Shown here in pieces: positions 1-64,000 of a DNA stretch of 64,000 nt (its first letter is position 1; the number at the start of each line of letters is the position of its first letter). Position numbers and translations under genes: made by a program. This stretch comes from Psammoneis japonica. Its lineage: Eukaryota. Where the stretch lies: assembly GCA_008632985.1 (NCBI GenBank), contig QPGO01000034.1, positions 449,311 through 513,310 on the forward strand. Direction: 5' to 3'. The notes beneath the pieces were generated by a model, which did not search any database, had not been told where the DNA came from, and worked only from the letters and a program-made list of their open reading frames with translations.

Positions 1-235
1 CTTGCAGCATACACATGGAAGCGAACAAGCATCAGCTCGCTCTGTGCAGTACCTTGCCTTGAACGCCATCGTTTGTGAAGGTATCTGCTACCAGTCCATC
101 AGCTTTCCGATGCGGGAACAAGGAAAACGAGCAAATGTCATAGGCCAGGCGGGGTAAGAAAAAAAAGCGGGTTAAGTAGTAACAGTAGAAAAGATGATGA
201 TGATGTCCAGCTTGCTCCTCCATCTCGAAACTAGA

Positions 236-3200
236 CTATCGTTTTTTTCGAAACTTCGGCATTTTCTTTGTTCGAGAATCCTCGACATCGCTCTCTTGGT
301 AAAAGTGAGGAGCTATTTCGACTAGCCAGCCCGGTTTAATTGGGGCTACTTGTCGCATGTACTCCTTGGTCGTGAATGCAAGTTCAAAATAAAGTAGCCA
401 TGGAGGCGGATCCTCTTCTTTAGCGAGGACACTCGATGGGTGGATGTACACTGTTCGGTGCTGTTTCACCGTCTGATAATCACCAGACCGACCAAGTTTG
501 GCTGTATTGTAGAAGAATCCAGCAGTGACTGCCTTCAACGTTGCATCTATGTCATCGGGGCTAGACATCGTTTGGTCGACTTCAACACGTTCGCATAGTC
601 CTTCCAACTGTTCTCGAATATCTCGCGCTTTTCGCATGCTACGGAGCTGCACGTAATTTTCAAAACACCACTGAGAGCTGTAGTCTGAGGCAACCCATTC
701 ACTGTAACACCTCAAAAGCGAAATGTGGTCACCGCCACCACCACGTGCAAAGTTCAGTCTAGCAGTATCTGCGTGCACAGCCTTCTCTTTGGGACGATAG
801 AAAACCGAAGCACCCAGTGACAACATCGACACCGTTGACAGCACCTCCGTTACGCACTTGTACTTCTCGGATGCGAGAACGCTCTTGCTTAGCATTGGAT
901 CTAACGGGAATTCAGCCATTCTCCGACCAAGTTTCGTCAATTCACCTCTATCATTCAATGCTCCAAGAGCATAGAGCTGCTCCAATGCACGAATCAAGGC
1001 ATCGGCAGGCGGGCTATCCATAAAGTCGAAGTGCAGCAAATCATTGATCCCAAGACTCTTAAGCATCAGGACAACGTTTCCCATGTTGGTCCTCATGATT
1101 TCGGGAACAGTGTTGGGCTCCAGCTCATGTTGAACGACCACGCCGTAAAAAGCCGAAAGCATTTTCCCGGTTGGGTTCGACCTGCACGCCCAGCTCGCTG
1201 ATTTGCAGCAGCTTGCGAAATCGGCGTCACGACCAGAGATTCCATCCCGGAACGAGCGTTGTAAGATTTTTGCTTGTTAAAGCCCGTGTCAATTACGTAG
1301 CAGATGCCATTGATGGTGAGACTTGTCTCTGCAATCTACGAAGTGAAAAGTTTGACAAGAAACAGGGTGAGAAGAAACTTTTTGCTGTAGAATGAAGAAT
1401 GAATTTCGGTTCTCCCGGTAACTGAAAACTTACATTGGTGCGAGGACGACCTTTCTGGCTCCTTTCGGAGTATCCTCGAAGATTTTTGCCTGCTGTTCCG
1501 ATGGAAGATTAGCGTAGATGGGGCAAACAATTAGCTCCTTGATTCTTGAACCCAGATTTTGAGTGCGCTTGGTCAATATCTCTGCCGCGGTCTCGATTTC
1601 TTCCTGCCCAGTCAAAAAGACAAGAATGTCGCCGTTCAAAGGCTGTGACACATGAATCTGCAGTACTGTCACGACCGACGCGTCGACATAGTCCGCCTCC
1701 GGAGACTTGGTGTAGTAAATATCGACCGGAAACATTCTGCCCGGGATCATGAAAATGCTTGCATCATCGAAATACTTGGAGAACTTTTCTGCATCCAGAG
1801 TTGCACTACTAATGATCACTTTCAGATCATCACGAAATCGGGATATGTCTTTCACTAGTCCGAAAAGAATGTCAGTATGAAGAGTGCGCTCGTGAGCCTC
1901 ATCGATGATAAGCGAGGAGTACGAGGCAAGATCTGGCTCATTGAGGATCTCACGCAGCAACATTCCATCGGTCATGTATTGAATGATGGTCTTTGGGCTT
2001 GTGCAGTTCTCAAATCGAATTGAATATCCTACTTCATGACCCAGCTTTACATTCATCTCGGTCGCCACACGAGCAGCCACACTCATCGCAGCGACTCGTC
2101 TAGGTTGCGTGCATCCAATTTTGCCAAGCTCACTATATCCAATCTCGTGTAGGTACTGCGGAATTTGCGTGGTTTTCCCCTGAAAGGAAGAAACAGAGCA
2201 TAGGAAGAAACGTGAGTTGCACGGAAATCATTTCATTTCATTTCGAACCTCGACCAGAAAGACTTACCGATCCTGTTTCGCCGACAAGCACGAGGACTTG
2301 ATGATCCTTCACAGCGGCCAGAAACTCTTCGCGGTAAGGAAAGACAGGCAACTTCTTCCTTCCTGCCAGTATCTTTTCATGCTTTGTCACTGGGCGAAGC
2401 TCAAGCGCTCTTTCTCCCTTTTCGTCAACTGACATGTCGTCGCTCTTCGTTCTGCTCTTCTTCTTGTTCCTATTATCGTATCCCTTTTTCGTGTCTTGCA
2501 TGACAAAGTCGATCTGATCATCAAAAACTAGATCATATTCCTTCTCCTTCGATTTTTCGGCTTTTTTCTTGGAAGCGATAGAGGCGGCTTTCCTTGTCTG
2601 CGATTCCTCCCAGAGTTCCTGCTCCGTCTTTTCCCCCTTGGTCTCGACGTACCTAGACTTTAGCAGCGCTTGGTCGTGCTCCGCTTTTGTTCCAGCCTTT
2701 TCCTCGTAATCATCCGGAAGGCGATAAAAACCATCATTTTGGTCTTCATCCGCTTCTTGATTCCTATTTCGAGCCATACTCAGAATTTGCTTACCCAATT
2801 CGATTCGTTTTCGCTCCTCCTTGCTTAGTTTGGCCCCTTGGAATAACTCCTCTTCATCCTCCAATTCCTTCTCTAGAAGGGTCAATTCGCGTTCCTCTCT
2901 TTTCTTCAAATATGCTCGTCGACTCTGTTCTCTCAACTTATCCAAGTTGAGAGTTTCACCGGTTTCTTCGTCCACGACAGTTTCTCCTCTCGCCAGTTTC
3001 TGTTCGGTGTCCAGTTGCTTCCGGTGAGCTTCATCGTCCTTTTGTTGTTGTTTCTCTCCAATCGTTTTTGTTCTCGACTTATCTCGTTCCGCCATGCGTG
3101 TGACAAATTCATCTCTCTCCTTAATATCTCGTTCGCGGTCTAATTCAGCTTGTTCCTCTGCAGACAAGGCTGATGTTTCTCGCTCCTCGCCGCCTCGACT

Positions 3201-3700
3201 TCTTCGCCGGCGATAATCATGTGAGGACCGCACCGCTGTAGTATCGTCCTCATCTTCGCTACTATCACTATGTTGTTTTCTCCTTCGTTTCTTTCTTTCC
3301 TTTACGCGTTCTTTCTTATCTGACTTACCAGAGGTTGTTGATGTGGTCACGACTGAGAAACCAGACGGAGCAACATTGTCAGCTTCGTAGTCATCATTGA
3401 CGAGACGGTACTTGGCTGCCTTTTTAAGCATATCAGCGTTTTGACACGTTTTGACGACGAGGCGGTTTTTGAAGACGCCGGTCGACATTTGGAATGCAAC
3501 TCCCGTGCGAATCGCTCCAGAGCTTCTTGACCTCCCAGTGGCTCAACGCCCCCGTCTCGCAGTACTTTCACAACGTCTTGCGGTGTGCTTCCCGATTTCC
3601 CAGCCAAAGATGTCAGATACGAAGCCAATGCCGAGTCTGCAAACCCAATTAATTCATGGAGGGCGTCTGAACACCATGTGCGAGCAGTCTGGGACGCCAT
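236..3700 (-). CDS. DHX16: DEAH-box pre-mRNA splicing helicase, Prp2/DHX16-like (multi-exon; several single-base frameshifts in this sequence)
   Basis: GETGS|GKTTQIP spans intron 2267..2180. Also DEAH (IIDEAHERT), [19 protein letters not shown] and HA2/OB-fold C-terminus ([14 protein letters not shown]). A second intron lies at ~1432..1336. Confidence 0.93.
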
Positions 3701-3946
3701 GGTCGTTTTGCCTAATCTTTGCTAGCACTAACTCTCTAGTAATCGTTGAGGTTGATTATGGTTGATTGCTGCAAAGCAAGGCGTCTCAGGTCTCAGCGGT
3801 CGCGCAACAGAGCGCGCGAGAAGGAAGAGGCGGAGAGCGGGACGAAGCAAGAAGCAAAGCAGCAGCCAGCAACACCATGACCTCCTGATGAGCGGCGGCA
3901 GCAAACGAGAACTAAGACGACGACGTACGAACAGAAGACCGGAGAC

Positions 3947-4300
3947 ATGGTGAGAAAAATTTTCATTGCGCTAGTGAACAGAGGCACTTCGAGACGATAT
4001 GTTACTGTAGGAGTCCGGGGATTCGCCTCGACGCACGACGAAGGTCGGCCACCCAGCACTTCAGCGAGTGATTGGCGTAAGCATGAACTCAAAAAGCTAT
4101 CCAACAAGTTCAAGGAGCCACTCAAAATCGAGTCTGACGATGAGCTTCAACCAACATGGAAGGATATGGAAAGTCGTGTTACTAAGAGACGCACGCAGAC
4201 TCTGGCAGAACGTGGCAAGAGTGGCAGACACAACATTCGAGCGACTGACGAAGAGAAATGGCTGCACGCTGGTCTTTATGAAGAGGAAGACGAACCTTAA
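3947..4300 (+). CDS. Small hypothetical protein, possibly mitochondrial
   Basis: 117-aa ATG ORF divergent from DHX16, with an Arg-rich, acid-free N-terminus (RGFAS) resembling a presequence. Confidence 0.6.
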   Translation: MVRKIFIALVNRGTSRRYVTVGVRGFASTHDEGRPPSTSASDWRKHELKKLSNKFKEPLKIESDDELQPTWKDMESRVTKRRTQTLAERGKSGRHNIRATDEEKWLHAGLYEEEDEP

Positions 4301-4563
4301 AATGACTCAAACGTTTAAACGATTCATTGGTACATGACGAGAGTGCGCAGCGAAATCTTGTCGCTATTCCGTATTACGTACCGTAGTAGAAACGCTCAGA
4401 AGAAATTGGAAAAGTTCCTCAGAACTCCGAAATCGAGAACGCGGTGCTGCCAACCACCACTCAATCGGAATAGTATCTTCATTTGGATAAATTCTAGCCA
4501 TGTGCTGCTTTTTTAAATTTTAACTCCCTTTGACTTTATCCTTTCGAGAGGGTCATTCATACT

Positions 4564-5768
4564 TTATGATTCCATTTGGAAACAGCTATCATTCTCGTCT
4601 TTGCCGTCGTGCCATTTTCGCATCCCTCCAGAGCTAGGACATCGCGACAAACAAGGAGTGTTCTTGGCATCGAATTCAGTCGTTTCCGTCGGCGTCAAGC
4701 CAAACGAAAACTGACACTCATAAGTTTCGTAATCGGGTGTCATTGTAAGAGGCAATCCCATGTTCTCCATAAAAAAGTTTTGCTGAGACAATGTAAGGTA
4801 CATAGGGAAACAAGAGTGATGGACAAACTACGTCGAGATCAGCGACTTACCGTGGGAACCTTACAGGAGTTTACACAAACAGATGCACAAGAACTCTCTT
4901 CCAAAAAGCGACACCGTTTGACCAGCAAGCCCTGGTTTTTTCCGATGACCTTCCCGTCCAAGTCCACCACGTCATTGATTTCGCATTCTCCCATTAGCCA
5001 TGTTCCCGCCATCTTGGTTGCCCACGCGTTCATTCGTGACGAAAACTAAGCATGTAGGAACAATGCAACGTAAACGGGTGAGAATCCATGAGTTAGGAGA
5101 GAGGAAATGTACAAAATTACATTCATGCGTACCGCAGGGAAAGGCTTGAGAATAGAACTTTGTACTGTGGTGGCATCCATGACGGAAAGAGCGAAACTGC
5201 CATTCAAAAACGAAGAGGAGGGAAGTAAGTGTGAGAAAAACTAAGCAGACGCTGCTAGTGCAACGATGCCTTCCAACTTCCACCTACCAAGTACGGATTG
5301 GGCAATTCGTTGTACCTCCGTTCGATCAGAGAAACGTGAATTCATTGCCAAAGTAAGATCGATTAGGCCCTGATAGTCCTCCTATGTACAAAAGCAGAAA
5401 GATCGAGTTAATTCAATCGAATCTAATGTATGGTGCGATGCCGATTGTGGTCGTACCTCGGGCAAATCGGAATCAAATCCAACATTTTCTGCCATTTTCG
5501 CTCGGAAAAGCTTCATGAAAACGTCATCCATTTTCTTTCCTAGAGGTCCGTGGATGTTCTCATAATCTGGCTTTGTTTCCAAAGGAGGTCCGTCAACGAA
5601 TGCAGCACCCAAAAAATGAGCGTCTCGTAAAGTTTTACGGGAGGCGGAGCATCTAGAGAAACTTTCAACAGAAAAAGCACAATGTTGCATGAAGAGGAGA
5701 ACAATTTGAATTAACCTAGCTTTTGAACAAACGCCCAAGTGCTGTTTCCTCAAGCAGTCATTCATCAT
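4564..5768 (-). CDS. Beta-carotene isomerase D27-like (DUF4033) protein, multi-exon, probably plastid-targeted
   Basis: Exon pieces WLMGEC, LVKRCRFLEESSCASVCVNSCKVPT and QNFFMENMGLPLTMTPDYETYECQFSFG match the D27 family. The N-terminus is a signal peptide-like stretch followed by ESF. Confidence 0.85.
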
Positions 5769-5952
5769 GGTTCAATTCCTCTTCTTCTGAATGAACGCAT
5801 TGCATGATGGATGATGCATGATGCGTGTCGATCGGCAGTCGGCAGTCGGCAGTCTTGCAGTTTCCGGGTTGCGAATTTCCGAATTCCACGTAGAATTCCA
5901 CGGGTCGCCCGGCCGCCCGCCCGCGCATGCATACAATAGCATAGCATAGCTA

Positions 5953-8171
5953 CACCCCTGTGGTAGGGGAGAATATGGTGATGTCATGGTTACGTGGCAG
6001 TTTATATCTTATTCATTATATTTTTATATAAATGTCCTCACATTTATTTATGCATTTGTACACAAATGCTAATAGTAGCAGGAAAAATCCTGAACCATAT
6101 TCTCCCCTAAAACTCTAACCACCAAAAACCGAGGGGTCGGAAGCGCACTTTTGGGAGCTCTTTTTCTCCGCACAAAAAACACGCGTTTCGTCGACTCGAC
6201 CATGACGACCTCCCGTTCTTCGTCCCCCACACCACCTGACATATCCCCGCCTGCCATGTCTGATGCGGCAGTCCCTCCTGCAATGGCCGGCACCATCACA
6301 CCCGCTGTCGTTACCCAAACACAGCCGATTTGCCATCCGGAGGATTTGGGGTTCTGTTCGCCAGATCCTGTGCCTGAAACACAAACACAGCGCCGTGATT
6401 GGTCTACTCCTGTCATTGCATCCCCGGAAAAACTGGATTCTCGTTTGCACCGCCGTGTTGTGGAAGGCACTGATGAGCCTTCTCTCAAACGGTCTGGGGT
6501 GCAGCTCCGAAACCAGGTCAAAAAACAAAAGCAACAAACCGACGTCAAGGTTCAGTGGGCGTGGCAGAGGAGCATCTATGACAGGAGGTGTGGTGACAAC
6601 CTTTCTCAGGATGATTGTTCCCAAGCAGAACCTTGTCCATCTGGAGGTGATTGAGACTCACCCAGAGCCCAGCGGAACCAATCGGAGCCAACAACAAGTG
6701 TCAAGATGAACCGCAGCAGCAACATGTGAAGGAGGATGCAGCCAATGGAGTGCGGGCAGAGAAGGTGCCGGCATGCAAAGTGGCAGCATGGCTGTCGACA
6801 AGGCACCAGTTTTGAAGGTCCAACAGTGACAAACACAGTGAGCATTTGCCAAAAGCACGTTGCTGCCTGCCTCCATTTTAGCAACATGCAAAAACAGCAT
6901 GTTGTGCATCACATGCAGAATTCAAACGGCGAGAGTGGCCTCTTATGGAATTGTGCACAATGACCTGGTCCTGGAAAACAGAGCAGTGTCCAAGTCACAT
7001 GCACCATTTGAAACCTTGCCAAGTCGCCTGCAAACAAATGCCAATTCGCTGACCTCTCCAACTTGAAACTAAAAAACTGTGAAAGCATGCCTGCCATCTG
7101 GTTGTTGTCAGGTTTCTAATTTACAGAGAGCTGCGTGCTGTGCCTGCATGTTCTAAAGATTAGACTGCACTCGAGAGCCAACCAAGAGGCGCCACTCATG
7201 TCCATTGATGTGTCGTCCATCAGCAGGCCGTGGTTGCGTGGGTTTCCTGGTCCGCCGTCATCCGTCATCCATTGTGTTCCTTCCAAAGCAAAAACAATGA
7301 CAGTGTCAACAGCAACTGCAGCAGTGAGGGTGGGATTGACAGTGTCGGGCATGCCAGGGGGCCGAAACGCAGGCACGGCGTTGGAATTCGTGATGGCATC
7401 TGTGGGAGGCGGTGGGGCGAGAATGAAAGAAGTGCGAGTTACAAGCATTTCGTTGTGGACGTCATTGGCAAAAGACAATGACAGTGTCAACAGTGCCTGC
7501 GGCAGCAAGGGCAGGAGCAACAGCATCGGGCATGCCAGGGGGCCGAAACGCAGGCACGGCGTTGGAATTCGTGACAGTGTCTGTGGGAGGCGGTGGGGCG
7601 AGAATGAAAGAAGTGTGAGTTGTTGGCATTTCATTGTGGACGTCATTGGCAAAATGCAACAACAGCATCAACAGCACCTGCGGCAGCAAGGGTGGGAGCA
7701 ACAGCATCGGGCATGCCAGGGGGCCGAAACGCAGGTGCGGCGTTGGAATTCGTGACAGCATCTGTGGGAGGCGGTGGAGCGTGCAAACAACAGTGTGAGT
7801 TTGTAGCATCTTATTTTGCACGTGTCACACCCACGAGAACCGGAATGATGACATTGCCTGTTGCATCAGTGTTGTTGGCAACGGCGTCAGTAGGATCGGC
7901 GTCCTGGGAAGGCGATGGGGAAGAACCACGAGGCATCATCATGGTCGAGTCGACGAAACGCGTGTTTTTTGTGCGGAGAAAAAGAGCTCCCGAAAGTGCG
8001 CTTCCGACCCCTCGGTTTTTGGTGGTTAGAGTTTTAGGGGAGCTGTGGAATAGGAATTTTTACTTATTGAATATACACATACGTGTGGATATTAACATTA
8101 AAACTCAACGCACGGCGAAGCCGTGCGCGCACAACCACGCACACACACACAGCTCCCCTACCACAGGGGTG
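5953..8171. mobile_element. Non-autonomous TIR DNA transposon (Mutator/MULE-like by TSD length)
   Basis: Perfect 19-bp TIR CACCCCTGTGGTAGGGGAG (5953-5971 / 8153-8171). Exact 10-bp TSD AGCATAGCTA (5943-5952 / 8172-8181). Inner ~105-bp inverted repeat 6102-6205 / 7939-8042. No transposase seen. Confidence 0.9.
7290..7810. repeat. 181-bp tandem repeat, ~3 copies, inside the TIR element
   Basis: GCATGCCAGGGGGCCGAAACGCAGG recurs at 7349, 7530 and 7711. Confidence 0.9.
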
Positions 8172-8278
8172 AGCATAGCTAGGCTACAGTCTACAGTAGC
8201 ATCGTAGGAAATCCGCGGTCTTTCTGTCGTCCGCTTGGAGGGAGAGAATCGAAAATCAAAAATATCGCATATACATAC

Positions 8279-8282
<4 letters not shown>

Positions 8283-8313
<31 letters not shown>
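8283..8313. repeat. (AT)n microsatellite
   Basis: Pure AT dinucleotide run just upstream of the methyltransferase ORF. Confidence 0.95.
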
Positions 8314-8314
<1 letters not shown>

Positions 8315-8337
8315 GCAGGAAGCGTGACGACGACACC

Positions 8338-9450
8338 ATGATCACGACGACCATTCGGCATGATGATTCTTCTGATTGCACAAACAACACGGCCGGGACA
8401 ATGGAGCGAAGCGAAAGCCGAACCGAGGATGATATGACCCGTCTACGCTCGCAGCTCGAATGCCTTCCTGTTTGGAGTAGGAATAGAGAGCTCTGTCATC
8501 GAGCACTGCGAACAATGGAAAAGTGGCAGCGAGAATTTGATGCTTCAACATGGAAGCGCATTCGAAAGCGGGCTGCAAAGGAATTCAATGAGGTTGAACC
8601 CTGCATTACGCATACACTGGGTTATATTTCTGAAGAAAGGGCAGAAAAACTTACCGTCGTGGACCTTTGCTCAGGATTTGGAATATTAAGCATGTTTTTG
8701 GCTGAGCTTCTCCCTCCGACGACGGTGGAACAAATTTGGCTCATCGACAAGATGTGGCCGTGTTCAGATGCCAAACCTTCGACCGACTTAATTGATACAC
8801 GTCATATCAATGGGAAGACCTGGCCAATTTCCTTACGTATTCGAAAAGCAAATATCAAGAAGAGTAGAGAAGCCAAGCAGATACACCAATACGTTCTTGA
8901 CAGAGCTCCCGGTAGAGTTGTACTACTCGGGGTTCATTTATGCAAGGCACTCAGTGTCCATGCTATCAAGATATACGAAAGCAACGATAAGATCAAGTCG
9001 TTCTTACTGAAACCGTGCTGTTTGCCTGGGAAACAGATGTCCCGGCAAAAGAAACCCATTGTGTGGAAGTTCAAGAACGGGTATTGCTTTAGTCCAAAAA
9101 ATGTCTACGAATCTTGCTGTGACGAAAATAATCAAGACTGCGCTGAAAAAATTGAAGTCAATGATTCAGTAGATCAGTTGACGACAGTGACTGATTCTGC
9201 TGAAGCAACGAATGAATTCGATGATTTTGAATCATGTAAGCATACGAATCACTCGGGAAGTAGGTGTTCCAACAAACGATTTTCTCGTTGGGTTTTTCAC
9301 TTGGCAAAAGCTTGCGAAGGCGAATATTCTTTTGTGCGGGTGGCTAACATTCGTACGAGCCAGCAATATTTTCAGAACCAGTACATATTTGCAGAGAGAG
9401 TGTCCCCTCACCCCGAATCATCCTCGAAGCCAGTATGCAAAGACATCTGA
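8338..9450 (+). CDS. Class I SAM-dependent methyltransferase-like protein (Methyltransf_32-like)
   Basis: Motif I VVDLCSGFG, plus LGVHLC and LKPCC motifs; 370-aa ORF. Confidence 0.75.
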   Translation: MITTTIRHDDSSDCTNNTAGTMERSESRTEDDMTRLRSQLECLPVWSRNRELCHRALRTMEKWQREFDASTWKRIRKRAAKEFNEVEPCITHTLGYISEERAEKLTVVDLCSGFGILSMFLAELLPPTTVEQIWLIDKMWPCSDAKPSTDLIDTRHINGKTWPISLRIRKANIKKSREAKQIHQYVLDRAPGRVVLLGVHLCKALSVHAIKIYESNDKIKSFLLKPCCLPGKQMSRQKKPIVWKFKNGYCFSPKNVYESCCDENNQDCAEKIEVNDSVDQLTTVTDSAEATNEFDDFESCKHTNHSGSRCSNKRFSRWVFHLAKACEGEYSFVRVANIRTSQQYFQNQYIFAERVSPHPESSSKPVCKDI

Positions 9451-9497
9451 ATGTTTCTTGACGACAATAATGGACGTCTTTATTTAGCCATGATGCA

Positions 9498-10178
9498 TTA
9501 TATCGACCACAGTGTCTGACACTGACGAGTCACTTTCTGTTCTACCGCAAGTCTCCAGAAAGCAATAACAGCGGGGCTGGCACGGGAGGCCGCTTGAAAA
9601 CATTTCAACAATGTTTCCAGTGAAGTTGACGCTCCCATGGTCTGGCATCCTATTATTTGTTCTTGATTGATGTTGTCATTGACTACGATAATGATAGCCA
9701 CATCATCTTCTTTTTCTTCTTCGGTAGTTGGGTCCAACATTAGAGCCCCGGACTTGACAAGGCATGTCGTTGCAACAGGTAGACTATTTAAGCAAATCCC
9801 TCCATCAATAAGGGCAGCAACTGCAGCATGAAGGCAACACGAAAGAACGGCTCCATCCGCTTGAATGATCTGAAGTATCACCTGGATTACTGTTCTAGGA
9901 TACTGCTTCAAATCGACACAAGCCATCAAAACCTTTGATAGAAAAGCCTCCCATTCTCGTTCAAACGTCACTCCTTCCCCTGATTTGCACAGAACGGTCA
10001 CAACCGATTCGGATTCTTCCCTGGCAGTTTGTCTAGGTGCTATAGGTCCATATACGGCAGCTAGAACATGGGTTGAACCTGCCTTCCAAAGGGCGGAACC
10101 GTCAGCACGTTGTAAACACGACATTTCACAAGCAAGCGGGCGCAATGTTCCATCACCCGAACGACCGTCGGCACGCAT
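9498..10178 (-). CDS. EXOSC5: Exosome complex component RRP46 (RNase PH fold)
   Basis: RADGR...LRPL, RADGSA, VLAAVYGP, YPRTVIQV and LDPT motifs. Confidence 0.9.
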   Translation of the reverse strand: MRADGRSGDGTLRPLACEMSCLQRADGSALWKAGSTHVLAAVYGPIAPRQTAREESESVVTVLCKSGEGVTFEREWEAFLSKVLMACVDLKQYPRTVIQVILQIIQADGAVLSCCLHAAVAALIDGGICLNSLPVATTCLVKSGALMLDPTTEEEKEDDVAIIIVVNDNINQEQIIGCQTMGASTSLETLLKCFQAASRASPAVIAFWRLAVEQKVTRQCQTLWSI

Positions 10179-11420
10179 TTTTCTTCTCTCCGAAGATTTT
10201 ACAATGTCTTCTTTCTGTATTCGATTTCAACTTTCCCTGTAGAAACCTTCGTAATACCGGGTGTTGTCTGGTCTGTTGGTATGCGAGAGATGCCGTCGTC
10301 CATTGTAGGTAGGGCCCTACTCCTACGGTATCATTCTCTTCCCGCCTCGAGAACAAAACAAAAAGGATCGGATGGCACCTGGCACCCAGTAGTTTCAGCC
10401 TTCCTTCCAACGCTTCATCCTCTAACTCAAGACCCACGTAGAAGCTACGAAATCGTCTGGTACAACAAACATTCCATTCAACCGGTTGAGTAGAATATTC
10501 AGATTCCATTATTCCTCCTCCCCACGTAGGACAGGCGGAAATTTGATTTTCCCACTATCCCTCTTGTTTTCGCCATTTTTTGAGTATTTTAGAATTTGTT
10601 TTGCAAAATTAACAAGATTTATTGAAAAGATCACAAACGGCTTGTCCGCGAGTTCTGCGCATCATCGTGCAAACAACGCCGACAATGGCCGAAATGCCGT
10701 TCATTCTCGAAAACTGAACGTGGGGGCTGGAAAATTTCGTCGTAAGTTCATCGATTTTGATGTGAACAATGAACTTGGGCCTCATGATGAAATTTGCCAG
10801 CCTCGATGTTCAATTTTCGAGAATGAACGGCATTTCGGCCATTGTCGTGTTGTTTCAAGATTTTTCCAGAATCGCCGCATAAATGCAGAAATCAAATCAT
10901 ACCGTACTCTAGCCGATAGATTTCGCAGATGCTGTGGGTCGTCGGAAGACGGACAAACTCCGACTCTTTTTTTCCCCTACACACAAGAACGTCGTGACTT
11001 TCGCCTTGCAACGTAGTCCTAGCTCTAGAGTAGCTAGTAGTAGAGAGCGAGAGTAGAGCAGGAATGTAGGGCCTTAAGTAGAAAAGATGATTCATACGTT
11101 TAGTCTAGCCATCGAAACTTTTCTGGGGAGTGCGGTACTGTTTGTTCGGAAAGGAGGCTACTGTAATTCATTATTTGCACGGAGTGGAGGTCGTCGCTGC
11201 GCTCTCTGTTGAGTGTACCGGTACCTACTAGCATCTAACGTGGCTGAAGAGAACAGAGCTCTCTCTACTCCGAGAAAACAGGGCTCTCTTTAGAGTCTCT
11301 AGATGGTAGAGTCACCGGACTCAGATAACTAGCAGTAGTTAGTAGAGACTATGTCCAACATAAGAGCGACTTCAAGTAATTTCAAAAGCATGCCGGTAGC
11401 TTGTATTACGCATTGCGCGT

Positions 11421-13211
11421 TTAGCGAATCACATTGGCGCTTTCGTTGAGATCCAAGAAGATGTTGGCTTTGTATATGTTGCTCGAGGCCTCAATCGATT
11501 TTCGCAACTCGTCAGCTACAATGCTAGCCTTCAACACACTCACATCGGAATCGAGCCGAATGTCAACGTCTGCGTTAACAATGAGTGCGTCCTGGTAGTG
11601 AAGAGTGACGCCTTCAACACCCCTGACGTCTTCGTGTAACGCAGCAACTTCTCGTACTTCGTTCTCAAGCTCCGCGGCGCTGTGAGGATGAGTAGAGACT
11701 TCATCAGCGACAAGGAGTGGGCACACGACCTCCGGGCTCGTGGCGTGGACCTCAGCATCTATAACACCGGGAACGTCCATGATTCTGTATTTTAATCTCT
11801 CTTCAATATTTCTGCACACTGAAGCCGACAGGTCCCCTGAAGTGGTAATGCTGACATCGGCGATCGCGGTGGACCCAACCTGACGAGTTCGAACCTGTTT
11901 CACTTCGAATACATCTTCGCTGTCATTCAGCACGTCAGTCACCTGCTTGACAAGATCCTCATTACTTGTATCGGTCAACTGCTTGACCGATTCCCCCATG
12001 ATTTCGAATCCCGTCATACATATCATTCCTGCAACCAGCATACCTGCTGCTGAGTCCGCAGCAAGAAGGCCGGGCGAAACCATTGCAAGACCGATTGCCA
12101 CAAGCGCCAGTATCGAAGAATAGGCATCCGAACGATGATGCCACGCGTTGGCGATTACAACCTGTGAATTGAGCTTCTCTCCAACTCTGCGCGTCACACG
12201 GTAAAGCCATTCCTTGGAAAATATACTCAATGCTGCCATCAACAACGCAGGCATTGTTGGCATTTGCTCAGCCAGAGATCCAACGGAATTAAAGCCTGAA
12301 ACACGTTGAGTGGCTAAAACGTCGATGAGCTTCCTGTTGGATACCGCCCCGACGGAAATACCAGTGCCTAAAAGAGTCATGCCCAAAAAGAGCGAACCGA
12401 TAGCCTCAAACTTTCCATGACCATAAGGATGGTCGTCATCGGGCGGGAGACGACCGACTTGAACCGCCCATAGAGTAATGAAATCAGAAAACAGATCGGA
12501 TAGCGAGTGCCCAGCGTCCGCAATCAGCGCAGACGAGTTGCACGTGATGCCAACAAGAAACTTTCCCAAGGACAAAATAAGATTAACGACTCCACCCATA
12601 AGAGTCACTCTATCGGCTGCGTTGTCATTCTTAAAGAAAAACCTCCATAGCGTCCCTGCATCAATGGGCGTTGAGTGTTTGACAATACCATCGCGGATAT
12701 CTTTTATCTTGTTTATCGTGTGCTTGATCTCTCTTCTAACTGCATCAAACGTGCCTAGTCCCACTGTAGTCAATACAAATGCTGCAAGTTCCGCTCTACC
12801 TATTCGGCGATGTCGAGCCAGCGGGACGCCAAAAATTACCGCCGAGGCAAAAACAAAAATTCCCAACAACCGCCGCTTCTTGTGCAGCGGTTTCGAAGCT
12901 GCCGTAGAACTGCTCTGCGTCTGAATTAGATTCTTGTCATTTTGTTGATGGCTATGACTATGGCTATGGCCTAGGTGCATAGTAAGGCCTACCGGTTTCC
13001 TGATAGAGGTATGTCTGTACGGGAGTACGGTCACACGACGTTGAGAACTTGGCGTGAATGTGAAACTAGACACAATTCCAAGCAAATCTACAGACGCTAT
13101 GCCGATGACAAGAGCAGTCACCCAGCGCCTGTGCATACTGATATGCCTTTTGTTCGACACGATCGACGACGACGCTGCAAACGGCAACGCAAAGAGAGTG
13201 TTCAAAGACAT
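11421..13211 (-). CDS. Cation diffusion facilitator (MTP/FieF-type metal transporter), probably plastid-targeted
   Basis: SALIADAGHSLSD, HPYGHGKFE, NAWHHRSD and two C-terminal dimerisation-type domains. N-terminus has a signal peptide + SSF and HSHSHSH. The start may instead be 13136. Confidence 0.9.
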   Translation of the reverse strand: MSLNTLFALPFAASSSIVSNKRHISMHRRWVTALVIGIASVDLLGIVSSFTFTPSSQRRVTVLPYRHTSIRKPVGLTMHLGHSHSHSHQQNDKNLIQTQSSSTAASKPLHKKRRLLGIFVFASAVIFGVPLARHRRIGRAELAAFVLTTVGLGTFDAVRREIKHTINKIKDIRDGIVKHSTPIDAGTLWRFFFKNDNAADRVTLMGGVVNLILSLGKFLVGITCNSSALIADAGHSLSDLFSDFITLWAVQVGRLPPDDDHPYGHGKFEAIGSLFLGMTLLGTGISVGAVSNRKLIDVLATQRVSGFNSVGSLAEQMPTMPALLMAALSIFSKEWLYRVTRRVGEKLNSQVVIANAWHHRSDAYSSILALVAIGLAMVSPGLLAADSAAGMLVAGMICMTGFEIMGESVKQLTDTSNEDLVKQVTDVLNDSEDVFEVKQVRTRQVGSTAIADVSITTSGDLSASVCRNIEERLKYRIMDVPGVIDAEVHATSPEVVCPLLVADEVSTHPHSAAELENEVREVAALHEDVRGVEGVTLHYQDALIVNADVDIRLDSDVSVLKASIVADELRKSIEASSNIYKANIFLDLNESANVIR

Positions 13212-13482
13212 GCGAGTGGCCCTCGTCACAGTCACGCAACTTGAATGTTGAATCAGAATGTTCTGCGGGGGTGCCCAATCTTCAGGTCAACTCGGCAAGT
13301 CGGGCGAGAGAAGCAGTCGTACATTCAGCAAGCGGGGGATCTCATAAATCACTTCCCCCCCCCCCCCCCCCCCGACAAGTCAATTGTTTCTGCCCACCAC
13401 CTCTTCGATCCTCTTTCATCTTGGCTTGCTCTTGCTGGCCGCTTGCCTGTGCTGCACAGTCGTGGCGTAGCCTCTCCTTGTC

Positions 13483-14112
13483 ATGGTCATGGCTCCTTCT
13501 GAGAGCAAAGTGGTAGTAAAAAAGGAGCAAAAACGACGAAAGCGGGATGGATCCGATACAACGTCTGGAAGACGCAAACGACAGAAACAATCATTTTTGA
13601 ACGGGATGGTGGTCGCAGTATCGACACTACAGACCGAAGGGGAAGCCCATCAAGATACTAAAGCCCCCTCCTACCAAAGAGTGTCGCAATCTTGTCGCCG
13701 AGCTGGAGCCACGGTGACGGGGCAAGTGCATGGTCGGGTTTCGTTGGTCTTATGTTCAAAATCGGCTTGTCAGAATTTGACTCAACGGGTTCGTAAAGCA
13801 TTAAAGAAGAACATCCCACTTGTCGACATCGCTTGGCTTGATCGATGCCACGCGGAAGGAGAGAGGATTGACCCTGAACCCTACCTCCTAGATGAACTCG
13901 GGAAGGAAATGCTGAAAAAGACCTCCAACTCACGGGAAGAAAAGATAGAGGAACCTCGCGCGACGGAGGAAGACCTGCCAGAAGAAGGCTGGTCCGAACC
14001 AGTGGATCTCGGATGTTGCTGCGTCTGCCATGAAAATGGCACTGACCAGTGTCCGTGGTGTACAAATTGCAGCGTGGTACTTGCTAATAAGAAAATACAG
14101 AAGGAGAATTGA
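13483..14112 (+). CDS. BRCT-domain protein with C-terminal Cys-rich motif
   Basis: FLNGMVVAVS...GATV...NIPLVDIAWLDRC is BRCT-like; ends with CCCVCH..CPWC..C; basic NLS near the N-terminus. Confidence 0.75.
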   Translation: MVMAPSESKVVVKKEQKRRKRDGSDTTSGRRKRQKQSFLNGMVVAVSTLQTEGEAHQDTKAPSYQRVSQSCRRAGATVTGQVHGRVSLVLCSKSACQNLTQRVRKALKKNIPLVDIAWLDRCHAEGERIDPEPYLLDELGKEMLKKTSNSREEKIEEPRATEEDLPEEGWSEPVDLGCCCVCHENGTDQCPWCTNCSVVLANKKIQKEN

Positions 14113-14203
14113 GCGGCTGCACAAAGAACCTACGCATGAGACTGAGAAAAAGTTACACCTGACCTTGGCCTAAAACACGCAGTCCATTGTTTGCAACGTA
14201 CGA

Positions 14204-17200
14204 TTAGAGGTACAATGAACTACAGAAAACAATATCTCGCTTGAGAAGCTCGCTTCCTTTTTCGAATTTTGCCTGCAGTTCATGATTTCCAATAGCCTTT
14301 GCGGCGCTCGCAATCTGCCTTACTAGCTCCTCCAAACGGCGAAGTGTACGGATGGTCGTACCTTCAAATGAACCGGTAAGCTTTTGCACATCAATGAACT
14401 TGGCACCCTTACACCAAGCAAACACAGCTTCCATCCTTTGAAGCGACAAGAAAACAAAATTGTCGGGATGAGAAACAGAGTGCAAAAATGTGGAAGTTTT
14501 AGAAAACGATACGAGTGCTGCTCAGAGAGTATGGTCGCTAAAATGTTCCTCATGTGAGATAGGGTCGCCTCTTTTTTCGTCTCTGTGAGCTCCAGTACTT
14601 TCACACCGCGGCTCGAACAGCGGCGTAAGAAGCAACAAAGTAATTATAATCAATGCAGCAATATGTCAAGACGATTTCTCGTACTTACATTCCTGGATTG
14701 AACTTGTCGACAAACTCTTCTTCGTCCAGTTCTATCTTGCACGAGATGGCAGCTTTTGCAACCGTACGAGCTACCTCCTGCAGTTTCATGTACGGTTTCA
14801 GAAGATAGCTCTTGAGGCCTTTTGTCGGGTCGTCGTCGTCCTTGTTCCGTTCGTCATAAGTCATGCATGACAGCAAAGCAACGCACTGTTCAGGACTCAA
14901 ATCATTAAAGACTCCAGTGAACATAAGGTCAACCACTACCAATTCATTCGCAGTGTTGATTTCACAAGCTGTCCGACCCTTCGTCTGTATGACGCCGTTT
15001 GCATCGACGTGTCCGAGCTTTTTCAATACGCGCTTCATTCTCTTCAAGTCGTCTTTCATTGCAATGGTTTCACAAGCACGGGCTTCCTCTTTCACCGCCT
15101 TTGCGCTTTCCAAAAGCTCGATCTTTTTTGAATATGCCATCACCTTCTCAATCCTGACGTTTTCTTCAAAGTCTGTGGCTAGCTTGTGCGAAGCGAGACG
15201 CTCGGTCAGCGCCTCCGCTCGCGCCATTAGAGTTTTGAATTCATCATCTTGTACTTTCATGTCCTTGATTGGATCAAAGAGCGGAATACCGTCTGGAAAC
15301 CGCCGCTGCACCTCCTTTACAGCTGTGGCAACGTTTCGACGCGATTCGTCACGATGAATATCAGATGGGACGAAGATTTTGACCCGAGATATCCGCTCGA
15401 TTGAGTCTAATCCTATCGTAAAGACTCGCATCGAAACAACACTGTCTTCGTCCTTTCCAAAAACTGCGGGACGACAATGTTCGTGGCTTCCCCTCCACAA
15501 CAGACTTGCATTACCTGCATCTTCCTCCCGTTCGCTGCCTTCAACCTTGTCAAAGTGCCTATCCACACAGAACAACAACACCTCCAACGTGTACTGCATT
15601 GCACCAACCGCTTGCGCCGCCATGCGACCTGCAGAACCAGCTGTCTCTGTTCCGGTTTTTCGTTTACATGATACCAGCACTCCCCAGCCATATGCATCGC
15701 CATCGATCGCGACATCGAGGAAACGTCCAGTATGTTGGAGGAATTTCACCATGTACTCTGGCTTTTGCACTATTTGCTTCATCTTTCGTCTTGTCAAAAG
15801 CATTTGTTGGTCCATCTGGTAATACTGGGACACGAGCTCCACCTCCTCTGACGACCCTACTTGAATGTTTGCTGCCTGCGCTTCATACTCCTCGGCTTGT
15901 GTGATCAACCCCGGCGCGTCCTTTTCTCGCTGAAACTGATGAAACGACGCACGGAGTATATATTCCGGGTCCACGTCTTCCACTCTCATCATATTCAAAA
16001 GCATGTTATATGAAATGTGATAGCTTGAATTGAGAGGGTCGGGCTCTCCGTAAAGAATTCCTTTACAAACAGCTGGTTCCATCTTTTCGTCAAGCATTTG
16101 AATAACGATACCACGATCATCCTTTCCACGCCGACCTGCGCGGCCCGACATCTGAATGTATTCACCCGAGGTGACCCAGCGGAATTCCTTTCCGTCCCAT
16201 TTTCGAGTATTGGTAAAGACAACTGTCTTGGCTGGCATATTGATACCGATACTGAAGGTCTCCGTCGCAAAGAGCAACTTGATAAGCCCCTCTGAAAATA
16301 AAATTTCGACAATTTCCTTAAGAATTGGCAAGAGACCGCCGTGATGAATACCGATTCCTCGTTTCAGCAGAGGCAAGAGTGCCACCACTTGCGGGAGCTC
16401 ACGGTCGTCTTTGCCCAGAGACTCGATTGCGTTGGTATACACTTGGGAGATCAGGTCCTTCTCCACGTCATCAGTATAGTCTTCTTGATTCAGAGTAAGA
16501 GCGTATCGTTCACAATCCTTCTTGGAAAAGGAAAAGACAATGACTGGGTTTAGATTTCTGTCCATGATCAATTTGACAATTCTTTTCAAATCGTTCGACG
16601 GCCCGCCCTTTTTCCCTCCATTGGAAGATCGTTTGCGCTTCTGACCCCGCGAATTCCCAGATTCTAGTATAGCATCCGCGGCGGCTGCTTCAGCTCCACT
16701 ACCAGATTGAAGTGTCGCCATTGCCTTTTGGAAATTCGCATCTCTGAATTTTCCGCGCTCGTCCACCACAAGATGTAATCCGTCGCCACCTTGAGGAAAT
16801 ATGTAGTGCTGAAGCGGCACGGGTCGATAGTTGGTGTACACCACATGGCAGGGCTGGTGGTGAATATGAGCAATCCAATCAGCGAACTGTGACGCATTTG
16901 GAATCGTCGCACTCAGAAAGACGAATCGAACGCGATGAGGAAGCAAAATGATGCTCTCCTCCCAGACAACCCCGCGTTCGCTATCTCTCATGTAATGCAC
17001 TTCATCGTAGATGACTGTCGTCAAGCAGAGGAGACAAAGTATGTTAGACTGGCAAGTAATTGAACAACCAGCAAGATACGACTGTTTTGCACTCACCCCA
17101 TGCAACCTCCCTCATGATTTCTGATCCTCGATAGAGCATGCTTCTAAGGATTTCGGTAGTCATGACGAGCGCAGTTGCCGAAGGGTTGATGGTGATGTCA

Positions 17201-17808
17201 CCAGTCATGAGACCAACATCTTGGAACTCTTCCTGTAAGTCCCGAAACTTTTGATTGGAGAGCGCCTTGATGGGAGACGTATAGACGACACGTTGTCCGT
17301 CGCGCAATGATTTTGCTACAGCATATTCGGCGACGGCTGTTTTTCCGGCCGAAGTGTGCGCTGCCACCAGTACCGACTCGTCTTTGTCAATGTATGAAAC
17401 CGCCTGCGCTTGAAATGGATCCAGCGTAAACTTGTATTCTTTGGCGGGTGTTGTTGATTGAGGCTCGGCTCGAGTCGGCAACGTGCCGGGAGGAAGATTC
17501 TTCGGATAAGCCGAATAAGATCGAACCGACTTGTCAATGGAAGTACCAGTAGCAATCTCTTTCGCTTCATCATTGACTTCTGCTTTCTTCTTCTCAGTCG
17601 TTTCTTTCATCTCCTTTGCGGGTTCTTCTTCCTTCTTGTTTCGCAGAATCGATGCAGCGGGCTGTGACATGATGTTCGTGTAGGCATTGTTTTCTGTGGA
17701 AGCGTCAGGTTCATCCGTCTTTGTTTCTGACGTTGACACTTCTTTGACTTTTGGGGGATCGACATCTCCATCAAAGGCGCCAAACAAGGCGTCCAGATCG
17801 TCTGCCAT
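14204..17808 (-). CDS. MTR4: Exosome RNA helicase MTR4 (Ski2-like), 3 exons
   Basis: [35 protein letters not shown] and DSHCT end [11 protein letters not shown]. Introns at 17096..17015 and 14688..14436. Confidence 0.95.
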
Positions 17809-18334
17809 GGTGAACCTGACAAATCAAGAGAGTTTTGTTGGCAGTGTCGAAGTGTCGTTTTTAAGTAAAGAGTTTAAAGAGCCTATGCAGAGCGGAAGGG
17901 GTGGGAGCCATGAGGGGCAGCAGGAGGCATCGAAGTACCGTAATAGCTGCCGGATCAGAGAGAAGAGAGACGATGCTTTTTGTTGGCTGAAGGGAGGTTT
18001 TACGGTCGCGCGGAGTTCGAGCTTCGACAGGTTCTGAGCTCCGAGACGAGGTGGCCGGAACCGAAAAGTTATGAGCTCTAATCACTCTCTCGTATGACAT
18101 TGTGTACACTTCTACACGATTTTGTGTTTTTCCTTATGTAAAATATTAATTATGACCCACGCGACATTTTCGAATGATTCCTATTGTCGCGATCGCGGGC
18201 GTGCGCGTTGCGCGATGGCATTCGTTATTTCTGCTTCGGCGCTTCGGGTTTGCCCACACCATGATTGACACCGGTCTCGGCATGAGAGCGCAAACAACAC
18301 AGTCTTTTTGATACCACACAGTGGACTCTCGATC

Positions 18335-20143
18335 ATGTGGAGGCACAGCAATAAGTCGAAGCGACATTTCCACTTTTCAGGTTGGAATCATTCGAGTCAT
18401 AAATCCTCTGCGCAAGAGGGGAAAACAAATCAGTCGCAGACGAGCAAACCCTGCGATTCGAATCACGAGAGATCGGGAAAAGACCTTACGAGTGATACGA
18501 GTGGCAACGAATCATCTATAAAGTCATCATGCACGAATGGTTCGTCCTCCTCGACGCATAAGAAACATCGTCGTCGTTCCCTAAGAGGAGGAAAATTGAT
18601 GCACAGAGTTAGGTCCTCGATGGGTCATTCGGTGAATTCATTGGGACATCACCTTGACGACCTGCTCTCTCCGAAAACTGATCCATCAGTGAGTGCCCGT
18701 ATAAGAGTAAACAACGGCGTTTTATTGATTCGCTGTAAAACAGAAGACGAGCACAACAAAGCAGTCGACGAATTCTTGGACCTGGTCAAGGATGTTCACG
18801 GAGAGGAGGGTTTGCATCTGGCTGGGTTTGAGTACCGACCTGTTTACTGCGATCATCATAGTGAACGATCCAACGATGGAGACGTACAAGAAAAAGACAA
18901 GCTCATTTCACTTATGGAGAAAGCAGTTATTGTTAACAGAAGCGACCACGAAAGGACTCAACGACAGCCTGATGTACAGGCCGCGTCCTGTATTGGTATA
19001 CACAGTGATCCACTCTGTTCACATTGCACGACCAGACTGTTCCACAAGCAATCAGATACAATTATCACAGAAGAAAATCGTCGACGATACATTGCTGATG
19101 GACCTATGTACGAAGAGACAGCCAGATTGTGTCAAGAGTACGCGCAAGAATTGATGCAACGCGAGGGACATTTGGAGTGGATTACCATTTGCAATGATGA
19201 AGCGCGTGGTGAACCCGTACGCGCGTTGGTGCATGTAGATCATGAAGTTTCCACCGGGGCTTCGACGCGCTCTGCATCGGCTTATTCGACCGACTCGGAG
19301 GAGGACGAGAATTGTCAAATAGAGACAGATGCTTCTGTTACTGGACCCAAGCCAACACTCCTTATTGCTACCGGAAAAGGCAAAGTTCGAGCTGGTATAT
19401 TCTCACGTCACCATTTGCTGGTGTCAGGAATCGAGCCAAGCACATCACTTCCCATGGTAAGGGAAGCTTCAAGGAGGGAAATGAATGTTGCGATCTTGGA
19501 TCCGAATGCCCGTGGTGACAAGCAAGGAATGATTACATTCGAGCAGTCCTTGGGAAAGCTCTTTGGGCATTGGGAGGAAGAGGAATCCCAATCTCAGTGC
19601 GATAAAGTTCATGATCTCTATATCCTGGCGCATTCACAGTCTGGCTCACAGCTTGTGCAGTATCTACTTGCTCGCGCTAAATGCTATTTACCGCGTATCC
19701 GTGCCATCGCATTCACTGACTCGACTCATAATATTCAATGGACAAAGCGGAACTTAAGCGTGAAGAATCTCCTAGAGTCATCGGCGTGTGTCTATGTCAG
19801 ATCGTCCAACGTGATGCGAGATAGTAACTGGCAAGAGCACCAAGCCGGAGACGTTGTCAAAACGGACCAGTTTTGGCGACATCGCTTCGGCACAATTCAT
19901 ACTGTTTGGGGAGGAACTAAAGAGCATTCCAAGATAAACTGGACTGCTCACAGTCACATCTGGGAACATTTTGATCGGTACTTATCCACAAATGTAACTC
20001 GCGATGGTGGAGGAGTAGACGAAGAGAACCAAAAGCAAAATAATGTCCGCGACACGGAGAATCAGAAACCGTTGGAAGATTCGGAAACTGCGGAGCCATC
20101 GAAATGCAGCCGTGGTGTCCACGTTGGCGCCTTCACTGTTTAG
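18335..20143 (+). CDS. FAM172A/Arb2-domain protein
   Basis: LLIATGKGKVRAGIFSR, VAILDPN, ILAHSQSG and IAFTDS match the Arb2/FAM172 alpha/beta-hydrolase-like domain. Confidence 0.8.
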   Translation: MWRHSNKSKRHFHFSGWNHSSHKSSAQEGKTNQSQTSKPCDSNHERSGKDLTSDTSGNESSIKSSCTNGSSSSTHKKHRRRSLRGGKLMHRVRSSMGHSVNSLGHHLDDLLSPKTDPSVSARIRVNNGVLLIRCKTEDEHNKAVDEFLDLVKDVHGEEGLHLAGFEYRPVYCDHHSERSNDGDVQEKDKLISLMEKAVIVNRSDHERTQRQPDVQAASCIGIHSDPLCSHCTTRLFHKQSDTIITEENRRRYIADGPMYEETARLCQEYAQELMQREGHLEWITICNDEARGEPVRALVHVDHEVSTGASTRSASAYSTDSEEDENCQIETDASVTGPKPTLLIATGKGKVRAGIFSRHHLLVSGIEPSTSLPMVREASRREMNVAILDPNARGDKQGMITFEQSLGKLFGHWEEEESQSQCDKVHDLYILAHSQSGSQLVQYLLARAKCYLPRIRAIAFTDSTHNIQWTKRNLSVKNLLESSACVYVRSSNVMRDSNWQEHQAGDVVKTDQFWRHRFGTIHTVWGGTKEHSKINWTAHSHIWEHFDRYLSTNVTRDGGGVDEENQKQNNVRDTENQKPLEDSETAEPSKCSRGVHVGAFTV

Positions 20144-20419
20144 ATAGCAACATAGTTTGAAACACGTGGACGTGGAGCTACCAGAGCCAGAGAAAACAGA
20201 AATGACCAGTATTTTCATAGAGTTCTTCTCGCTCTTTGCCACCTCGTCTTGCTCTTCGATCTTGCAAACACGACTCATAAACGCGACCTCTATTTAGAAC
20301 AGCATCCATCTGCTGGAGGCTGGAGATGATGATTCTTGCGTGTTTTTGTGCCTGCACCTGCACAGTACTTGCATGCCTGTTGCCGTTCTCTTCTGTCTTT
20401 GGATATCATCATACTTGCA

Positions 20420-21292
20420 ATGGCTATTCAGAATGTTGCTACGCGCTTACAGATTAAGAGTTTGGTGGGGATAGTGATTCTGTTTGTGTTCACGAAACAA
20501 TGTTTTGCACGCCCTCTCGTCGGGAGATCGAAGATCACAGCGAATCATCCTACCGTTTCCCGTCGAAGTGGCACGCAGAAGCAGAATGCGCTCAAGCGAG
20601 GAAAGCCAATGGGAAATCACATCACCGCCGAAAATTTATACGCAGCGTATCAAGAAATTCAACACGAATATCAATCTAAAGCGTTTGTGTCTAAAGGGTG
20701 GCAAATCTTATCCAAAACCAAAGACGGAGTAGAGATTGCACTGCTGAAGACTGCATCCGACCCAGCTTGTCCCTACATAAGGATTACTGCGACGTTACCA
20801 GCGAGGATTGCTGAAACGTGGCAGGTCCTCAGCCTGTCGAACTGGGATGTTACAATGAGAAAGATTAATCCCTTTTACGATGGTTTGGAAATCATAGGTG
20901 AATATGCGAAAGGTCCCGTCAAAATGACTGTAGCTCGAAAGCGAACCAAACGCATCTTCGCCTTTGGTAGGCGTGACTTCGGTTTGGTTTCTGTCAGCGA
21001 CGTGCCGAGAAAAGATGGTGTATGGGTTTCCGGTACTGTGTCGCTTGAGACTCCTCAGCTCCCACGCCAACGCGGCTACGTTCGTGCCTTTCAAGACAGC
21101 ATCTCTTTTTACAAACCAATGCGCGACCAGAATGGCAAGGAAATAACGCGTCTCACAATGATCTGTCGCACAGATTTGAATGATTCTACAGGCGCCGGTG
21201 GGTGGGTGCCAATGTGGCTTTACATCAAGACAATTGGGAAAAGTGGAACACAAGCCATGCAAGGATTGCGACAGCTGCTTGAAGAAGCGTGA
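20420..21292 (+). CDS. START/SRPBCC lipid-binding domain protein with signal peptide
   Basis: GW..L, RRDFGLV, GYVRA and DL...GGWVPMWL are START-like; hydrophobic N-terminus. Confidence 0.75.
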   Translation: MAIQNVATRLQIKSLVGIVILFVFTKQCFARPLVGRSKITANHPTVSRRSGTQKQNALKRGKPMGNHITAENLYAAYQEIQHEYQSKAFVSKGWQILSKTKDGVEIALLKTASDPACPYIRITATLPARIAETWQVLSLSNWDVTMRKINPFYDGLEIIGEYAKGPVKMTVARKRTKRIFAFGRRDFGLVSVSDVPRKDGVWVSGTVSLETPQLPRQRGYVRAFQDSISFYKPMRDQNGKEITRLTMICRTDLNDSTGAGGWVPMWLYIKTIGKSGTQAMQGLRQLLEEA

Positions 21293-21378
21293 CGACGATG
21301 GAACTTGCCCGGATGGAAATAGCTTTTAGATTATTGAATTTGCACCAGGTAATACCGTGTGTTATATTGACTTCCAAT

Positions 21379-23994
21379 CTACTGTGAATAGTGGAGTCTT
21401 TGTCCGGTACGACAGGTGCTACCAAAGCGAGCGTCAAGCGCTGCCTGAAAATCAACAAAACTTATCTTGGCGTTGACTTCTGTTTCCCCTCGGTCAATAA
21501 GCCTTCTGACACTAACCAGGGACGCTTCTTGGCAGACAGCTACCAAGTCTGCTGCCGTCGCCAAATTGCTCCTGGCAACAAAATCGGCTAACTCGTGAGG
21601 ATTTGACGGTCTACCCTCTGAATGCGCTTCCAAATCTAAAGGAAGAGCTAGAACGTGCTCCAGTACGAGGCGCTGCCTTGCCTCAAAGTCGGGATGTTCT
21701 ATGTGTACTGTCTTCTCGAGTCTTCCCGGTCGAAGCAGGGCCGGGTCAATCATGTTTGGGTATTGTGATATTCCAATCACTGCAATGCCGCCACCAGCTC
21801 GTTTGGGAGACGCGTTTGTTGAGAGACTTTCGTTAACACCATCCAATTCAGTCAACAGGGTTGAGAGCATACGATCCATCGTGCCCTCAGTTGTATTGTC
21901 GTTCCCTCTCACTGCAGCAATGTTTTCGATTCCGTCCATTAGAAGGATACACGGTGCCGCAGCTCTCGCGGCTAAAAAAAGTCGCTTCAATGCGCGTTCG
22001 GAACCGCCTACTTCTTTGTGTACCAACGATGTGCAGCTGACGTCCAAAAGTGTTAAAGAATCCAGTATGCTGGCGGCAAACTTTGCACAATGACGGGCCA
22101 ACATACTCTTTCCACTGCCGCTGGGACCAGTGAGCAGAACTCCCGCACACATACCCTCTCTACTAGAGGACTGGCTTGAACCAAACATTATCTCATCAAA
22201 AGCCTTGGATCGACACAGTGGAGTCACAATGAGGCGCTTCAATTGTCTCCACGCCTCCATTGCGGCATCCCCATACATGGGAAGTTCAACGGGAAGCTTT
22301 TCGTCCATCAACAGGTCGCGGGCATTGGAAACACTCATATCTGCATAATCGAGTGAGCCGCTGCGAAGAGACTCGGGAAGAAGACTTCTCAACGAAGCTA
22401 GCATAGAATGAAGTACATTGACGTCGTTAGCGATTTGGCGTCCAACGCTTCCGGCGTATTTGGAGCCTTTCAGATTTATCGCTCGTCTGCAGTACTGAGC
22501 TATCTCCGCGAATGACCTTCCGATGGTTTCCTCGACAAGTTTCGAGAGCAGCTCCTGGACTTGGGTATCATGGTGGGTTGTAAGCCCCAAACCGGAGATA
22601 ATCATAGCTTTACGGGCAATGTCAGCGGGGGGCTCTAATACAAAAACTTTGTCAAATCGATTCACCATATCAACGGAGCTATCACGGGCTGAACATACAA
22701 CAAGTACGTCACATCCACACGCGTTCATTCGCTCCTGTGAGCAAATGCCTTGGCGAATACTGTCCATGATACCAAAGAGAGTTGCCTTTGTACGCACGGC
22801 AACATGCGACGCTTCTCCACTATATATTGGCAGACCTTGGGGCCGCGCTGCGTTATCCCCAATCACATGTTCAATGTCATCAAGAACGACAATGCACCGC
22901 CCCGAATGTGCCTGAGCGCATTCAAACAGTGAGATAAAGCTATCCTCGATTTCGCCGACGGTCCTCCCCATCAAATCGAGCGGTATTGACGGTCGAATTA
23001 GTCTCACTGAGACTGAATGAACGGTATTCATGTTATCTACTTTGCGTTCAACCTCATCGCAAAGATAACTCTTTCCACTTCCCTGATCTCCAATTATCAA
23101 AAGAAAGGTTATGTTGTGGGTGTGATTCGAGCGATCATCGCCAAGAAAGATATCAACAGCCTCGCCAATTGTTTGGGCTTGATCCAACCAACTCGTTGTC
23201 CCGCATGGGACATGTTTCTCAACAAAACTTTGCAGGTTTGAACTTATGCTGGGACAACCCATTTCAAGAATATTTTCATCTGACGCTGGAATTCCTCTAC
23301 TATGAACTTTATCGATGACGGTTGGAAGAAGATTCCAGTAGTCTTTCTCTAGAAACGTTCTTTCACTGATGATTCGATTCCATTGGCCAATTCTCTTCGT
23401 ATCTATTTCTGTTTGATCAAAACCAGATTCTTTGCCATCATATATCCTGGACAGCAACATAAGGATGTCATTCAACATTGTTTCTTCAACATTAAGCTGG
23501 TGGTGATACTGCGAAAGAAGTTGTCGGATGAAATGCATCTGTTGCACGTAGAGCGAAGGATGCGTAGAGGAAACAGCAGCAATCGTTCGGCACATGTTTT
23601 CGAGTTGCTGCTGAATCTGTAACATTGTTCTTCGCTCGGATTTAATCAAGTCGGCGAAGTCCTTACTGATGAGACGTATCTCTAGTGCTGAAACTTCTAG
23701 TTGAATCAGCGCAGACTCGTTTTCATCTGAGTGCGTCAAAGAAACGCCCTCATGTGCTCTAGCTGGAATCTCGCGTGGCAACCTAGATTCTGAAACAAAT
23801 TTAGAAAGCCTCTCTAGGCTGATGACTAACTTCTGTCGCATCGGCCTCTCTTGTCTTTCTGTATCGACTAACAGCGGAGCTGCTCCGAGTTCGAAGAGTG
23901 ACAAAAAGATCTCCAATAGGCCATCTCGAAGCAATGAATCTGTTTCTGCATGTGCGTCCATGGCCTTCTTTTTAGGGGACTTTTTTCTCCCCAT
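21379..23994 (-). CDS. Type II AAA+ ATPase (CDC48/AFG2/PEX1-like), two AAA modules
   Basis: Walker A GDQGSGKS and GPSGSGKS; VGGSERAL, LLTELDG and IDPALLRPGRLE. Confidence 0.85.
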   Translation of the reverse strand: MGRKKSPKKKAMDAHAETDSLLRDGLLEIFLSLFELGAAPLLVDTERQERPMRQKLVISLERLSKFVSESRLPREIPARAHEGVSLTHSDENESALIQLEVSALEIRLISKDFADLIKSERRTMLQIQQQLENMCRTIAAVSSTHPSLYVQQMHFIRQLLSQYHHQLNVEETMLNDILMLLSRIYDGKESGFDQTEIDTKRIGQWNRIISERTFLEKDYWNLLPTVIDKVHSRGIPASDENILEMGCPSISSNLQSFVEKHVPCGTTSWLDQAQTIGEAVDIFLGDDRSNHTHNITFLLIIGDQGSGKSYLCDEVERKVDNMNTVHSVSVRLIRPSIPLDLMGRTVGEIEDSFISLFECAQAHSGRCIVVLDDIEHVIGDNAARPQGLPIYSGEASHVAVRTKATLFGIMDSIRQGICSQERMNACGCDVLVVCSARDSSVDMVNRFDKVFVLEPPADIARKAMIISGLGLTTHHDTQVQELLSKLVEETIGRSFAEIAQYCRRAINLKGSKYAGSVGRQIANDVNVLHSMLASLRSLLPESLRSGSLDYADMSVSNARDLLMDEKLPVELPMYGDAAMEAWRQLKRLIVTPLCRSKAFDEIMFGSSQSSSREGMCAGVLLTGPSGSGKSMLARHCAKFAASILDSLTLLDVSCTSLVHKEVGGSERALKRLFLAARAAAPCILLMDGIENIAAVRGNDNTTEGTMDRMLSTLLTELDGVNESLSTNASPKRAGGGIAVIGISQYPNMIDPALLRPGRLEKTVHIEHPDFEARQRLVLEHVLALPLDLEAHSEGRPSNPHELADFVARSNLATAADLVAVCQEASLVSVRRLIDRGETEVNAKISFVDFQAALDARFGSTCRTGQRLHYSQ

Positions 23995-26900
23995 GATGCC
24001 TCAAACGACTTGTTTTGCAAAGTCTATCTCTACTTTCTGAAGATGTTGTTGTGACTGAAGACGGCCGACCGATAACTTGAAACTCGTTCTCATTGTCGCA
24101 GGGGCGCTGCTGGCGGCTGGCGGCTCAGCCGTGGGACGGGCGGATGGCAGGACGATGAAGAGCTGGAGCTAGCGTAGCTACTGTACTACTCTACTAGCTA
24201 GAGTAGGGCCCTAGCGAGCAATGAACTCATTTCATATATTTCATCATCTTCTATGTATGCGCTACCAGAGAGTAGCGGGCCCTCTCTACTCTAGAGACAA
24301 ATGTACGCCTACATAGCATCTCTCGATGCACAGGCTCAGCACGATGCAATCTCCGCGGTGGAGAGCGATGTCAATATGGCACGAGTCGGCAAGGTTGAAA
24401 GCGGAGTGAGTTTGACGGCAGATGAGGCATCTCTGAAAAAACGACGAAGTCACCAAAAGCCTCCTCTTCAAAACTGGGATTCCCGTCTCCCTTAAACGGC
24501 TCTAATGCTTACAAACAGAAACAGAAGTATTTAGAGACCATTTTCTCTACTAAAAAATAATTTGAAGCTACCATGTCGATTAAGCGAGCTATTTTATTTG
24601 TCTGTTCCTGTGTCTACCACACAGACCTGTGAAAATTTCGGAGAAGTCAACCAAATCTGTGAACATTTGCGGTGGCATCATAATCCGTGAATCGCATCCT
24701 CGATCAAAGGTCATTTATGTGCTGTGTCATAGCTGTGATTATTGGACACTTTGAGGTAAACCAAGTTCGCAAACGCAATCGTTTCGGTCTCACGTCTTTT
24801 GCCGGCGGTGAAAGCGCGGGCTTGTGGAGGAGCGTCCTTGTCTTGCTCGGGATGGGTTAAAACCAAGGTCGCTCATGTCATCCAATCGCGATAGACTGCG
24901 GATAGTTATTTCAGAGGGTCTTGGGTTTCTGGGGCTGCCACCACGAAGAGATGGGAGGCGAAATACCCGTCGTCGTTGGCTGGATGAAGAACTCGAATTT
25001 CCTCGCACCGATGTACGAAACTGCTGCGACGCATGTTTTTGATGGAAGGAGGACCAACTCTCTTGAGTCATGACTTTTCTTGTTGCTGGGAGCGAGAAGA
25101 GGCAACGAAGATACCGGTATGCAGTACAATATGGAATCGACTCGTAACAGAAATTGAAAATGTGAGAGAGAACCGAAATTGAAAGTTGTTACAGTATTTG
25201 GGCTTCCGATTTTTTTGAAATCTTCGATGTCACCGCCCTCGCCGTGTACATTTCTACGCACCTCTCGGTACTTGGAAATGAATCATATATCACCACGTCA
25301 TCTTACATACGTCATGGTGATGTAGCAGATGGCGGTATTCGTTCTCCGCCACGACACACGTCACGGCAGAAAAAAAAGGCCAGCAAGTTGCGTAGCAGCT
25401 GGTATATTTTCTACGGGAATCGCGCCAGCCAAAATCGGAATTCCAAAAAATATCAACCCAAAATTTCGTTCATGCAGTAACACTGTTGGTCCACCGTATC
25501 ATAATAGTAGGAGTATGATACAAGAGTACTGTACGTAGCGCCGTGTTGGCCGTTCGTTGACTGATGGCAGCAGTCGAAAAGGGATGTACTGTACAGTTTA
25601 TGTGAGCAGATTCCGGTTGATTCGTTTCCAGCATGTAGCGAGGAGCAGGAGAAGTAAGTTGACAATTTTGTTGTTCGGTAGGCGTACATAATTTAGGTGG
25701 CACAGGTCACGGGCCTCGAAGAACAAGCAGAATCGACTTTTTCCTGTGTACGAGTGGCGCAGCGATGCGACGTTAACTTTTGCCGGTGACCAGGGCTCAA
25801 TTTCTCGGTTCTCAAGTCTTGCTTCATTGCATTTCTTTCCATGAGAATGGAGGCCAGACACTCTGGGAGAGGAACGTTTGTCGGAAAGCATGGTTGCCGG
25901 CGTCTTGTTGGCTTTGCGATCCTTCATTCTCGCTGTCCTTAAGGCTGATTTTCATGAAAATGCTACAAAGAGTTACTCGCGTCACCCTTGCATCTTCAGA
26001 ACGCACTTGGTGCTTCTACCATTGGAATCATACGAGTCATAACGGCGACACAATATCATGCTTCTCTCACTCCTTCTTTCCTTCGTTGACTTGAGTATCA
26101 GCTATAGAAACTGCAAGAGTAAGTGGGAAGAAGGAACTCTCCATGTCATCGGTGGGAGAGAAGATTACTGTACATGTTCGATGCGACAGAGTTCATTGCG
26201 TATGGGAAAATTATTCCAAAGTCTAGCTTTGGCTTCATCCATGCATTGATCTCTCCCATTGGAGACTTGCTGCCACCTCATGTTCTCCTCAGAAGTCTTA
26301 AAGCTGACGACCCTTTGATGTCGCTTAATGATTTTTCTCTTTACAGGATCGACATCAAGGTGCCAGGAGGTGTGTCTTCCCCGCTTGACAGATTTTTCAA
26401 TGGTTGGCCTGCGAGAGACTGGTAAAAATCATTTGCTATGCGGGGCGAAGCTTGCGCAAACTCAGCGAGAAGATAGCAAGGCTGCTGGTTTTATCGGGTG
26501 AGTGGTATGAGATCGCGATAGGCCGTCGTTCTTTCCACACACCACAGATTCGCATTGCTGATGCGTGAAGCTTCGCGTTTGCCGAGTGCATTCAAGAGGA
26601 GCACCCCCTCATCACATTGCCGATGTCGTCCCGGTTGCCGCTAAGCAGATCTTGGAAGAGAAACAAGCTCGTGATAATCATACCACAGATCGATTGCCAA
26701 GGCAGATGCTGACATGGAATCGTCTCTCACGACGTAAGTTGGAGTTTCAGTGTGGCGCGGTTCGAGATGAGGGCAATCTTTGTATGGCGGTTTGCCGAAG
26801 CCGCCGCTGCGTATAACTTGCGAAAGCAATGCACGTCATAGAGGGTCTGTGCGAAAATATCGACAAATGGATATGATGCACTTTATTTCCATTACAACTT

Positions 26901-27132
26901 TTGAACAAACGGGAGTCACCTCATAACTTTAATCTAATGCTGTTGCACAAATCAAGTAGCGCTTACCCTGTATCTTGTTCTAGAGCAGGAATGGGCTTGA
27001 CGGGACAAGGTCAAAAGCCGTGGCGGCACAGTGGAATTGAATCAACGAGAAGACACAAGAAAGAGAGTGGTAGCTTTCTCGGGACACATCCAACAATTTC
27101 GCTTGAGAATCCCTTGCTACGATGATCTCTAG

Positions 27133-29166
27133 CTAGTTACCAACGCTATCTAAGCATTCCTGTAGTATGGAAAACGGCAATCCAGAAATGATAGCCCAAA
27201 CAAAGCACGGAATTGTTGATGCCAGAGCTACGAGTGGCTTTTGCAGTGCGCGGGTAATGATTGCCGACAGCGTCTGCGGTACTGGTGTCAGTCTGGTTAC
27301 GCTCCGTTTGTTTTTCGTAGCTTTGTCCGTAGCTGTATCATCTACAAACACGTTTTGTCCCGAGGCGCCACATAAGGCACTAAATGTCGGATCGAGTTGC
27401 TCTTGCAAATAAATGCTCTCAGTGAACCAGCCAGGAGAACATACGCGCAAAATGCATGTACCCAAAGGAAAAAGCTTCACTGATACAAAAACAGCCCATG
27501 TCGTCACAAGCAAATAAAGAACCAGGAGGTAGAGAGCCGTGAAGAAAGCGTAGTACACCAGAATAGTCGTAAAGAGAAAAAGAAGCATTGAGAAGAGGAC
27601 AACTCCAAGGAGAAGTTGAGTTGAATCGTACTCCATTGTGTCATTCCGATGCCTCAGGACATTTCTCTTCTTGCCTCGAAACAGGAGCCACAGTGATGAA
27701 AGGAGATACAACTGTGCCCGATGCATGCTTCTGAAGCAGTTGGCGAATACGGCAATGTGAATCGTAAAGATGCGAATTACATCAAACACAAGGGCCAATA
27801 GAGCCAAAAGTCCAAACAACATTCCAAAGCCGGCGGTAACCAACAACATGCACCGTTTCGTCGTGTCTTTTAGCAAGAGAGAAGTGATCCAGTCATGAGA
27901 GTCGACCAACAGGTTGATCTCGCTGCCCATATTTGTTGTCAAGGGGACGTTGAGCTTGAATCCTGCAGGGAAGGTTTCAAGCCATCCAATGTTATCACGA
28001 AGCATTCGATTGTGGAGAGAGTTCCACACGTTCCCCAAGATTCCGAGCAAGGTGTCCGCGGACGACCATATGAGAACACCCGAAACCATCCCCAAGAAGC
28101 TATCGACTGCAGTTTTCGACAATACTTCAAATTGTGCAATGGCGGTTTTCGAAGCGAGTTGACTCGGAACAAAAGGCATGACGGTTTGTCGACGGTACAG
28201 GTCTTGTTTGCTGCTGACCTTTAGGTCAAACAAGAGCCACAAAAGACATGCAAGAGGGAATGGTCGAAGAAGAGAAGGAATCGATCGGCACCTATGTAGT
28301 TTTGCGTAAGATTCTGGTTGGTTGAAAGACCAGTGTCTCGCAAGCATTGAGGTCCGGATAACGGCTTTTCTCAATTGTTTACTCAAGTTGCAGCTTTCAT
28401 CCTTCCCGTGTTCCAATATCTGGTCATGGTGCGTCGCGAGCTCTTTAGTTCCAAGTTGTTCAGTAGTACTACTCCCTTCTGGAGGAGTAGCTGTTACTTC
28501 GTGACTTTGTGTTGATGCCAGGTCAGACTCCAAGATTGTTTGAAAAGAGTCAAACACATGCTTCGCCTCACTCATCCTAAGAAGTGTTCTGACAAATCCC
28601 GTGACGCAATAACCATCAAAATCACTTGGACTCCAAGGAGCACTTTGTCGATAATATGAAAGGACGTCGCACGGATCAAAAATCAATAGTTGAGCGGAGC
28701 TGGAAGACTCCTCGTCGTGCTGTTTCCACCAAGGTCCCAAATTCGTTGGTACTATGCGCAATAATTCAGTTTCTTTCACTAAGTCGCTCTCGCTCTGACA
28801 CCACAGGGCGACAAGTTTAAATCTCTTGATGCATACACAGGAAACGCAGAAGCATTCACCCTTTGTAGTCTCCGGGATCTCCTTTCGTTGGTGTTCTCCT
28901 CCGATACATTCAAACTGTTTCGCCCAAATCTCCAACACTTTTCCAATGCGTTCCTCGTGAACCACAAAAGTCTCAGTTCCCACCGACAATCTTATTGGAA
29001 CAATACCAGCGCATATTGTTGTTCTTGTAGCGACCAACGACGACTCTTGTTGCTTATCTTCCCATCCCAAAACGTAGCCGTGTTGTACGTCGAGGTCGGA
29101 AGTGGAAGTTGGCCAGACGAGAATGGTATTTGATCGTTGCAAGCTTTCTCTCTTCGACACTGTCAT
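27133..29166 (-). CDS. PIGQ: GPI-GlcNAc transferase subunit PIG-Q/Gpi1
   Basis: WL..PAGFKLN, SLWLLFRGKKRNVLR.R.D and QLLLG.LF..L.FL..T...YY motifs. Confidence 0.9.
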   Translation of the reverse strand: MTVSKRESLQRSNTILVWPTSTSDLDVQHGYVLGWEDKQQESSLVATRTTICAGIVPIRLSVGTETFVVHEERIGKVLEIWAKQFECIGGEHQRKEIPETTKGECFCVSCVCIKRFKLVALWCQSESDLVKETELLRIVPTNLGPWWKQHDEESSSSAQLLIFDPCDVLSYYRQSAPWSPSDFDGYCVTGFVRTLLRMSEAKHVFDSFQTILESDLASTQSHEVTATPPEGSSTTEQLGTKELATHHDQILEHGKDESCNLSKQLRKAVIRTSMLARHWSFNQPESYAKLHRCRSIPSLLRPFPLACLLWLLFDLKVSSKQDLYRRQTVMPFVPSQLASKTAIAQFEVLSKTAVDSFLGMVSGVLIWSSADTLLGILGNVWNSLHNRMLRDNIGWLETFPAGFKLNVPLTTNMGSEINLLVDSHDWITSLLLKDTTKRCMLLVTAGFGMLFGLLALLALVFDVIRIFTIHIAVFANCFRSMHRAQLYLLSSLWLLFRGKKRNVLRHRNDTMEYDSTQLLLGVVLFSMLLFLFTTILVYYAFFTALYLLVLYLLVTTWAVFVSVKLFPLGTCILRVCSPGWFTESIYLQEQLDPTFSALCGASGQNVFVDDTATDKATKNKRSVTRLTPVPQTLSAIITRALQKPLVALASTIPCFVWAIISGLPFSILQECLDSVGN

Positions 29167-29646
29167 TTCGACATTACCTGGTAGCACATTCTCGACTCAC
29201 TTAATAATAAGATTTGTAGGTTGATGATGACTATGGACTATGATGAGCTGATGGCGAGATGGAGAGTGAAGCGAGAAGCGAGGAGGGGTCGATGGACAGG
29301 GCGCAAGACACAACGCCGGATGCATTCTTTTTGGAATTTTGATTATTTCAATTTGTCGATCTTCTCTACGAGTGTCATACCAACGCAAGATCAGTACTGA
29401 GTGCTACGGAAAAGAAAATGGCGCGAAAGTTGTGATTTAACGGTTTTGTGTGTAATGTACACGGACTAGTACTGGCACGCCGGCGCCACCATGAGCAAGC
29501 TCTCGGCATCTCGGCTCTGTCTATCGGAGCGCAATCACCCCATGCCATTGGGATCCCATAACAACAAAGCAGACAGCACAGCAACAACAACAACAACACA
29601 TATACCGGCACCAGAACGACAGCAGGAGCGCACAATACCAGAAACC

Positions 29647-30853
29647 ATGAGCACCGAGGACGCTACTGTCGATAAGAAAGAGGAAAAGGGGACTAAACGA
29701 AAAAAAGACGGCACTGGAGGGTATGAAATGCCATGGGTGGAGAGGTATCGCCCCAGAACCTTGGACGACGTCGTTGGTAACGAGGAGACGCTGGTTAGAC
29801 TTCGCGCCATTGCCGAGGATGGAAACATGCCTAATCTTATTCTTTGTGGACCTCCGGGAACGGGAAAGGTGTGTTTTGTATGCGACTCGTTTTCGTTTGT
29901 CTTGATCTTTCTCTCACGTTTTGCTGCGTGTGATGTTTCAGACGACGAGTGTTCATGCTCTTGCGAGGCAATTGCTCGGACCATCTTATTCCAATGGAGT
30001 GCTTGAGTTGAATGCTTCGGATGCAAGAGGAATTGATGTAAGTTCTTTCCGTTTATTCGTTTTCTGTTTGTGTTATGCTGCCGACATGTTGACTGACGCT
30101 CTTTCTGCGTTTCTGGAACTCGTACTACCAATACAGGTTGTTCGAAACAAAATCAAGGGATTCGCAATGAACAAAGTAAGCCTTCCTCCGGGCACGCATA
30201 AAATCATCATTTTGGATGAGGCCGATAGCATGACGAGCGCCGCTCAGCAGGCCCTTCGCCGAACCATGGAAGTCTACTCGAGCACGACTCGCTTTGCACT
30301 GGCATGCAACGTGTCTACAAAAATCATTGAGCCCATTCAAAGTCGTGCTGCGATTCTCAGGTACAGTCGTCTAAGTGATGAGCAAGTGTTGACGAGGGTA
30401 CGTCAAGTGTGTGAATTTGAAAAAGTCAGCTATTCGGATGATGGATTGGAAGCTATTATCTTTACAGCCGAGGGCGACATGCGCAATGCCTTGAACAATC
30501 TTCAAGCGACTCACTCGGGTTTTAGTCATGTCAACCAAGCCAATGTTTTCAAGGTTTGTGATCAGCCACATCCCACCACGGTCCGCACGATTATCAATAG
30601 CTGTATCAAGGGTGACACCAAACAAGCGGTTGATCTTATGCGTGCCCTCTGGGAATCGGGTTATAGTTGCAGCGACATTATTGGCACCCTTTTCAAGGTC
30701 ACCAAATCTCACGACATGCCAGAAGGACTCAAGTTGGAATATCTTAGAGAGATTGGATTTGTCCACATGAGGATTGCTGATGGGGTCAATACTTTGTTGC
30801 AGTTGCTCGGGCTCGTGTCTCGGCTATGCCTCAAAGTGGAGACCAAGGACTAA
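29647..30853 (+). CDS. RFC2: Replication factor C subunit 2 (yeast Rfc4 type), 3 exons
   Basis: [36 protein letters not shown] and [10 protein letters not shown]. Introns at ~29869-29941 and ~30038-30136. Confidence 0.95.
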
Positions 30854-31005
30854 GCGGAGTCTAAAGTTGATGGGAACAATGTTGCCTTCGCATAGATAGT
30901 ATAGGTCGATAATGAGTAACGACCTGGCATAAGCTAATCGCGAGGGAAAAGAACAACAAAGGCATAACTACTTGACGTTAGGTTGAAGCGAAATCGTTAG
31001 TCCCA

Positions 31006-31635
31006 CTAAGAATCATAGACACTCTTATACTCGGACGTTTCGTATTCATATCCGCTGTACTCCGTGGTTTCGTAGTCTGAAATCTCATATCCTCCGCTTC
31101 CCGAGTAACCAACCTTGGGCTCCTGCTTCGAATCATCATCTTCCTTTGCTCTGTCCGTGACGGCGGTCAATTTGTCCTGCATTATTTGTACGCCTTCGGC
31201 ATCTTGTCGCTTTGCTTCCCTATTTGCTTCTTTCATTGCTTCCTTCGTATGCCACTGAATTGCTTTAATTTCGCGATTGTTTCGCTCAATGTCGACCCGC
31301 TCTTGCTCTGCAGCAATTCTGCCAGTTTGTTTGCCCTTTGCAACAGCCAAGGCTTCCCGATGTTCGCGAGACTGATCGTCATCATATGAAGGAAGGAAAG
31401 GGGCTGTGGGGATGTCTTGATATTCTTCCGCGTCGGCGGCAGGGAGGTACTCTACTTCAGTCGTGTTGTAGTCAAAGTGAGTCAGCGCGACTGCCGCTAC
31501 AGCTGCTGTTGTAGTCGTTTGAGATGTTGCACCATCTGTCACCGCAGTTGCAATCGGGATATCTGGGGGTAACAGACAACCTTCTATTTCCAAGGGGTCA
31601 CGTGGTGTCGCCATGCTGTGCAGTTCGGATGTCAT
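31006..31635 (-). CDS. Hypothetical protein
   Basis: 209-aa ORF with a coiled-coil-like middle and Tyr-rich C-terminal repeats (YETTEY..YETSEYKSVY). The start may be 31614. Confidence 0.65.
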   Translation of the reverse strand: MTSELHSMATPRDPLEIEGCLLPPDIPIATAVTDGATSQTTTTAAVAAVALTHFDYNTTEVEYLPAADAEEYQDIPTAPFLPSYDDDQSREHREALAVAKGKQTGRIAAEQERVDIERNNREIKAIQWHTKEAMKEANREAKRQDAEGVQIMQDKLTAVTDRAKEDDDSKQEPKVGYSGSGGYEISDYETTEYSGYEYETSEYKSVYDS

Positions 31636-31939
31636 CTTGTTGGGTTTGGGTGGGGGGTGGCTTGTTGCTTTGTGCGTTATTGTGTTCGATCGTGTGTTTC
31701 GTTACGTTGTGCTTGGCGATTGTTGTTCGTGTGTCTTCTAACTGAGTCACGAGTGCCACTCCCAGCTTTGAGCTTGGGAGTGCACTGAGCGCATTCGCGG
31801 CACCCAGCATACGGTAGCATCTATCCTTCTCCTACTGTAACTCGAGACTCCTTAAAGGTACGAGAGAAGCATCCGGTATCCAATTACTTGAAGACGGTGA
31901 GGATAGATAGCAGAAGCTTGCTGAGATAAGGAATGGAGG

Positions 31940-33103
31940 ATGGAGCTGTCTGGAGATCCAACCGGCAAGCACGACGAAAGCAGTAAGGAGCAAGAAAAAA
32001 CTGAAGGTGTTGATGCATCTAACGAATCCAAGTCAGATAATCTTGATGAAGCACAGCTTGGTGGACAAGAGTCATGTACTGCCAGCAGCACGAATGCAGT
32101 GCAACTTCGTGAGGACGGCAAGAGCGCTGTCGCCTCAACGTCAAAGGATGCAGAAGAAGACAAGCCGCTTTCCAAAAAGCAGCTTAAGAAAAAAAGGAGG
32201 ATGGAACAAATGAGGGAAAAGCATGCACAAAAGAAGCAGAGAGCCCGAGAAACAAAGCGTGCCAAAGCCATTGCGGAGGGTAGAGACTTGGATGAAGAGC
32301 GACGAATTCAAGAGGAACGTACAAAGTCAGGAGAAGGTTGGAAACGGCGAGAGACATTGTGGGTGGAAAAAATGAAATTGGCTGAGAACTCATTTCGTGT
32401 CTGCATAGATTGTGCATATGAAGATCAAATGACACGAAAGGAAATCAACAGTCTTGCATCGCAAATCCGGTATTGCTATGCAGCGAACAGAAAATCTGTG
32501 AAGCCTGTCTACCTGTCAGTATCGAGCCTGGCGGGAACAACCCGTGCTAACATGGATAAGGTGGAGGGCTTCCCGAAACAGTGGATGACACGAGCATTTG
32601 AGTGCAGTGACACGCTTGTAACTGATATGCATCCTAAGGAAAAGCTTGTTTACCTTACGAGCGACTCAGAGAATGAGTTAGAGTACTTGGAAGACGACAA
32701 AATCTATGTGATTGGTGGTATTGTCGACAGAAATCGACTGCAACGAGCTGCTATTACGCGTGCAGAAAAATTGGGTATAGTGACAGCGAAGCTCCCAATC
32801 GCGTCGCACTTGCGACTGTTCACAACAAAAGTACTAACATGCAACCATGTCTTCGAGATTATGCTCAAGTATCGCCAACATGACAGAGACTGGAAGAAGG
32901 CCATGCTAGACGTTTTACCGGCTCGAAAAGATGCACGAGATTTGGAGAACGACGAAAATGGTAAGTTGGAAAAGAAAGAAAGCCCCGTAGAAAATAAGGA
33001 TGCGCCGCAGCCAGGCAAGGCAGAGATTGTCGCAAGTAAGGAAAGAGATGCGGAGCCAGAGACAGCCGAGAAACCCAAAGAAAACGCGGCTTACGTAGAC
33101 TAG
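31940..33103 (+). CDS. TRM10: tRNA (guanine-N1 at position 9) methyltransferase Trm10
   Basis: SLASQIRYCYAANR, LVYLTSDS, YVIGGIVDRNR and KVLTCNHVFEI. Confidence 0.93.
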   Translation: MELSGDPTGKHDESSKEQEKTEGVDASNESKSDNLDEAQLGGQESCTASSTNAVQLREDGKSAVASTSKDAEEDKPLSKKQLKKKRRMEQMREKHAQKKQRARETKRAKAIAEGRDLDEERRIQEERTKSGEGWKRRETLWVEKMKLAENSFRVCIDCAYEDQMTRKEINSLASQIRYCYAANRKSVKPVYLSVSSLAGTTRANMDKVEGFPKQWMTRAFECSDTLVTDMHPKEKLVYLTSDSENELEYLEDDKIYVIGGIVDRNRLQRAAITRAEKLGIVTAKLPIASHLRLFTTKVLTCNHVFEIMLKYRQHDRDWKKAMLDVLPARKDARDLENDENGKLEKKESPVENKDAPQPGKAEIVASKERDAEPETAEKPKENAAYVD

Positions 33104-33122
33104 AAGTAGCTGCTACTGTATC

Positions 33123-35705
33123 TTACATGGGCATCAGTGAGTCTACACCATCAGTTTCGCAGGCCTTCACTGCTGCTTTGAAGTTCGTCCGGAATTTAGA
33201 TTTCTTCTTGTTTTTGGGACTGGACTTCAGAGTCTGTAGAAAGAAGACGGACAAACTCTCACGTAGTCCTTCTGCTCCGTCGTCGTCCATCCCTCGCGCA
33301 TCTTGTTCCCCCATCGGCAAACTCCCATGGGTGGGAATGCCCCGATCAAAAAGTTCCTTCACCTGGGCTGGGCTGTCCAGCGTATCAAATATGCTGGAGA
33401 AGAAAATTGTGAGAAATATCACACCCGACTCTGGAAGCTCATCAGGAGACATGTCGATGACCTTGAGTATGCTCAACTTGAGAGAGTGATGAGAAACGAC
33501 CAGGTGAAATAACAACTTGGCCAGGTTTGCAGCCTTTCGGATCTTGAGCTTGGAAAATTGCTTGAAAATGTCCCAATACGCCAGCTGAAAAGTAAACTTG
33601 CACTGCGGTTGGTAGTCACAAATCCGACTCGCTAAGTGAGAATAAAACGGATTGTAAGACTTTTCGCTCCCACAGCATTCCATCAAAACCCGTACTGTAT
33701 CCCGTTCTGTCCGATTCTTCAGCATGCCAGCGCGTACAAGCTTCTCAAAAGAATCGTCACAATCCTCACTTCCCATGACGATACAGAATATTGAACGCTT
33801 GATGTCGGTGTTCATCCGAAGCTTGGACGCTAGTTTGAGAAGCTTGTTGTCGGGAGCAGACGATGCTGAAGATCCTGCTAATGGCTCTTTAAAGGTTGAT
33901 TTGTTTTCGATGTCGTCATCATTGTCAGGGTGCCGAAACTGATTCCCAACCCACGACGCGCCCACCTTCCACCATCTGCCTTTGGTATCCGCATTGAGTA
34001 CATCATTCAGTGATATTCTCAGACTCGAATCGGACAACCGGAGCCCACCCTTGGCAGTCACGTTAGACTTTATGCACCCGAGAAGTTTTCGTAGCTTCGT
34101 CGTTTTCTCACCATACACGTTGTCCTTCCTGCTCTTCTTGTTGTTTTTCAGGTCCGTAATTGCTGATAACATGTATTCTGTTCTGGAGGAGCTTGCAACC
34201 ACTATATTGCTTTCGTTTGTCTTTGCCTCGGTTGCCCGTTCTTGTGTTAGTAGAACAATCTCTTTTAGTGACAAGGGATCATCGGACCTGAGAGAATACC
34301 CAGAATGACTCAGAATAAGGAGAAGTAGCTCCACATCAATCTCAGAAAACTGTTGAATCAATTCGCGAATGACGCTGTACATGAATGTACAATGCACGAT
34401 TCCAAAGTTATACAAGTAGCACAAGACCAACATAAGGTTGGATGATTCCTTGCTATTGTCAACCTCATCTGCAATCAACTCATCCTGCTCCGCCCCATTC
34501 CGAATGGTACTAAGTTCAGCCCAGAGACGAGTGACGACCTCTTCCAGGATATGACCACCAAGCTGGACTTGATCTCCAGTCTGAAAGTGCACCCCTACCA
34601 CACACGCCACATACACAGGTATGAGCCCAGACATGAGCATGTGACTGGCTATACAGGCGTTTTGTAGATGTTTCCAAAGACTGTCATTAACATCGGAAGT
34701 AGGGTGAGACGAATAGAGCTTGGCAATAGCCTGAGCCACGGAGATCAAAGAGTCTTCCGACAAGCGATTCAAAACGTTGTTGAGACTTCGATCCAAAGAC
34801 CGAAGCGAGTTGATTCTTTCCTCGTCGTCCTTTTGCTCTTTCATTTTCCGCATATGCGGCGGAACATACTTTGTTGGTGGCTGAGTCGAGGTAGGATCGT
34901 GCTTCTTATTTCCGTATATATCCTCTCCCTCCGTAGGATGGTATGTGTCTTTGGTTTTGTTGTCAACTTCTCCGCCGTCTCTGTCTTGGTCGTCGTCGTT
35001 GTCGGAGCTCGAGGAAGCGTCGAGACTATCTCGTTCGGAAACTTTGTCGTTGCTTCCTTCCGAAGAATCATCAGGCTCAATGTCGTTCCTCTCCGAGTCA
35101 TCAAATTCACGCTCTTCTTCTAGGTTGTTCAAAAAGCCATTGCCTTCTTCCAGATCTTCAGAGGAATACTTCTTCATCGGTACCACTTCCTCATCCGAAG
35201 AAGAAGAGGAATGATCGTTGTCGTGAGGAAGGGATTCATCATCGTTGTCTCCTGGATGATGCTCGCTAGATATTCGGTCTGTCAAGTTGTCAAGATCATC
35301 CAAAAAGTCACCAAAGTCATCGCCATACCCCTCTAGCTTCGCGTATTCGCGGTGGAGCTTCTTCTTTTCCTTTGAATTCCCCAGACAAAGTTTCGCTTCC
35401 AATTCTGCAATCTCCGCATCATCGTTTCTCATGGCAGCGGCAATTTCCGGGTCGAGGTTTTCATAAGGGTCGACAACTAATGTTGAGTCTCTTTCTTCTC
35501 CAGCATGTGCAGCATGACCTGCTTTCTCCACTTTTCGTTTCTTCCTTTCGGATTTCGTATGAGGCGTTCCGACTGACGACTTCTGGATTTGATCATCATC
35601 TTGTTGCTTTTCGTCATTCCTGTCATGACGCCTCTTTGACTTCTTCTTCGCTTTACGTTCCTCCTTGCGTCGACTCTTGCGACTTTGAGTGTCTGATAGA
35701 CCCAT
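33123..35705 (-). CDS. NOM1: Nucleolar MIF4G/MA3 protein NOM1/Sgd1
   Basis: KYVPPH, LNRLSE, LRSDDP, GRWWKVGASW and RMNTDIKRSIFC. Confidence 0.92.
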   Translation of the reverse strand: MGLSDTQSRKSRRKEERKAKKKSKRRHDRNDEKQQDDDQIQKSSVGTPHTKSERKKRKVEKAGHAAHAGEERDSTLVVDPYENLDPEIAAAMRNDDAEIAELEAKLCLGNSKEKKKLHREYAKLEGYGDDFGDFLDDLDNLTDRISSEHHPGDNDDESLPHDNDHSSSSSDEEVVPMKKYSSEDLEEGNGFLNNLEEEREFDDSERNDIEPDDSSEGSNDKVSERDSLDASSSSDNDDDQDRDGGEVDNKTKDTYHPTEGEDIYGNKKHDPTSTQPPTKYVPPHMRKMKEQKDDEERINSLRSLDRSLNNVLNRLSEDSLISVAQAIAKLYSSHPTSDVNDSLWKHLQNACIASHMLMSGLIPVYVACVVGVHFQTGDQVQLGGHILEEVVTRLWAELSTIRNGAEQDELIADEVDNSKESSNLMLVLCYLYNFGIVHCTFMYSVIRELIQQFSEIDVELLLLILSHSGYSLRSDDPLSLKEIVLLTQERATEAKTNESNIVVASSSRTEYMLSAITDLKNNKKSRKDNVYGEKTTKLRKLLGCIKSNVTAKGGLRLSDSSLRISLNDVLNADTKGRWWKVGASWVGNQFRHPDNDDDIENKSTFKEPLAGSSASSAPDNKLLKLASKLRMNTDIKRSIFCIVMGSEDCDDSFEKLVRAGMLKNRTERDTVRVLMECCGSEKSYNPFYSHLASRICDYQPQCKFTFQLAYWDIFKQFSKLKIRKAANLAKLLFHLVVSHHSLKLSILKVIDMSPDELPESGVIFLTIFFSSIFDTLDSPAQVKELFDRGIPTHGSLPMGEQDARGMDDDGAEGLRESLSVFFLQTLKSSPKNKKKSKFRTNFKAAVKACETDGVDSLMPM

Positions 35706-36115
35706 TGTCACCTCTTTTCATAGATCAAAAACAGAGTTTGTACAGGAACGCCCATGCCTCATAATCCCGTTGCTTGGAGTTTGGACCTTCGCAATTTCAA
35801 ATTTGGGTGGCGATCGGCCAGCCGTCCGTCCGTCGCTTATGACAGTGCGTTCTTCGTACGTTTATCAGTGCCACGTGTCACGAATTTGTCACGCATGCCA
35901 TCCACTTGGAGGAAAACCTTATTAGGTCATGAGCCGGGATGAATACGGGCTGTTGGCAATTTTCTCATCATCTCATTTTCGTCGTGTGATAGCTTTGCTA
36001 CTTCAACCCCCTCCTCGACGACAACAACAACTAAAAGCATCAATCGCAAGTCATTACCTTTGCCACGACATCATTGGTTGGAAATTACGATTCAAATCAC
36101 CGATCGAAATCCAAA

Positions 36116-36616
36116 ATGAAGTACTGTCTCGTTGTAGTTGCCGCTGTCGTATCTTCGGCTTGCGCATTCGCCCCCTTGCCTTTTGCGATCACCAGGCAAA
36201 GTACGGATCTGAGTTTGTTTGGCCCGGCTAAAAAAGAAGGAGAAGAAGGAGGTAAAGGACCAATGGCAGGCATGGCGGAGCAAATGGAAATGTTTAAAAA
36301 GGCCCAGGCGATCGCAACGAAGAAGAAGGAGATCGATGCTGAAGTGGCAAAGCTCGACATTAAGGGAAGCAGCGAGAATGGAAAGGTTTCAACGACTGTC
36401 AAGATTGTCCCAGGATCTAATCCTATGAATCCTGCTCCTGATTTCCAAGTGGCATCCATCGATTTTGACGATGAATTCTTTGAATCTGCTGATGCGGAAG
36501 AATTGGGAAATGCAGCAGTTGAGGCCATTCGCGACGGAGAAAAGAAGTGCATTGAAGGAATGAACGAAAAATACGCCGTTCTTGCTGGTGATTTGCAAAC
36601 TATGATGCAGAAGTAA
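36116..36616 (+). CDS. YbaB/EbfC-like protein, plastid-targeted
   Basis: Signal peptide + ACAFAP; MEMFKKAQ...GSSENGKV...IDFDDEF has the YbaB-like layout. Confidence 0.7.
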   Translation: MKYCLVVVAAVVSSACAFAPLPFAITRQSTDLSLFGPAKKEGEEGGKGPMAGMAEQMEMFKKAQAIATKKKEIDAEVAKLDIKGSSENGKVSTTVKIVPGSNPMNPAPDFQVASIDFDDEFFESADAEELGNAAVEAIRDGEKKCIEGMNEKYAVLAGDLQTMMQK

Positions 36617-36861
36617 ATTAAGAACATCCATCTTTTGCAAGAATGCGCGCTGATCCGTGTTGGAGGAAGCAATTTATCTTCCTTGTATTTTACAGGAAAC
36701 TTAGACAGGTATGTCGTGGGCCAGCTTGCTTGTTCTTACAATCTTGCGCGAAACAGGAAAAGTGTACGAAGTCACAAACACTGCAGATTTCTAAACACAT
36801 ACTACCCTAGTTTGTACCGAAATTTTAATCGTCTCCACGAGAACAAGAGATGATAAAGTCC

Positions 36862-39008
36862 TTACGCCCACGTCGCTCTCACAGCAGGCGTGAAGAGTGA
36901 GCAAACCTTGACCCAACGCTGAACGTCTGGAGTGGATTCGAGGGTGGAAGATGGGACCTTCGCAACCACCTCATAAAGCGCTGCATCATCCTTGCTAGGT
37001 AGATCTCCATTCACAAAAATCTTTCCGTTCAGAGCTTTCTCCAACTCTTGGAGTCCTTCTTCGCTTGCGAGATTCACGTCCTCAAAATTGCTAACGCCCA
37101 TTGCCGTCTCGCTCTTGGGTGCATTCTGCGCAGCCATTGCGAGCTGGTCGTCTGTAGGCTTCATGGCAGGGAATAGAAGCACCTCCTTGATGTTATTCTT
37201 GTTGGACAAAAACATGGTGAGGCGGTCTACACCGAGACCCCATCCACCAGTAGGAGGAAGGCCGTGCTCCAAAGCTGTAATGAAGGAATCGTCGAGAACC
37301 ATAGCCTCATCATCTCCCTTCTTACCAGCCATTGCTTGTTCAAGAAAGCGTTGATACTGCACGACGGGGCTATTCAACTCTGTGTATGCATTAGCAAGCT
37401 GAAGCAAGACGAGAAACAAGTATGTTAGCGACAACCAACGCAAGTTCCTGAAAGACTGGCGCTTATCAATGTTCTTTACCTCTCTACCAGCAACAAATAG
37501 TTCGAATCGTTCAGTCAGAAACTTCTTGGAGCGATGACTCTTGGCAAGTGGACTCATGATTTCGGGGTGTTCGGTAATAAAGGTCGGATTCACAATGTTG
37601 TCTTCGAGGAATGCGCCAACCAAGGTATCAAGCAACCGTGCCGTTGTATGAGGAGGCGTGCACTCTAGTCCAAACTTCTCTAAGATCTCTGACAGCTTAT
37701 CATCGATGTCAGGATCATCCAAGCTAGGAAGCTTCATTTTCATCTCCTTTTCAAGTCCCTCCATCATGGAAATTCGGGGCCACGGTGGACTGAAATCGAC
37801 CTCAACCTACGACAAAACGACAAAACCGGAGCACATTAAACGACAACACGGAGAACATTAAAGCTGAAATGATGCAACGCGCGATTGAAACTCACCTCAG
37901 GCATTCCTGGCTTGGGGGAGAATTGGATCTTGTACCCTCCAGTGATATCCTTGACCATGCCGCTGACGAGCTCCTCTGTCATGTTCATAAGGTCCTCGTA
38001 ATCTGCATAGGCCTGATAGAACTCACAAGTGGTGAATTCTGGATTATGCGTAAGATCAATTCCTTCGTTACGAAACTGACGTCCAATTTCATAAACACGG
38101 TCGAGCCCGCCAACAACCAGCATCTTTAGGTAAAGCTCTGGAGCGACACGCAGATAGAGGTCCATGCTCAGATCGTTGTGGTACGTGATAAAGGGCTTCG
38201 CCACGGCACCTCCTGGGATCATATTCATCATGGGTGTCTCGACTTCGAGAAAATGTCGGTCGTTCAAATACTTGCGAATGGCATCAATGATCTTGGCCCT
38301 AATTTCAAACGTCTTGCGCACATCCGCATTAACGATGAGATCAAGGTACCGTTGACGGTATCTCGTTTCCATGTTCGTGATACCACCCTGACATGAATCT
38401 CCCTTGGCAAAGGGAAGCATGTGAAGACAAGGCGACAGAAGAATCATTTCTGTGGCGAAAATTGAGAGCTCCCCACTCTTACTCTTTCCAGGAAACCCCT
38501 TGATGCCAATCACGTCACCACGCCTGAGCACACCATGAATTTTGTAGAAGGCCTCTTCTCCTTCTGCATAAGTCTTGAGGTCAGACATGACTTGCAACCT
38601 AGCTCCGTCGCCACGGATATCGTAAAAGAGGAGTTTGCCTTGTCCGCGCAATGAGACGACGCGGCCTGCTACTGAAACTTGATCTTCGAGACGCTCGCCC
38701 ATCGTTGTTTTCTCCGCAAACTCGGCAGCGAAATCGGGCAAACGGTAGTCCACGTGAAACTTATGGGGATACGCGGTACCTCCTTCCTTTTCTACTTGCT
38801 TGACCATGGCTTCTCGATTCGCCTTATACTGCGAGGGATCAAGTTCTTCATCAGCCGCTGCTCCCATCTTCTTCTTGGGAGGATTGGCCTTGGCTTGAGC
38901 CGCTCGCTTCGCCTCCTTTTCTGCCTTAGCCTTTGCAGCCTTTTCAGCCTTGAGCTTCTTCTTGAGAGCGTTCTTAGAAAGCGGTGCCGCTGTTGTATCC
39001 GTTGTCAT
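36862..39008 (-). CDS. KARS: Cytosolic lysyl-tRNA synthetase (class II), 3 exons
   Basis: [39 protein letters not shown] and [14 protein letters not shown]. Confidence 0.96.
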
Positions 39009-39327
39009 GTTGGAATAAGTTCAAACACGCAGTTCTATCTTGTTATGAACGAGACGGTGTGGTGTGTGGTGTTGCAATGTCCGATCGCTTTTTTGAAACG
39101 CGTTTTCTCCCTCCAAGATAGTCGTCCCTTCTACCGGTACAGTACAGTTAGTCCGTCTCCCCCAAAAATGCTTTTTGTGGACCAGAGCATGCCTATGAAC
39201 TAGTACTGAGCTCACTCACAACACGCGGAAAGCACCGACGCTGAATGAAGCATGTGTTGTTTGGTTGCTTTGCGTTTCCCATCGGTAGTCTTATTACCAG
39301 TATTCCCGCTCTAGCGTCGTATGTAAC

Positions 39328-40474
39328 ATGGCTGCTGTAATCGAAACTGAAGAGAGAGTGAATTCTGTTCACATTGAAGGGGTGGTAAGTTTCGTGAGAA
39401 ACAACGAACGAGATCATGACGTGAAAGTTGAGCTTTTGCTGCGGTAATAATTCTTGTCGCTTGTTCTCCCAACCATACATGCGATGCTTCAAAAATATCA
39501 TTATTCACAAATTTTCGTATTCATAATAATTCACAACACGACAGGCCCTGCTAAAAATTGTAAAACACTGCCATGCGTCGCTCCCTCAAATGGTAACCGG
39601 CTCGTTGTTGGGATTGGCTACCGGTGGCGTTCTGGAGATTACCCACGCTTTCCCGTTACCTGAGCCTCGGAACGATTACAAATCCGATTATGTCAAGGCT
39701 CCAACTGATGGAGAAGAGGGTGGAGATGACGAAACCGCTGGTCTAGAGGGCCATGAGTTCCAATTGGAAATGATGAAAATGTTGCGAGAGGTCAACGTGG
39801 ACAACAACTGTGTCGGCTGGTATCAAAGTATGTACCTTGGTGCTTATTCCTCATCGTCTGTCGTGGAGACTCAGCTTTCTTACCAGACAGATCTGAGTCC
39901 AAACGCAGTGGTTGTCTTGTATGATCCAATGCAGACCACCCACGGGAATCTTGTTCTCAAGTGCTACCGCCTCACCGAGGAGTGCGTGCAACTCAAGGAG
40001 AGCGGCAAGAACAACTACATCGACCCGAAGAATATCTTTGAAGAGATTCCTGTAACACTTGTCAATCCTGGGTTGGTTCGTGCTCTACTTTTGGATGTAT
40101 CTGAGGGGATGTACGGCGGACCTCCCAATGCAACTGATACAACCTTTGATCGGCTCGACCTCAGTACAAATCCCTATCTAGAAAAGCACTTGGAGTTCCT
40201 CTGTAACTGGGTGGATGATCTAGCAGCTGAACAGCACAAGTTCCAGTATTACACCCGCAGTATTGCGAGAGGTCGACCTGATCGGCGAAAGCAGCAAAGG
40301 GTTACCAGCGAAGACTGGAAGGCAAGTGATGCACCCAAGAGAATGGAGAGTTTGCTCATTACCAATCAAATTCGTAGCTACTGCGACCAGGTGGATAAGT
40401 TTGCTGGAGGAGGATTCAGCAAGCTTTTTTTGGCGGGTGGGCTTCATAAGGAGGAAAGGGCGACTTCCTCGTAA
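39328..40474 (+). CDS. EIF3H: Translation initiation factor eIF3 subunit H (MPN domain)
   Basis: Exon 1 MAAVIETEERVNSVHIEGV, intron 39385-39544, then ALLKIVKHC..VTGSLLGL, MLREVNVDNNCVGWYQS and KLFL. Confidence 0.93.
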
Positions 40475-40584
40475 GAAAATGAAGGAAACACGTTGTTATA
40501 GTCTATGATAAGTAGCACGTTACCTTACTGCAGCAGAATCGCGTGCGTTTTTTGTGTTACTCATCATGCAGCGTAAAACAAGTT

Positions 40585-41130
40585 TCATGGTGATGCTGGC
40601 AAACCCAGCTCTGCGTAAAAAGCCTTCATCTTTTCATCCATCTTCTCCCTTGACGACGCATGAGCGTCTTGCATTGCATCTGTTAGGGCGGCACAAAGAT
40701 CCCTTCCTGAAATGCCACTTAGATAAGATTCGTCAATGTCAACACCTTTAGGACGCTGTTGACCATCAAAATAAACTTTCACTTTTCCATCGGCGGCGAC
40801 TCCCTCAACCACAACCGTGGACAACTCTTGCACAATCGCCTCTGTCATTTTTCCGGCTTTCTGCGCCTTTTTGAAGCTATCCATCGAGTCCATTACCGAA
40901 ACCACACCTCCCATTTTAGGACGTCTCTCAGTCGAGTCGTCGTCATTCTTCTTTTTTGAATCTTTGCTCTGAAACCAGAACAAATTCAAAGTCGATCGTT
41001 GAGAAGATCTTGGCCTTGGACGGGCTTGAGTCCACCGCCGCGTCGATTTAACAACGAAAGCCGAACCGAGCGATATTATTGAAAAGCAAAGTAGCGTCAA
41101 GGAAAGGAGACGGGCGATAGTGATTGCCAT
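40585..41130 (-). CDS. YbaB/EbfC family protein, plastid-targeted
   Basis: Signal peptide + GSAF; FKKAQ...VEGVAADGKVKVYFDGQQRP..VDID...ALTDAMQDA. Confidence 0.85.
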   Translation of the reverse strand: MAITIARLLSLTLLCFSIISLGSAFVVKSTRRWTQARPRPRSSQRSTLNLFWFQSKDSKKKNDDDSTERRPKMGGVVSVMDSMDSFKKAQKAGKMTEAIVQELSTVVVEGVAADGKVKVYFDGQQRPKGVDIDESYLSGISGRDLCAALTDAMQDAHASSREKMDEKMKAFYAELGLPASP

Positions 41131-41491
41131 TTTACCGTAAAATCAATGAAAAATTAAATGAGCGTATAGAAGTACATAGGTACAGTAGCGACAAGTTTCA
41201 GTTGGAAGTGTCACCGCCATCATGATGTGCTCTGCGTGTGTTGCTGTGTTGTCCTTTGTCGCGACGTACGACTACAGACCTTGCTGCTGCGTTCGTAGAT
41301 ACGGTAAATAGTAAATAGCTAGCTCTACTAGAGATAGACGACTCCTCTCTCTACTACAGTCTAGCTAGAGCAGTTTCAAGATAGCTAGCCCTAGGACTCT
41401 CTCTCTCTCTCTCGTAGTAGAGTAGCAGTAGAGATGATCGCAGTACTCCTAATAACGAAGCGGCATAGTGATGCTTCATTCCGACTCTACT

Positions 41492-41632
41492 CTAGCTTGC
41501 TTGCTTGGCCCTCGTTATCGACTCAAGTGACAAGTGGTCTGCCTCTACCGTAGCGCCTATAGCTAGCTTGCTTGGCCTTCGTTATCGACTCAAGTGACAG
41601 CAAATGGTCTGCCTCTATCGTAGTGCGTGTAG
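41492..41632. repeat. ~70-bp tandem duplication
   Basis: CTAGCTTGCTT..GGCC.TCGTTATCGACTCAAGTGACA..TGGTCTGCCTCTA.CGTAG occurs twice. Confidence 0.85.
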
Positions 41633-41927
41633 TCGTTAACCTATCGAGTACACAACTTTCAAAGACCAAACTTTGCGATGCATGGTTGATGATTAGTGAG
41701 AGCAGGGTGTATGAACCATGAGTGTGATAGTCCTCGGAAACACATACCGTGCGGGACTTAGCTCCTAGTTCCTACTCGTGTTGAGACATTAGACTTCAGA
41801 CTTCTCTCGATGAAATGATTTGTTCCTGGTCCAGTCGGTGGCGTTTCTAGACCTTGGTATTCTGTCCTTGGCATTGATGTTGCTCTGATATGCCCGCTAG
41901 GAAACAGCGTCACATCAAGCAACGAAT

Positions 41928-43001
41928 TCACAAGTCAGCGTCCCAGAGTTTACCGAGCTCTGGTGCATTTGGTGCCAACTCGGAAGCTGCTACCTCCTCG
42001 ATACTACACGTACTTGACCCATCGTCAGAATACGAGGGAACAAGTACAAGACAGTCCCCGTAGCCATGCTCAGATAGAAATGCACGCGCAGGTGCAAAGG
42101 GGGCGTGAATAACAGCAAACTGATCGGCCTGGACGAGAAGGACCGGCCGTACTCCGTTCGCTCTTTTTCTATCAAAGGAAGGAGCGAGGAGAGAGACACA
42201 ATCAAGAGAGCAACCATACTCGAGAGCCTTCCTCTGATGTTCTGTCGATATTTCTCCGTTGCTGAAGAGAACTGCCGCTCCGTATTGTATGGGGTGAAGG
42301 CTAAGTCGATCGTCACGCTTCGCTGCTTCAACTGCTTTGTCGAGTAGCCGGCGCGCTTGATCAGACAAGGAAGCCGCAAGGCTACTTTGTTTTTCGGCCT
42401 TTGCCTCTCCCCCTAAACGTGCAGCTTCTTTGGCATCTAGCCGTACATACGGAGACGGATATGGATACAATTGCCTCAGGGTCGTTCTGATGCTACACCA
42501 CTCATGGGACATGTGATCGTTTCCGGAGCAAGGCATTAACAGATTTCTCATCGCGGACGATTCCTTTCGACTAGACGAAACGTCTAGGTTGCACTTTTGA
42601 CAAACACTTCCGGCCAACACAATAGGAACGTCCCAAGGTACTTTACTGTTGCTGGCAAAATACTCTCTGCAGAGCATCCCCGGTGAAATTGGAGTGACAA
42701 AGTCAGTTGTAATTATGACTCGTGTGACTCTGCGCAGGTTTGGAAGAAACCTCAGTTGAATAAGCGCGGCTCGTTCTGCACATATAGACCCACCTATGTA
42801 GCATGGCTCGTCGTTTGTGCCAACTACGTGGTGTCGCGTTGGAGGTGTCTGCGAGTTCGACTGGTCATCCTCATCCAATTCGTAAAATACTATTGCGAGC
42901 ACTCGAAATGACGACTGCAGTGGTGAGGACGAAAGAGAAAGACGATGCTTGTGAGCCAGCTGAATGTCATTCACGTCGCTGTCATCGGCGGGGGTCGCCA
43001 T
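41928..43001 (-). CDS. Cytidine deaminase-like protein with two tandem deaminase domains
   Basis: S.FRV.A, GTN.E, SICAERAA and SPGMLCRE in domain 1; degenerate second domain (YGAAV, YGCSLDC, PFAPAR). Confidence 0.8.
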   Translation of the reverse strand: MATPADDSDVNDIQLAHKHRLSLSSSPLQSSFRVLAIVFYELDEDDQSNSQTPPTRHHVVGTNDEPCYIGGSICAERAALIQLRFLPNLRRVTRVIITTDFVTPISPGMLCREYFASNSKVPWDVPIVLAGSVCQKCNLDVSSSRKESSAMRNLLMPCSGNDHMSHEWCSIRTTLRQLYPYPSPYVRLDAKEAARLGGEAKAEKQSSLAASLSDQARRLLDKAVEAAKRDDRLSLHPIQYGAAVLFSNGEISTEHQRKALEYGCSLDCVSLLAPSFDRKRANGVRPVLLVQADQFAVIHAPFAPARAFLSEHGYGDCLVLVPSYSDDGSSTCSIEEVAASELAPNAPELGKLWDADL

Positions 43002-43305
43002 TGTCGATTGTAGACTTCAGACTGTCGACTCGGCGCATGAAACAGCAGCCGCATGCAGGAATCAGGAATCCAATGCGAAGTCGCACAATGGCGCACGCGT
43101 CGTGTTGTGGGGCGCGCCAGTTGAAAAGTCGGGAGCGATTCCCCACCACACACACCTTGCCAACACCTCTTGCATAAAAACAAATGAACTGCGAGAGCAG
43201 AAAATAAAAAACAAACGAAAAGACAACAGCGACAGTGGCAGAAGTTTCGTGCATTCAACTAACATGCATGGCAGCGGAAACGAGCAAAAGGAGATTATTT
43301 ACAGA

Positions 43306-43388
43306 CGACAGTAGCAGGGTTTGAACCTACGCGGGAGGAGTCCCAATCGATTTCAAGTCGATCGCCTTAACCACTCGGCCATACTGTC
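43306..43388 (-). tRNA. tRNA-Ser(UGA)
   Basis: GACAGTA/TACTGTC acceptor stem, TGGCCGAGTGG A-box, ATCGA-CTTGAAA-TCGAT anticodon arm, long variable arm and GGTTCAAACC B-box. Confidence 0.95.
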
Positions 43389-43404
43389 AAACGTGTATTT
43401 GACA

Positions 43405-44932
43405 AAATTTTTGCTATTTAGACATTTAGTTTACGAGATGCTCAACGCGTTGTTTGTCGCATGCACCGGCACGGGAGGTGCATGTGTCATGGCATGGCGC
43501 TCGCATGGGGGTCTTTTGCCATCTTGCCATGTGGTGAAAGCCACGTAGATTCTACAGAGGCCTCAAGGTGACACAATTAGACTCAAAGCAACCAGGAGAA
43601 TCAAAGGCGACCCCCCTGGAGAGCACTTTTTGAAGGGTGGTCTCAGGTGCTCCAAACCAAATTTTTGCTGTTCAGCCATTTGGTTTGTGAGATGCTCAGC
43701 GCATTGTTTGTCACATGCACCGGCACGGGAGGTGCATGTGTCATGGCATGGCGCTCGCATGGGGGTCTTTTGCCATCTTGCCATGTGGTGAAAGCCACGT
43801 AGATTCTACAGAGGCCTCTCAAGGTGACACAACTGGACTCAAAGCAACCAGGAGAATCAAAGGCGACCCCTCTGGAGAGCACTTTTTGAAGGGTGGTCTC
43901 AGGTGCTCCAAACCAAATTTTTGCTGTTCAGCCATTTGGTTTGTGAGATGCTCAGCACATTGTTTGTCACATGCACCGGCACGGGAGGTGCATGTGTCAT
44001 GGCATGGCGCTTGCATGGGGGTCTTTTGCCATCTTGCCATGTGGTGAAAGCCAAGCAGATTCTACAGAGGCCTCAAGGTGACACAACTGGACTCAAAGCA
44101 ACCAGGAGAATCAAAGGCGACCCCTCTGGAGAGCACTTTTTGAAGGGTGGTCTCAGGCCTCCAAACCAAATTTTTGCTGTTTAGACATTTAGTTTGCGAG
44201 ATGCTCAGCGCGTTGTTTGTCGCATGCACCGGCACGGGAGGTGCATGTGTCATGGCATGGCGCTCGCATGGGGGTCTTTTGCCATCTTGCCATGTGGCAA
44301 AAGCCACGCAGATTCTACAGAGGCCTCAAGGTGACACAGTTGGACTCAAAGCAACCAGGAGAATCAAAGGCGACCCCTCTGGAGAGCACTTTTTGAAGGG
44401 TGGTCTCAGGTGCTCCAAACCAAATTTTTGCTGTTTAGACATTTAGTTCATGAGATGCTCAACGCGTTTTTGTTGCATGCACTGGCACGGGAGGTGCATG
44501 TGTCATGGCATGGCGCTCGCATGGGGGTCTTTTGCCATCTTGCCATGTGGTGAAAGCCAAGCAGATTCTACAGAGGCCTCAAGGTGACACAACTGGACTC
44601 AAAGCAACCAGGAGAATCAAAGGCAACCCCTCTGGAGAGCACTTTTTGAAGGGTGGTCTCAGGTGCTCCAAACCAATTTTTTGCTGTTCATCCATTTGGT
44701 TTGTGAGATGCTCAGTGCATTGTTTGTTGCGTGCACCGGCACGGGAGGTGCGTGTGTCATGGCATGGCGCTCGCATGGGGGTCTTCTTTGCCATCTTGCC
44801 ATGTGGTGAAAGCCACCATGTAGATTCCACAGAGGCCTCAAGGTGACACAATTGGGCTCAAAGCAACCAGGAGAATCAAAGGCGACCCCTCTGGAGAGCA
44901 CTTTTTGAAGGGTGATCTCAGGTGCTCCAAAC
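43405..44932. repeat. ~254-bp tandem satellite, 6 copies
   Basis: GAGATGCTCA recurs at 43435, 43689, 43945, 44198, 44452 and 44705. Confidence 0.95.
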
Positions 44933-46667
44933 CAGATGTGGCCCCCTTTTTCAAAAACTTGGTGGCAGTGGCTTTGAGGAGAGTTGTGGTGCTGCTGTTG
45001 CCCTGGGTGAAAGTGTGAGAAAAACAACTTTTTGTGCACTCCTCTGGTGTGCTCATGTGGCGTGCTCCTCTCATTGCCCCATGCCCGGCACACGCACTTT
45101 TTGCTGCGCTGCTTCTGGCTGGCAGAATGACACCCTCAGCTCTTGTTGCACCTTGGCTGCTTCATCATTCAGGTTGACAGCAGCGCCACTGCTCAACACA
45201 CTGTGCACAAGTCAGAAAGTTAAAAAGCAACCTCCAAGCTCTGAAAATTGTGATCTGGTGCACCCCCCATGTGGCGTGCTCATTGTTTGTGTGTTTTGCA
45301 CCTCTTGTCATGTTTCTGGCAGAGCAACACTTGCTCTGCTCATTTTGCCTTTTCCAACTGCTTTGTCATGAAAGTGTCAGTGCCACCCCTGGTGCAGACT
45401 TCATCCTGGCATTTGATGTCAACCAATCTGCCCCCAGCCTTGATGGCTTTCCAGATTGTGGTCTTGTGCATTTGTGCAATGTGCGCTCACTGTGTTTCTG
45501 GCAGAAATGTCAGCTCTTTTTGCCCTGACTGCTTTGTCATCAAGGTTGACATTGTCTTGGCAAAACAGCTCCTGTTGTTGACCAATCTGCCCCACTGTGC
45601 TCTGCACTGCATGAGCCAGAGAGCTGCGCAATTTTGCACTGACTGTCTCATCATTGCAAAGGAGGTCAACACACGCATCCTTCCAGTGCTCACAAATGCA
45701 ACCTGGTCATGCTTTCATGTGATGTGCTTGTTGTTCGTGCACTTGTTGCTGCTTGTTTTGTTCAAGGCTTGACAGTGCTGACTCTTGTTTCCTTCACTGC
45801 TTCATCACATTGAGGTGTGTGCCACCCCAGCACAGACTTTCCAGCATGTCATCTGCTCAACACTGTGCAAATCAGAGAGTTGAAAAGCAACTTCTGCTTT
45901 TGACATGGCTCAGTCACACAGACACTGAGTGCCATCTTGACAAGCTTTCACCATTGCAGCAGCATGCTTGATGCAAGCATGTGTGCCACAACCCACCTTG
46001 CTTGTCCTGGGCTTGTTGTTGCCACAACTCACTCAGCACATTTTTGCCATTGACAGTTGTCTTGTTGCAGAGCTTCCTCTCTCAAGCGGCTGCTCTTGAG
46101 ATCCTGTGAAATTTGGCACAAAGTCAAACTGCTTGTGCACACACCTGTGATTTCATTGATGTTGGCTCTTTTTGCAGACTGATCAATTCAGAAGTTTGAC
46201 CCAATGCCCCTCAGGTCTGGATCCAGAGGAGATTGGAAAATGAACTTTGGATGTGGCTGGCCAATTTCAGCGGTCATCTGCAGTTGCTTTCACCCACCAG
46301 TCTGCAGAGCTCTGGCAAATGTGGCCAATGTCAGTGGGGGCAAAAGTGGGTGCTTGGCACTCTGACACAGACTTTCTGCTGCAACAGATTTGTGCATCCT
46401 GGGGCAGCCACATTGCCGTCAACATGCTTGCACAATGAGTGCAACGAGCTGGTGCCACATTGACTGTTGCATCAAATGGAGCAGGCGCAGGTTGTCACCT
46501 CCCAGCATGACCAAGACAAAGTTGCCATGATCAACAACTGCTTGAGTTTTGTCAACCTTGGGTGCCAAGATTCAAGTTTGGCTGCCAAGAGCCATGTCAA
46601 TTGCTTCATCTCAGCTTGAGCTGCTCTCTGTCACTTGCCAACTTGCTTTGTCCTGCTGTGTTGCTTN

Positions 46668-47049
<382 letters not shown>

Positions 47050-49323
47050 CACAAATGATCAATGGCAAAAGCTTCAACCCCATCTGGAGTTGGCACATCT
47101 GCTTTGGGCCCAAAACCTCCACACTCTTTTGCCGTGAATTTCAGCCTTCATTTTTGCAATGCAGGCACCAGACAGTGCACTTCTGTCTCAGAGCCAACAG
47201 CCTGTGACGCAGCAACAAGGCTGGGGGGCAAAGTTTCTGGCAGAAATTTTCTGGTCTCAAATGCCAAATGGCAAGCCTCCTGTGTTCCCTCCATCATTCA
47301 CATCACACAGCAGCACACAACCAACTGGCCAGAGCCACCCTTGCACAGCAGCCTGCCTCAAGACCAAAGGTCTTGAGCCAAGTCTCAAGACATCTCTGTC
47401 ACACCAACATCAGCAACAGAATGTCATGAGAGCAAAGTCAACAAGATGACTTGAGTTCAAAAAATGACAACTTCCTTTTTGATTTTTTGGAACAAGACTT
47501 GCTGTGCAGTCATTGGCCTTTTGAGCTGCTTTCATGAAGAGCAGACCAGCGCTGTTTTGTGGGGCAGCAAACACAGCTGCTTTCCAGCAAGTGTTGATGA
47601 AATGTGCTTGGCCAGAGGTTGAGAAATCAAATCAACAAATTTTTTGGTCACCACAAGTGTTGTTGTCATTGTTGTTGTTGTCGTTGTTGTTGTCCTCATC
47701 AGATGACCGGGTCTCCTGCACGCAACTGACTTCCCAGAAAAGACAATGGATCCATTTGCCTCCTTCGCAGTGCACAGACAAGCCATCTGCATTTGGTGCA
47801 CTGATGGAAGCTCACAATGCACAATGTGTTGATGGGCATCAAGGGAGTGTGTCTTGATTGCAGCAATCGCCTTGTGTTCACAATGCACACAATGGCTGTG
47901 CGGTCAACAGCAACGCCAGCCTTCCTGCACTCAATTGGCTCATCAAGCTTGCCCAAAGCAATCTCAAAAGCAGCCAGTGGGTCAGTCTTGTTGTTCACAG
48001 AAAAAGAACAAGGGGCAGCTGATGAAGTGGTTGCCCCGACGGAGCAGCAGCATGGGCAGGGGCATCAACTTGGCATGAGAAATTGTGGGCCCACGCACGT
48101 CTGCAGCAAAACAAGGTGGCGGTGGCCTTCTTGGGAGCAGTGGAGGCATTGGAGGCTGGAGTGCGGGGCAGGTGGGTTCCAGGTTGATGTTGGTGGTGGC
48201 ACAGGATGGAGCTGTTGCTGCAGGGTGCAACTCAGTGACAGGGCGAGTCACATCGCGCACAGCGACAATCTTGGTGGATGGAGCAGAGACAGCTGGGGAT
48301 CAGCTGCAGTCAGCAAATCACCGTCTTGAGCCAATGCCGGGGACAGAGTGGCCTGTGTTGATGACAATTTTGCTTGCCAGAACAGCGCCATCATCAAACG
48401 GGTGCCATTCATGGGGGGGGGCATGCTCACATTTGTTTCATTGTGCTCAAGCTGTGCGTGAGGCAGTTGACATTGGATCTCTGATGGCACACCTCACGCA
48501 GGATTGCTGCACAAGCAGAGTGCATGCCATGCCACGTGCAACATGTTGGTGGATGAAACCAATGAAAGCAGCAACAAGCCATTCAACAATGGAGATGCCA
48601 ATGGCATCGATGAAGCAGAGGTGTCCATGTTCAAAATGCTCACCACCAGTGTCAACAACAATGTGCTGAGGAGTTTTTGTTGTTTCACTCTGTGGCATGG
48701 CCCCTCCTCACACCAAGCAAAAAAGCAAGGCTCATGACCTGAGAGTGATCCACTGTCCATGTGGGAATGACCCTCTCCACTGACACATCATGCTGGCTGC
48801 AGCTTTGCTCACCTGTTGCTGCATGCTTTCCTTGCCTTCTCACAACAATGACCAAGATGTTTGCTGGCTTGTCAGTGGGGAAGCTCATGGCAGTGGTGCA
48901 GATTGTGCCATTTTTGGCATGCACAGTTTGTGATGCAAGAAAAGAATTGTCTTGCTGCTTTGGAGCTTGATTTTCTTGTGCAGATTTGGAGCTGAGTGTG
49001 CATGACACACAGAAATGTGGGGCTGCTGAAAGAACCCTTGCAAACTCTTGACCAAAGTTTCACAGCTGATGACAACAATTCTGCCTCAGTTTCTTGGCCA
49101 CACCTTCTGCGTGTTTCCCACACCAGCTCTGGTGCAGACAATGCCTTTCTCCAATGGTGCAACGACAGCTCTCACTTGCCTGCTCCAACTGCTTCCATCA
49201 CTGACATGCCTTCATTTTGTTGTCACAAGCAATCTCATGCATTTGGAAGTGACTGGCATTGAGCCCTTCTTTTTGTTTGTTTGCTCATCATTCTTCTTGT
49301 TTTTTTCTTCCTCATGTGCAAAG

Positions 49324-49680
49324 TTTCTGCACAAGTTTTGGCACAAATTCTGTGTGCTCTGCAAGTCATTTCAGATGGTTGACTTGCCAAGCTGTTGACT
49401 GCTTTCCATCCACACCTCTCAGGCATCAATGTGTCCCTGTTCTGCCTGTTGTTGTCAATTTCAGTCTCCTGCTTGTGTGGTGAACAATCTTCCATCATTG
49501 CTGCTTTCAGAAGCTTGACTTTTTGAGACCAGCTCAGCATGCATTGGCCTTTCTTTCATGCGCCGACAATTCTGCACAAGTTTTGGTGCATGTGTGGCAT
49601 GTCTTGAAAGTCATTTCAGATGGTCAACTTGCCAAACTGTTGACTGCTCTCTGTCCACACTTCTCAGGTGTCAATGACTC
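49324..49680. repeat. Degenerate ~110-bp direct repeat pair
   Basis: TTCTGCACAAGTTTTGG...AAGTCATTTCAGATGGT..ACTTGCCAA.CTGTTGACTGCT occurs at ~49324 and ~49570. Confidence 0.8.
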
Positions 49681-51329
49681 CCCTTCTGCCAACCACCAGT
49701 TTGAGCTCTCTGCCTCATCTGGCAAAAAAAAATGGTGCTGTGACTCCATTGCCAGCAAGGCTGGTGCTGGCTGACCCACACTCCCAGCACATTGGAGCAA
49801 TGTGGCAGATGCTAGAATGGATGCCTCATGTGGCAAACAGTCCTCCATCATTGCTGCTGCCAGAAGTGTGAACTTGAGCTGGCCTGGCATGTGTTGGTGT
49901 GGCCAGTTTGTGCCCTGCTCTTTCTCACATCAAAACATTTCCAGACTGTCTGTCTCACCTTTGCAGCCAGATCCAATTTCAAAAAAAGAGCCTGACCACA
50001 GCATCAAGCACTTTGACTTTGATGCTGTCTTATTTTGCTGGTCCTGTTTTTGCTGCTGCCAGCAGTTTCTGGTGGGCACCACAGACTTGTGGCACAAATC
50101 TCAGCCAATTGTCAACATGCTCCAGCCCCGGGTGATGCACAAAACAACACTCCCTTTTGACATGATTTGCATGTGCTTTGCATGTTGAGGCTGTTTTCTG
50201 GAATTGATGCTTGTGCATTCTGGCTTTCATGCTTGACAAGAGTGTGAATGTTTGAACAATTTTTTTCATCAGTGTTCAAGTCTTTGTTGGATGTGCAAAA
50301 TTCATCTGTGGAAACAATGCTGGCTGTGCATCAGCAGTCATGTTGCAGAAAGTTTGTGTGAGCAGACCAATGCTGCAAAATGCATGCATTTTGTGTCAAC
50401 CTCCAAACAGCAATGGTGTGTGAATCTTCAAAAATTTTGGCAAAAATCATCCGTTGTGTTTTACAACCTGCTTGTCACAATGAAGAAACATTGACCGCAC
50501 AAAAGCAATGACATTGCAACGCTGGCACAAGTCTTGTCAGTGTTGCAAAACATTGAAATTTTTGCACAAATCCATGCTTTTGGTGATGAAATCTTGTTTG
50601 CAAGTCAGAGACCACAAAAAAAATGTGCAAATGTTGTTTTTTGCACACTTTGGTTCTTTTCATGCGTGTGGCTGGAACACGTCTGTCACATGTCCCTGCT
50701 TTTGATGTGCTGGGGTGTGGGTCAGCTTGCTCTCTTGCTGGAGTTGAAGGGTGGAAGCACAGCAATGCTTTGAACACAGATTTTGGGTTTTGTTGCAAGC
50801 ACAAAACATGGCAAGGAGATCAAGCCATCAGCTGCCAAAGCAGCCACCTGACAAGGAAGCAGCTCTTTAGCCATGGCCCAGGAGACACAAGGTGCAGATG
50901 TGTGCAGAACAAAGTGGGAGTGCTGTGTGTTGTCTTTTTGGGGCTGCCAAATGTTGGAGCATCTGGATGAGCAGGAAATGTGAGAGACCTGGAAGCACAT
51001 CTGTTGAAAAGAAGATGCTTTGGATCTTGATGTGATGGATTGGATGACACTTTGGAAACAAATGTGCACTCATCACCAATCTCACCAACCTTCTTTTTGC
51101 TGCATTTTGTGGTGTCAGTGGGTGCCCTTTGTGTCACAAGAAAAAAGTTGTTGAGAGCATCCAGGCAAACCACAGCCATCATGGCAACCAGGACAAGTGC
51201 AACAAGCAGCACAAGAAACCTCAGAGGACCCCCATTGGCAGTGACATTGACTTGTTGGTTCAACATTCACTCCAAAGAGTCTGGAGCACTGTGTTCAGTG
51301 CATGCAGTGCTGACCTCCCCATTTGATTG

Positions 51330-54300
51330 TCATCTGTGAGTCAAGAAACCTTCATCATGAGTGGCAGAGGAGGAGGAGGAATGAGCACCAAAGGCCAATG
51401 TCATCACCAAGGCAGAGGTGACAGAGGCCCAAAGTCTTGTCTGAAAACAAGAAAAGAAACCCCAAGAACAAGAGAGCAGTGATGATGCTGCAAGCATTGA
51501 GTGACACCCACAGGTCAAGTCAAGCTGCAAGCTCTGGCAGAAGAAAGGTTCATGGCATGGGCTCCAATTGGATGAACAGGCCAAACAAGGGCCAGAAATG
51601 AGTTTGAGCCAAGCCAATGCCAGCATCAAGTCAGATGAGACAATCCTTGACAATGGCTCCACCCCCAGCATGGCAGCAAGCTGGGGTCCAGTGCACAATG
51701 TGCAACTGGCAAGAATCAAGATTGATCTTTCCACAAGAACACAGGAGTGGACACTTGTTTGAGTGAGGACTGCACTGTTTCAGGACAGGGTGATGTGAAG
51801 CTTGGATTGCAAAATGCAACAGCCAACATCCTGAGTCTGAAAAATGTGAAGAGCAAGCACTGCATTGTGCACAACAACTGAGTGGCAAATGAGTTCTGCC
51901 CATTGGACAAGAAGACTGGCAAACAGGTCACAGTGTTCAAAGTCAATGACATTGGACTGCATGCCTTTGCCCCAAGCCAGCAGTTCTGTGACCATGCAAA
52001 TGAACTCCAAGAAGATGAGTGGCACATGAGCATGCCATTGAAGGGCAAGAAAGAGGTCACAAAAAGACCAACAAGAAGCACAGGAGTGCATCAGGAACTG
52101 TTGTCCCAGCTGCAAAACAAAATGTGAAAGGCTGCTCTAAACAAGAGGTGGCAAATGCCAAGGAAGTGCAAAGGCTGTGCTGTGAAGCTGGAGTGCCCAG
52201 TGTGAGAGACTTCAAGCCACTCCTGTGATCCAACCAGGTGAAGAACCCATCCATCCCACCCAAAAATGTGGACAGAATGGTGGCCACATGGGGTCCACCA
52301 ATGGGTGCACTGAAAGACAAGACCAAGCATGATTGCCGCTCCTGTCAGAGGAACAAGGTCATCATTGTTCCACCTGAGATCTGTGACAAGCAGAGAGAAG
52401 GCATGACCCTCTGCATTGATGCCATGGAAGCATGTGGTGTTGAGATGATGCGCGCGATTGACAAGATGTTCAAGTGCTGATTGAGTGTAAAGCTGAAGTC
52501 CAAGAAGCATGAAGACATGCACAAAGCCTTGGATGTGATTCTCCAAAGCTGTCAAAGCAATGGTCACACAACAAGACATCAAGGAATTCAAGTTTGCAGA
52601 GGCAAATTCAGAGACAATCTGTGCACTGTTGGCTGGACTGCAGGAGTGGACAATGATGAAAACAACAGCAACAGCAACAACAAAGACAAAATCACAGAAA
52701 GCAAAATGACACAAACCGCACAACCAGCACCCAAGCCAGAAGACAAAGACCATGAAGATGAGCCTGACTCAGATGACAAGTGTGAAAAAGCAAATGAGAT
52801 GCTGGCTGCCAAAAGGTCTCTGGTCCTGGCCAACAGCATGAAGCTCAAGAAGGGCACAAGGTTGAAGAAGACTCAGAAGACAGTGATCATGACCACAAGA
52901 GTGAAGAACCCAAACAAGACAAAGAACCCCAGGAAGGCTGAAGATGGGGAGGCAAATGAATGGAGGAAGATGCAGATGCCGTGCCAGGGAGCAGAGTCAC
53001 ATGAAGTGGAGCATTCTTCAGCATGACATCACAAAGACATGGAGAAAACAAAGTTTGTTTCACAGGAGTGGAAGACACCAGAAAGACAGCAAAGAAGCAA
53101 TGCAAGCTCAAGTGCTGCCATCATTTGCATGCTGACGTGAGTCCTGGCCCAAAGGATGACATCAAACATGAGTCAGAGACAGCAATGGCACTCACACACT
53201 TCATGTGTGAGATTGACAACTGACTCTGAAGTGGAGAGGGTGCAAGTTTTGCCCAACAATGTTTGCTCCATGAAGGCCTCAAAGCATTTGGCCAGAGAAG
53301 GGGCATGATGCCTTGCAGAAAGAAATCAAACAGCTGCACAGCTGAGTGTGCTTTGCAACAACATCAGTCAAGGATGCAACTCCAACTGAAAGGACCAAGG
53401 CCATGGCAGCCTTGATGTTCCTTGCACCAAGAAATGAGATGGTTGCACAACAGGGTGAATGCAATGGCAAACTGACCTGAGAGTGGCCAGACAAGGACAA
53501 GTCAGCCAGCTCTGCTGCATCTCCAGAGGGGACATTGATGAAGGCAACTGTTGACACCCATGAAAGACACAACAAAGTGAGCACCAATGTTCCAAATGCA
53601 TTTCTGCAGACCATGACACTGGAGCCTGGAGAAGGCAAAGACTGGATTGTGACACAAAGATTGCAGGAGTGCCAGTGGACATGCCAGCGAGCATTGATCC
53701 CAACCTGTGCAGACCTTGCATGGTCCCAGAGAAAGGCAAGAGAGTCCTTTGCATCCAACAAGTCATCAGAGCCACATTCATGGTGTGCCAATCATGGCTC
53801 TGTTGTGGCACAACAAAGTCCAATGAGTTCAGCCCACATGGTCCATGCATTGCCAATTGTGCAGTCAATGGCAAGCAGCGCACAATTCAATTTCATGTGG
53901 ATGACTTGTTGTCAAGCCACAAGAACCCAAAAACCCAAAAGCAGACAACAACTTCCTGAGCTGGCCAAACAAAAGAAGTCTGGCAGCCATGGTGAGGTTG
54001 TTGCCATGCAAGAGAAGAGACATTGCCATCTTGGCATGACCCTGGACTTCAGCCAGAAAGGGAAAGTGAAAGTTGACATGGCAGGCTGTGTTTGCAAGAC
54101 AATTGATCAGTTTCTAGAAAAGACAAAGAGCATGGATTCTGCATTGACACCAGCCAGAGAAAAGACATTTGACACCAGTGGAACAAGATGATCAGATGAG
54201 AAGGCTCAGACCTTCCATGTGTGGATGGCCAAGGGACCACTCCTGTCCAAGAGAGGCCAAATGGACACACACCTTGCTGTCACCATGTCATGCATGCAAG

Positions 54301-54562
54301 TGAGAGCTCCCACCAACAAGGGTTGGGAAAGCCAGTCCATTGTCTCAAGCATCCAAGCCAGACAAAAAATGAAGCCACTGCATCAAGCATGAAGGGCCTC
54401 TGAGTTGTCAAGTGGAGGGTGGATGCATCATTTGAAGCACACCCCAATTTCAACAGCCACACCAAAGGAGCAGTCAGAGCAGTGCAGGCTCATCTCAAAG
54501 TGCCTGAATCTCACTGCCTGAAGCAGCACAGAAGCTGAGCTTGTTGGAGTTGATGATGCCAT
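51330..54562 (+). mobile_element. Heavily decayed Ty1/copia retrotransposon (pol remnant)
   Basis: Protease ILDNGST; RT motifs VPNAFLQT, PCIAN..VNGKQ.TI.FHVDDL.SSH and HLGMTLDFS..GKVKVDM; RNase H KW.VDASF..HP and TEAELVGVDDAM. Many stops and frameshifts; left boundary approximate. Confidence 0.85.
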
Positions 54563-57500
54563 GTGTTTCTCTTTGACAACAAATGTGTTGGGGGCAAACA
54601 ACATTGCATTGTCAAACGTGCGACAACCTGCCATGTTGGCTTGGGCATTGTTTTCTTTGCCTTGCTCCAACAGCCAGCCCACATCCAATGACAAACCCTG
54701 GAATGCTTTTGTGCATGCTGCAGTGCTGTCTTTTGTTTTGACCAAGTGCCAATCTGCATGACTGCAAAATGTGAAAAAAACCAAATTCCCAGAGATCTTC
54801 TGATGGCTTTGCTGCAATTTGTGCTGTGTTTTTTGTTTCCTGCTGGCAACAAGGCCACTTCAAAGATGCCTCCCTGCTCAACAACTGTGCTCTTGCCCCA
54901 ACTCTGCACCAGTGTGTGCAGCACTGGTTCAAACAGAAATGCTTTGTTAAATTTCTCTGCAACCTTGGCACAAAAGAGCATTGTTTCATGCAGCTGCAGG
55001 TCAGCACCGCTGTCTTGTTGAGTCAGAGCCTCTGGAGGTGTGTTGTGAACAGTTGACTCATTGTTGTTTGTTGTCAAGGCAAGCACGCATTTGCCCCGAA
55101 GACTCAACATTTAGCTGGCACACAAAGTGACAACAAACCATGCATCAACTCATTGTTGCCTTGACTGCTTTCTTGCTTGCCAGAGCGCTGCTTCTTCCTC
55201 ATGATGTCTGCTCTTGGTTTTTCCAAGAAGATTGCAGCACCCTTCATCAACAAGCAACATCTGCTGCAGCAGCTCTCAAACATGGCATGAAACTGTTGCT
55301 GCTCCCTTGACTTCTCTTTTGTGGAAATGGCTGTGCCACATCTGCACAACTTTGCACTGCCCTTGAAGCCATCAGTGTTAGCATGCCCCAAAGCCTGCCA
55401 TGATGCCAGCTCCATGTCTGACACCCAGCCTCTTTGCAAGTCTGCCAAACTTGCCAAACTCACAAAACCTGCCACCAAACACACCAAACTTGCCAAACAA
55501 ACCAAACTTGCCAAACTTGCCAAACCCACCAAAAACTTGCCAAACTCAACAAACTTGTCAAATTTGCCAAACTCACCAAACCCACCAAACTCGCCAAACT
55601 TGCCAAACCCACCAAACTTGCCACACTTGCCAAACTCGCCAAACCCACCAAACTTGCCAAACTTGCCAAGCCAGCCAAACTTGTTAAAATTGCCAAACTC
55701 ACCAAACTTGTCAAACTCGCCAAACTCACCAAACCCGCCAAACTTGCCAAACCCACGAAACTTGCCCAACTTGCCAAACTCACCAAACCCACCAAAACTG
55801 CCAAACACACCAAACTTGCCAAACTTGCCAAGCCAGCCAAACTCGTTAAACTTGCCAAACTTGCCAAACTCACCAAACTTGCCAAACCTGCCAAACCTGC
55901 CAAACTCACTGAACTTGCCAAACTTGAAAAACTTGCCAAACTTGCCAAACTCGCCAAACTCACCAAACCCGCCAAACTCACCAAACTTGCCACACTTGCC
56001 AAACTCGCCAAACTTGCCAAACCCCCCAAACTTGCCAAACTTGCCAAATGCACCAAACTTGCCAAACCTGCCAAATTTGCCAAACTTGGCAAACTCGCAA
56101 AACTTGCCAAACTTGCCAAACCCGCCAAACTTGCCAAACTCAGCAAACTTGCCAAACTCACCAAGCTTGCCACACCCACCAAACTTGCCAAACTTGGCAA
56201 ATGTGCCAAACTTGCCAACCCCACTAAACTTGCCAAACATGCCAAACTCGTTAAACTTGCCAAACTCAACAAATTTGCCAAACTCAACAAACTTGACAAA
56301 CCTGCCAAACTCACCAAGCTTGCCAAACTCACCAAACTTGCCAAAGCCGCAAAATGTGCTAAACTTGCCAAACTTGCCAAACTTGTCAAACTTGCCAAAC
56401 TCGCCACACTCACCAAACTTGTCAAACTTGTCAAACACACCAAACTTGCCAAACCAGCCAAACCAACCAAACCAACCAAACTTGCCAAGCTTGCCAAGCT
56501 CACCAAACTTGCTGAACTTGCCAAACTCACCAAACTTGCCAAACTCACCAAACTTGTCAAACTTGTCAAACTTGCCAAACTCACCAAACCCGCCAAACTT
56601 GCCAAACTTGCCACACTTGCCAAACTCGCCAAACCCGCCAAAACTGCCAAACACACCAAACTTGCCAAACTTGCCAAGCCAGCCAAACTTGTTAAACTTG
56701 CCAAACTTGCCAAACTCGCCAAACTTGCCAAACCTGCCAAACTCACTAAACTTGCCAAACTTGCCAAACTTGAAAAACTTGCCAAACTTGCCAAACTCAC
56801 CAAACCCGCCAAACTTGCCACACTTGCCAAACTTGCCAAACCCACCAAAACTGCCAAACTTGCCAAGCCAGCCAAACTCGTTAAACTTGCCAAACTCACC
56901 AAACTTGCCAAACCCCCCAAACTTGCCAAACTTGCCAAACTCACCAAACTTGCCAAACCCGCCAAACTTGCCAAACTTGTCAAACTTGCCAAACTTGTCA
57001 AACTTGCCAAACTCCCCAAAACTTGCCACACCCGCCAAACTTGGCAAATGTGCCAAACTTGCCAACCCCACTAAACTTGCCAAACTTGTTAAACTTGCCA
57101 AACTCAACAAATTGACAAACTCGACAAACTCTCGAAACTCAACAAATTTGACAAACCCGCCAAACTTGCCAAACTCACCAAACTTGCCAAACCCGCCAAA
57201 CTGGCCAAAGCCACAAAATGTGCTAAACTTGCCAAGCTTGCCAAACTTGTCAAACTTGCCAAACTCGCCAAACCCACCAAACTTGGCAAACTTGCCAAAC
57301 TTGCCAAACTGGCCAAACTTGCCAAACCCACCAAACTTGCCAAACTCAGCAAACTTGCCAAACTTGCCAAGTGTGCCAAACTTGCCAAACTCGCCAAACC
57401 CACCAAACTTGTCAAACTTGCCAAACACACCAAATTTGCCAAACTCGACAAACTTGCCAAACTCAACAAACTTGACAAACCTGCCAAACTTGCCAAACCC

Positions 57501-59450
57501 ACCAAACTTGTCAAACTCACCAAACTTGCCAAAGCCGCAAAATGTGCTGAACTTGCCAAGCTTGCCAAACTTGTCAAACTTGCGAAACTTGCCAAACCCA
57601 CCAAACTTGGCAAACTTGCCAAACTCACCAAACTTGCCAAACCCACCAAACTTGCCAAACTCAGCAAACTTGCCAAACTTGCCAAGTGCGCCAAACTTGC
57701 CAAACTCGCCAAACCCACCAAACTTGTCAAACTTGCCAAACACACCAAATTTGCCAAACCTGCAATGCCAGCACAGCCAAAGGAACAAAGTGCAACACAC
57801 AAGACAGCGCCTCTTTTTGGAGTGGGTGACCACTCTTTTTTTGAAGATCTGACTGATCCTGCCACATGCTGATGTTTTCTGCGTGGATTTCTTGCACTTG
57901 CAGGAATCACCAAAAACCAAAAAAAGCCCAAAAAAGTGTTTTCACATGGGGGGCATTGCTGTCTCATTCACAATTCATGCCAAACTTTGCACATTGCTGA
58001 AAAAGCTCATTGTTGCACATGACATGAACACATGTGCAACATGAAGATTTGACTGTGTGTTGCCCCAAATGCAACTCAATGTTTTGCATGTGGCCCCAAA
58101 CAAAATTCAATGCTTTGCTGTCATGTGCTTTTGTGGCAGAAAAGGCAACACACAAACTGTCTGTGCTGTGTGCTGTTTGTGCACACCTTCTTGACAACAT
58201 CCCATTCCTCCATTGGCCATTGTTCCCATGTTGCTGCAGTTTCTCTGTGCACAAGTTTGTGCTCTGCAAAACTCCCTCATGTGTTTTCTCTTTGACAACA
58301 AATGTGTTGGGGGCAAACAACATTGCGTTGTCAAACGTGTGACAACCTGCCATGTTGGCTTGGGCATTGTTTTTTCTTTGCCTTGCTCTGCCAGCCAGCC
58401 CACATCCAATGACAAACCCTGGGTTTCTTCTGTGTGCACTGCAGTGCTGTCTTTTATTTTGACCAAGTGCCAGTCTGCATGACTGAAAATGTGCCCAGTG
58501 CCTCTTGCAACAACTTGCTTGCCACAGCATCCATTTGTGCAGACCAAATTCCCAGAGATCTTCTGCTGGCTTTGCTGCAAATTGTGCCATGTTTTTTGCT
58601 TCCTGCTGGCAACAAGGCCACTTCAAAGATGCCTCCCTGCTCAACAACTGTGTTCTCACCCCAGCTCTGCACCAGCATGTGCAGCACTGGTTCAAACAGA
58701 AATGCCTTGTTAAATTTCTCTGCAACCTTGGCACAAATGAGCATTGCTTCATGCAGCTGCAGGTCAGCACCGCTGTCTTGTTGAGTGAGAGCCTCTGGAG
58801 GTGTGTTGAAAACAGTCGACTCCCTGTTGTTTTTTGTTGAGGCAAGCATGCAATTGCCCCAAAGACTTGACAATCAGCTGGCACACAAAGTGGCAACAAA
58901 CCACGCATCAACTCATTGTTGCCTTGACTGCTTTCTTGCTTGCCAGAGTGCTGCTTTTTCCTCAGGATGTCTGCTCTTGGTTTTTCCAAGAAGATTGCAG
59001 TGCCCTTCATCAACAAGCAACATCTGCTGCAGCAGCTCTCAAGCATGCCATGAAGCTCTTGCTGCTCCCTTGACTTCTCTTTTGTGGAAATGGCTGCACC
59101 ACATTGCGCAACTTTGTGCTCCCCTTGAAGCTGTCAGTGTGAGCGTGCCCCAAAGCCTGCCATGATGCCTGCTCCATGTCTGATGCCTGGCCTCTTTGCA
59201 AGTCTGCCAAACTTGCCAAACTCACAAAACCTGCCAAACTTGCCAAACTCAGCACATTCGCCAAACTTGCCAAACACATCAAACTCGCCAAACTTGCCAA
59301 ACCCACCAAAAACTTGCCAAACTCAACAAACTTGTCAAACTTGTCAAACTCGCCAAACTCGCCAAACTTGCCAAACTCAACAAACCTGCCAGACTTGCCA
59401 AACCCACCAAATTGGTCTTGCCAAACTTGCCAAACTCAACAAACTTGCCA
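54562..59450. repeat. ~1-kb block present twice (54562-~55620 and 58281-~59450), each copy running into the 9-bp minisatellite
   Basis: Alignable by eye from TCTCTTTGACAACAAATGTGTTGGGGGCAAACAACATTGC through TCTGCCAAACTTGCCAAACTCACAAAACCTGCC. Confidence 0.9.
55440..57765. repeat. 9-bp minisatellite, consensus CCAAACTTG, ~2.3 kb; shorter array at 59203-59450
   Basis: Continuous CCAAACTTG/CCAAACTCA/CCAAACCCA variants, which produce the (LPN)n and (GKF)n pseudo-ORFs. Confidence 0.95.
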
Positions 59451-62400
59451 AGTGTTCTTCAACATTGACAGTGCTGTTGACGTCATCCAAGCTCATGCTG
59501 CGCAGACTTGCGGCAACTCCCTCACCAGGGAACAATGGTGTTGCATTCTGCCAGACCATCAGCGCATTTGGGACACCTTGCCTCAGTCCACCAAGGCCAT
59601 CATTCTTGGCCTGGGCACCTCCCACACTAGCAACTGCCATGACTTGATGGCAGTCAACCTGCACGACCTCCGTCTTGGCAGTGACGGTGATGTCAACTTG
59701 TCCACCAATGCCCATGATGTTGCGTCAACCCTCACACCATCTGACACTGCAGATGACACGGCCAATGCGGCCAACCCCATCCTGGCCCATCTCACATGGT
59801 GCAAGCCTTTGCCACCCGGCGACTTGCAATGTCTCCTGGCACTTGAACGGCACCCTTCTGCCCGCTCTGACAAGAAACCCCCCGGATCTACACCTTCCAT
59901 CCACTCCAACAAGAAATCCAATGGATCTGTGTCCTTCCATGCCGCCGACACTGACACTGAGCTCAACGGTCATAAATGCTGTTGTGTCAACAACCACAAT
60001 GTCATCTGCTCTGCCTCAACTCACAAATCAGTTTACAAAGGCGCTCCAGTGGATCGCGGTGCATGCGGTGGTGTTGCCGGTGATGATGGCAATGTCATTG
60101 CCCGCACTGGTTGCCAGGTTGATGTCCAAGGTGTCGATGATCACCAACTGGTTGGCATTCCCATTGTCACTGCTGGTGGTGTCATCCACACGCAACGCAG
60201 CCCTGTCATTGCCATCCTTCACCAGTGCACCTGCACTGGAAAGGGGAAGACCATGCACTCTTGCAGCCAGCTTGAGTGGCACAAACACAACATCAATGAT
60301 TGGTCCATCAAGGTTCCCAATGGTCTGCAGTGCATCACCACCATTGACGGATGCATCATTCCCATCAACATCAAGGCCGGCCTTCCGTGCATCACCACAT
60401 GCCCGCACACCGATGCCGAATGGGACACCCTGCTGCATGTTGTTCTCACTGGCAACAACACCTGGGATCCATCTGTCCTTGACCACCAGTTCATTGACGA
60501 TGAAAAGTGGTGTGATGCCATGTCTGACCTCCAAGACGACCCGACTGCCAACCTCTTTGACAAGTTTGGCAACTGTTGCCACCGCCATGTTGTCAACAAT
60601 GCCATGCTTGCAGACTCCATCCTTGATGACCACCTGCGCACAATGTTTGATTTCTTCTGTGAATGCCATGAGCGCAAGATCAATCCAAAGGATCCCAACT
60701 TTGAGTCTCTGCACTCTCATTTTGGCTTTCTCCTGAAGGACACTGTTTGCCGCACTTTTGATTGCACGATGCAATGCACCCGCATGCCAGCCAGCACACA
60801 CTTGAAAAAGGTGTGCAAGTCGGCCAGTCTGGCTCTAAATGTTCGCCGATGCAACGAACCTGTTGCCACTGACACGGTGCACTCTGACACCCCAGCCATT
60901 GACTCCAGCTGCACCAGCGCCCAGCTCTTTGTTGGCACCGAATCCCTTGTCACCGGCGTGCATGGAACCAAGACCAACAAGGAATTTGTCAACATGCTTG
61001 AGGACAGCATTTGTCATCGTGGTGCCCCGTCCAAGCTCATCAGCAACCGTGCTCAAGTTGAGATCAGCAACAAGGTTCTTGGCATCCTCCGTGCCCTCTT
61101 CATCTCTGGTTGGCAAAGCGAGCCTCATCAACAGCATCAGAATTTTGCTGAACATTGCTGCCAAACTGTGAAGACCATGGCCAACACCATCATGGATTGC
61201 TTTGGGTCTCTGGCTTGCACCTGGCTGCTCGCCCTGATGTGTGTGTGCTTCATGCTCAACCACACGGCATGTGCCAAGCTCCACCGGCACACCCCCACTG
61301 AAGTGCTGTCGGGCTCCACTCCTGACATCAGCCCACTCCTCCATTTTCAATGGTGGGAACCAGTGCACTGTCACCTGGATGATTCCAACACCACCTGAAT
61401 CCCGTGAATTATGTTGCGGTTGCTTTGTTGGCATTGCTGAACACGTGGGCCACCAAATGATGTTCAAGATTCTTTCTGACGACACTCAGAAGATTCTCTG
61501 CCATTCCAATGTGCATTCCGCCCATGATCCATCTGCTCCAAACCTGCGTCTTGATCCTCCTGATGAGAAACATGCTGACCCGTCATTAAATCCTGCCACG
61601 ACTCTGAGGATTTGCCAGATTCACCAGATGGGGAGGCAATCAGGATGCCCAAAATGCTGGTCTTTGACCCCGAGGACATCATTGGATGCACCTTCCTCAT
61701 GAAGCCACAAGAGGATGGACAACGCCACAGAGCCCGCATTGTCAAAGCCGTTGAGGACCATGACTGGAAAATCAGAGACAATCCTGAACTGGTCAAGTTC
61801 ATTTGCTCAATGGCGCAGGAATGGTGACCACTGCAAATGCATGGCAGTGCATGTGGGTGACCCAGCCTTCACCATGAAGGACCCCCAGGCTTTTGCAGAC
61901 ACCCTCATGGAGAAACACAAGTTCAAGCTCAAGGGCACTGGACCACTGGAGTTCCATCTTGGTTGTGATTTCACCCATGATCCAGATGGCACCCTGTGCC
62001 TTGCTCCCCGCAAATGCATTGAGCGCATGGTTGACAACTGCACGTGGCTCTTTGGGGAGAAGCCCTGCACTGATGTGCTTTCACCCCTTGACAAGGGAGA
62101 CCACCCTGAGCTTGACACTTCCTAATTACTCAAACTGGATGGCATCCACCCACTCCAATCCTTGATTGGTTCCCTGCAATGGGCCGCATCCCTTGGTCAC
62201 ATTGACATCACTGCAGCTGTCATGTCTCTGTCTAGCTTGCATGCAGTGCCCCGCCAGGGCCGCCCAGACCGTGCCAAACGTGTCTGCAGATTCCTCTCCA
62301 AGATGTGTCATGGTGCCCTTTGATTGCTCACCAAGGAGCCCAAATGTTCAGACCTTCCCAAGCCCGTGTGTGACTGGGCCCAGTCTGTGCATGGGGAGGT

Positions 62401-63311
62401 AGAAGAGCTGCTCCCGCAAGATGCACCTGAGCCACTTGGCAAGTTCGTCACCACAACACACTGCGTCAATGCAAACTTGTTCCATTGCATGCTCACTGGA
62501 TGCTCTGTCACCGGCATCCTCCATTTCCTCAACAAGTTTCTGGCTGATTGGTTCTCTAAGAAACAAGCAACAGTCAAGACTGCCATGTGTGGATCCGACA
62601 AGTTTGTTGCCGCAAGGACGTGCATTGAGCAGATCATTGACCTGCGCATCACTTTACGTTGCCTTGGCATCCCCATTTGCAAAACATGTTGCATGTTTGG
62701 GGACAACAAGTTGGTTGTGGACAGTGCTGCCATCCTGCACTCCAAGCCACACAAGCAACACACTGCCCTCTCATTCCATCATGTGTGTGAGGCAACTGCC
62801 TCCAGTTTCCTTGAGTTTCATTTCATCAAAAGTTCCCACAACCCAGCTGACATCCTCAGCAAGCATTGGGGTCACTCCCAAGTCTGGAGCCTCCATCCTC
62901 TAATGTTTTGGAACTTCGATCCCAAGGCTTTCAACCAATCTGACCTCAAATCTGTTGCTGTTGACCCCTCAAGCAAACTGGGGAGTGTCAGGATTTGAAC
63001 AAGATTTCAGTTCATCACACACAATTACATGCATGCTCTTAGTTCCGCGCGGGTCACGTGATGCAGTTTGCTTTCAAGCCACTCAGCTCACAAGAACAAT
63101 GACAGCAGTGCCGACATCACAACACCAGTCTTTTGGCTCCTGCAACAGTCTCTGCATGGAGACTCATCTGCCATTTGGACAGCAGCAAGGAGTTGTTGTT
63201 TTCTTCCACCCAGTCATCTTCAATTTCTGTCACATGACAGTCGTGAGACCTGTTTGTTCTTTGTGATGTCAGAAAAGAGCTCTGATGCATGTTGCTGAAA
63301 GATCCCTGACA
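59450..63311 (+). mobile_element. Ty1/copia LTR retrotransposon (diatom CoDi-like), 5'-truncated, internally deleted and mutated
   Basis: Gag end IWDTL..KAIILG; protease VDRGA.GGVAG; integrase NEPVATDT, RGAPSKLIS and SEPHQQHQN; RT tail; RNase H SKKQATV, MFGDN and NPADILSKHW. Domain order PR-IN-RT-RH; PPT GGGGAG at 62980-62985. Confidence 0.92.
62986..63311 (+). repeat. 3' LTR of the copia element
   Basis: Starts TGTCAGG directly after the PPT and ends CCTGACA (inverted termini TG...CA); 326 bp. Confidence 0.75.
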
Positions 63312-64000
63312 ACTCAACATTCAGCACAAACATGAAGTGAGAGAGCCTCAAGACCCACACACATCAATTGTGCTGAAAGAACAACAAATTTGGAAGAGCA
63401 TGTTGTCAATGCAACCCATCCCAGTGCTGCATGGCTTGAGCCCATCAAAAACAGAAGTTGCTGAATGATTGCTGGCTGTGTTTCCTTGAGTTAAAGGCCT
63501 GGTGCAATTGCCAATGACCAAGACACCAAGCAAAATGAGCCTGCACCCAGTGCATCTCCAAGCAGCAGTGCAAAGTTTTGCATTTAGGACAGACAAACTC
63601 ATGTGGTGGTTGGCAAGCAACAAGACATCACTGTGCGTTGACCCACACTTGAGATGGGATGCTGCTGATTTGCATCAATTGATGGTGTCAACATGGACAA
63701 AAGACACAATGTGGTTGGAGACATGCTGTGTGTGGAGATTGAGAAACTTCAGCCAGTGTGGGTGGGATTGTGGAAGCAAAGACACTGCACCACCATGAAA
63801 AAGTTTTGTGACAAGAAAGAATTTTGTGACAAGACAGCAAGGCACTGGACATGCAGTTGGTGCCAAGGTGTGTGTCCACTGCCACACCAATGTTCCCCAC
63901 ACACATGATGACAAGAGTGTCATGGACAAAGCTGAGCTGTGCAGAATGAATGTGCACAAGACCAGCAAGTGCTGGCGTGTTTTTGGTTTGTGAATGCCAA

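Follow-up and report, generated by a model that had tools for sequence, protein, structure and literature searches.

How can a mutation process that erases particular dinucleotides spare one copy of a tandem repeat and strike the neighbouring copies of the same sequence? The question is raised by an array in the diatom Psammoneis japonica, which we analysed within a window of 64,000 nucleotides (assembly GCA_008632985.1, contig QPGO01000034.1, positions 449,311 to 513,310 of the forward strand; all coordinates below are those of the window). Tandem Repeats Finder reports 6.0 copies with a period of 253 and 94% matches at 43405-44934 (Table 1). Its start lies 15 bp upstream of a tRNA-Ser(UGA) gene that is intact, that faces the array with its 5′ end and that keeps 4 TA and 7 CG by dinucleotide counts.

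Table 1. Features of the locus in window coordinates. Copy lengths follow our own unit cuts.
Feature	Position	Strand	Basis or remark
Control island in the gene-rich part, inverted repeats at its bounds	6102..8042	.	Repeat search, dinucleotide counts
Intact tRNA-Ser(UGA) gene	43304..43389	-	ARAGORN tRNA-Ser(tga); Rfam RF00005, 61.3 bits, E 2.7e-11
Copy 1, 254 bp, unmutated	43405..43658	+	7/7 TA, 10/12 CG kept
TAAATA, about -32 to -27 from the tRNA 5′ end	43415..43420	-	Direct reading of the minus strand
Interval with the edge of the mutated zone	43609..43669	.	Last kept CG of copy 1 at 43608; first lost target of copy 2, TG at 43669-43670
Copy 2, 256 bp	43659..43914	+	2/7 TA, 7/12 CG kept
Copy 3, 253 bp	43915..44167	+	1/7 TA, 4/12 CG kept; two private CG losses
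Copy 4, 254 bp	44168..44421	+	3/7 TA, 10/12 CG kept
Copy 5, 253 bp	44422..44674	+	3/7 TA, 5/12 CG kept; three private losses
Copy 6, 260 bp, three insertions, distal edge copy	44675..44934	+	1/7 TA, 7/12 CG kept
Rest of the TpA- and CpG-poor domain, running off the window	44935..64000	.	Dinucleotide counts
Copia-type retrotransposon relic in the domain	59143..61398	+	Homology search

The dinucleotide regime of the window changes at the array. To its left, positions 1-43303 have a rho(TA) of 0.564 and a rho(CG) of 0.998, whereas positions 44935-64000 contain 42 TA against 1246.9 expected (rho 0.034) and 214 CG against 1111.1 expected (rho 0.193), with a rho of 1.88 for TG and CA together. There is not a single TA from 45222 to 49812. 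The domain so defined measures at least 20.6 kb with the array at its left edge, and the array is less eroded than the remainder. Copy 1 has a rho(TA) of 0.45, as compared with 0.56 for the gene-rich sequence to the left, and the mutated zone begins 220-280 bp away from the 5′ end of the tRNA gene.

The initial annotation had described the repeat as a 254-bp satellite. The six-copy tandem array of a 253/254-bp unit stands, but ‘satellite’ is too strong a word, because satellite DNA implies many arrays or a high copy number, and the k-mer depths of the unit (128-197, where single-copy sequence has ~62) are those of a local array and not of a genome-wide family. In agreement with this, blastn against the rest of the window returned matches of 13-32 nt only (E≥0.15). 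Metagenome contigs were scanned twice for exact patterns of the unit, with 0 and 2 matches, the latter being chance matches with 20-25 nt in common. A search of 42000-64000 against Rfam (E≤0.1) yielded the tRNA gene, three sub-threshold matches to microRNA models and nothing else, so that the unit is no known RNA gene; the array as a whole matched no element in Pfam, in Rfam or at the DNA level. The three sub-threshold matches fall within a 9-bp satellite, which lies in the domain region together with an (AC)n array and which swamped the repeat search of the whole window. In the domain, no Pfam family was matched significantly by 82 stop-to-stop ORFs with a length of 90 aa or more (16 + 66, from 44.9-64 kb), a set that leaves aside ORFs lying entirely within the (AC)n and 9-bp arrays. 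The 25-mers that had been quoted for copies 1 to 5 are present letter for letter, as is ATTCCACAG in copy 6.

Differences between the copies are concentrated in two kinds of dinucleotide. Among the 32 substitution columns of the array, 21 are transitions between TA or CG and TG or CA. As had been anticipated, variable sites are enriched at TA and CG: 21 of the 28 transition columns lie in pyrimidine-purine steps, which make up 48.8% of consensus positions (binomial p=0.0044), and four dinucleotide steps vary at both of their positions (P(≥4)=0.0033 under random placement). Each of the unit's 7 TA steps has TG or CA as its only alternative, and 10 of the 12 CG steps vary between copies by CG>TG/CA. 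Where a step occurs in three states, TA or CG is the middle state in 3/3 cases, and TG or CA in none.

The direction of these changes is supported by a neighbour. The ORF of the copia relic gave nothing in Pfam and revealed its origin only in a homology search; at 16 columns where homologues have a conserved Tyr, the relic has Cys in 8, His in 4, another residue in 4 and Tyr in 0, and its overall Tyr content is 0.13%, as against 3.0-3.9% in 16 homologues. With 12 of the 16 Tyr columns now Cys or His, and with the three-state steps centred on TA or CG, the older states were TA and CG, and the change ran from TA to TG or CA, as the initial annotation had it. The reverse polarity, in which copy 1 gained its TA steps, was considered and rejected on these same two lines of evidence. 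Polarity inside the array thus rests on the neighbouring relic and the three-state steps, with no outgroup copy of the unit found among the other DNA windows compared. Taking the union of TA and CG states across copies, the unit would have had 7 TA (rho 0.45) and 12 CG (rho 0.75), values near the window background, and we therefore take it to have been unmutated when amplification began. Two of the CG steps are confined to copy 6; either they were lost in copy 1 too, or a gain of CG is possible.

Mutation went on after the array had been amplified, as had been proposed, since seven TA or CG losses are private to single copies (in copies 3, 5 and 6, the last with two such losses next to its two private CG steps) and since step 133/134 is CA in copy 4 and TG in all five other copies. 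The best tree requires at least 31 forward events on 17 steps. Many differences are nonetheless common to groups of copies, for example 1, 4 and 5 versus 2, 3 and 6, and not all are independent because the group-wide ones were inherited through duplication or exchange. Indeed, 10 non-target columns need 13 events, and since these site patterns fit no single tree, exchange between copies must have occurred, which blurs the event counts.

The number of targets kept out of 19 is 17, 9, 5, 13, 8 and 8 in copies 1 to 6, respectively. The proposal that the tRNA-proximal copy is the least mutated, made from a single segment, thus holds for the whole unit (17/19 versus 5-13). The accompanying view that mutation is weaker at the domain edge is borne out in part: copy 1 is spared and there is a step between copies 1 and 2, but there is no gradient with distance. 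A check of retention against distance from the tRNA gene, along the lines suggested, does not bear out a trend over the six copies (Spearman rho -0.52, p=0.29), nor is there one among copies 2-6 alone (rho -0.15, p=0.80). Copy 1 differs from copies 2-6 taken together (17/19 versus 43/95 targets kept; Fisher p=3.4e-4, with cells that are not independent), though not significantly from copy 4 on its own (13/19, p=0.23).

A second TA-poor island, in the gene-rich part of the window, allows the two kinds of loss to be told apart. Here TA is erased (19 seen versus 104 expected) and CpG is kept (100 seen versus 138 expected), so that loss of TA and loss of CpG are separate processes. The island contains a 181-bp tandem repeat at 7288-7781, of which two copies differ at 7 steps, TG versus CA.

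With one array and one edge examined, an effect of position is not fully separable from genealogy. Copy 1 could be the earliest branch, with copies 2-6 descending from an already mutated unit and then homogenised, at an equal rate of mutation in all six. Edge copies of tandem arrays often escape homogenisation, and the data offer this some footing: all four reversal-like states (TA or CG in a single copy) are found in the two edge copies (p=0.012), copy 1 is sister to the rest in one of the two best rooted trees, and the lack of private hits in copy 1 (0/8), which copy 2 shares, fits chance (p=0.23). Yet lineages equally old from the root should have fared alike, and copy 1 has lost at most 2 of 19 targets while the others lost 6-14; the probability of two or fewer losses is 0.034 to 0.0002 at loss rates of 6/19 to 10/19. 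Copy 6, the edge copy inside the domain, kept only 8/19 (p=0.005 versus copy 1), and the spared zone does not end with copy 1 but takes in the unmutated spacer, the tRNA gene itself and the flank to its left, all of which makes the genealogical account rather unlikely. It is less likely still that the domain simply ends where inserted DNA ends, with no barrier, because mobile elements prefer to land beside Pol III genes. Yeast and Dictyostelium have retroelements that target tRNA genes, and a copia relic is indeed present in the domain; however, the edge falls inside copies that are identical by descent (1 versus 2) and not at a junction of inserted and native DNA, and the 82 ORFs of 44.9-64 kb contain no Pfam transposon domain, with none near the array. 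Such a preference may explain repeats at the site, but not the sparing of copy 1. Selection on an upstream promoter of the tRNA gene could also have retained TA steps in copy 1. Some eukaryotes have TATA-like upstream elements that promote the transcription of their tRNA genes by Pol III, and the TAAATA motif, which we take to be a candidate TFIIIB/TBP-type element, includes two of the seven TA steps of copy 1, with two further TA at -38 to -44. Against this, the TA at 43546, 43553 and 43578 and ten CG were all kept 45-220 bp upstream, past any known Pol III upstream element, and we give selection very little credence.

Errors of base calling or assembly (e.g. at modified bases), or a mixture of haplotypes, might also be invoked for the copy differences or for the entire TA-free domain. 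The sequence was compared with independently built contigs from a public run; the three public sequencing runs found all derive from one sample, which may itself be the source of the assembly. The variant that copy 3 shows at 44158 is contradicted by one contig (C>T and an inserted G; depth 128.5), and unitig depths of 28.6, 152 and 171.8, versus ~62, fit neither the assembled copy numbers nor an identical array on both haplotypes, which suggests that the two haplotypes differ in the array. On the other side, a 25,318-nt contig equals 42500-43475 (976 bases) with 0 differences, including the four TA steps that head copy 1, and a 1946-nt contig equals 44885-46500 (1616 bases) with 0 differences, including 1.6 kb of the nearly TA-free right flank with its one TA, at 45221; within the array, two contig pieces (104 and 63 nt) are likewise free of differences. 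Furthermore, the copia relic shows change at the protein level relative to 16 homologues from other sources, and an artefact is the explanation in which we place least trust. We likewise considered, and rejected for the array, a route by ADAR-type editing of an RNA intermediate and subsequent reverse transcription: neighbouring tandem copies differ in place, without retroelement features.

The account that we hold to be probable is that the tRNA-adjacent array sits astride the edge of a silenced domain, in which two in-place processes aimed by position erode TpA and CpG. It builds on the array, the domain, the spectrum and direction of change, the mutation after duplication and the step between the first two copies as established above. 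Ordinary, unmutated DNA just upstream of the tRNA-Ser gene would have been tandemly duplicated to six copies, which would now span the left edge of a silenced, repeat-derived domain. One process would turn TpA into TpG or CpA (A:T to G:C, at TpA only), most likely through adenine deamination by a DNA-directed deaminase; the other would turn CpG into TpG or CpA, most likely through deamination of 5-methylcytosine. Both would be aimed by chromosomal position and not by sequence, presumably by way of chromatin. Copy 1 would have been spared by lying within ~220-280 bp of the tRNA gene, and copies 2-6, with the same sequence but deeper in the domain, would have been hit in private and common patterns. 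The array's later entry into the domain would explain why it is eroded less than the remainder. The extent of the protected zone may be set by the Pol III gene, through occupancy by TFIIIC and TFIIIB.

In Neurospora and other ascomycetes, repeat-induced point mutation (RIP) changes C to T mainly at CpA, creating TpA, and is aimed by sequence duplication. As in RIP, repeated or mobile DNA is here full of transitions in one dinucleotide context, coding capacity has been killed and copies diverge after duplication. RIP, however, makes TpA, which is here destroyed by A:T to G:C changes, and its homology-based targeting strikes all copies, whereas here copy 1 keeps 17/19 targets and its five homologous neighbours 5-13. 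The decay of CpG by deamination of 5-methylcytosine resembles the present case in turning CG into TG or CA on both strands, as seen in the low rho(CG) and the high rho for TG and CA; unlike the present case, it gives no account of TA loss. A further parallel is provided by tRNA genes and TFIIIC sites, which, in the accessible portions of two papers, are described as chromatin boundary elements in yeasts and animals (PMC12409998, PMC3395662). Here an intact tRNA gene stands at the very junction of gene-rich DNA with a mutated domain of silent appearance; it differs from those barriers in that the read-out is only a mutation footprint, and in the protected zone of ~220-280 bp beyond the gene.

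In the literature searched we found no report of TpA hypermutation in diatoms, and regional hypermutation of TpA to TpG or CpA was otherwise found in one 2026 preprint on a chlorarachniophyte, Bigelowiella natans, whose accessible portions describe hypermutation restricted to TpA in the integrated DNA of giant viruses and virophages (Mettrop et al., bioRxiv 10.64898/2026.01.13.699255). According to these portions, 230 of 231 mutations in two viral inserts of mutation-accumulation lines were A>G or T>C, all of these on TpA, the NCLDV insert had 1 non-A:T>G:C change in 211, new mutations arose at ~1000-fold the normal rate and TE-type domains were enriched in TpA-poor sequence (10.64898/2026.01.13.699255). 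Common to both organisms, as far as those portions go, are the changes of TpA to TpG or CpA, their confinement to discrete regions beside normal DNA (here rho(TA) 0.034 versus 0.564) and a long-term depletion of TpA with an excess of CpA and TpG. The differences, within the same limits, are several. B. natans belongs to another supergroup than the diatom, and its NCLDV region has a rho(TA) of 0.45, so that erosion is far more complete here. Its inserts are viral, whereas the array has no recognisable viral or TE origin (the copia relic lies elsewhere in the domain), and new mutations were observed there, whereas here there is a footprint. Changes of G:C>A:T are almost absent in B. natans, while here CpG loss is superimposed. 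Since TA has been lost without loss of CpG at 6102-8042, we read the CpG loss in the domain as a second process laid over the first, outside the B. natans precedent. The accessible text of the preprint mentions neither diatoms, boundaries, heterochromatin nor CpG; here the edge, next to a tRNA gene, can be placed to within ~60 bp.

The array bears on how the process is aimed, a point that the preprint, in its accessible portions, does not address. One of six copies of the same sequence is untouched, and targeting therefore probably follows chromosomal place, within ~60 bp, and would depend neither on the sequence nor on its being repeated or having passed through an RNA intermediate. At 1.5 kb, the locus is compact and amplifiable from unique flanks, so that mutation rate, methylation and chromatin state, as well as the part played by the tRNA gene, could be measured on it directly. 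It is possible, although we would sooner doubt it than assert it, that a chromatin-aimed mutator of diatoms erases TpA in silenced domains, that an active Pol III gene fixes a protected zone of 220-280 bp (one to two nucleosomes) and that duplication pushed protected DNA across this line. The array might then serve as a dated ruler from which both the rate and the edge of a genome-defence system could be read; in its mechanism that system would be the mirror image of RIP, and stramenopiles and rhizarians would either share it or have converged upon it. The footprint in this diatom, far more complete than that in B. natans, would place the process in a second major eukaryotic lineage.

Dinucleotide content, taken as observed/expected counts by region, shifts sharply at the position of a tandem array of a ~254-bp unit (Table), which is faced by the 5′ end of a tRNA-Ser gene; copy 1 starts 15 bp upstream of the gene and copy 6 lies farthest from it. 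To the left is gene-dense eukaryotic DNA (Mtr4, MIF4G/MA3, Gpi1, AAA ATPase, cation-efflux protein). The Mtr4 ORF is 63-78% identical to its best 120 relatives, and its organism-named matches are all diatoms (Nitzschia inconspicua 72-73%, Phaeodactylum 69%; also Cylindrotheca, Pseudo-nitzschia, Thalassiosira, Skeletonema), which identifies the genome as that of a diatom. To the right, a domain poor in TpA and CpG runs off the end of the window, with zero TA at 45222-49812. The near-absence of TA removes TAA and TAG stops, so that all six frames of 44885-64000 are filled with stop-to-stop ORFs of 90-750 aa; their length is no evidence of genes, and 82 of them, from both strands, gave no significant Pfam family. 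The 9-bp satellite of this domain skews GC and AT strongly and opens very long reading frames on either strand. The (AC)n tract immediately follows the sole N of the window (46667), which may mark an assembly join at a microsatellite.

Features of the window and their dinucleotide content (seen/expected; rho in brackets)
Feature	Position	Strand	TA	CG	rho(TG+CA)	Remarks
Left part	1-43303		1667/2953 (0.564)	2466/2470.4 (0.998)	1.14	
Island	6102-8042		19/104	100/138		126-nt flanking inverted repeats, 93% complementary; within gene-rich DNA
181-bp tandem repeat	7288-7781		1/21.5			inside island
tRNA-Ser(tga) gene	43304-43389	minus				ARAGORN; Rfam tRNA model, 61.3 bits
Array	43405-44934		17/90.7 (0.187)	43/99.6 (0.432)	1.61	single array, period 253, 6.0 copies, 94% matches (Tandem Repeats Finder)
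Domain	44935-64000		42/1247 (0.034)	214/1111 (0.193)	1.88	
(AC)n	46667-47053					192.5 units
9-bp satellite TGCCAAACT	55443-57763					about 257 copies, 73% matches
Copia relic	59143-61398					retrotransposon remnant
Second 9-bp satellite array	59205-59451					shorter

Cut at the recurring AAATTTTTGCT, copies 1 to 6 measure 254, 256, 253, 254, 253 and 260 bp. Their alignment has 42 variable columns, 10 with indels and 32 with substitutions, which by our own classification of the alignment table comprise 21 transitions within pyrimidine-purine steps (TA/CG versus TG/CA), 7 other transitions and 4 transversions. With 124 of 254 positions of the majority consensus lying in such steps, 21 of 28 transitions is above expectation (binomial p=0.0044), and so is the share among all substitution columns, 21 of 32 (p=0.042). 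Both positions are variable in four of the steps (28/29, 42/43, 54/55, 133/134; P(≥4)=0.0033 under random placement of 28 columns). Seven losses, i.e. changes to TG/CA, are private (copy 3, two; copy 5, three; copy 6, two), and at one step copy 4 alone reads CA, against TG in all the others; these observations support the proposal that mutation continued after amplification. Under a forward-only model, even the most favourable of 945 rooted trees calls for 31 events to explain 17 steps, and the 10 non-target columns need 13 events, which points to parallel hits and some exchange between copies. The stepwise reading of TTTACG, TTTGCG, TTTGTG and TTCATG is consistent with both the private losses and these event counts. 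Differences common to sets of copies (1,4,5 vs 2,3,6; 3,4,5 vs 1,2,6) are inherited and hence not independent.

No outgroup copy of the unit was found in the rest of the window or in metagenome contigs, and the direction of change was therefore drawn from other evidence. The copia relic ORF has 56 homologues, one with the copia-type reverse-transcriptase family PF07727. Aligned with 16 of these, hand-picked among the better-scoring matches, the relic contains 0.13% Tyr and 6.1% Cys, against 3.0-3.9% and 0.5-1.9%, respectively, for the homologues. Sixteen alignment columns show Tyr in 60% or more of the homologues; there the relic reads Cys eight times, His four times, another residue four times and Tyr never. 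TAY codons have thus become TGY and CAY, and TA is the older state. In the array, all three of the three-state steps are linked via TA or CG and none via TG or CA, even though TG and CA steps outnumber TA and CG steps roughly fourfold in the consensus (49 vs 13). Relic and three-state steps together support the polarity TA/CG to TG/CA. When any TA or CG present in any copy is counted as ancestral, the unit regains 7 TA (rho 0.45) and 12 CG (rho 0.75), near the normal DNA of the window, so it was ordinary sequence at the start of amplification.

Of these 19 targets, copies 1 to 6 keep 17, 9, 5, 13, 8 and 8 (TA: 7, 2, 1, 3, 3, 1; CG: 10, 7, 4, 10, 5, 7). Copy 1 differs from the rest (Fisher p=3.4e-4, optimistic since cells share ancestry). 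Pairwise comparison separates it from the opposite edge copy, copy 6 (p=0.005), and copy 2 (p=0.013), while its retention is not significantly different from that of copy 4 (p=0.23). The edge falls between 43608, where copy 1 retains its final target, and 43669, where copy 2 shows its first loss; its distance to the 5′ end of the tRNA gene is thus 220-280 bp. The initial annotation had mutation weakening at the domain edge; what stands is this sharp step beside the tRNA gene and not a gradient, as retention shows no significant trend with distance (Spearman rho -0.52, p=0.29; copies 2-6 only, -0.15, p=0.80). With one array, a position effect at the edge is not fully separable from genealogy. 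On the tRNA strand, a TAAATA at roughly -32 to -27, which contains two TA steps of copy 1, could be a Pol III upstream element; selection on it cannot explain why targets 45-220 bp upstream were kept as well.

The assembly was compared with contigs assembled on their own from a public run of the one sample that carries this DNA, so the check is not fully independent. There were 0 differences at 42500-43475, covering the four TA steps heading copy 1, at 44885-46500, with one TA only (45221), and in two fragments from within the array (104 and 63 nt); these contigs lend no support to the copy-3 variant at 44158. Three array pieces, two present once and the third four times in the window, have depths of 28.6, 152 and 171.8, respectively, against about 62 in the flanks, which suggests that the two haplotypes differ in this array; the depths also show that the unit does not form a high-copy family. 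Among the same contigs is a second, diverged tRNA-Ser-like sequence from another genomic locus (80 nt, 9 differences from 43303-43382). A 116-nt contig matches ~70 nt of the unit (43542-43611; 6 differences, 2 gaps), with unrelated ends and CA where copy 1 has TA (43578), and may be a stray unit fragment elsewhere in the genome.

The accompanying CG to TG change is best taken as a second, separate process. The island in the gene-rich DNA lost TA and kept CpG, therefore TA erasure needs no CpG decay; the island itself may represent a small TIR element hit by the TA process alone. Between its first two 181-bp copies, 18 of 26 differing columns are pyrimidine-purine-step transitions, and 7 steps have TG in one and CA in the other, the expected result of independent loss of one TA in both. 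Around the copia relic (59500-62500), CpG stands at 12-17 per 500 bp versus mostly 0-8 in the rest of the domain, with TA equally rare, so TA loss and CpG loss do not stand in a fixed proportion across loci.

The strings quoted in the initial annotation are all exact in the sequence, and its observation on the array as a whole is confirmed. Our search of the full-text literature, with subscription journals outside its scope, gave a single description of this TpA-loss signature (Mettrop et al., bioRxiv 10.64898/2026.01.13.699255) and no diatom report. In mutation-accumulation lines of Bigelowiella natans, two integrated viral regions gathered 231 mutations, of which 230 were A>G or T>C, all of these on TpA, and the authors propose an ADAT2-like deaminase; diatoms, boundaries, heterochromatin and CpG do not come up in a term search of that text. 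RIP has the opposite chemical direction to the TpA loss in the array, and its aiming by homology is contradicted by the spared copy 1. Elsewhere among eukaryotes, tRNA genes and TFIIIC sites are known to serve as chromatin boundaries (e.g. PMC12409998, PMC3395662), and by its position the tRNA-Ser gene may act as a boundary or barrier here. TpA would be converted to TpG/CpA by adenine deamination and CpG would be lost by 5mC deamination, both processes probably being chromatin-targeted.

Follow-up and report, generated by a model that had tools for sequence, protein, structure and literature searches.

Introduction

The closest described counterpart of the mutational pattern analysed here comes from the alga Bigelowiella natans, in which integrated giant-virus and virophage DNA undergoes TpA-specific hypermutation (Mettrop et al., bioRxiv 10.64898/2026.01.13.699255). 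According to the main text of this preprint, de novo TpA-to-TpG/CpA mutations arise in the integrated viral DNA at a rate of ~6e-7 per site per generation, and clusters elsewhere in the genome that are depleted in TpA and enriched in CpA and TpG contain an excess of reverse-transcriptase and DDE Pfam families. The authors see in the process a means of defending the host from foreign DNA (bioRxiv 10.64898/2026.01.13.699255).

In fungi, repeat-induced point mutation (RIP) converts C to T, mostly at CpA, and thus creates TpA, as summarised in PMC2621366. Diatoms are reported to have relatives of the RID protein of fungi, the DNMT4 enzymes, and in Phaeodactylum transposons are 5mC-methylated through DNMT5a (PMC9998398). 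The Ty1/copia LTR retrotransposons of diatoms have been grouped as 'CoDi' elements, in the terms of PMC8147415.

Here, we analyse a window of 64,000 nucleotides from the diatom Psammoneis japonica (GCA_008632985.1, contig QPGO01000034.1), which contains the remnant of a copia polyprotein whose tyrosines had been predicted to be replaced throughout by cysteine and histidine.

Results

The copia remnant and its missing tyrosines

The remnant consists of two pieces (Table 1). The first matches the polyprotein P0005 with tblastn E values of 1e-119 to 1e-149 and reads in frame 1, apart from a pair of frameshifts (+1/-1) at ~61390-61600. The second has in-frame stops at 62123 (TAA), 62321 (TGA) and 62996 (TGA), and ~315 RT residues are deleted between the pieces, upstream of 61814. 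The copy is also truncated at its 5' end, where a satellite array adjoins it. A phmmer search returned 4,926 hits with top identities of 51-54%; the relatives are RVT_2-bearing polyproteins of ~1,850-1,930 aa that are plentiful in marine metagenomes, and the homology is of the Ty1/copia type, with an integrase-side region upstream of the RT. In a comparison with Pfam, the remnant no longer yields a domain at threshold. The stretch directly following the polyprotein, whose summed contig depth is 74,000-152,000 as compared to ~68-122 beyond 63,412, is possibly the 3' LTR; the window holds no matching 5' copy.

Table 1. Features of the window and positions of tyrosine codons in named copia motifs.
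Feature	Position	Strand	Evidence or remark
Element of 1,941 bp; terminal inverted repeats of 126 nt, three internal repeats of 181 bp	6102..8042		sequence repeats
253-bp tandem repeat, 6 copies, block edge	43405..44934		TRF
TA- and CG-purged repeat block, running off window end	43440..64000		dinucleotide counts
(AC)n microsatellite, ~192 units	46668..47053		TRF; preceded by a single N at 46667
Duplicated segment, copy A, upstream of 9-bp satellite	54560..55442		blastn, 85.7% identity to 58278-59452
9-bp satellite, unit TGCCAAACT, ~257 units	55443..57763		TRF
Duplicated segment, copy B	58278..59204		blastn
Short array of same 9-bp satellite, adjoining copia 5' end	59205..59451		TRF
Copia remnant, gag C-terminal part, protease and integrase region	59458..61812	+	tblastn, P0005 residues 379-1190
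Y of TDTVYSD	60880	+	Tyr-majority column
Copia remnant, RT C-terminal half and RNase H region	61814..62998	+	tblastn, P0005 residues 1506-1871 on 61814-62911
Y of YVDD	61850 (CAT)	+	Tyr-majority column
Y of HYVDA	62462	+	Tyr-majority column
Y of TYGSE	62588	+	Tyr-majority column
Y of LRYLG	62660	+	Tyr-majority column
Y of SYMFGDN	62690	+	Tyr-majority column
Y of HWGY	62873	+	Tyr-majority column
Very high-copy stretch after polyprotein, possible 3' LTR	62956..63259		summed contig depth
Apparently single-copy DNA, still TA-purged	63412..64000		2 TA in 589 bp; depth 68-122

In line with the original prediction, there is a single tyrosine in the 740-aa ORF (59176-61398), as in the 751-aa stop-to-stop frame that encloses it (59143-61398), and none in the 224-aa ORF (62324-62998). 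With 53 intact full-length relatives as a reference (Tyr 3.1-4.5%, Cys 0.5-1.2%), 33 columns have a tyrosine majority, and at these the window shows Cys 19 times, His nine times, Phe three times and Ala and Leu once each. Replacement by Cys or His thus accounts for 28 of the 33 columns, and tyrosine for none. Where at least 80% of the relatives have Tyr (21 columns), the window has Cys at 13, His at six and Leu and Phe at one each; intact relatives do not share these replacements, since Cys or His occurs in at most 1-2 of the 53. As a control, 345 of the 429 non-Tyr residues are kept among the 450 columns that reach at least 80% conservation. All of the motifs that had been listed as hit lie in scored Tyr columns (Table 1), and YVDD has lost its Y to His and its first D to Gly; the claim of destroyed catalytic motifs holds. 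Conserved Arg residues (columns of at least 80%) are kept at 15 of 33 positions, with seven changed to Cys and six to His, as anticipated for a parallel decay of CpG. The loss of tyrosine, the frameshifts and the deletion of half of the RT argue that the remnant is not under selection.

At the DNA level, a codon-projected alignment to 73 intact metagenome loci was scored. Not one of 31 consensus-TA sites is kept (TG 19, CA 8, TT 3, CT 1), whereas the 14 dinucleotides other than TA and CG are kept at 61-93%, AA among them at 45 of 53 sites (85%). The three TT sites are Tyr/Phe positions that vary among the relatives, too. At sites with TA in at least 35% of the intact loci, the window has TA in 0 of 65 cases. 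Consensus-CG sites are kept in 14 of 34 cases and otherwise include nine TG and seven CA. Expressed per kb, intact relatives contain 44.7 TA, 41.9 CG, 79.7 TG and 81.9 CA, as against 4.0, 26.1, 107.1 and 117.3 in the window copia. TA and CG are thereby shown to be the ancestral states, and the two strand outcomes proposed for TAY codons, TGY and CAY, are recovered as TG or CA at 27 of the 31 TA sites. Both strands were hit, and all scorable ancestral TA sites are lost.

Flanking bases and strand choice

The TAs that remain in the block surrounding the copia remnant (n=55) comprise no RTAY, 35 YTAR, 14 YTAY and six RTAR, and differ strongly in context from the 1,672 host TAs (509, 299, 410 and 454, respectively; chi-square 76.8, p 2e-17). 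Tyrosine codons preceded by a purine became His in eight and Cys in nine cases, as compared to one and ten after a pyrimidine (Fisher p 0.049). TpA is thus hit more readily when T or C comes after the A, and a YTAR context resists the change. This conclusion draws in part on the residual TAs, most of which lie where the relatives lack TA and may thus be newly arisen rather than survivors. Strand choice is not clustered along copia (14 runs versus ~13 expected, counted by hand) and gives no sign of processive action on one strand, a sign that saturation would erase.

A purged block of repeats beside normal host DNA

The prediction concerned copia. The loss of its tyrosines stands, but the effect is not specific to this element: the same depletion spans 20.5 kb or more of repeats of several kinds and reappears in a separate inverted-repeat element. 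Tyrosine loss is thus best seen as a by-product of a regional TA purge. Over 20,560 bp, a lower bound given that the block reaches the end of the window, there are only 56 TA (rho 0.04) and 256 CG (0.21), together with 2227 TG (2.10) and 2609 CA (1.71), whereas the host DNA at 1-43400 has rho values of 0.57, 1.00, 1.13 and 1.14, respectively. At the host rho, ~761 TA would be expected in the block. The longest TA-free stretch measures 4,592 bp (45,221-49,813) as opposed to a host maximum of 364 bp, and the total of pyrimidine-purine (YR) steps is unchanged (250 versus 237 per kb). The gene-flanking non-coding DNA is normal, with a rho of 0.72 for TA and 1.04 for CG in 10,380 bp of non-ORF host sequence, and a bias across the whole genome is absent. 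Only repeat or foreign DNA is affected, next to genes and spacers of normal composition.

The purged content comprises copia, the tandem repeat, two satellites, the duplicated segments and apparently single-copy DNA. The latter, at the end of the window, fits poorly with a trigger that is strictly limited to repeats.

The repeats also record where the changes arose. The six 253-bp copies are polymorphic for TA, TG and CA and form a gradient, with seven TA in copy 1 and one to three in copies 2-6; transitions make up 28 of their 31 variable columns, and the context is TA/CG/TG/CA at 22 of the 31. Copies A and B of the duplicated segment differ at 78 of 872 aligned positions, including 14 TG-versus-CA double sites. 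In the 9-bp satellite, the sole YR site per unit is TG 142 times, CA 53 times and CG 29 times. Double sites of this kind, with TG in one paralogue of the block and CA in another, mean that the mutations occurred in situ and on both strands; they postdate the local duplication, which places them at the level of DNA.

The inverted-repeat element, whose arms are 93% complementary, lies 37 kb away from the block. It contains 19 TA (rho 0.18) between flanks with rho values of 0.60-0.69, 100 CG (0.72), and at least ten TG-versus-CA double sites among its 181-bp copies.

Relatives with and without the signature

Of 76 metagenome loci of the copia family, 73 have a rho TA of 0.50-1.02, one of 0.33 and two of 0.02 and 0.06; these last two account for all of the 1-kb windows with a value below 0.2 (10 of 1,187). 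Among relatives, the TA purge is all-or-none, being bimodal rather than graded. The same signature occurs in loci L034 and L009 and in the public proteins P0002, P0059, P0154 and P0198. P0002 has Cys or His at 13 of 17 Tyr columns and keeps Arg at 25 of 28 positions and other conserved residues at 266 of 308; P0154 shows Cys or His at 10 of 16 and Arg at 16 of 21. As these two proteins and the inverted-repeat element lost TA while keeping CG or Arg, the two kinds of loss, of TpA and of CpG, are independent.

In the one run that contains the sequence (X1, possibly the source data of the window assembly), other copies of the family show TA or CG at sites that read TG or CA in the window, making up 28,289 of a depth of 28,628 at 61108 and 475,366 of 484,231 at 63177, with further such sites at 61461, 61740 and 62501. 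Most other copies thus keep TA at the visible sites, and membership in a repeat family alone is no trigger.

Discussion

Our results are likely to reflect a regional, TpA-specific process that acted in place on DNA, whatever the enzyme, a reading based on end states. Locally targeted hypermutation of TpA to TpG or CpA, equivalent to A:T-to-G:C transitions that strike the A of TpA in either strand, would have run to saturation across the 20.5 kb or more of the repeat block in this diatom genome, with the loss of tyrosine from copia as a probable side effect. A second, separable process also acted on the block and turned CpG into TpG/CpA, as would follow from 5-methylcytosine deamination in diatom transposons that are methylated. 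By analogy with B. natans, the activity may resemble a host genome defence, and its targeting may involve the recognition of repeats or heterochromatin. Within this explanation, we tentatively favour enzymatic deamination of adenine to inosine, giving it slightly less than even weight.

The same targeted process could also rely on a different enzyme, an option that we regard as unlikely and that would leave the overall explanation intact. The changes could stem from error-prone repair synthesis with WA-type A-to-G errors, the signature of DNA polymerase eta, perhaps recruited by the repair of deaminated 5mC, or from a modified thymine of TpA that mispairs with G, akin to the 5-hydroxymethyluracil-like modification of dinoflagellate DNA. 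The heavy CpG decay in the block could indeed feed mismatch repair, and the strand-symmetric signature reads the same whether A or T was the mutated base. However, TA was lost without CpG in the inverted-repeat element, P0002 and P0154, AA sites were largely kept although a WA signature should strike them, and the outcomes are nearly all transitions, with the TT sites variable between Tyr and Phe in the relatives. Misread bases are a considerably less probable source: if modified TpA and CpG bases in silenced repeats gave strand-dependent miscalls (TG from one strand, CA from the other), with the consensus picking one, TG/CA would likewise appear at former TA/CG sites and as TG-versus-CA differences between paralogues, and the sequencing platform is recorded neither for the window nor for run X1. 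Yet, a 2,714-nt contig from run X1 (depth 67.8) matches the TA-purged segment 63205-64000 with 0 differences, and the total depth of 68-122 leaves no second strand-specific variant, although this is a weak independent check if the run is the source of the window. Moreover, unmodified-looking family copies coexist in the run, the signature recurs in other assemblies and public proteins (see above), and Illumina reads served to call the mutations in B. natans, as stated in bioRxiv 10.64898/2026.01.13.699255.

The two remaining alternatives are both highly improbable. ADAR-like A-to-I editing of retrotransposon RNA, made permanent when the edited transcript is reverse-transcribed and then integrated, would suit a retroelement such as copia and the 5' U preferred in A-to-G editing by ADAR (cited in the Discussion of bioRxiv 10.64898/2026.01.13.699255). 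However, the tandem repeat, the satellites, the inverted-repeat element and apparently single-copy DNA were purged as well, the changes postdate local duplication, and the strands were hit about equally (TG 19 and CA 8 at Tyr codons of copia; TG 2227 and CA 2609 in the block). ADAR also prefers a 3' G, unlike the 3' T or C favoured here. Slow neutral decay under a genome-wide bias, or selection or a foreign origin with an intrinsically TA/CG-poor composition, could draw on the under-representation of TA in host DNA generally, but conflicts with the normal composition of non-ORF host DNA, the bimodal relatives, the complete loss of TA (31 of 31 sites) beside well-kept other dinucleotides, the paralogue comparisons that reveal mutations in place, and P0002, which was stripped of Tyr yet retains most other conserved residues. 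Selection is further at odds with a copia coding sequence that is frameshifted, lacks Tyr and has lost half of its RT.

The copia remnant resembles diatom Ty1/copia elements (as outlined in PMC8147415) in its homology to RVT_2-bearing polyproteins and the integrase-side region upstream of the RT, and differs in its 5' truncation, the ~315 missing RT residues and its frameshifts and stops. APOBEC (C-to-U, cDNA) and ADAR (A-to-I, dsRNA) of animals likewise impose dinucleotide-biased hypermutation on mobile or foreign nucleic acid, but act before integration, on single-stranded cDNA or RNA and in a strand-coordinated manner, whereas resident DNA was changed here in place, on both strands and, unlike in the restriction of retroelements, in other repeats as well. 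CpG decay through 5-methylcytosine fits the change of CG to TG/CA in the block and of Arg to Cys/His in copia; it explains the CG part only, as it causes no loss of TA and TA was also lost without it. Fungal RIP shares with the block a saturating transition hypermutation that stays within the repeats, sharp edges and killed transposons, but is opposite in direction as described in PMC2621366, since the block has destroyed TpA and gained CpA/TpG.

The sole precedent that we found is the 2026 preprint on B. natans, so that the signature has so far been reported in one other alga. The words 'context', 'flanking', 'trinucleotide', 'CpG' and 'diatom' do not occur in its main text, suggesting that, Table S2 aside, the preference for T/C over G/A on the 3' side is not described there. 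As far as the preprint's main text goes, B. natans and the block share transitions of TpA to TpG/CpA only, in particular regions beside normal DNA. They differ in their hosts, a chlorarachniophyte (Rhizaria) and a diatom, and in extent, the giant-virus region being partly depleted (rho TpA 0.45) and the block saturated (0.04). They also differ in their targets, which are viral DNA in B. natans and, in the diatom, copia, satellites, tandem repeats and an inverted-repeat element, with CpG decay superimposed.

Results

Tyrosine codons are lost from the copia relic through changes at TA

The stop-to-stop reading frame at 59143-61398 (751 aa) in the dead copia retrotransposon contains a single tyrosine and the frame at 62324-62998 (224 aa) none, in line with the depletion reported in the original prediction. 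Pfam returned no match for the copia frames at an E-value of 0.01 and sub-threshold hints alone at E 10, including a weak match of RVT_2 (PF07727) to the frame at 61703-62125 (E 0.16). The reverse transcriptase region aligns at E ~1e-118 to polyproteins whose own RVT_2 domains score 1e-23 to 1e-27, and PF07727 is present in all but 2 of 120 relatives among the matches listed. With 59998-61398 as the query, phmmer returned 4,926 matches from 1.8 billion representatives, and a search with 62324-62998 returned 458, many of these matches being RVT_2-bearing polyproteins of 1,850-1,930 aa. By tblastn, the polyprotein P0005 aligns in two pieces: its residues 379-1190 occupy 59458-61812, and its residues 1506-1871, which come after the beginning of its RVT_2 domain (1367-1577), occupy 61814-62911. 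The element is therefore truncated at its 5' end and short of about 315 reverse transcriptase residues. The Ty1/copia order is upheld, with an integrase-side region upstream of reverse transcriptase and RNase H in a single polyprotein. The truncated 5' end meets a satellite, and the coding region contains a pair of frameshifts near 61390-61600 and stops at 61396, 62123, 62321 and 62996. The adjoining very high-copy stretch may represent the 3' LTR; self-blastn detected no repeat pair flanking the element. In the related copia polyproteins P0001-P0003, P0008, P0015 and P0018, Pfam called neither an integrase (rve) nor a protease domain at E 0.001, and RVT_2 was the sole domain of the full-length members, so that in this marine copia lineage the integrase-side region must lie far from what the Pfam models describe. 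Copia elements of diatoms have been sorted into CoDi groups (PMC8147415).

Among 53 full-length relatives, tyrosine makes up 3.1-4.5% and cysteine 0.5-1.2% of residues. Tyrosine is the majority residue in 33 of their aligned columns, at which the window encodes cysteine (19), histidine (9), phenylalanine (3), alanine (1) or leucine (1) but never tyrosine; in the 21 columns where tyrosine reaches 80% or more, the corresponding residues are cysteine (13), histidine (6), leucine (1) and phenylalanine (1). The proposed replacement of tyrosine by cysteine or histidine throughout the polyprotein is thus borne out at 28 of 33 positions, and every motif on which this proposal was based lies within the scored tyrosine columns. 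Across the 450 columns conserved at 80% or more, residues other than tyrosine are retained at 345 of 429 positions. Apart from tyrosine, only arginine has suffered heavily, with 15 of 33 positions intact, 7 now cysteine and 6 histidine.

At the nucleotide level, with the consensus of 73 intact metagenome loci of the family as the reference, none of the 31 strict consensus TA sites, all of which are tyrosine codons, survives in the window (TG 19, CA 8, TT 3, CT 1), as anticipated if TA is ancestral and TG and CA are its two strand outcomes. Consensus CG sites are kept in 14 of 34 cases (TG 9, CA 7), a pattern that, together with the fate of arginine, agrees with the suggested contribution of CpG decay, and the remaining dinucleotides are retained at 61-93% (AA, TT, GG and CA at 85-93%). 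The window also lacks TA at all 65 sites where at least 35% of the intact loci read TA; the 23 codon-spanning sites at this threshold, whose ancestral state is uncertain, read CA in 15 cases, TG in one and TA in none. Since none of the 76 metagenome loci recovered is a close DNA relative of the window copy or of the loci L034, L009 and L017 described below (best identity 68-77%), synonymous and codon-spanning TA fates are scored by consensus only. Overall counts balance between the relatives (TA 44.7, CG 41.9, TG 79.7 and CA 81.9 per kb) and the window copy (4.0, 26.1, 107.1 and 117.3, respectively). The 14 TA dinucleotides left in the element mostly occupy places without TA in the relatives and hence appear to be newly arisen rather than spared. 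A strand-run test on the tyrosine outcomes, counted by hand, revealed no clustering.

The purge is a property of the region

The interpretation originally offered for copia is supported but proved too narrow, because the purge belongs to the region rather than to this element. The number of TA dinucleotides per 500 bp falls from ~15-40 to 0-3 at ~43,440 and stays low up to the end of the window. The resulting block of 20,560 bp contains 56 TA, compared with 761 expected from the host's own observed/expected ratio (rho), and its longest TA-free stretch spans 4,592 bp, compared with a maximum of 364 bp in host DNA. Rho values in the block are 0.04 for TA, 0.21 for CG, 2.10 for TG and 1.71 for CA, as opposed to 0.57, 1.00, 1.13 and 1.14 in the host DNA, whereas the four pyrimidine-purine dinucleotides together remain at the same level (250 versus 237 per kb). 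Non-ORF host DNA (10,380 bp) has normal values (TA 0.72, CG 1.04), so that the genome as a whole shows no drive to eliminate either dinucleotide.

Up to the block, the window consists of 43.4 kb of gene-dense, intron-poor eukaryotic DNA. A lysyl-tRNA synthetase ORF in this part finds its best named matches (74-79% identity) in the diatoms Mayamaea, Ditylum, Chaetoceros, Fistulifera and Seminavis, which identifies the host as a diatom. No similarity between the block and the rest of the window was found by blastn, and a Pfam search of the 21 other block ORFs gave no match at E 0.05, leaving no content named for 45-55 kb. The only N of the window, at 46667, directly precedes the (AC)n array inside the block and probably marks an assembly gap at this microsatellite.

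Features of the window and contents of the purged block, in block order
Feature	Coordinates	Strand	Description
Inverted-repeat element	6102-8042		1,941 bp, between genes; 126-nt terminal inverted repeats (93% complementary), three 181-bp tandem repeats
YbaB/EbfC-domain paralogue	36116-36613	+	DNA-binding domain, hydrophobic N-terminus
YbaB/EbfC-domain paralogue	40588-41130	-	DNA-binding domain, hydrophobic N-terminus
Deaminase-fold protein	41931-43001	-	357 aa, ~400 bp from block edge
Block content 1			253-bp tandem repeat
Block content 2	46667-47053		(AC)n array, ~192 units, coordinates including preceding N
Block content 3			DNA without assigned element
Block content 4			~0.9 kb duplicated segment, two copies, each then 9-bp satellite (55443-57763; 59205-59451)
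Block content 5	59458-62998		copia relic
Block content 6	62956-63259		very high-copy stretch
Block content 7			apparently single-copy DNA, also purged

The changes arose in place and on both strands

The repeated sequences of the window provide internal comparisons. When the duplicated segments are compared with each other, 78 of 872 aligned positions differ, and at 14 sites one copy has TG where its partner has CA, as expected if one and the same ancestral TA or CG had been mutated on a different strand in each copy. Among six 253-bp repeats, 28 of the 31 variable columns are transitions and 22 lie in TA, CG, TG or CA contexts; the copy at the block edge keeps seven TA, the inner copies one to three. 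The inverted-repeat element, located within the host DNA, has rho values of 0.18 for TA and 0.72 for CG between flanks with normal TA (0.60-0.69). TA persists only in the outer ~20 nt of each of its arms, and its three 181-bp repeats display at least 10 TG-versus-CA double sites. TA-rich microsatellites lie just beyond this element. Judged from these paralogous copies, the TA and CG changes arose in place, on DNA and on both strands.

An intrinsically TA-poor foreign composition is excluded by the same in-place differences between duplicates, 253-bp repeats and 181-bp repeats. Editing of the retrotransposon RNA prior to integration is excluded by the duplicated segment, the tandem repeats and the inverted-repeat element. 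Likewise, ADAR-type editing fixed by retrotransposition does not match the data, because the TG-versus-CA differences post-date duplication and DNA other than retroelements is purged as well.

Residual TA dinucleotides reveal a flanking preference

The residual TA of the block (n=55) lie in YTAR (35), YTAY (14) and RTAR (6) contexts and never in RTAY, a distribution that deviates from that of host TA (n=1,672; YTAR 299, YTAY 410, RTAR 454, RTAY 509; chi-square 76.8, p 2e-17). In a table of all 16 contexts, no residual TA has a 3' T on both strands, nor does any combine a 3' T on one strand with a 3' C or G on its complement, and TTAA and CTAA/TTAG survive best. The outcomes at tyrosine codons provide a check independent of the residual sites: codons following a purine, in which TA is followed by a pyrimidine on both strands, became histidine in 8 and cysteine in 9 cases, as compared to 1 and 10 cases after a pyrimidine (Fisher p 0.049). 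Together, these results indicate that the A of TpA is preferentially altered if the next base is T or C, a preference rather than a rule, since TA is eventually lost in all contexts.

Related loci and sequencing reads

The TA state is all-or-none among the 76 metagenome loci of the copia family: 73 have a rho TA of 0.50-1.02, while L034 (3 TA in 2,766 bp) and L009 reach 0.02 and 0.06, respectively, and account for all 10 of 1,187 1-kb windows with values below 0.2. As L034 and L009 come from other assemblies, the signature is not peculiar to the assembly of the window. L017 (2,561 bp; rho TA 0.33, normal CG) may have been caught part-way through the purge, with 7 of 15 consensus TA sites kept, 5 changed to CA and none to TG; its CA/TG ratio of 1.40 falls within the range of intact loci (0.74-1.49) and thus gives no firm sign of one-strand events. 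The tyrosine-poor (0-0.7%) public 'proteins' P0002, P0059, P0154 and P0198, deposited by gene callers, are hypermutated copia relics, their frames staying open because TAA and TAG stops are lost along with TA. P0198 sits on an 84.6-kb contig. A further relative, P0180, is a full-length copia polyprotein (1,886 aa) named in its source as the reverse-transcriptase protein of a Bacteroidota metagenome-assembled genome; it probably stems from a mis-binned diatom contig.

We also compared positions 59460-64000 with contigs of the public sequencing run X1, in which 48% of the words sampled from the copia stretch occur. Of the runs listed, one DNA run and no RNA run contained the sequence. A contig of 2,714 nt at a depth of 67.8 matches 63205-64000 exactly, with no competing variant, and summed depths across copia range from thousands to hundreds of thousands, so that the family must be very abundant in that genome. 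Transitions account for 403 of the 451 differing places. Among the best-supported 40 of these 451 differences, other X1 copies carry TA against TG or CA in the window at 59941, 61108 and 63177, CG against TG or CA at 59980, 61461, 61716, 61740, 62468, 62501 and 63121, and TG against CA at three sites. These observations support TA and CG as the ancestral states, although X1 may be the window's own source data, and they argue against a strand-specific base-calling artefact, with the same proviso and with the platform of X1 unrecorded. The runs X2 and X3 contained next to nothing matching the copia stretch.

TpA loss and CpG loss are separate processes

The loss of TA can be separated from that of CG in the inverted-repeat element, with its low TA and retained CG, and in the public relatives. 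P0002 has tyrosine changed to cysteine or histidine in 13 of 17 columns and arginine kept in 25 of 28, and P0154 shows the same combination (10 of 16 and 16 of 21). P0198 (15 of 18) and P0059 (5 of 6) have in addition exchanged arginine for histidine or cysteine in 11 of 23 and 9 of 10 columns, respectively. The 9-bp satellite, whose sole pyrimidine-purine site reads TG in 142, CA in 53 and CG in 29 of its 257 units, provides a within-array picture of CpG decay. Across the block, CG has given way to TG and CA (rho 0.21 versus 1.00 in the host), as would fit deamination of 5-methylcytosine. In Phaeodactylum, transposons are methylated via DNMT5a (PMC9998398).

Neighbouring host genes

The 357-aa protein encoded ~400 bp from the block edge is conserved across diatoms, with 195 relatives, some of which are named cytidine deaminase in their source. 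Its sequence matches to cytidine deaminases were sub-threshold (PDB 1r5t, E 0.067; Pfam dCMP_cyt_deam_1, E 0.046; LmjF365940-deam, E 0.076), and its AlphaFold model (pLDDT 80, pTM 0.79) retrieved cytidine-deaminase folds in Foldseek, including yeast CDD1 (E 5e-8). The family has an invariant CAE motif and an invariant PG-x-LC with a single cysteine in place of the usual PCxxC. The gene may lie beside the block by chance, and nothing ties its product to hypermutation. The two YbaB/EbfC paralogues are 4 kb apart.

Discussion

Our results support a regional, DNA-level and TpA-specific process with high confidence; its enzymology can be addressed with low confidence only. Enzymatic adenine deamination is the most likely chemistry of TpA loss, favoured by the near-purity of transitions, the sparing of AA and the match between TA and U33-A34, the context in which tRNA adenosine deaminases act. 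Alternatively, modification of the thymine or repair synthesis of an error-prone kind may be at work, as the data do not separate A from T as the mutated base. The coincidence of edges with the ends of the inverted repeat and the first tandem-repeat copy suggests recognition of repeats or of silenced chromatin, although recognition of repeats is at odds with the purge of a stretch that appears single-copy and with the retention of TA, at the sites seen, in most other copies of the family.

Returning to adenine deamination, it is conceivable, and we propose it tentatively, that diatoms and perhaps SAR algae (stramenopiles, alveolates and rhizarians) in general possess a RIP-like defence of opposite chemistry, in which a nuclear DNA adenine deaminase acting at 5'-T-A-(T/C) would be directed to silenced repeats and to foreign DNA that has integrated. 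Such an enzyme would erase every TpA, and thereby all tyrosine codons as well as two of the three types of stop codon, and its action would not depend on cytosine methylation. Given the resemblance to the U33-A34 context, it could be an ADAT/TadA-like deaminase recruited for this task or a different protein of the deaminase fold.

Saturating TpA-specific A:T-to-G:C hypermutation of resident repeats would constitute a second eukaryotic mutational genome defence beside fungal RIP, one that has so far rested on a single preprint and a single alga. The same signature is now seen in a diatom, a member of a different major lineage from Bigelowiella and of an ecologically dominant group. It constrains the mechanism in that the purge can reach completion, does not require CpG decay, ends sharply, within as little as ~20 bp at the inverted-repeat element, and shows a preference as to the 3' neighbour. 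In practice, purged elements are missed by Pfam and repeat libraries, and the disappearance of TAA and TAG generates long spurious ORFs in all frames that gene callers report as proteins, as exemplified by the four tyrosine-poor entries. A plain scan for rho TA would locate purged blocks and date transposon silencing in algal genomes.

The hypermutation in the window belongs to a class that was first described very recently. Searches of the open-access PMC and bioRxiv literature turned up neither TpA-specific hypermutation nor TpA-purged repeats for diatoms, and the one account of such a signature that they returned is a 2026 preprint on Bigelowiella natans. Fungal RIP, which changes C to T at CpA, with gain of TpA and loss of CpA and TpG, leaves the reverse of the pattern in the block (TA 0.04, TG 2.10, CA 1.71). 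Of the 231 de novo mutations that arose in two viral integrations of B. natans, 230 were A-to-G or T-to-C, all at TpA, at a rate of ~6e-7 per site and generation; clusters poor in TpA at other places in that genome were enriched for reverse-transcriptase and DDE domains, and an ADAT2-like DNA adenine deaminase was put forward as the candidate (bioRxiv 10.64898/2026.01.13.699255). A diatom host, saturation, independence from CpG decay and a 3'-neighbour preference are features of the window absent from the main text of that preprint. The two systems are alike in the transitions from TpA to TpG and CpA (31 sites: TG 19, CA 8, TT 3, CT 1), in their regional confinement (rho TA 0.04 in the block and 0.18 in the inverted-repeat element, compared with 0.57 in the host) and in their foreign or mobile targets, here copia, satellites, a tandem repeat and the inverted-repeat element, alongside one stretch that appears single-copy.
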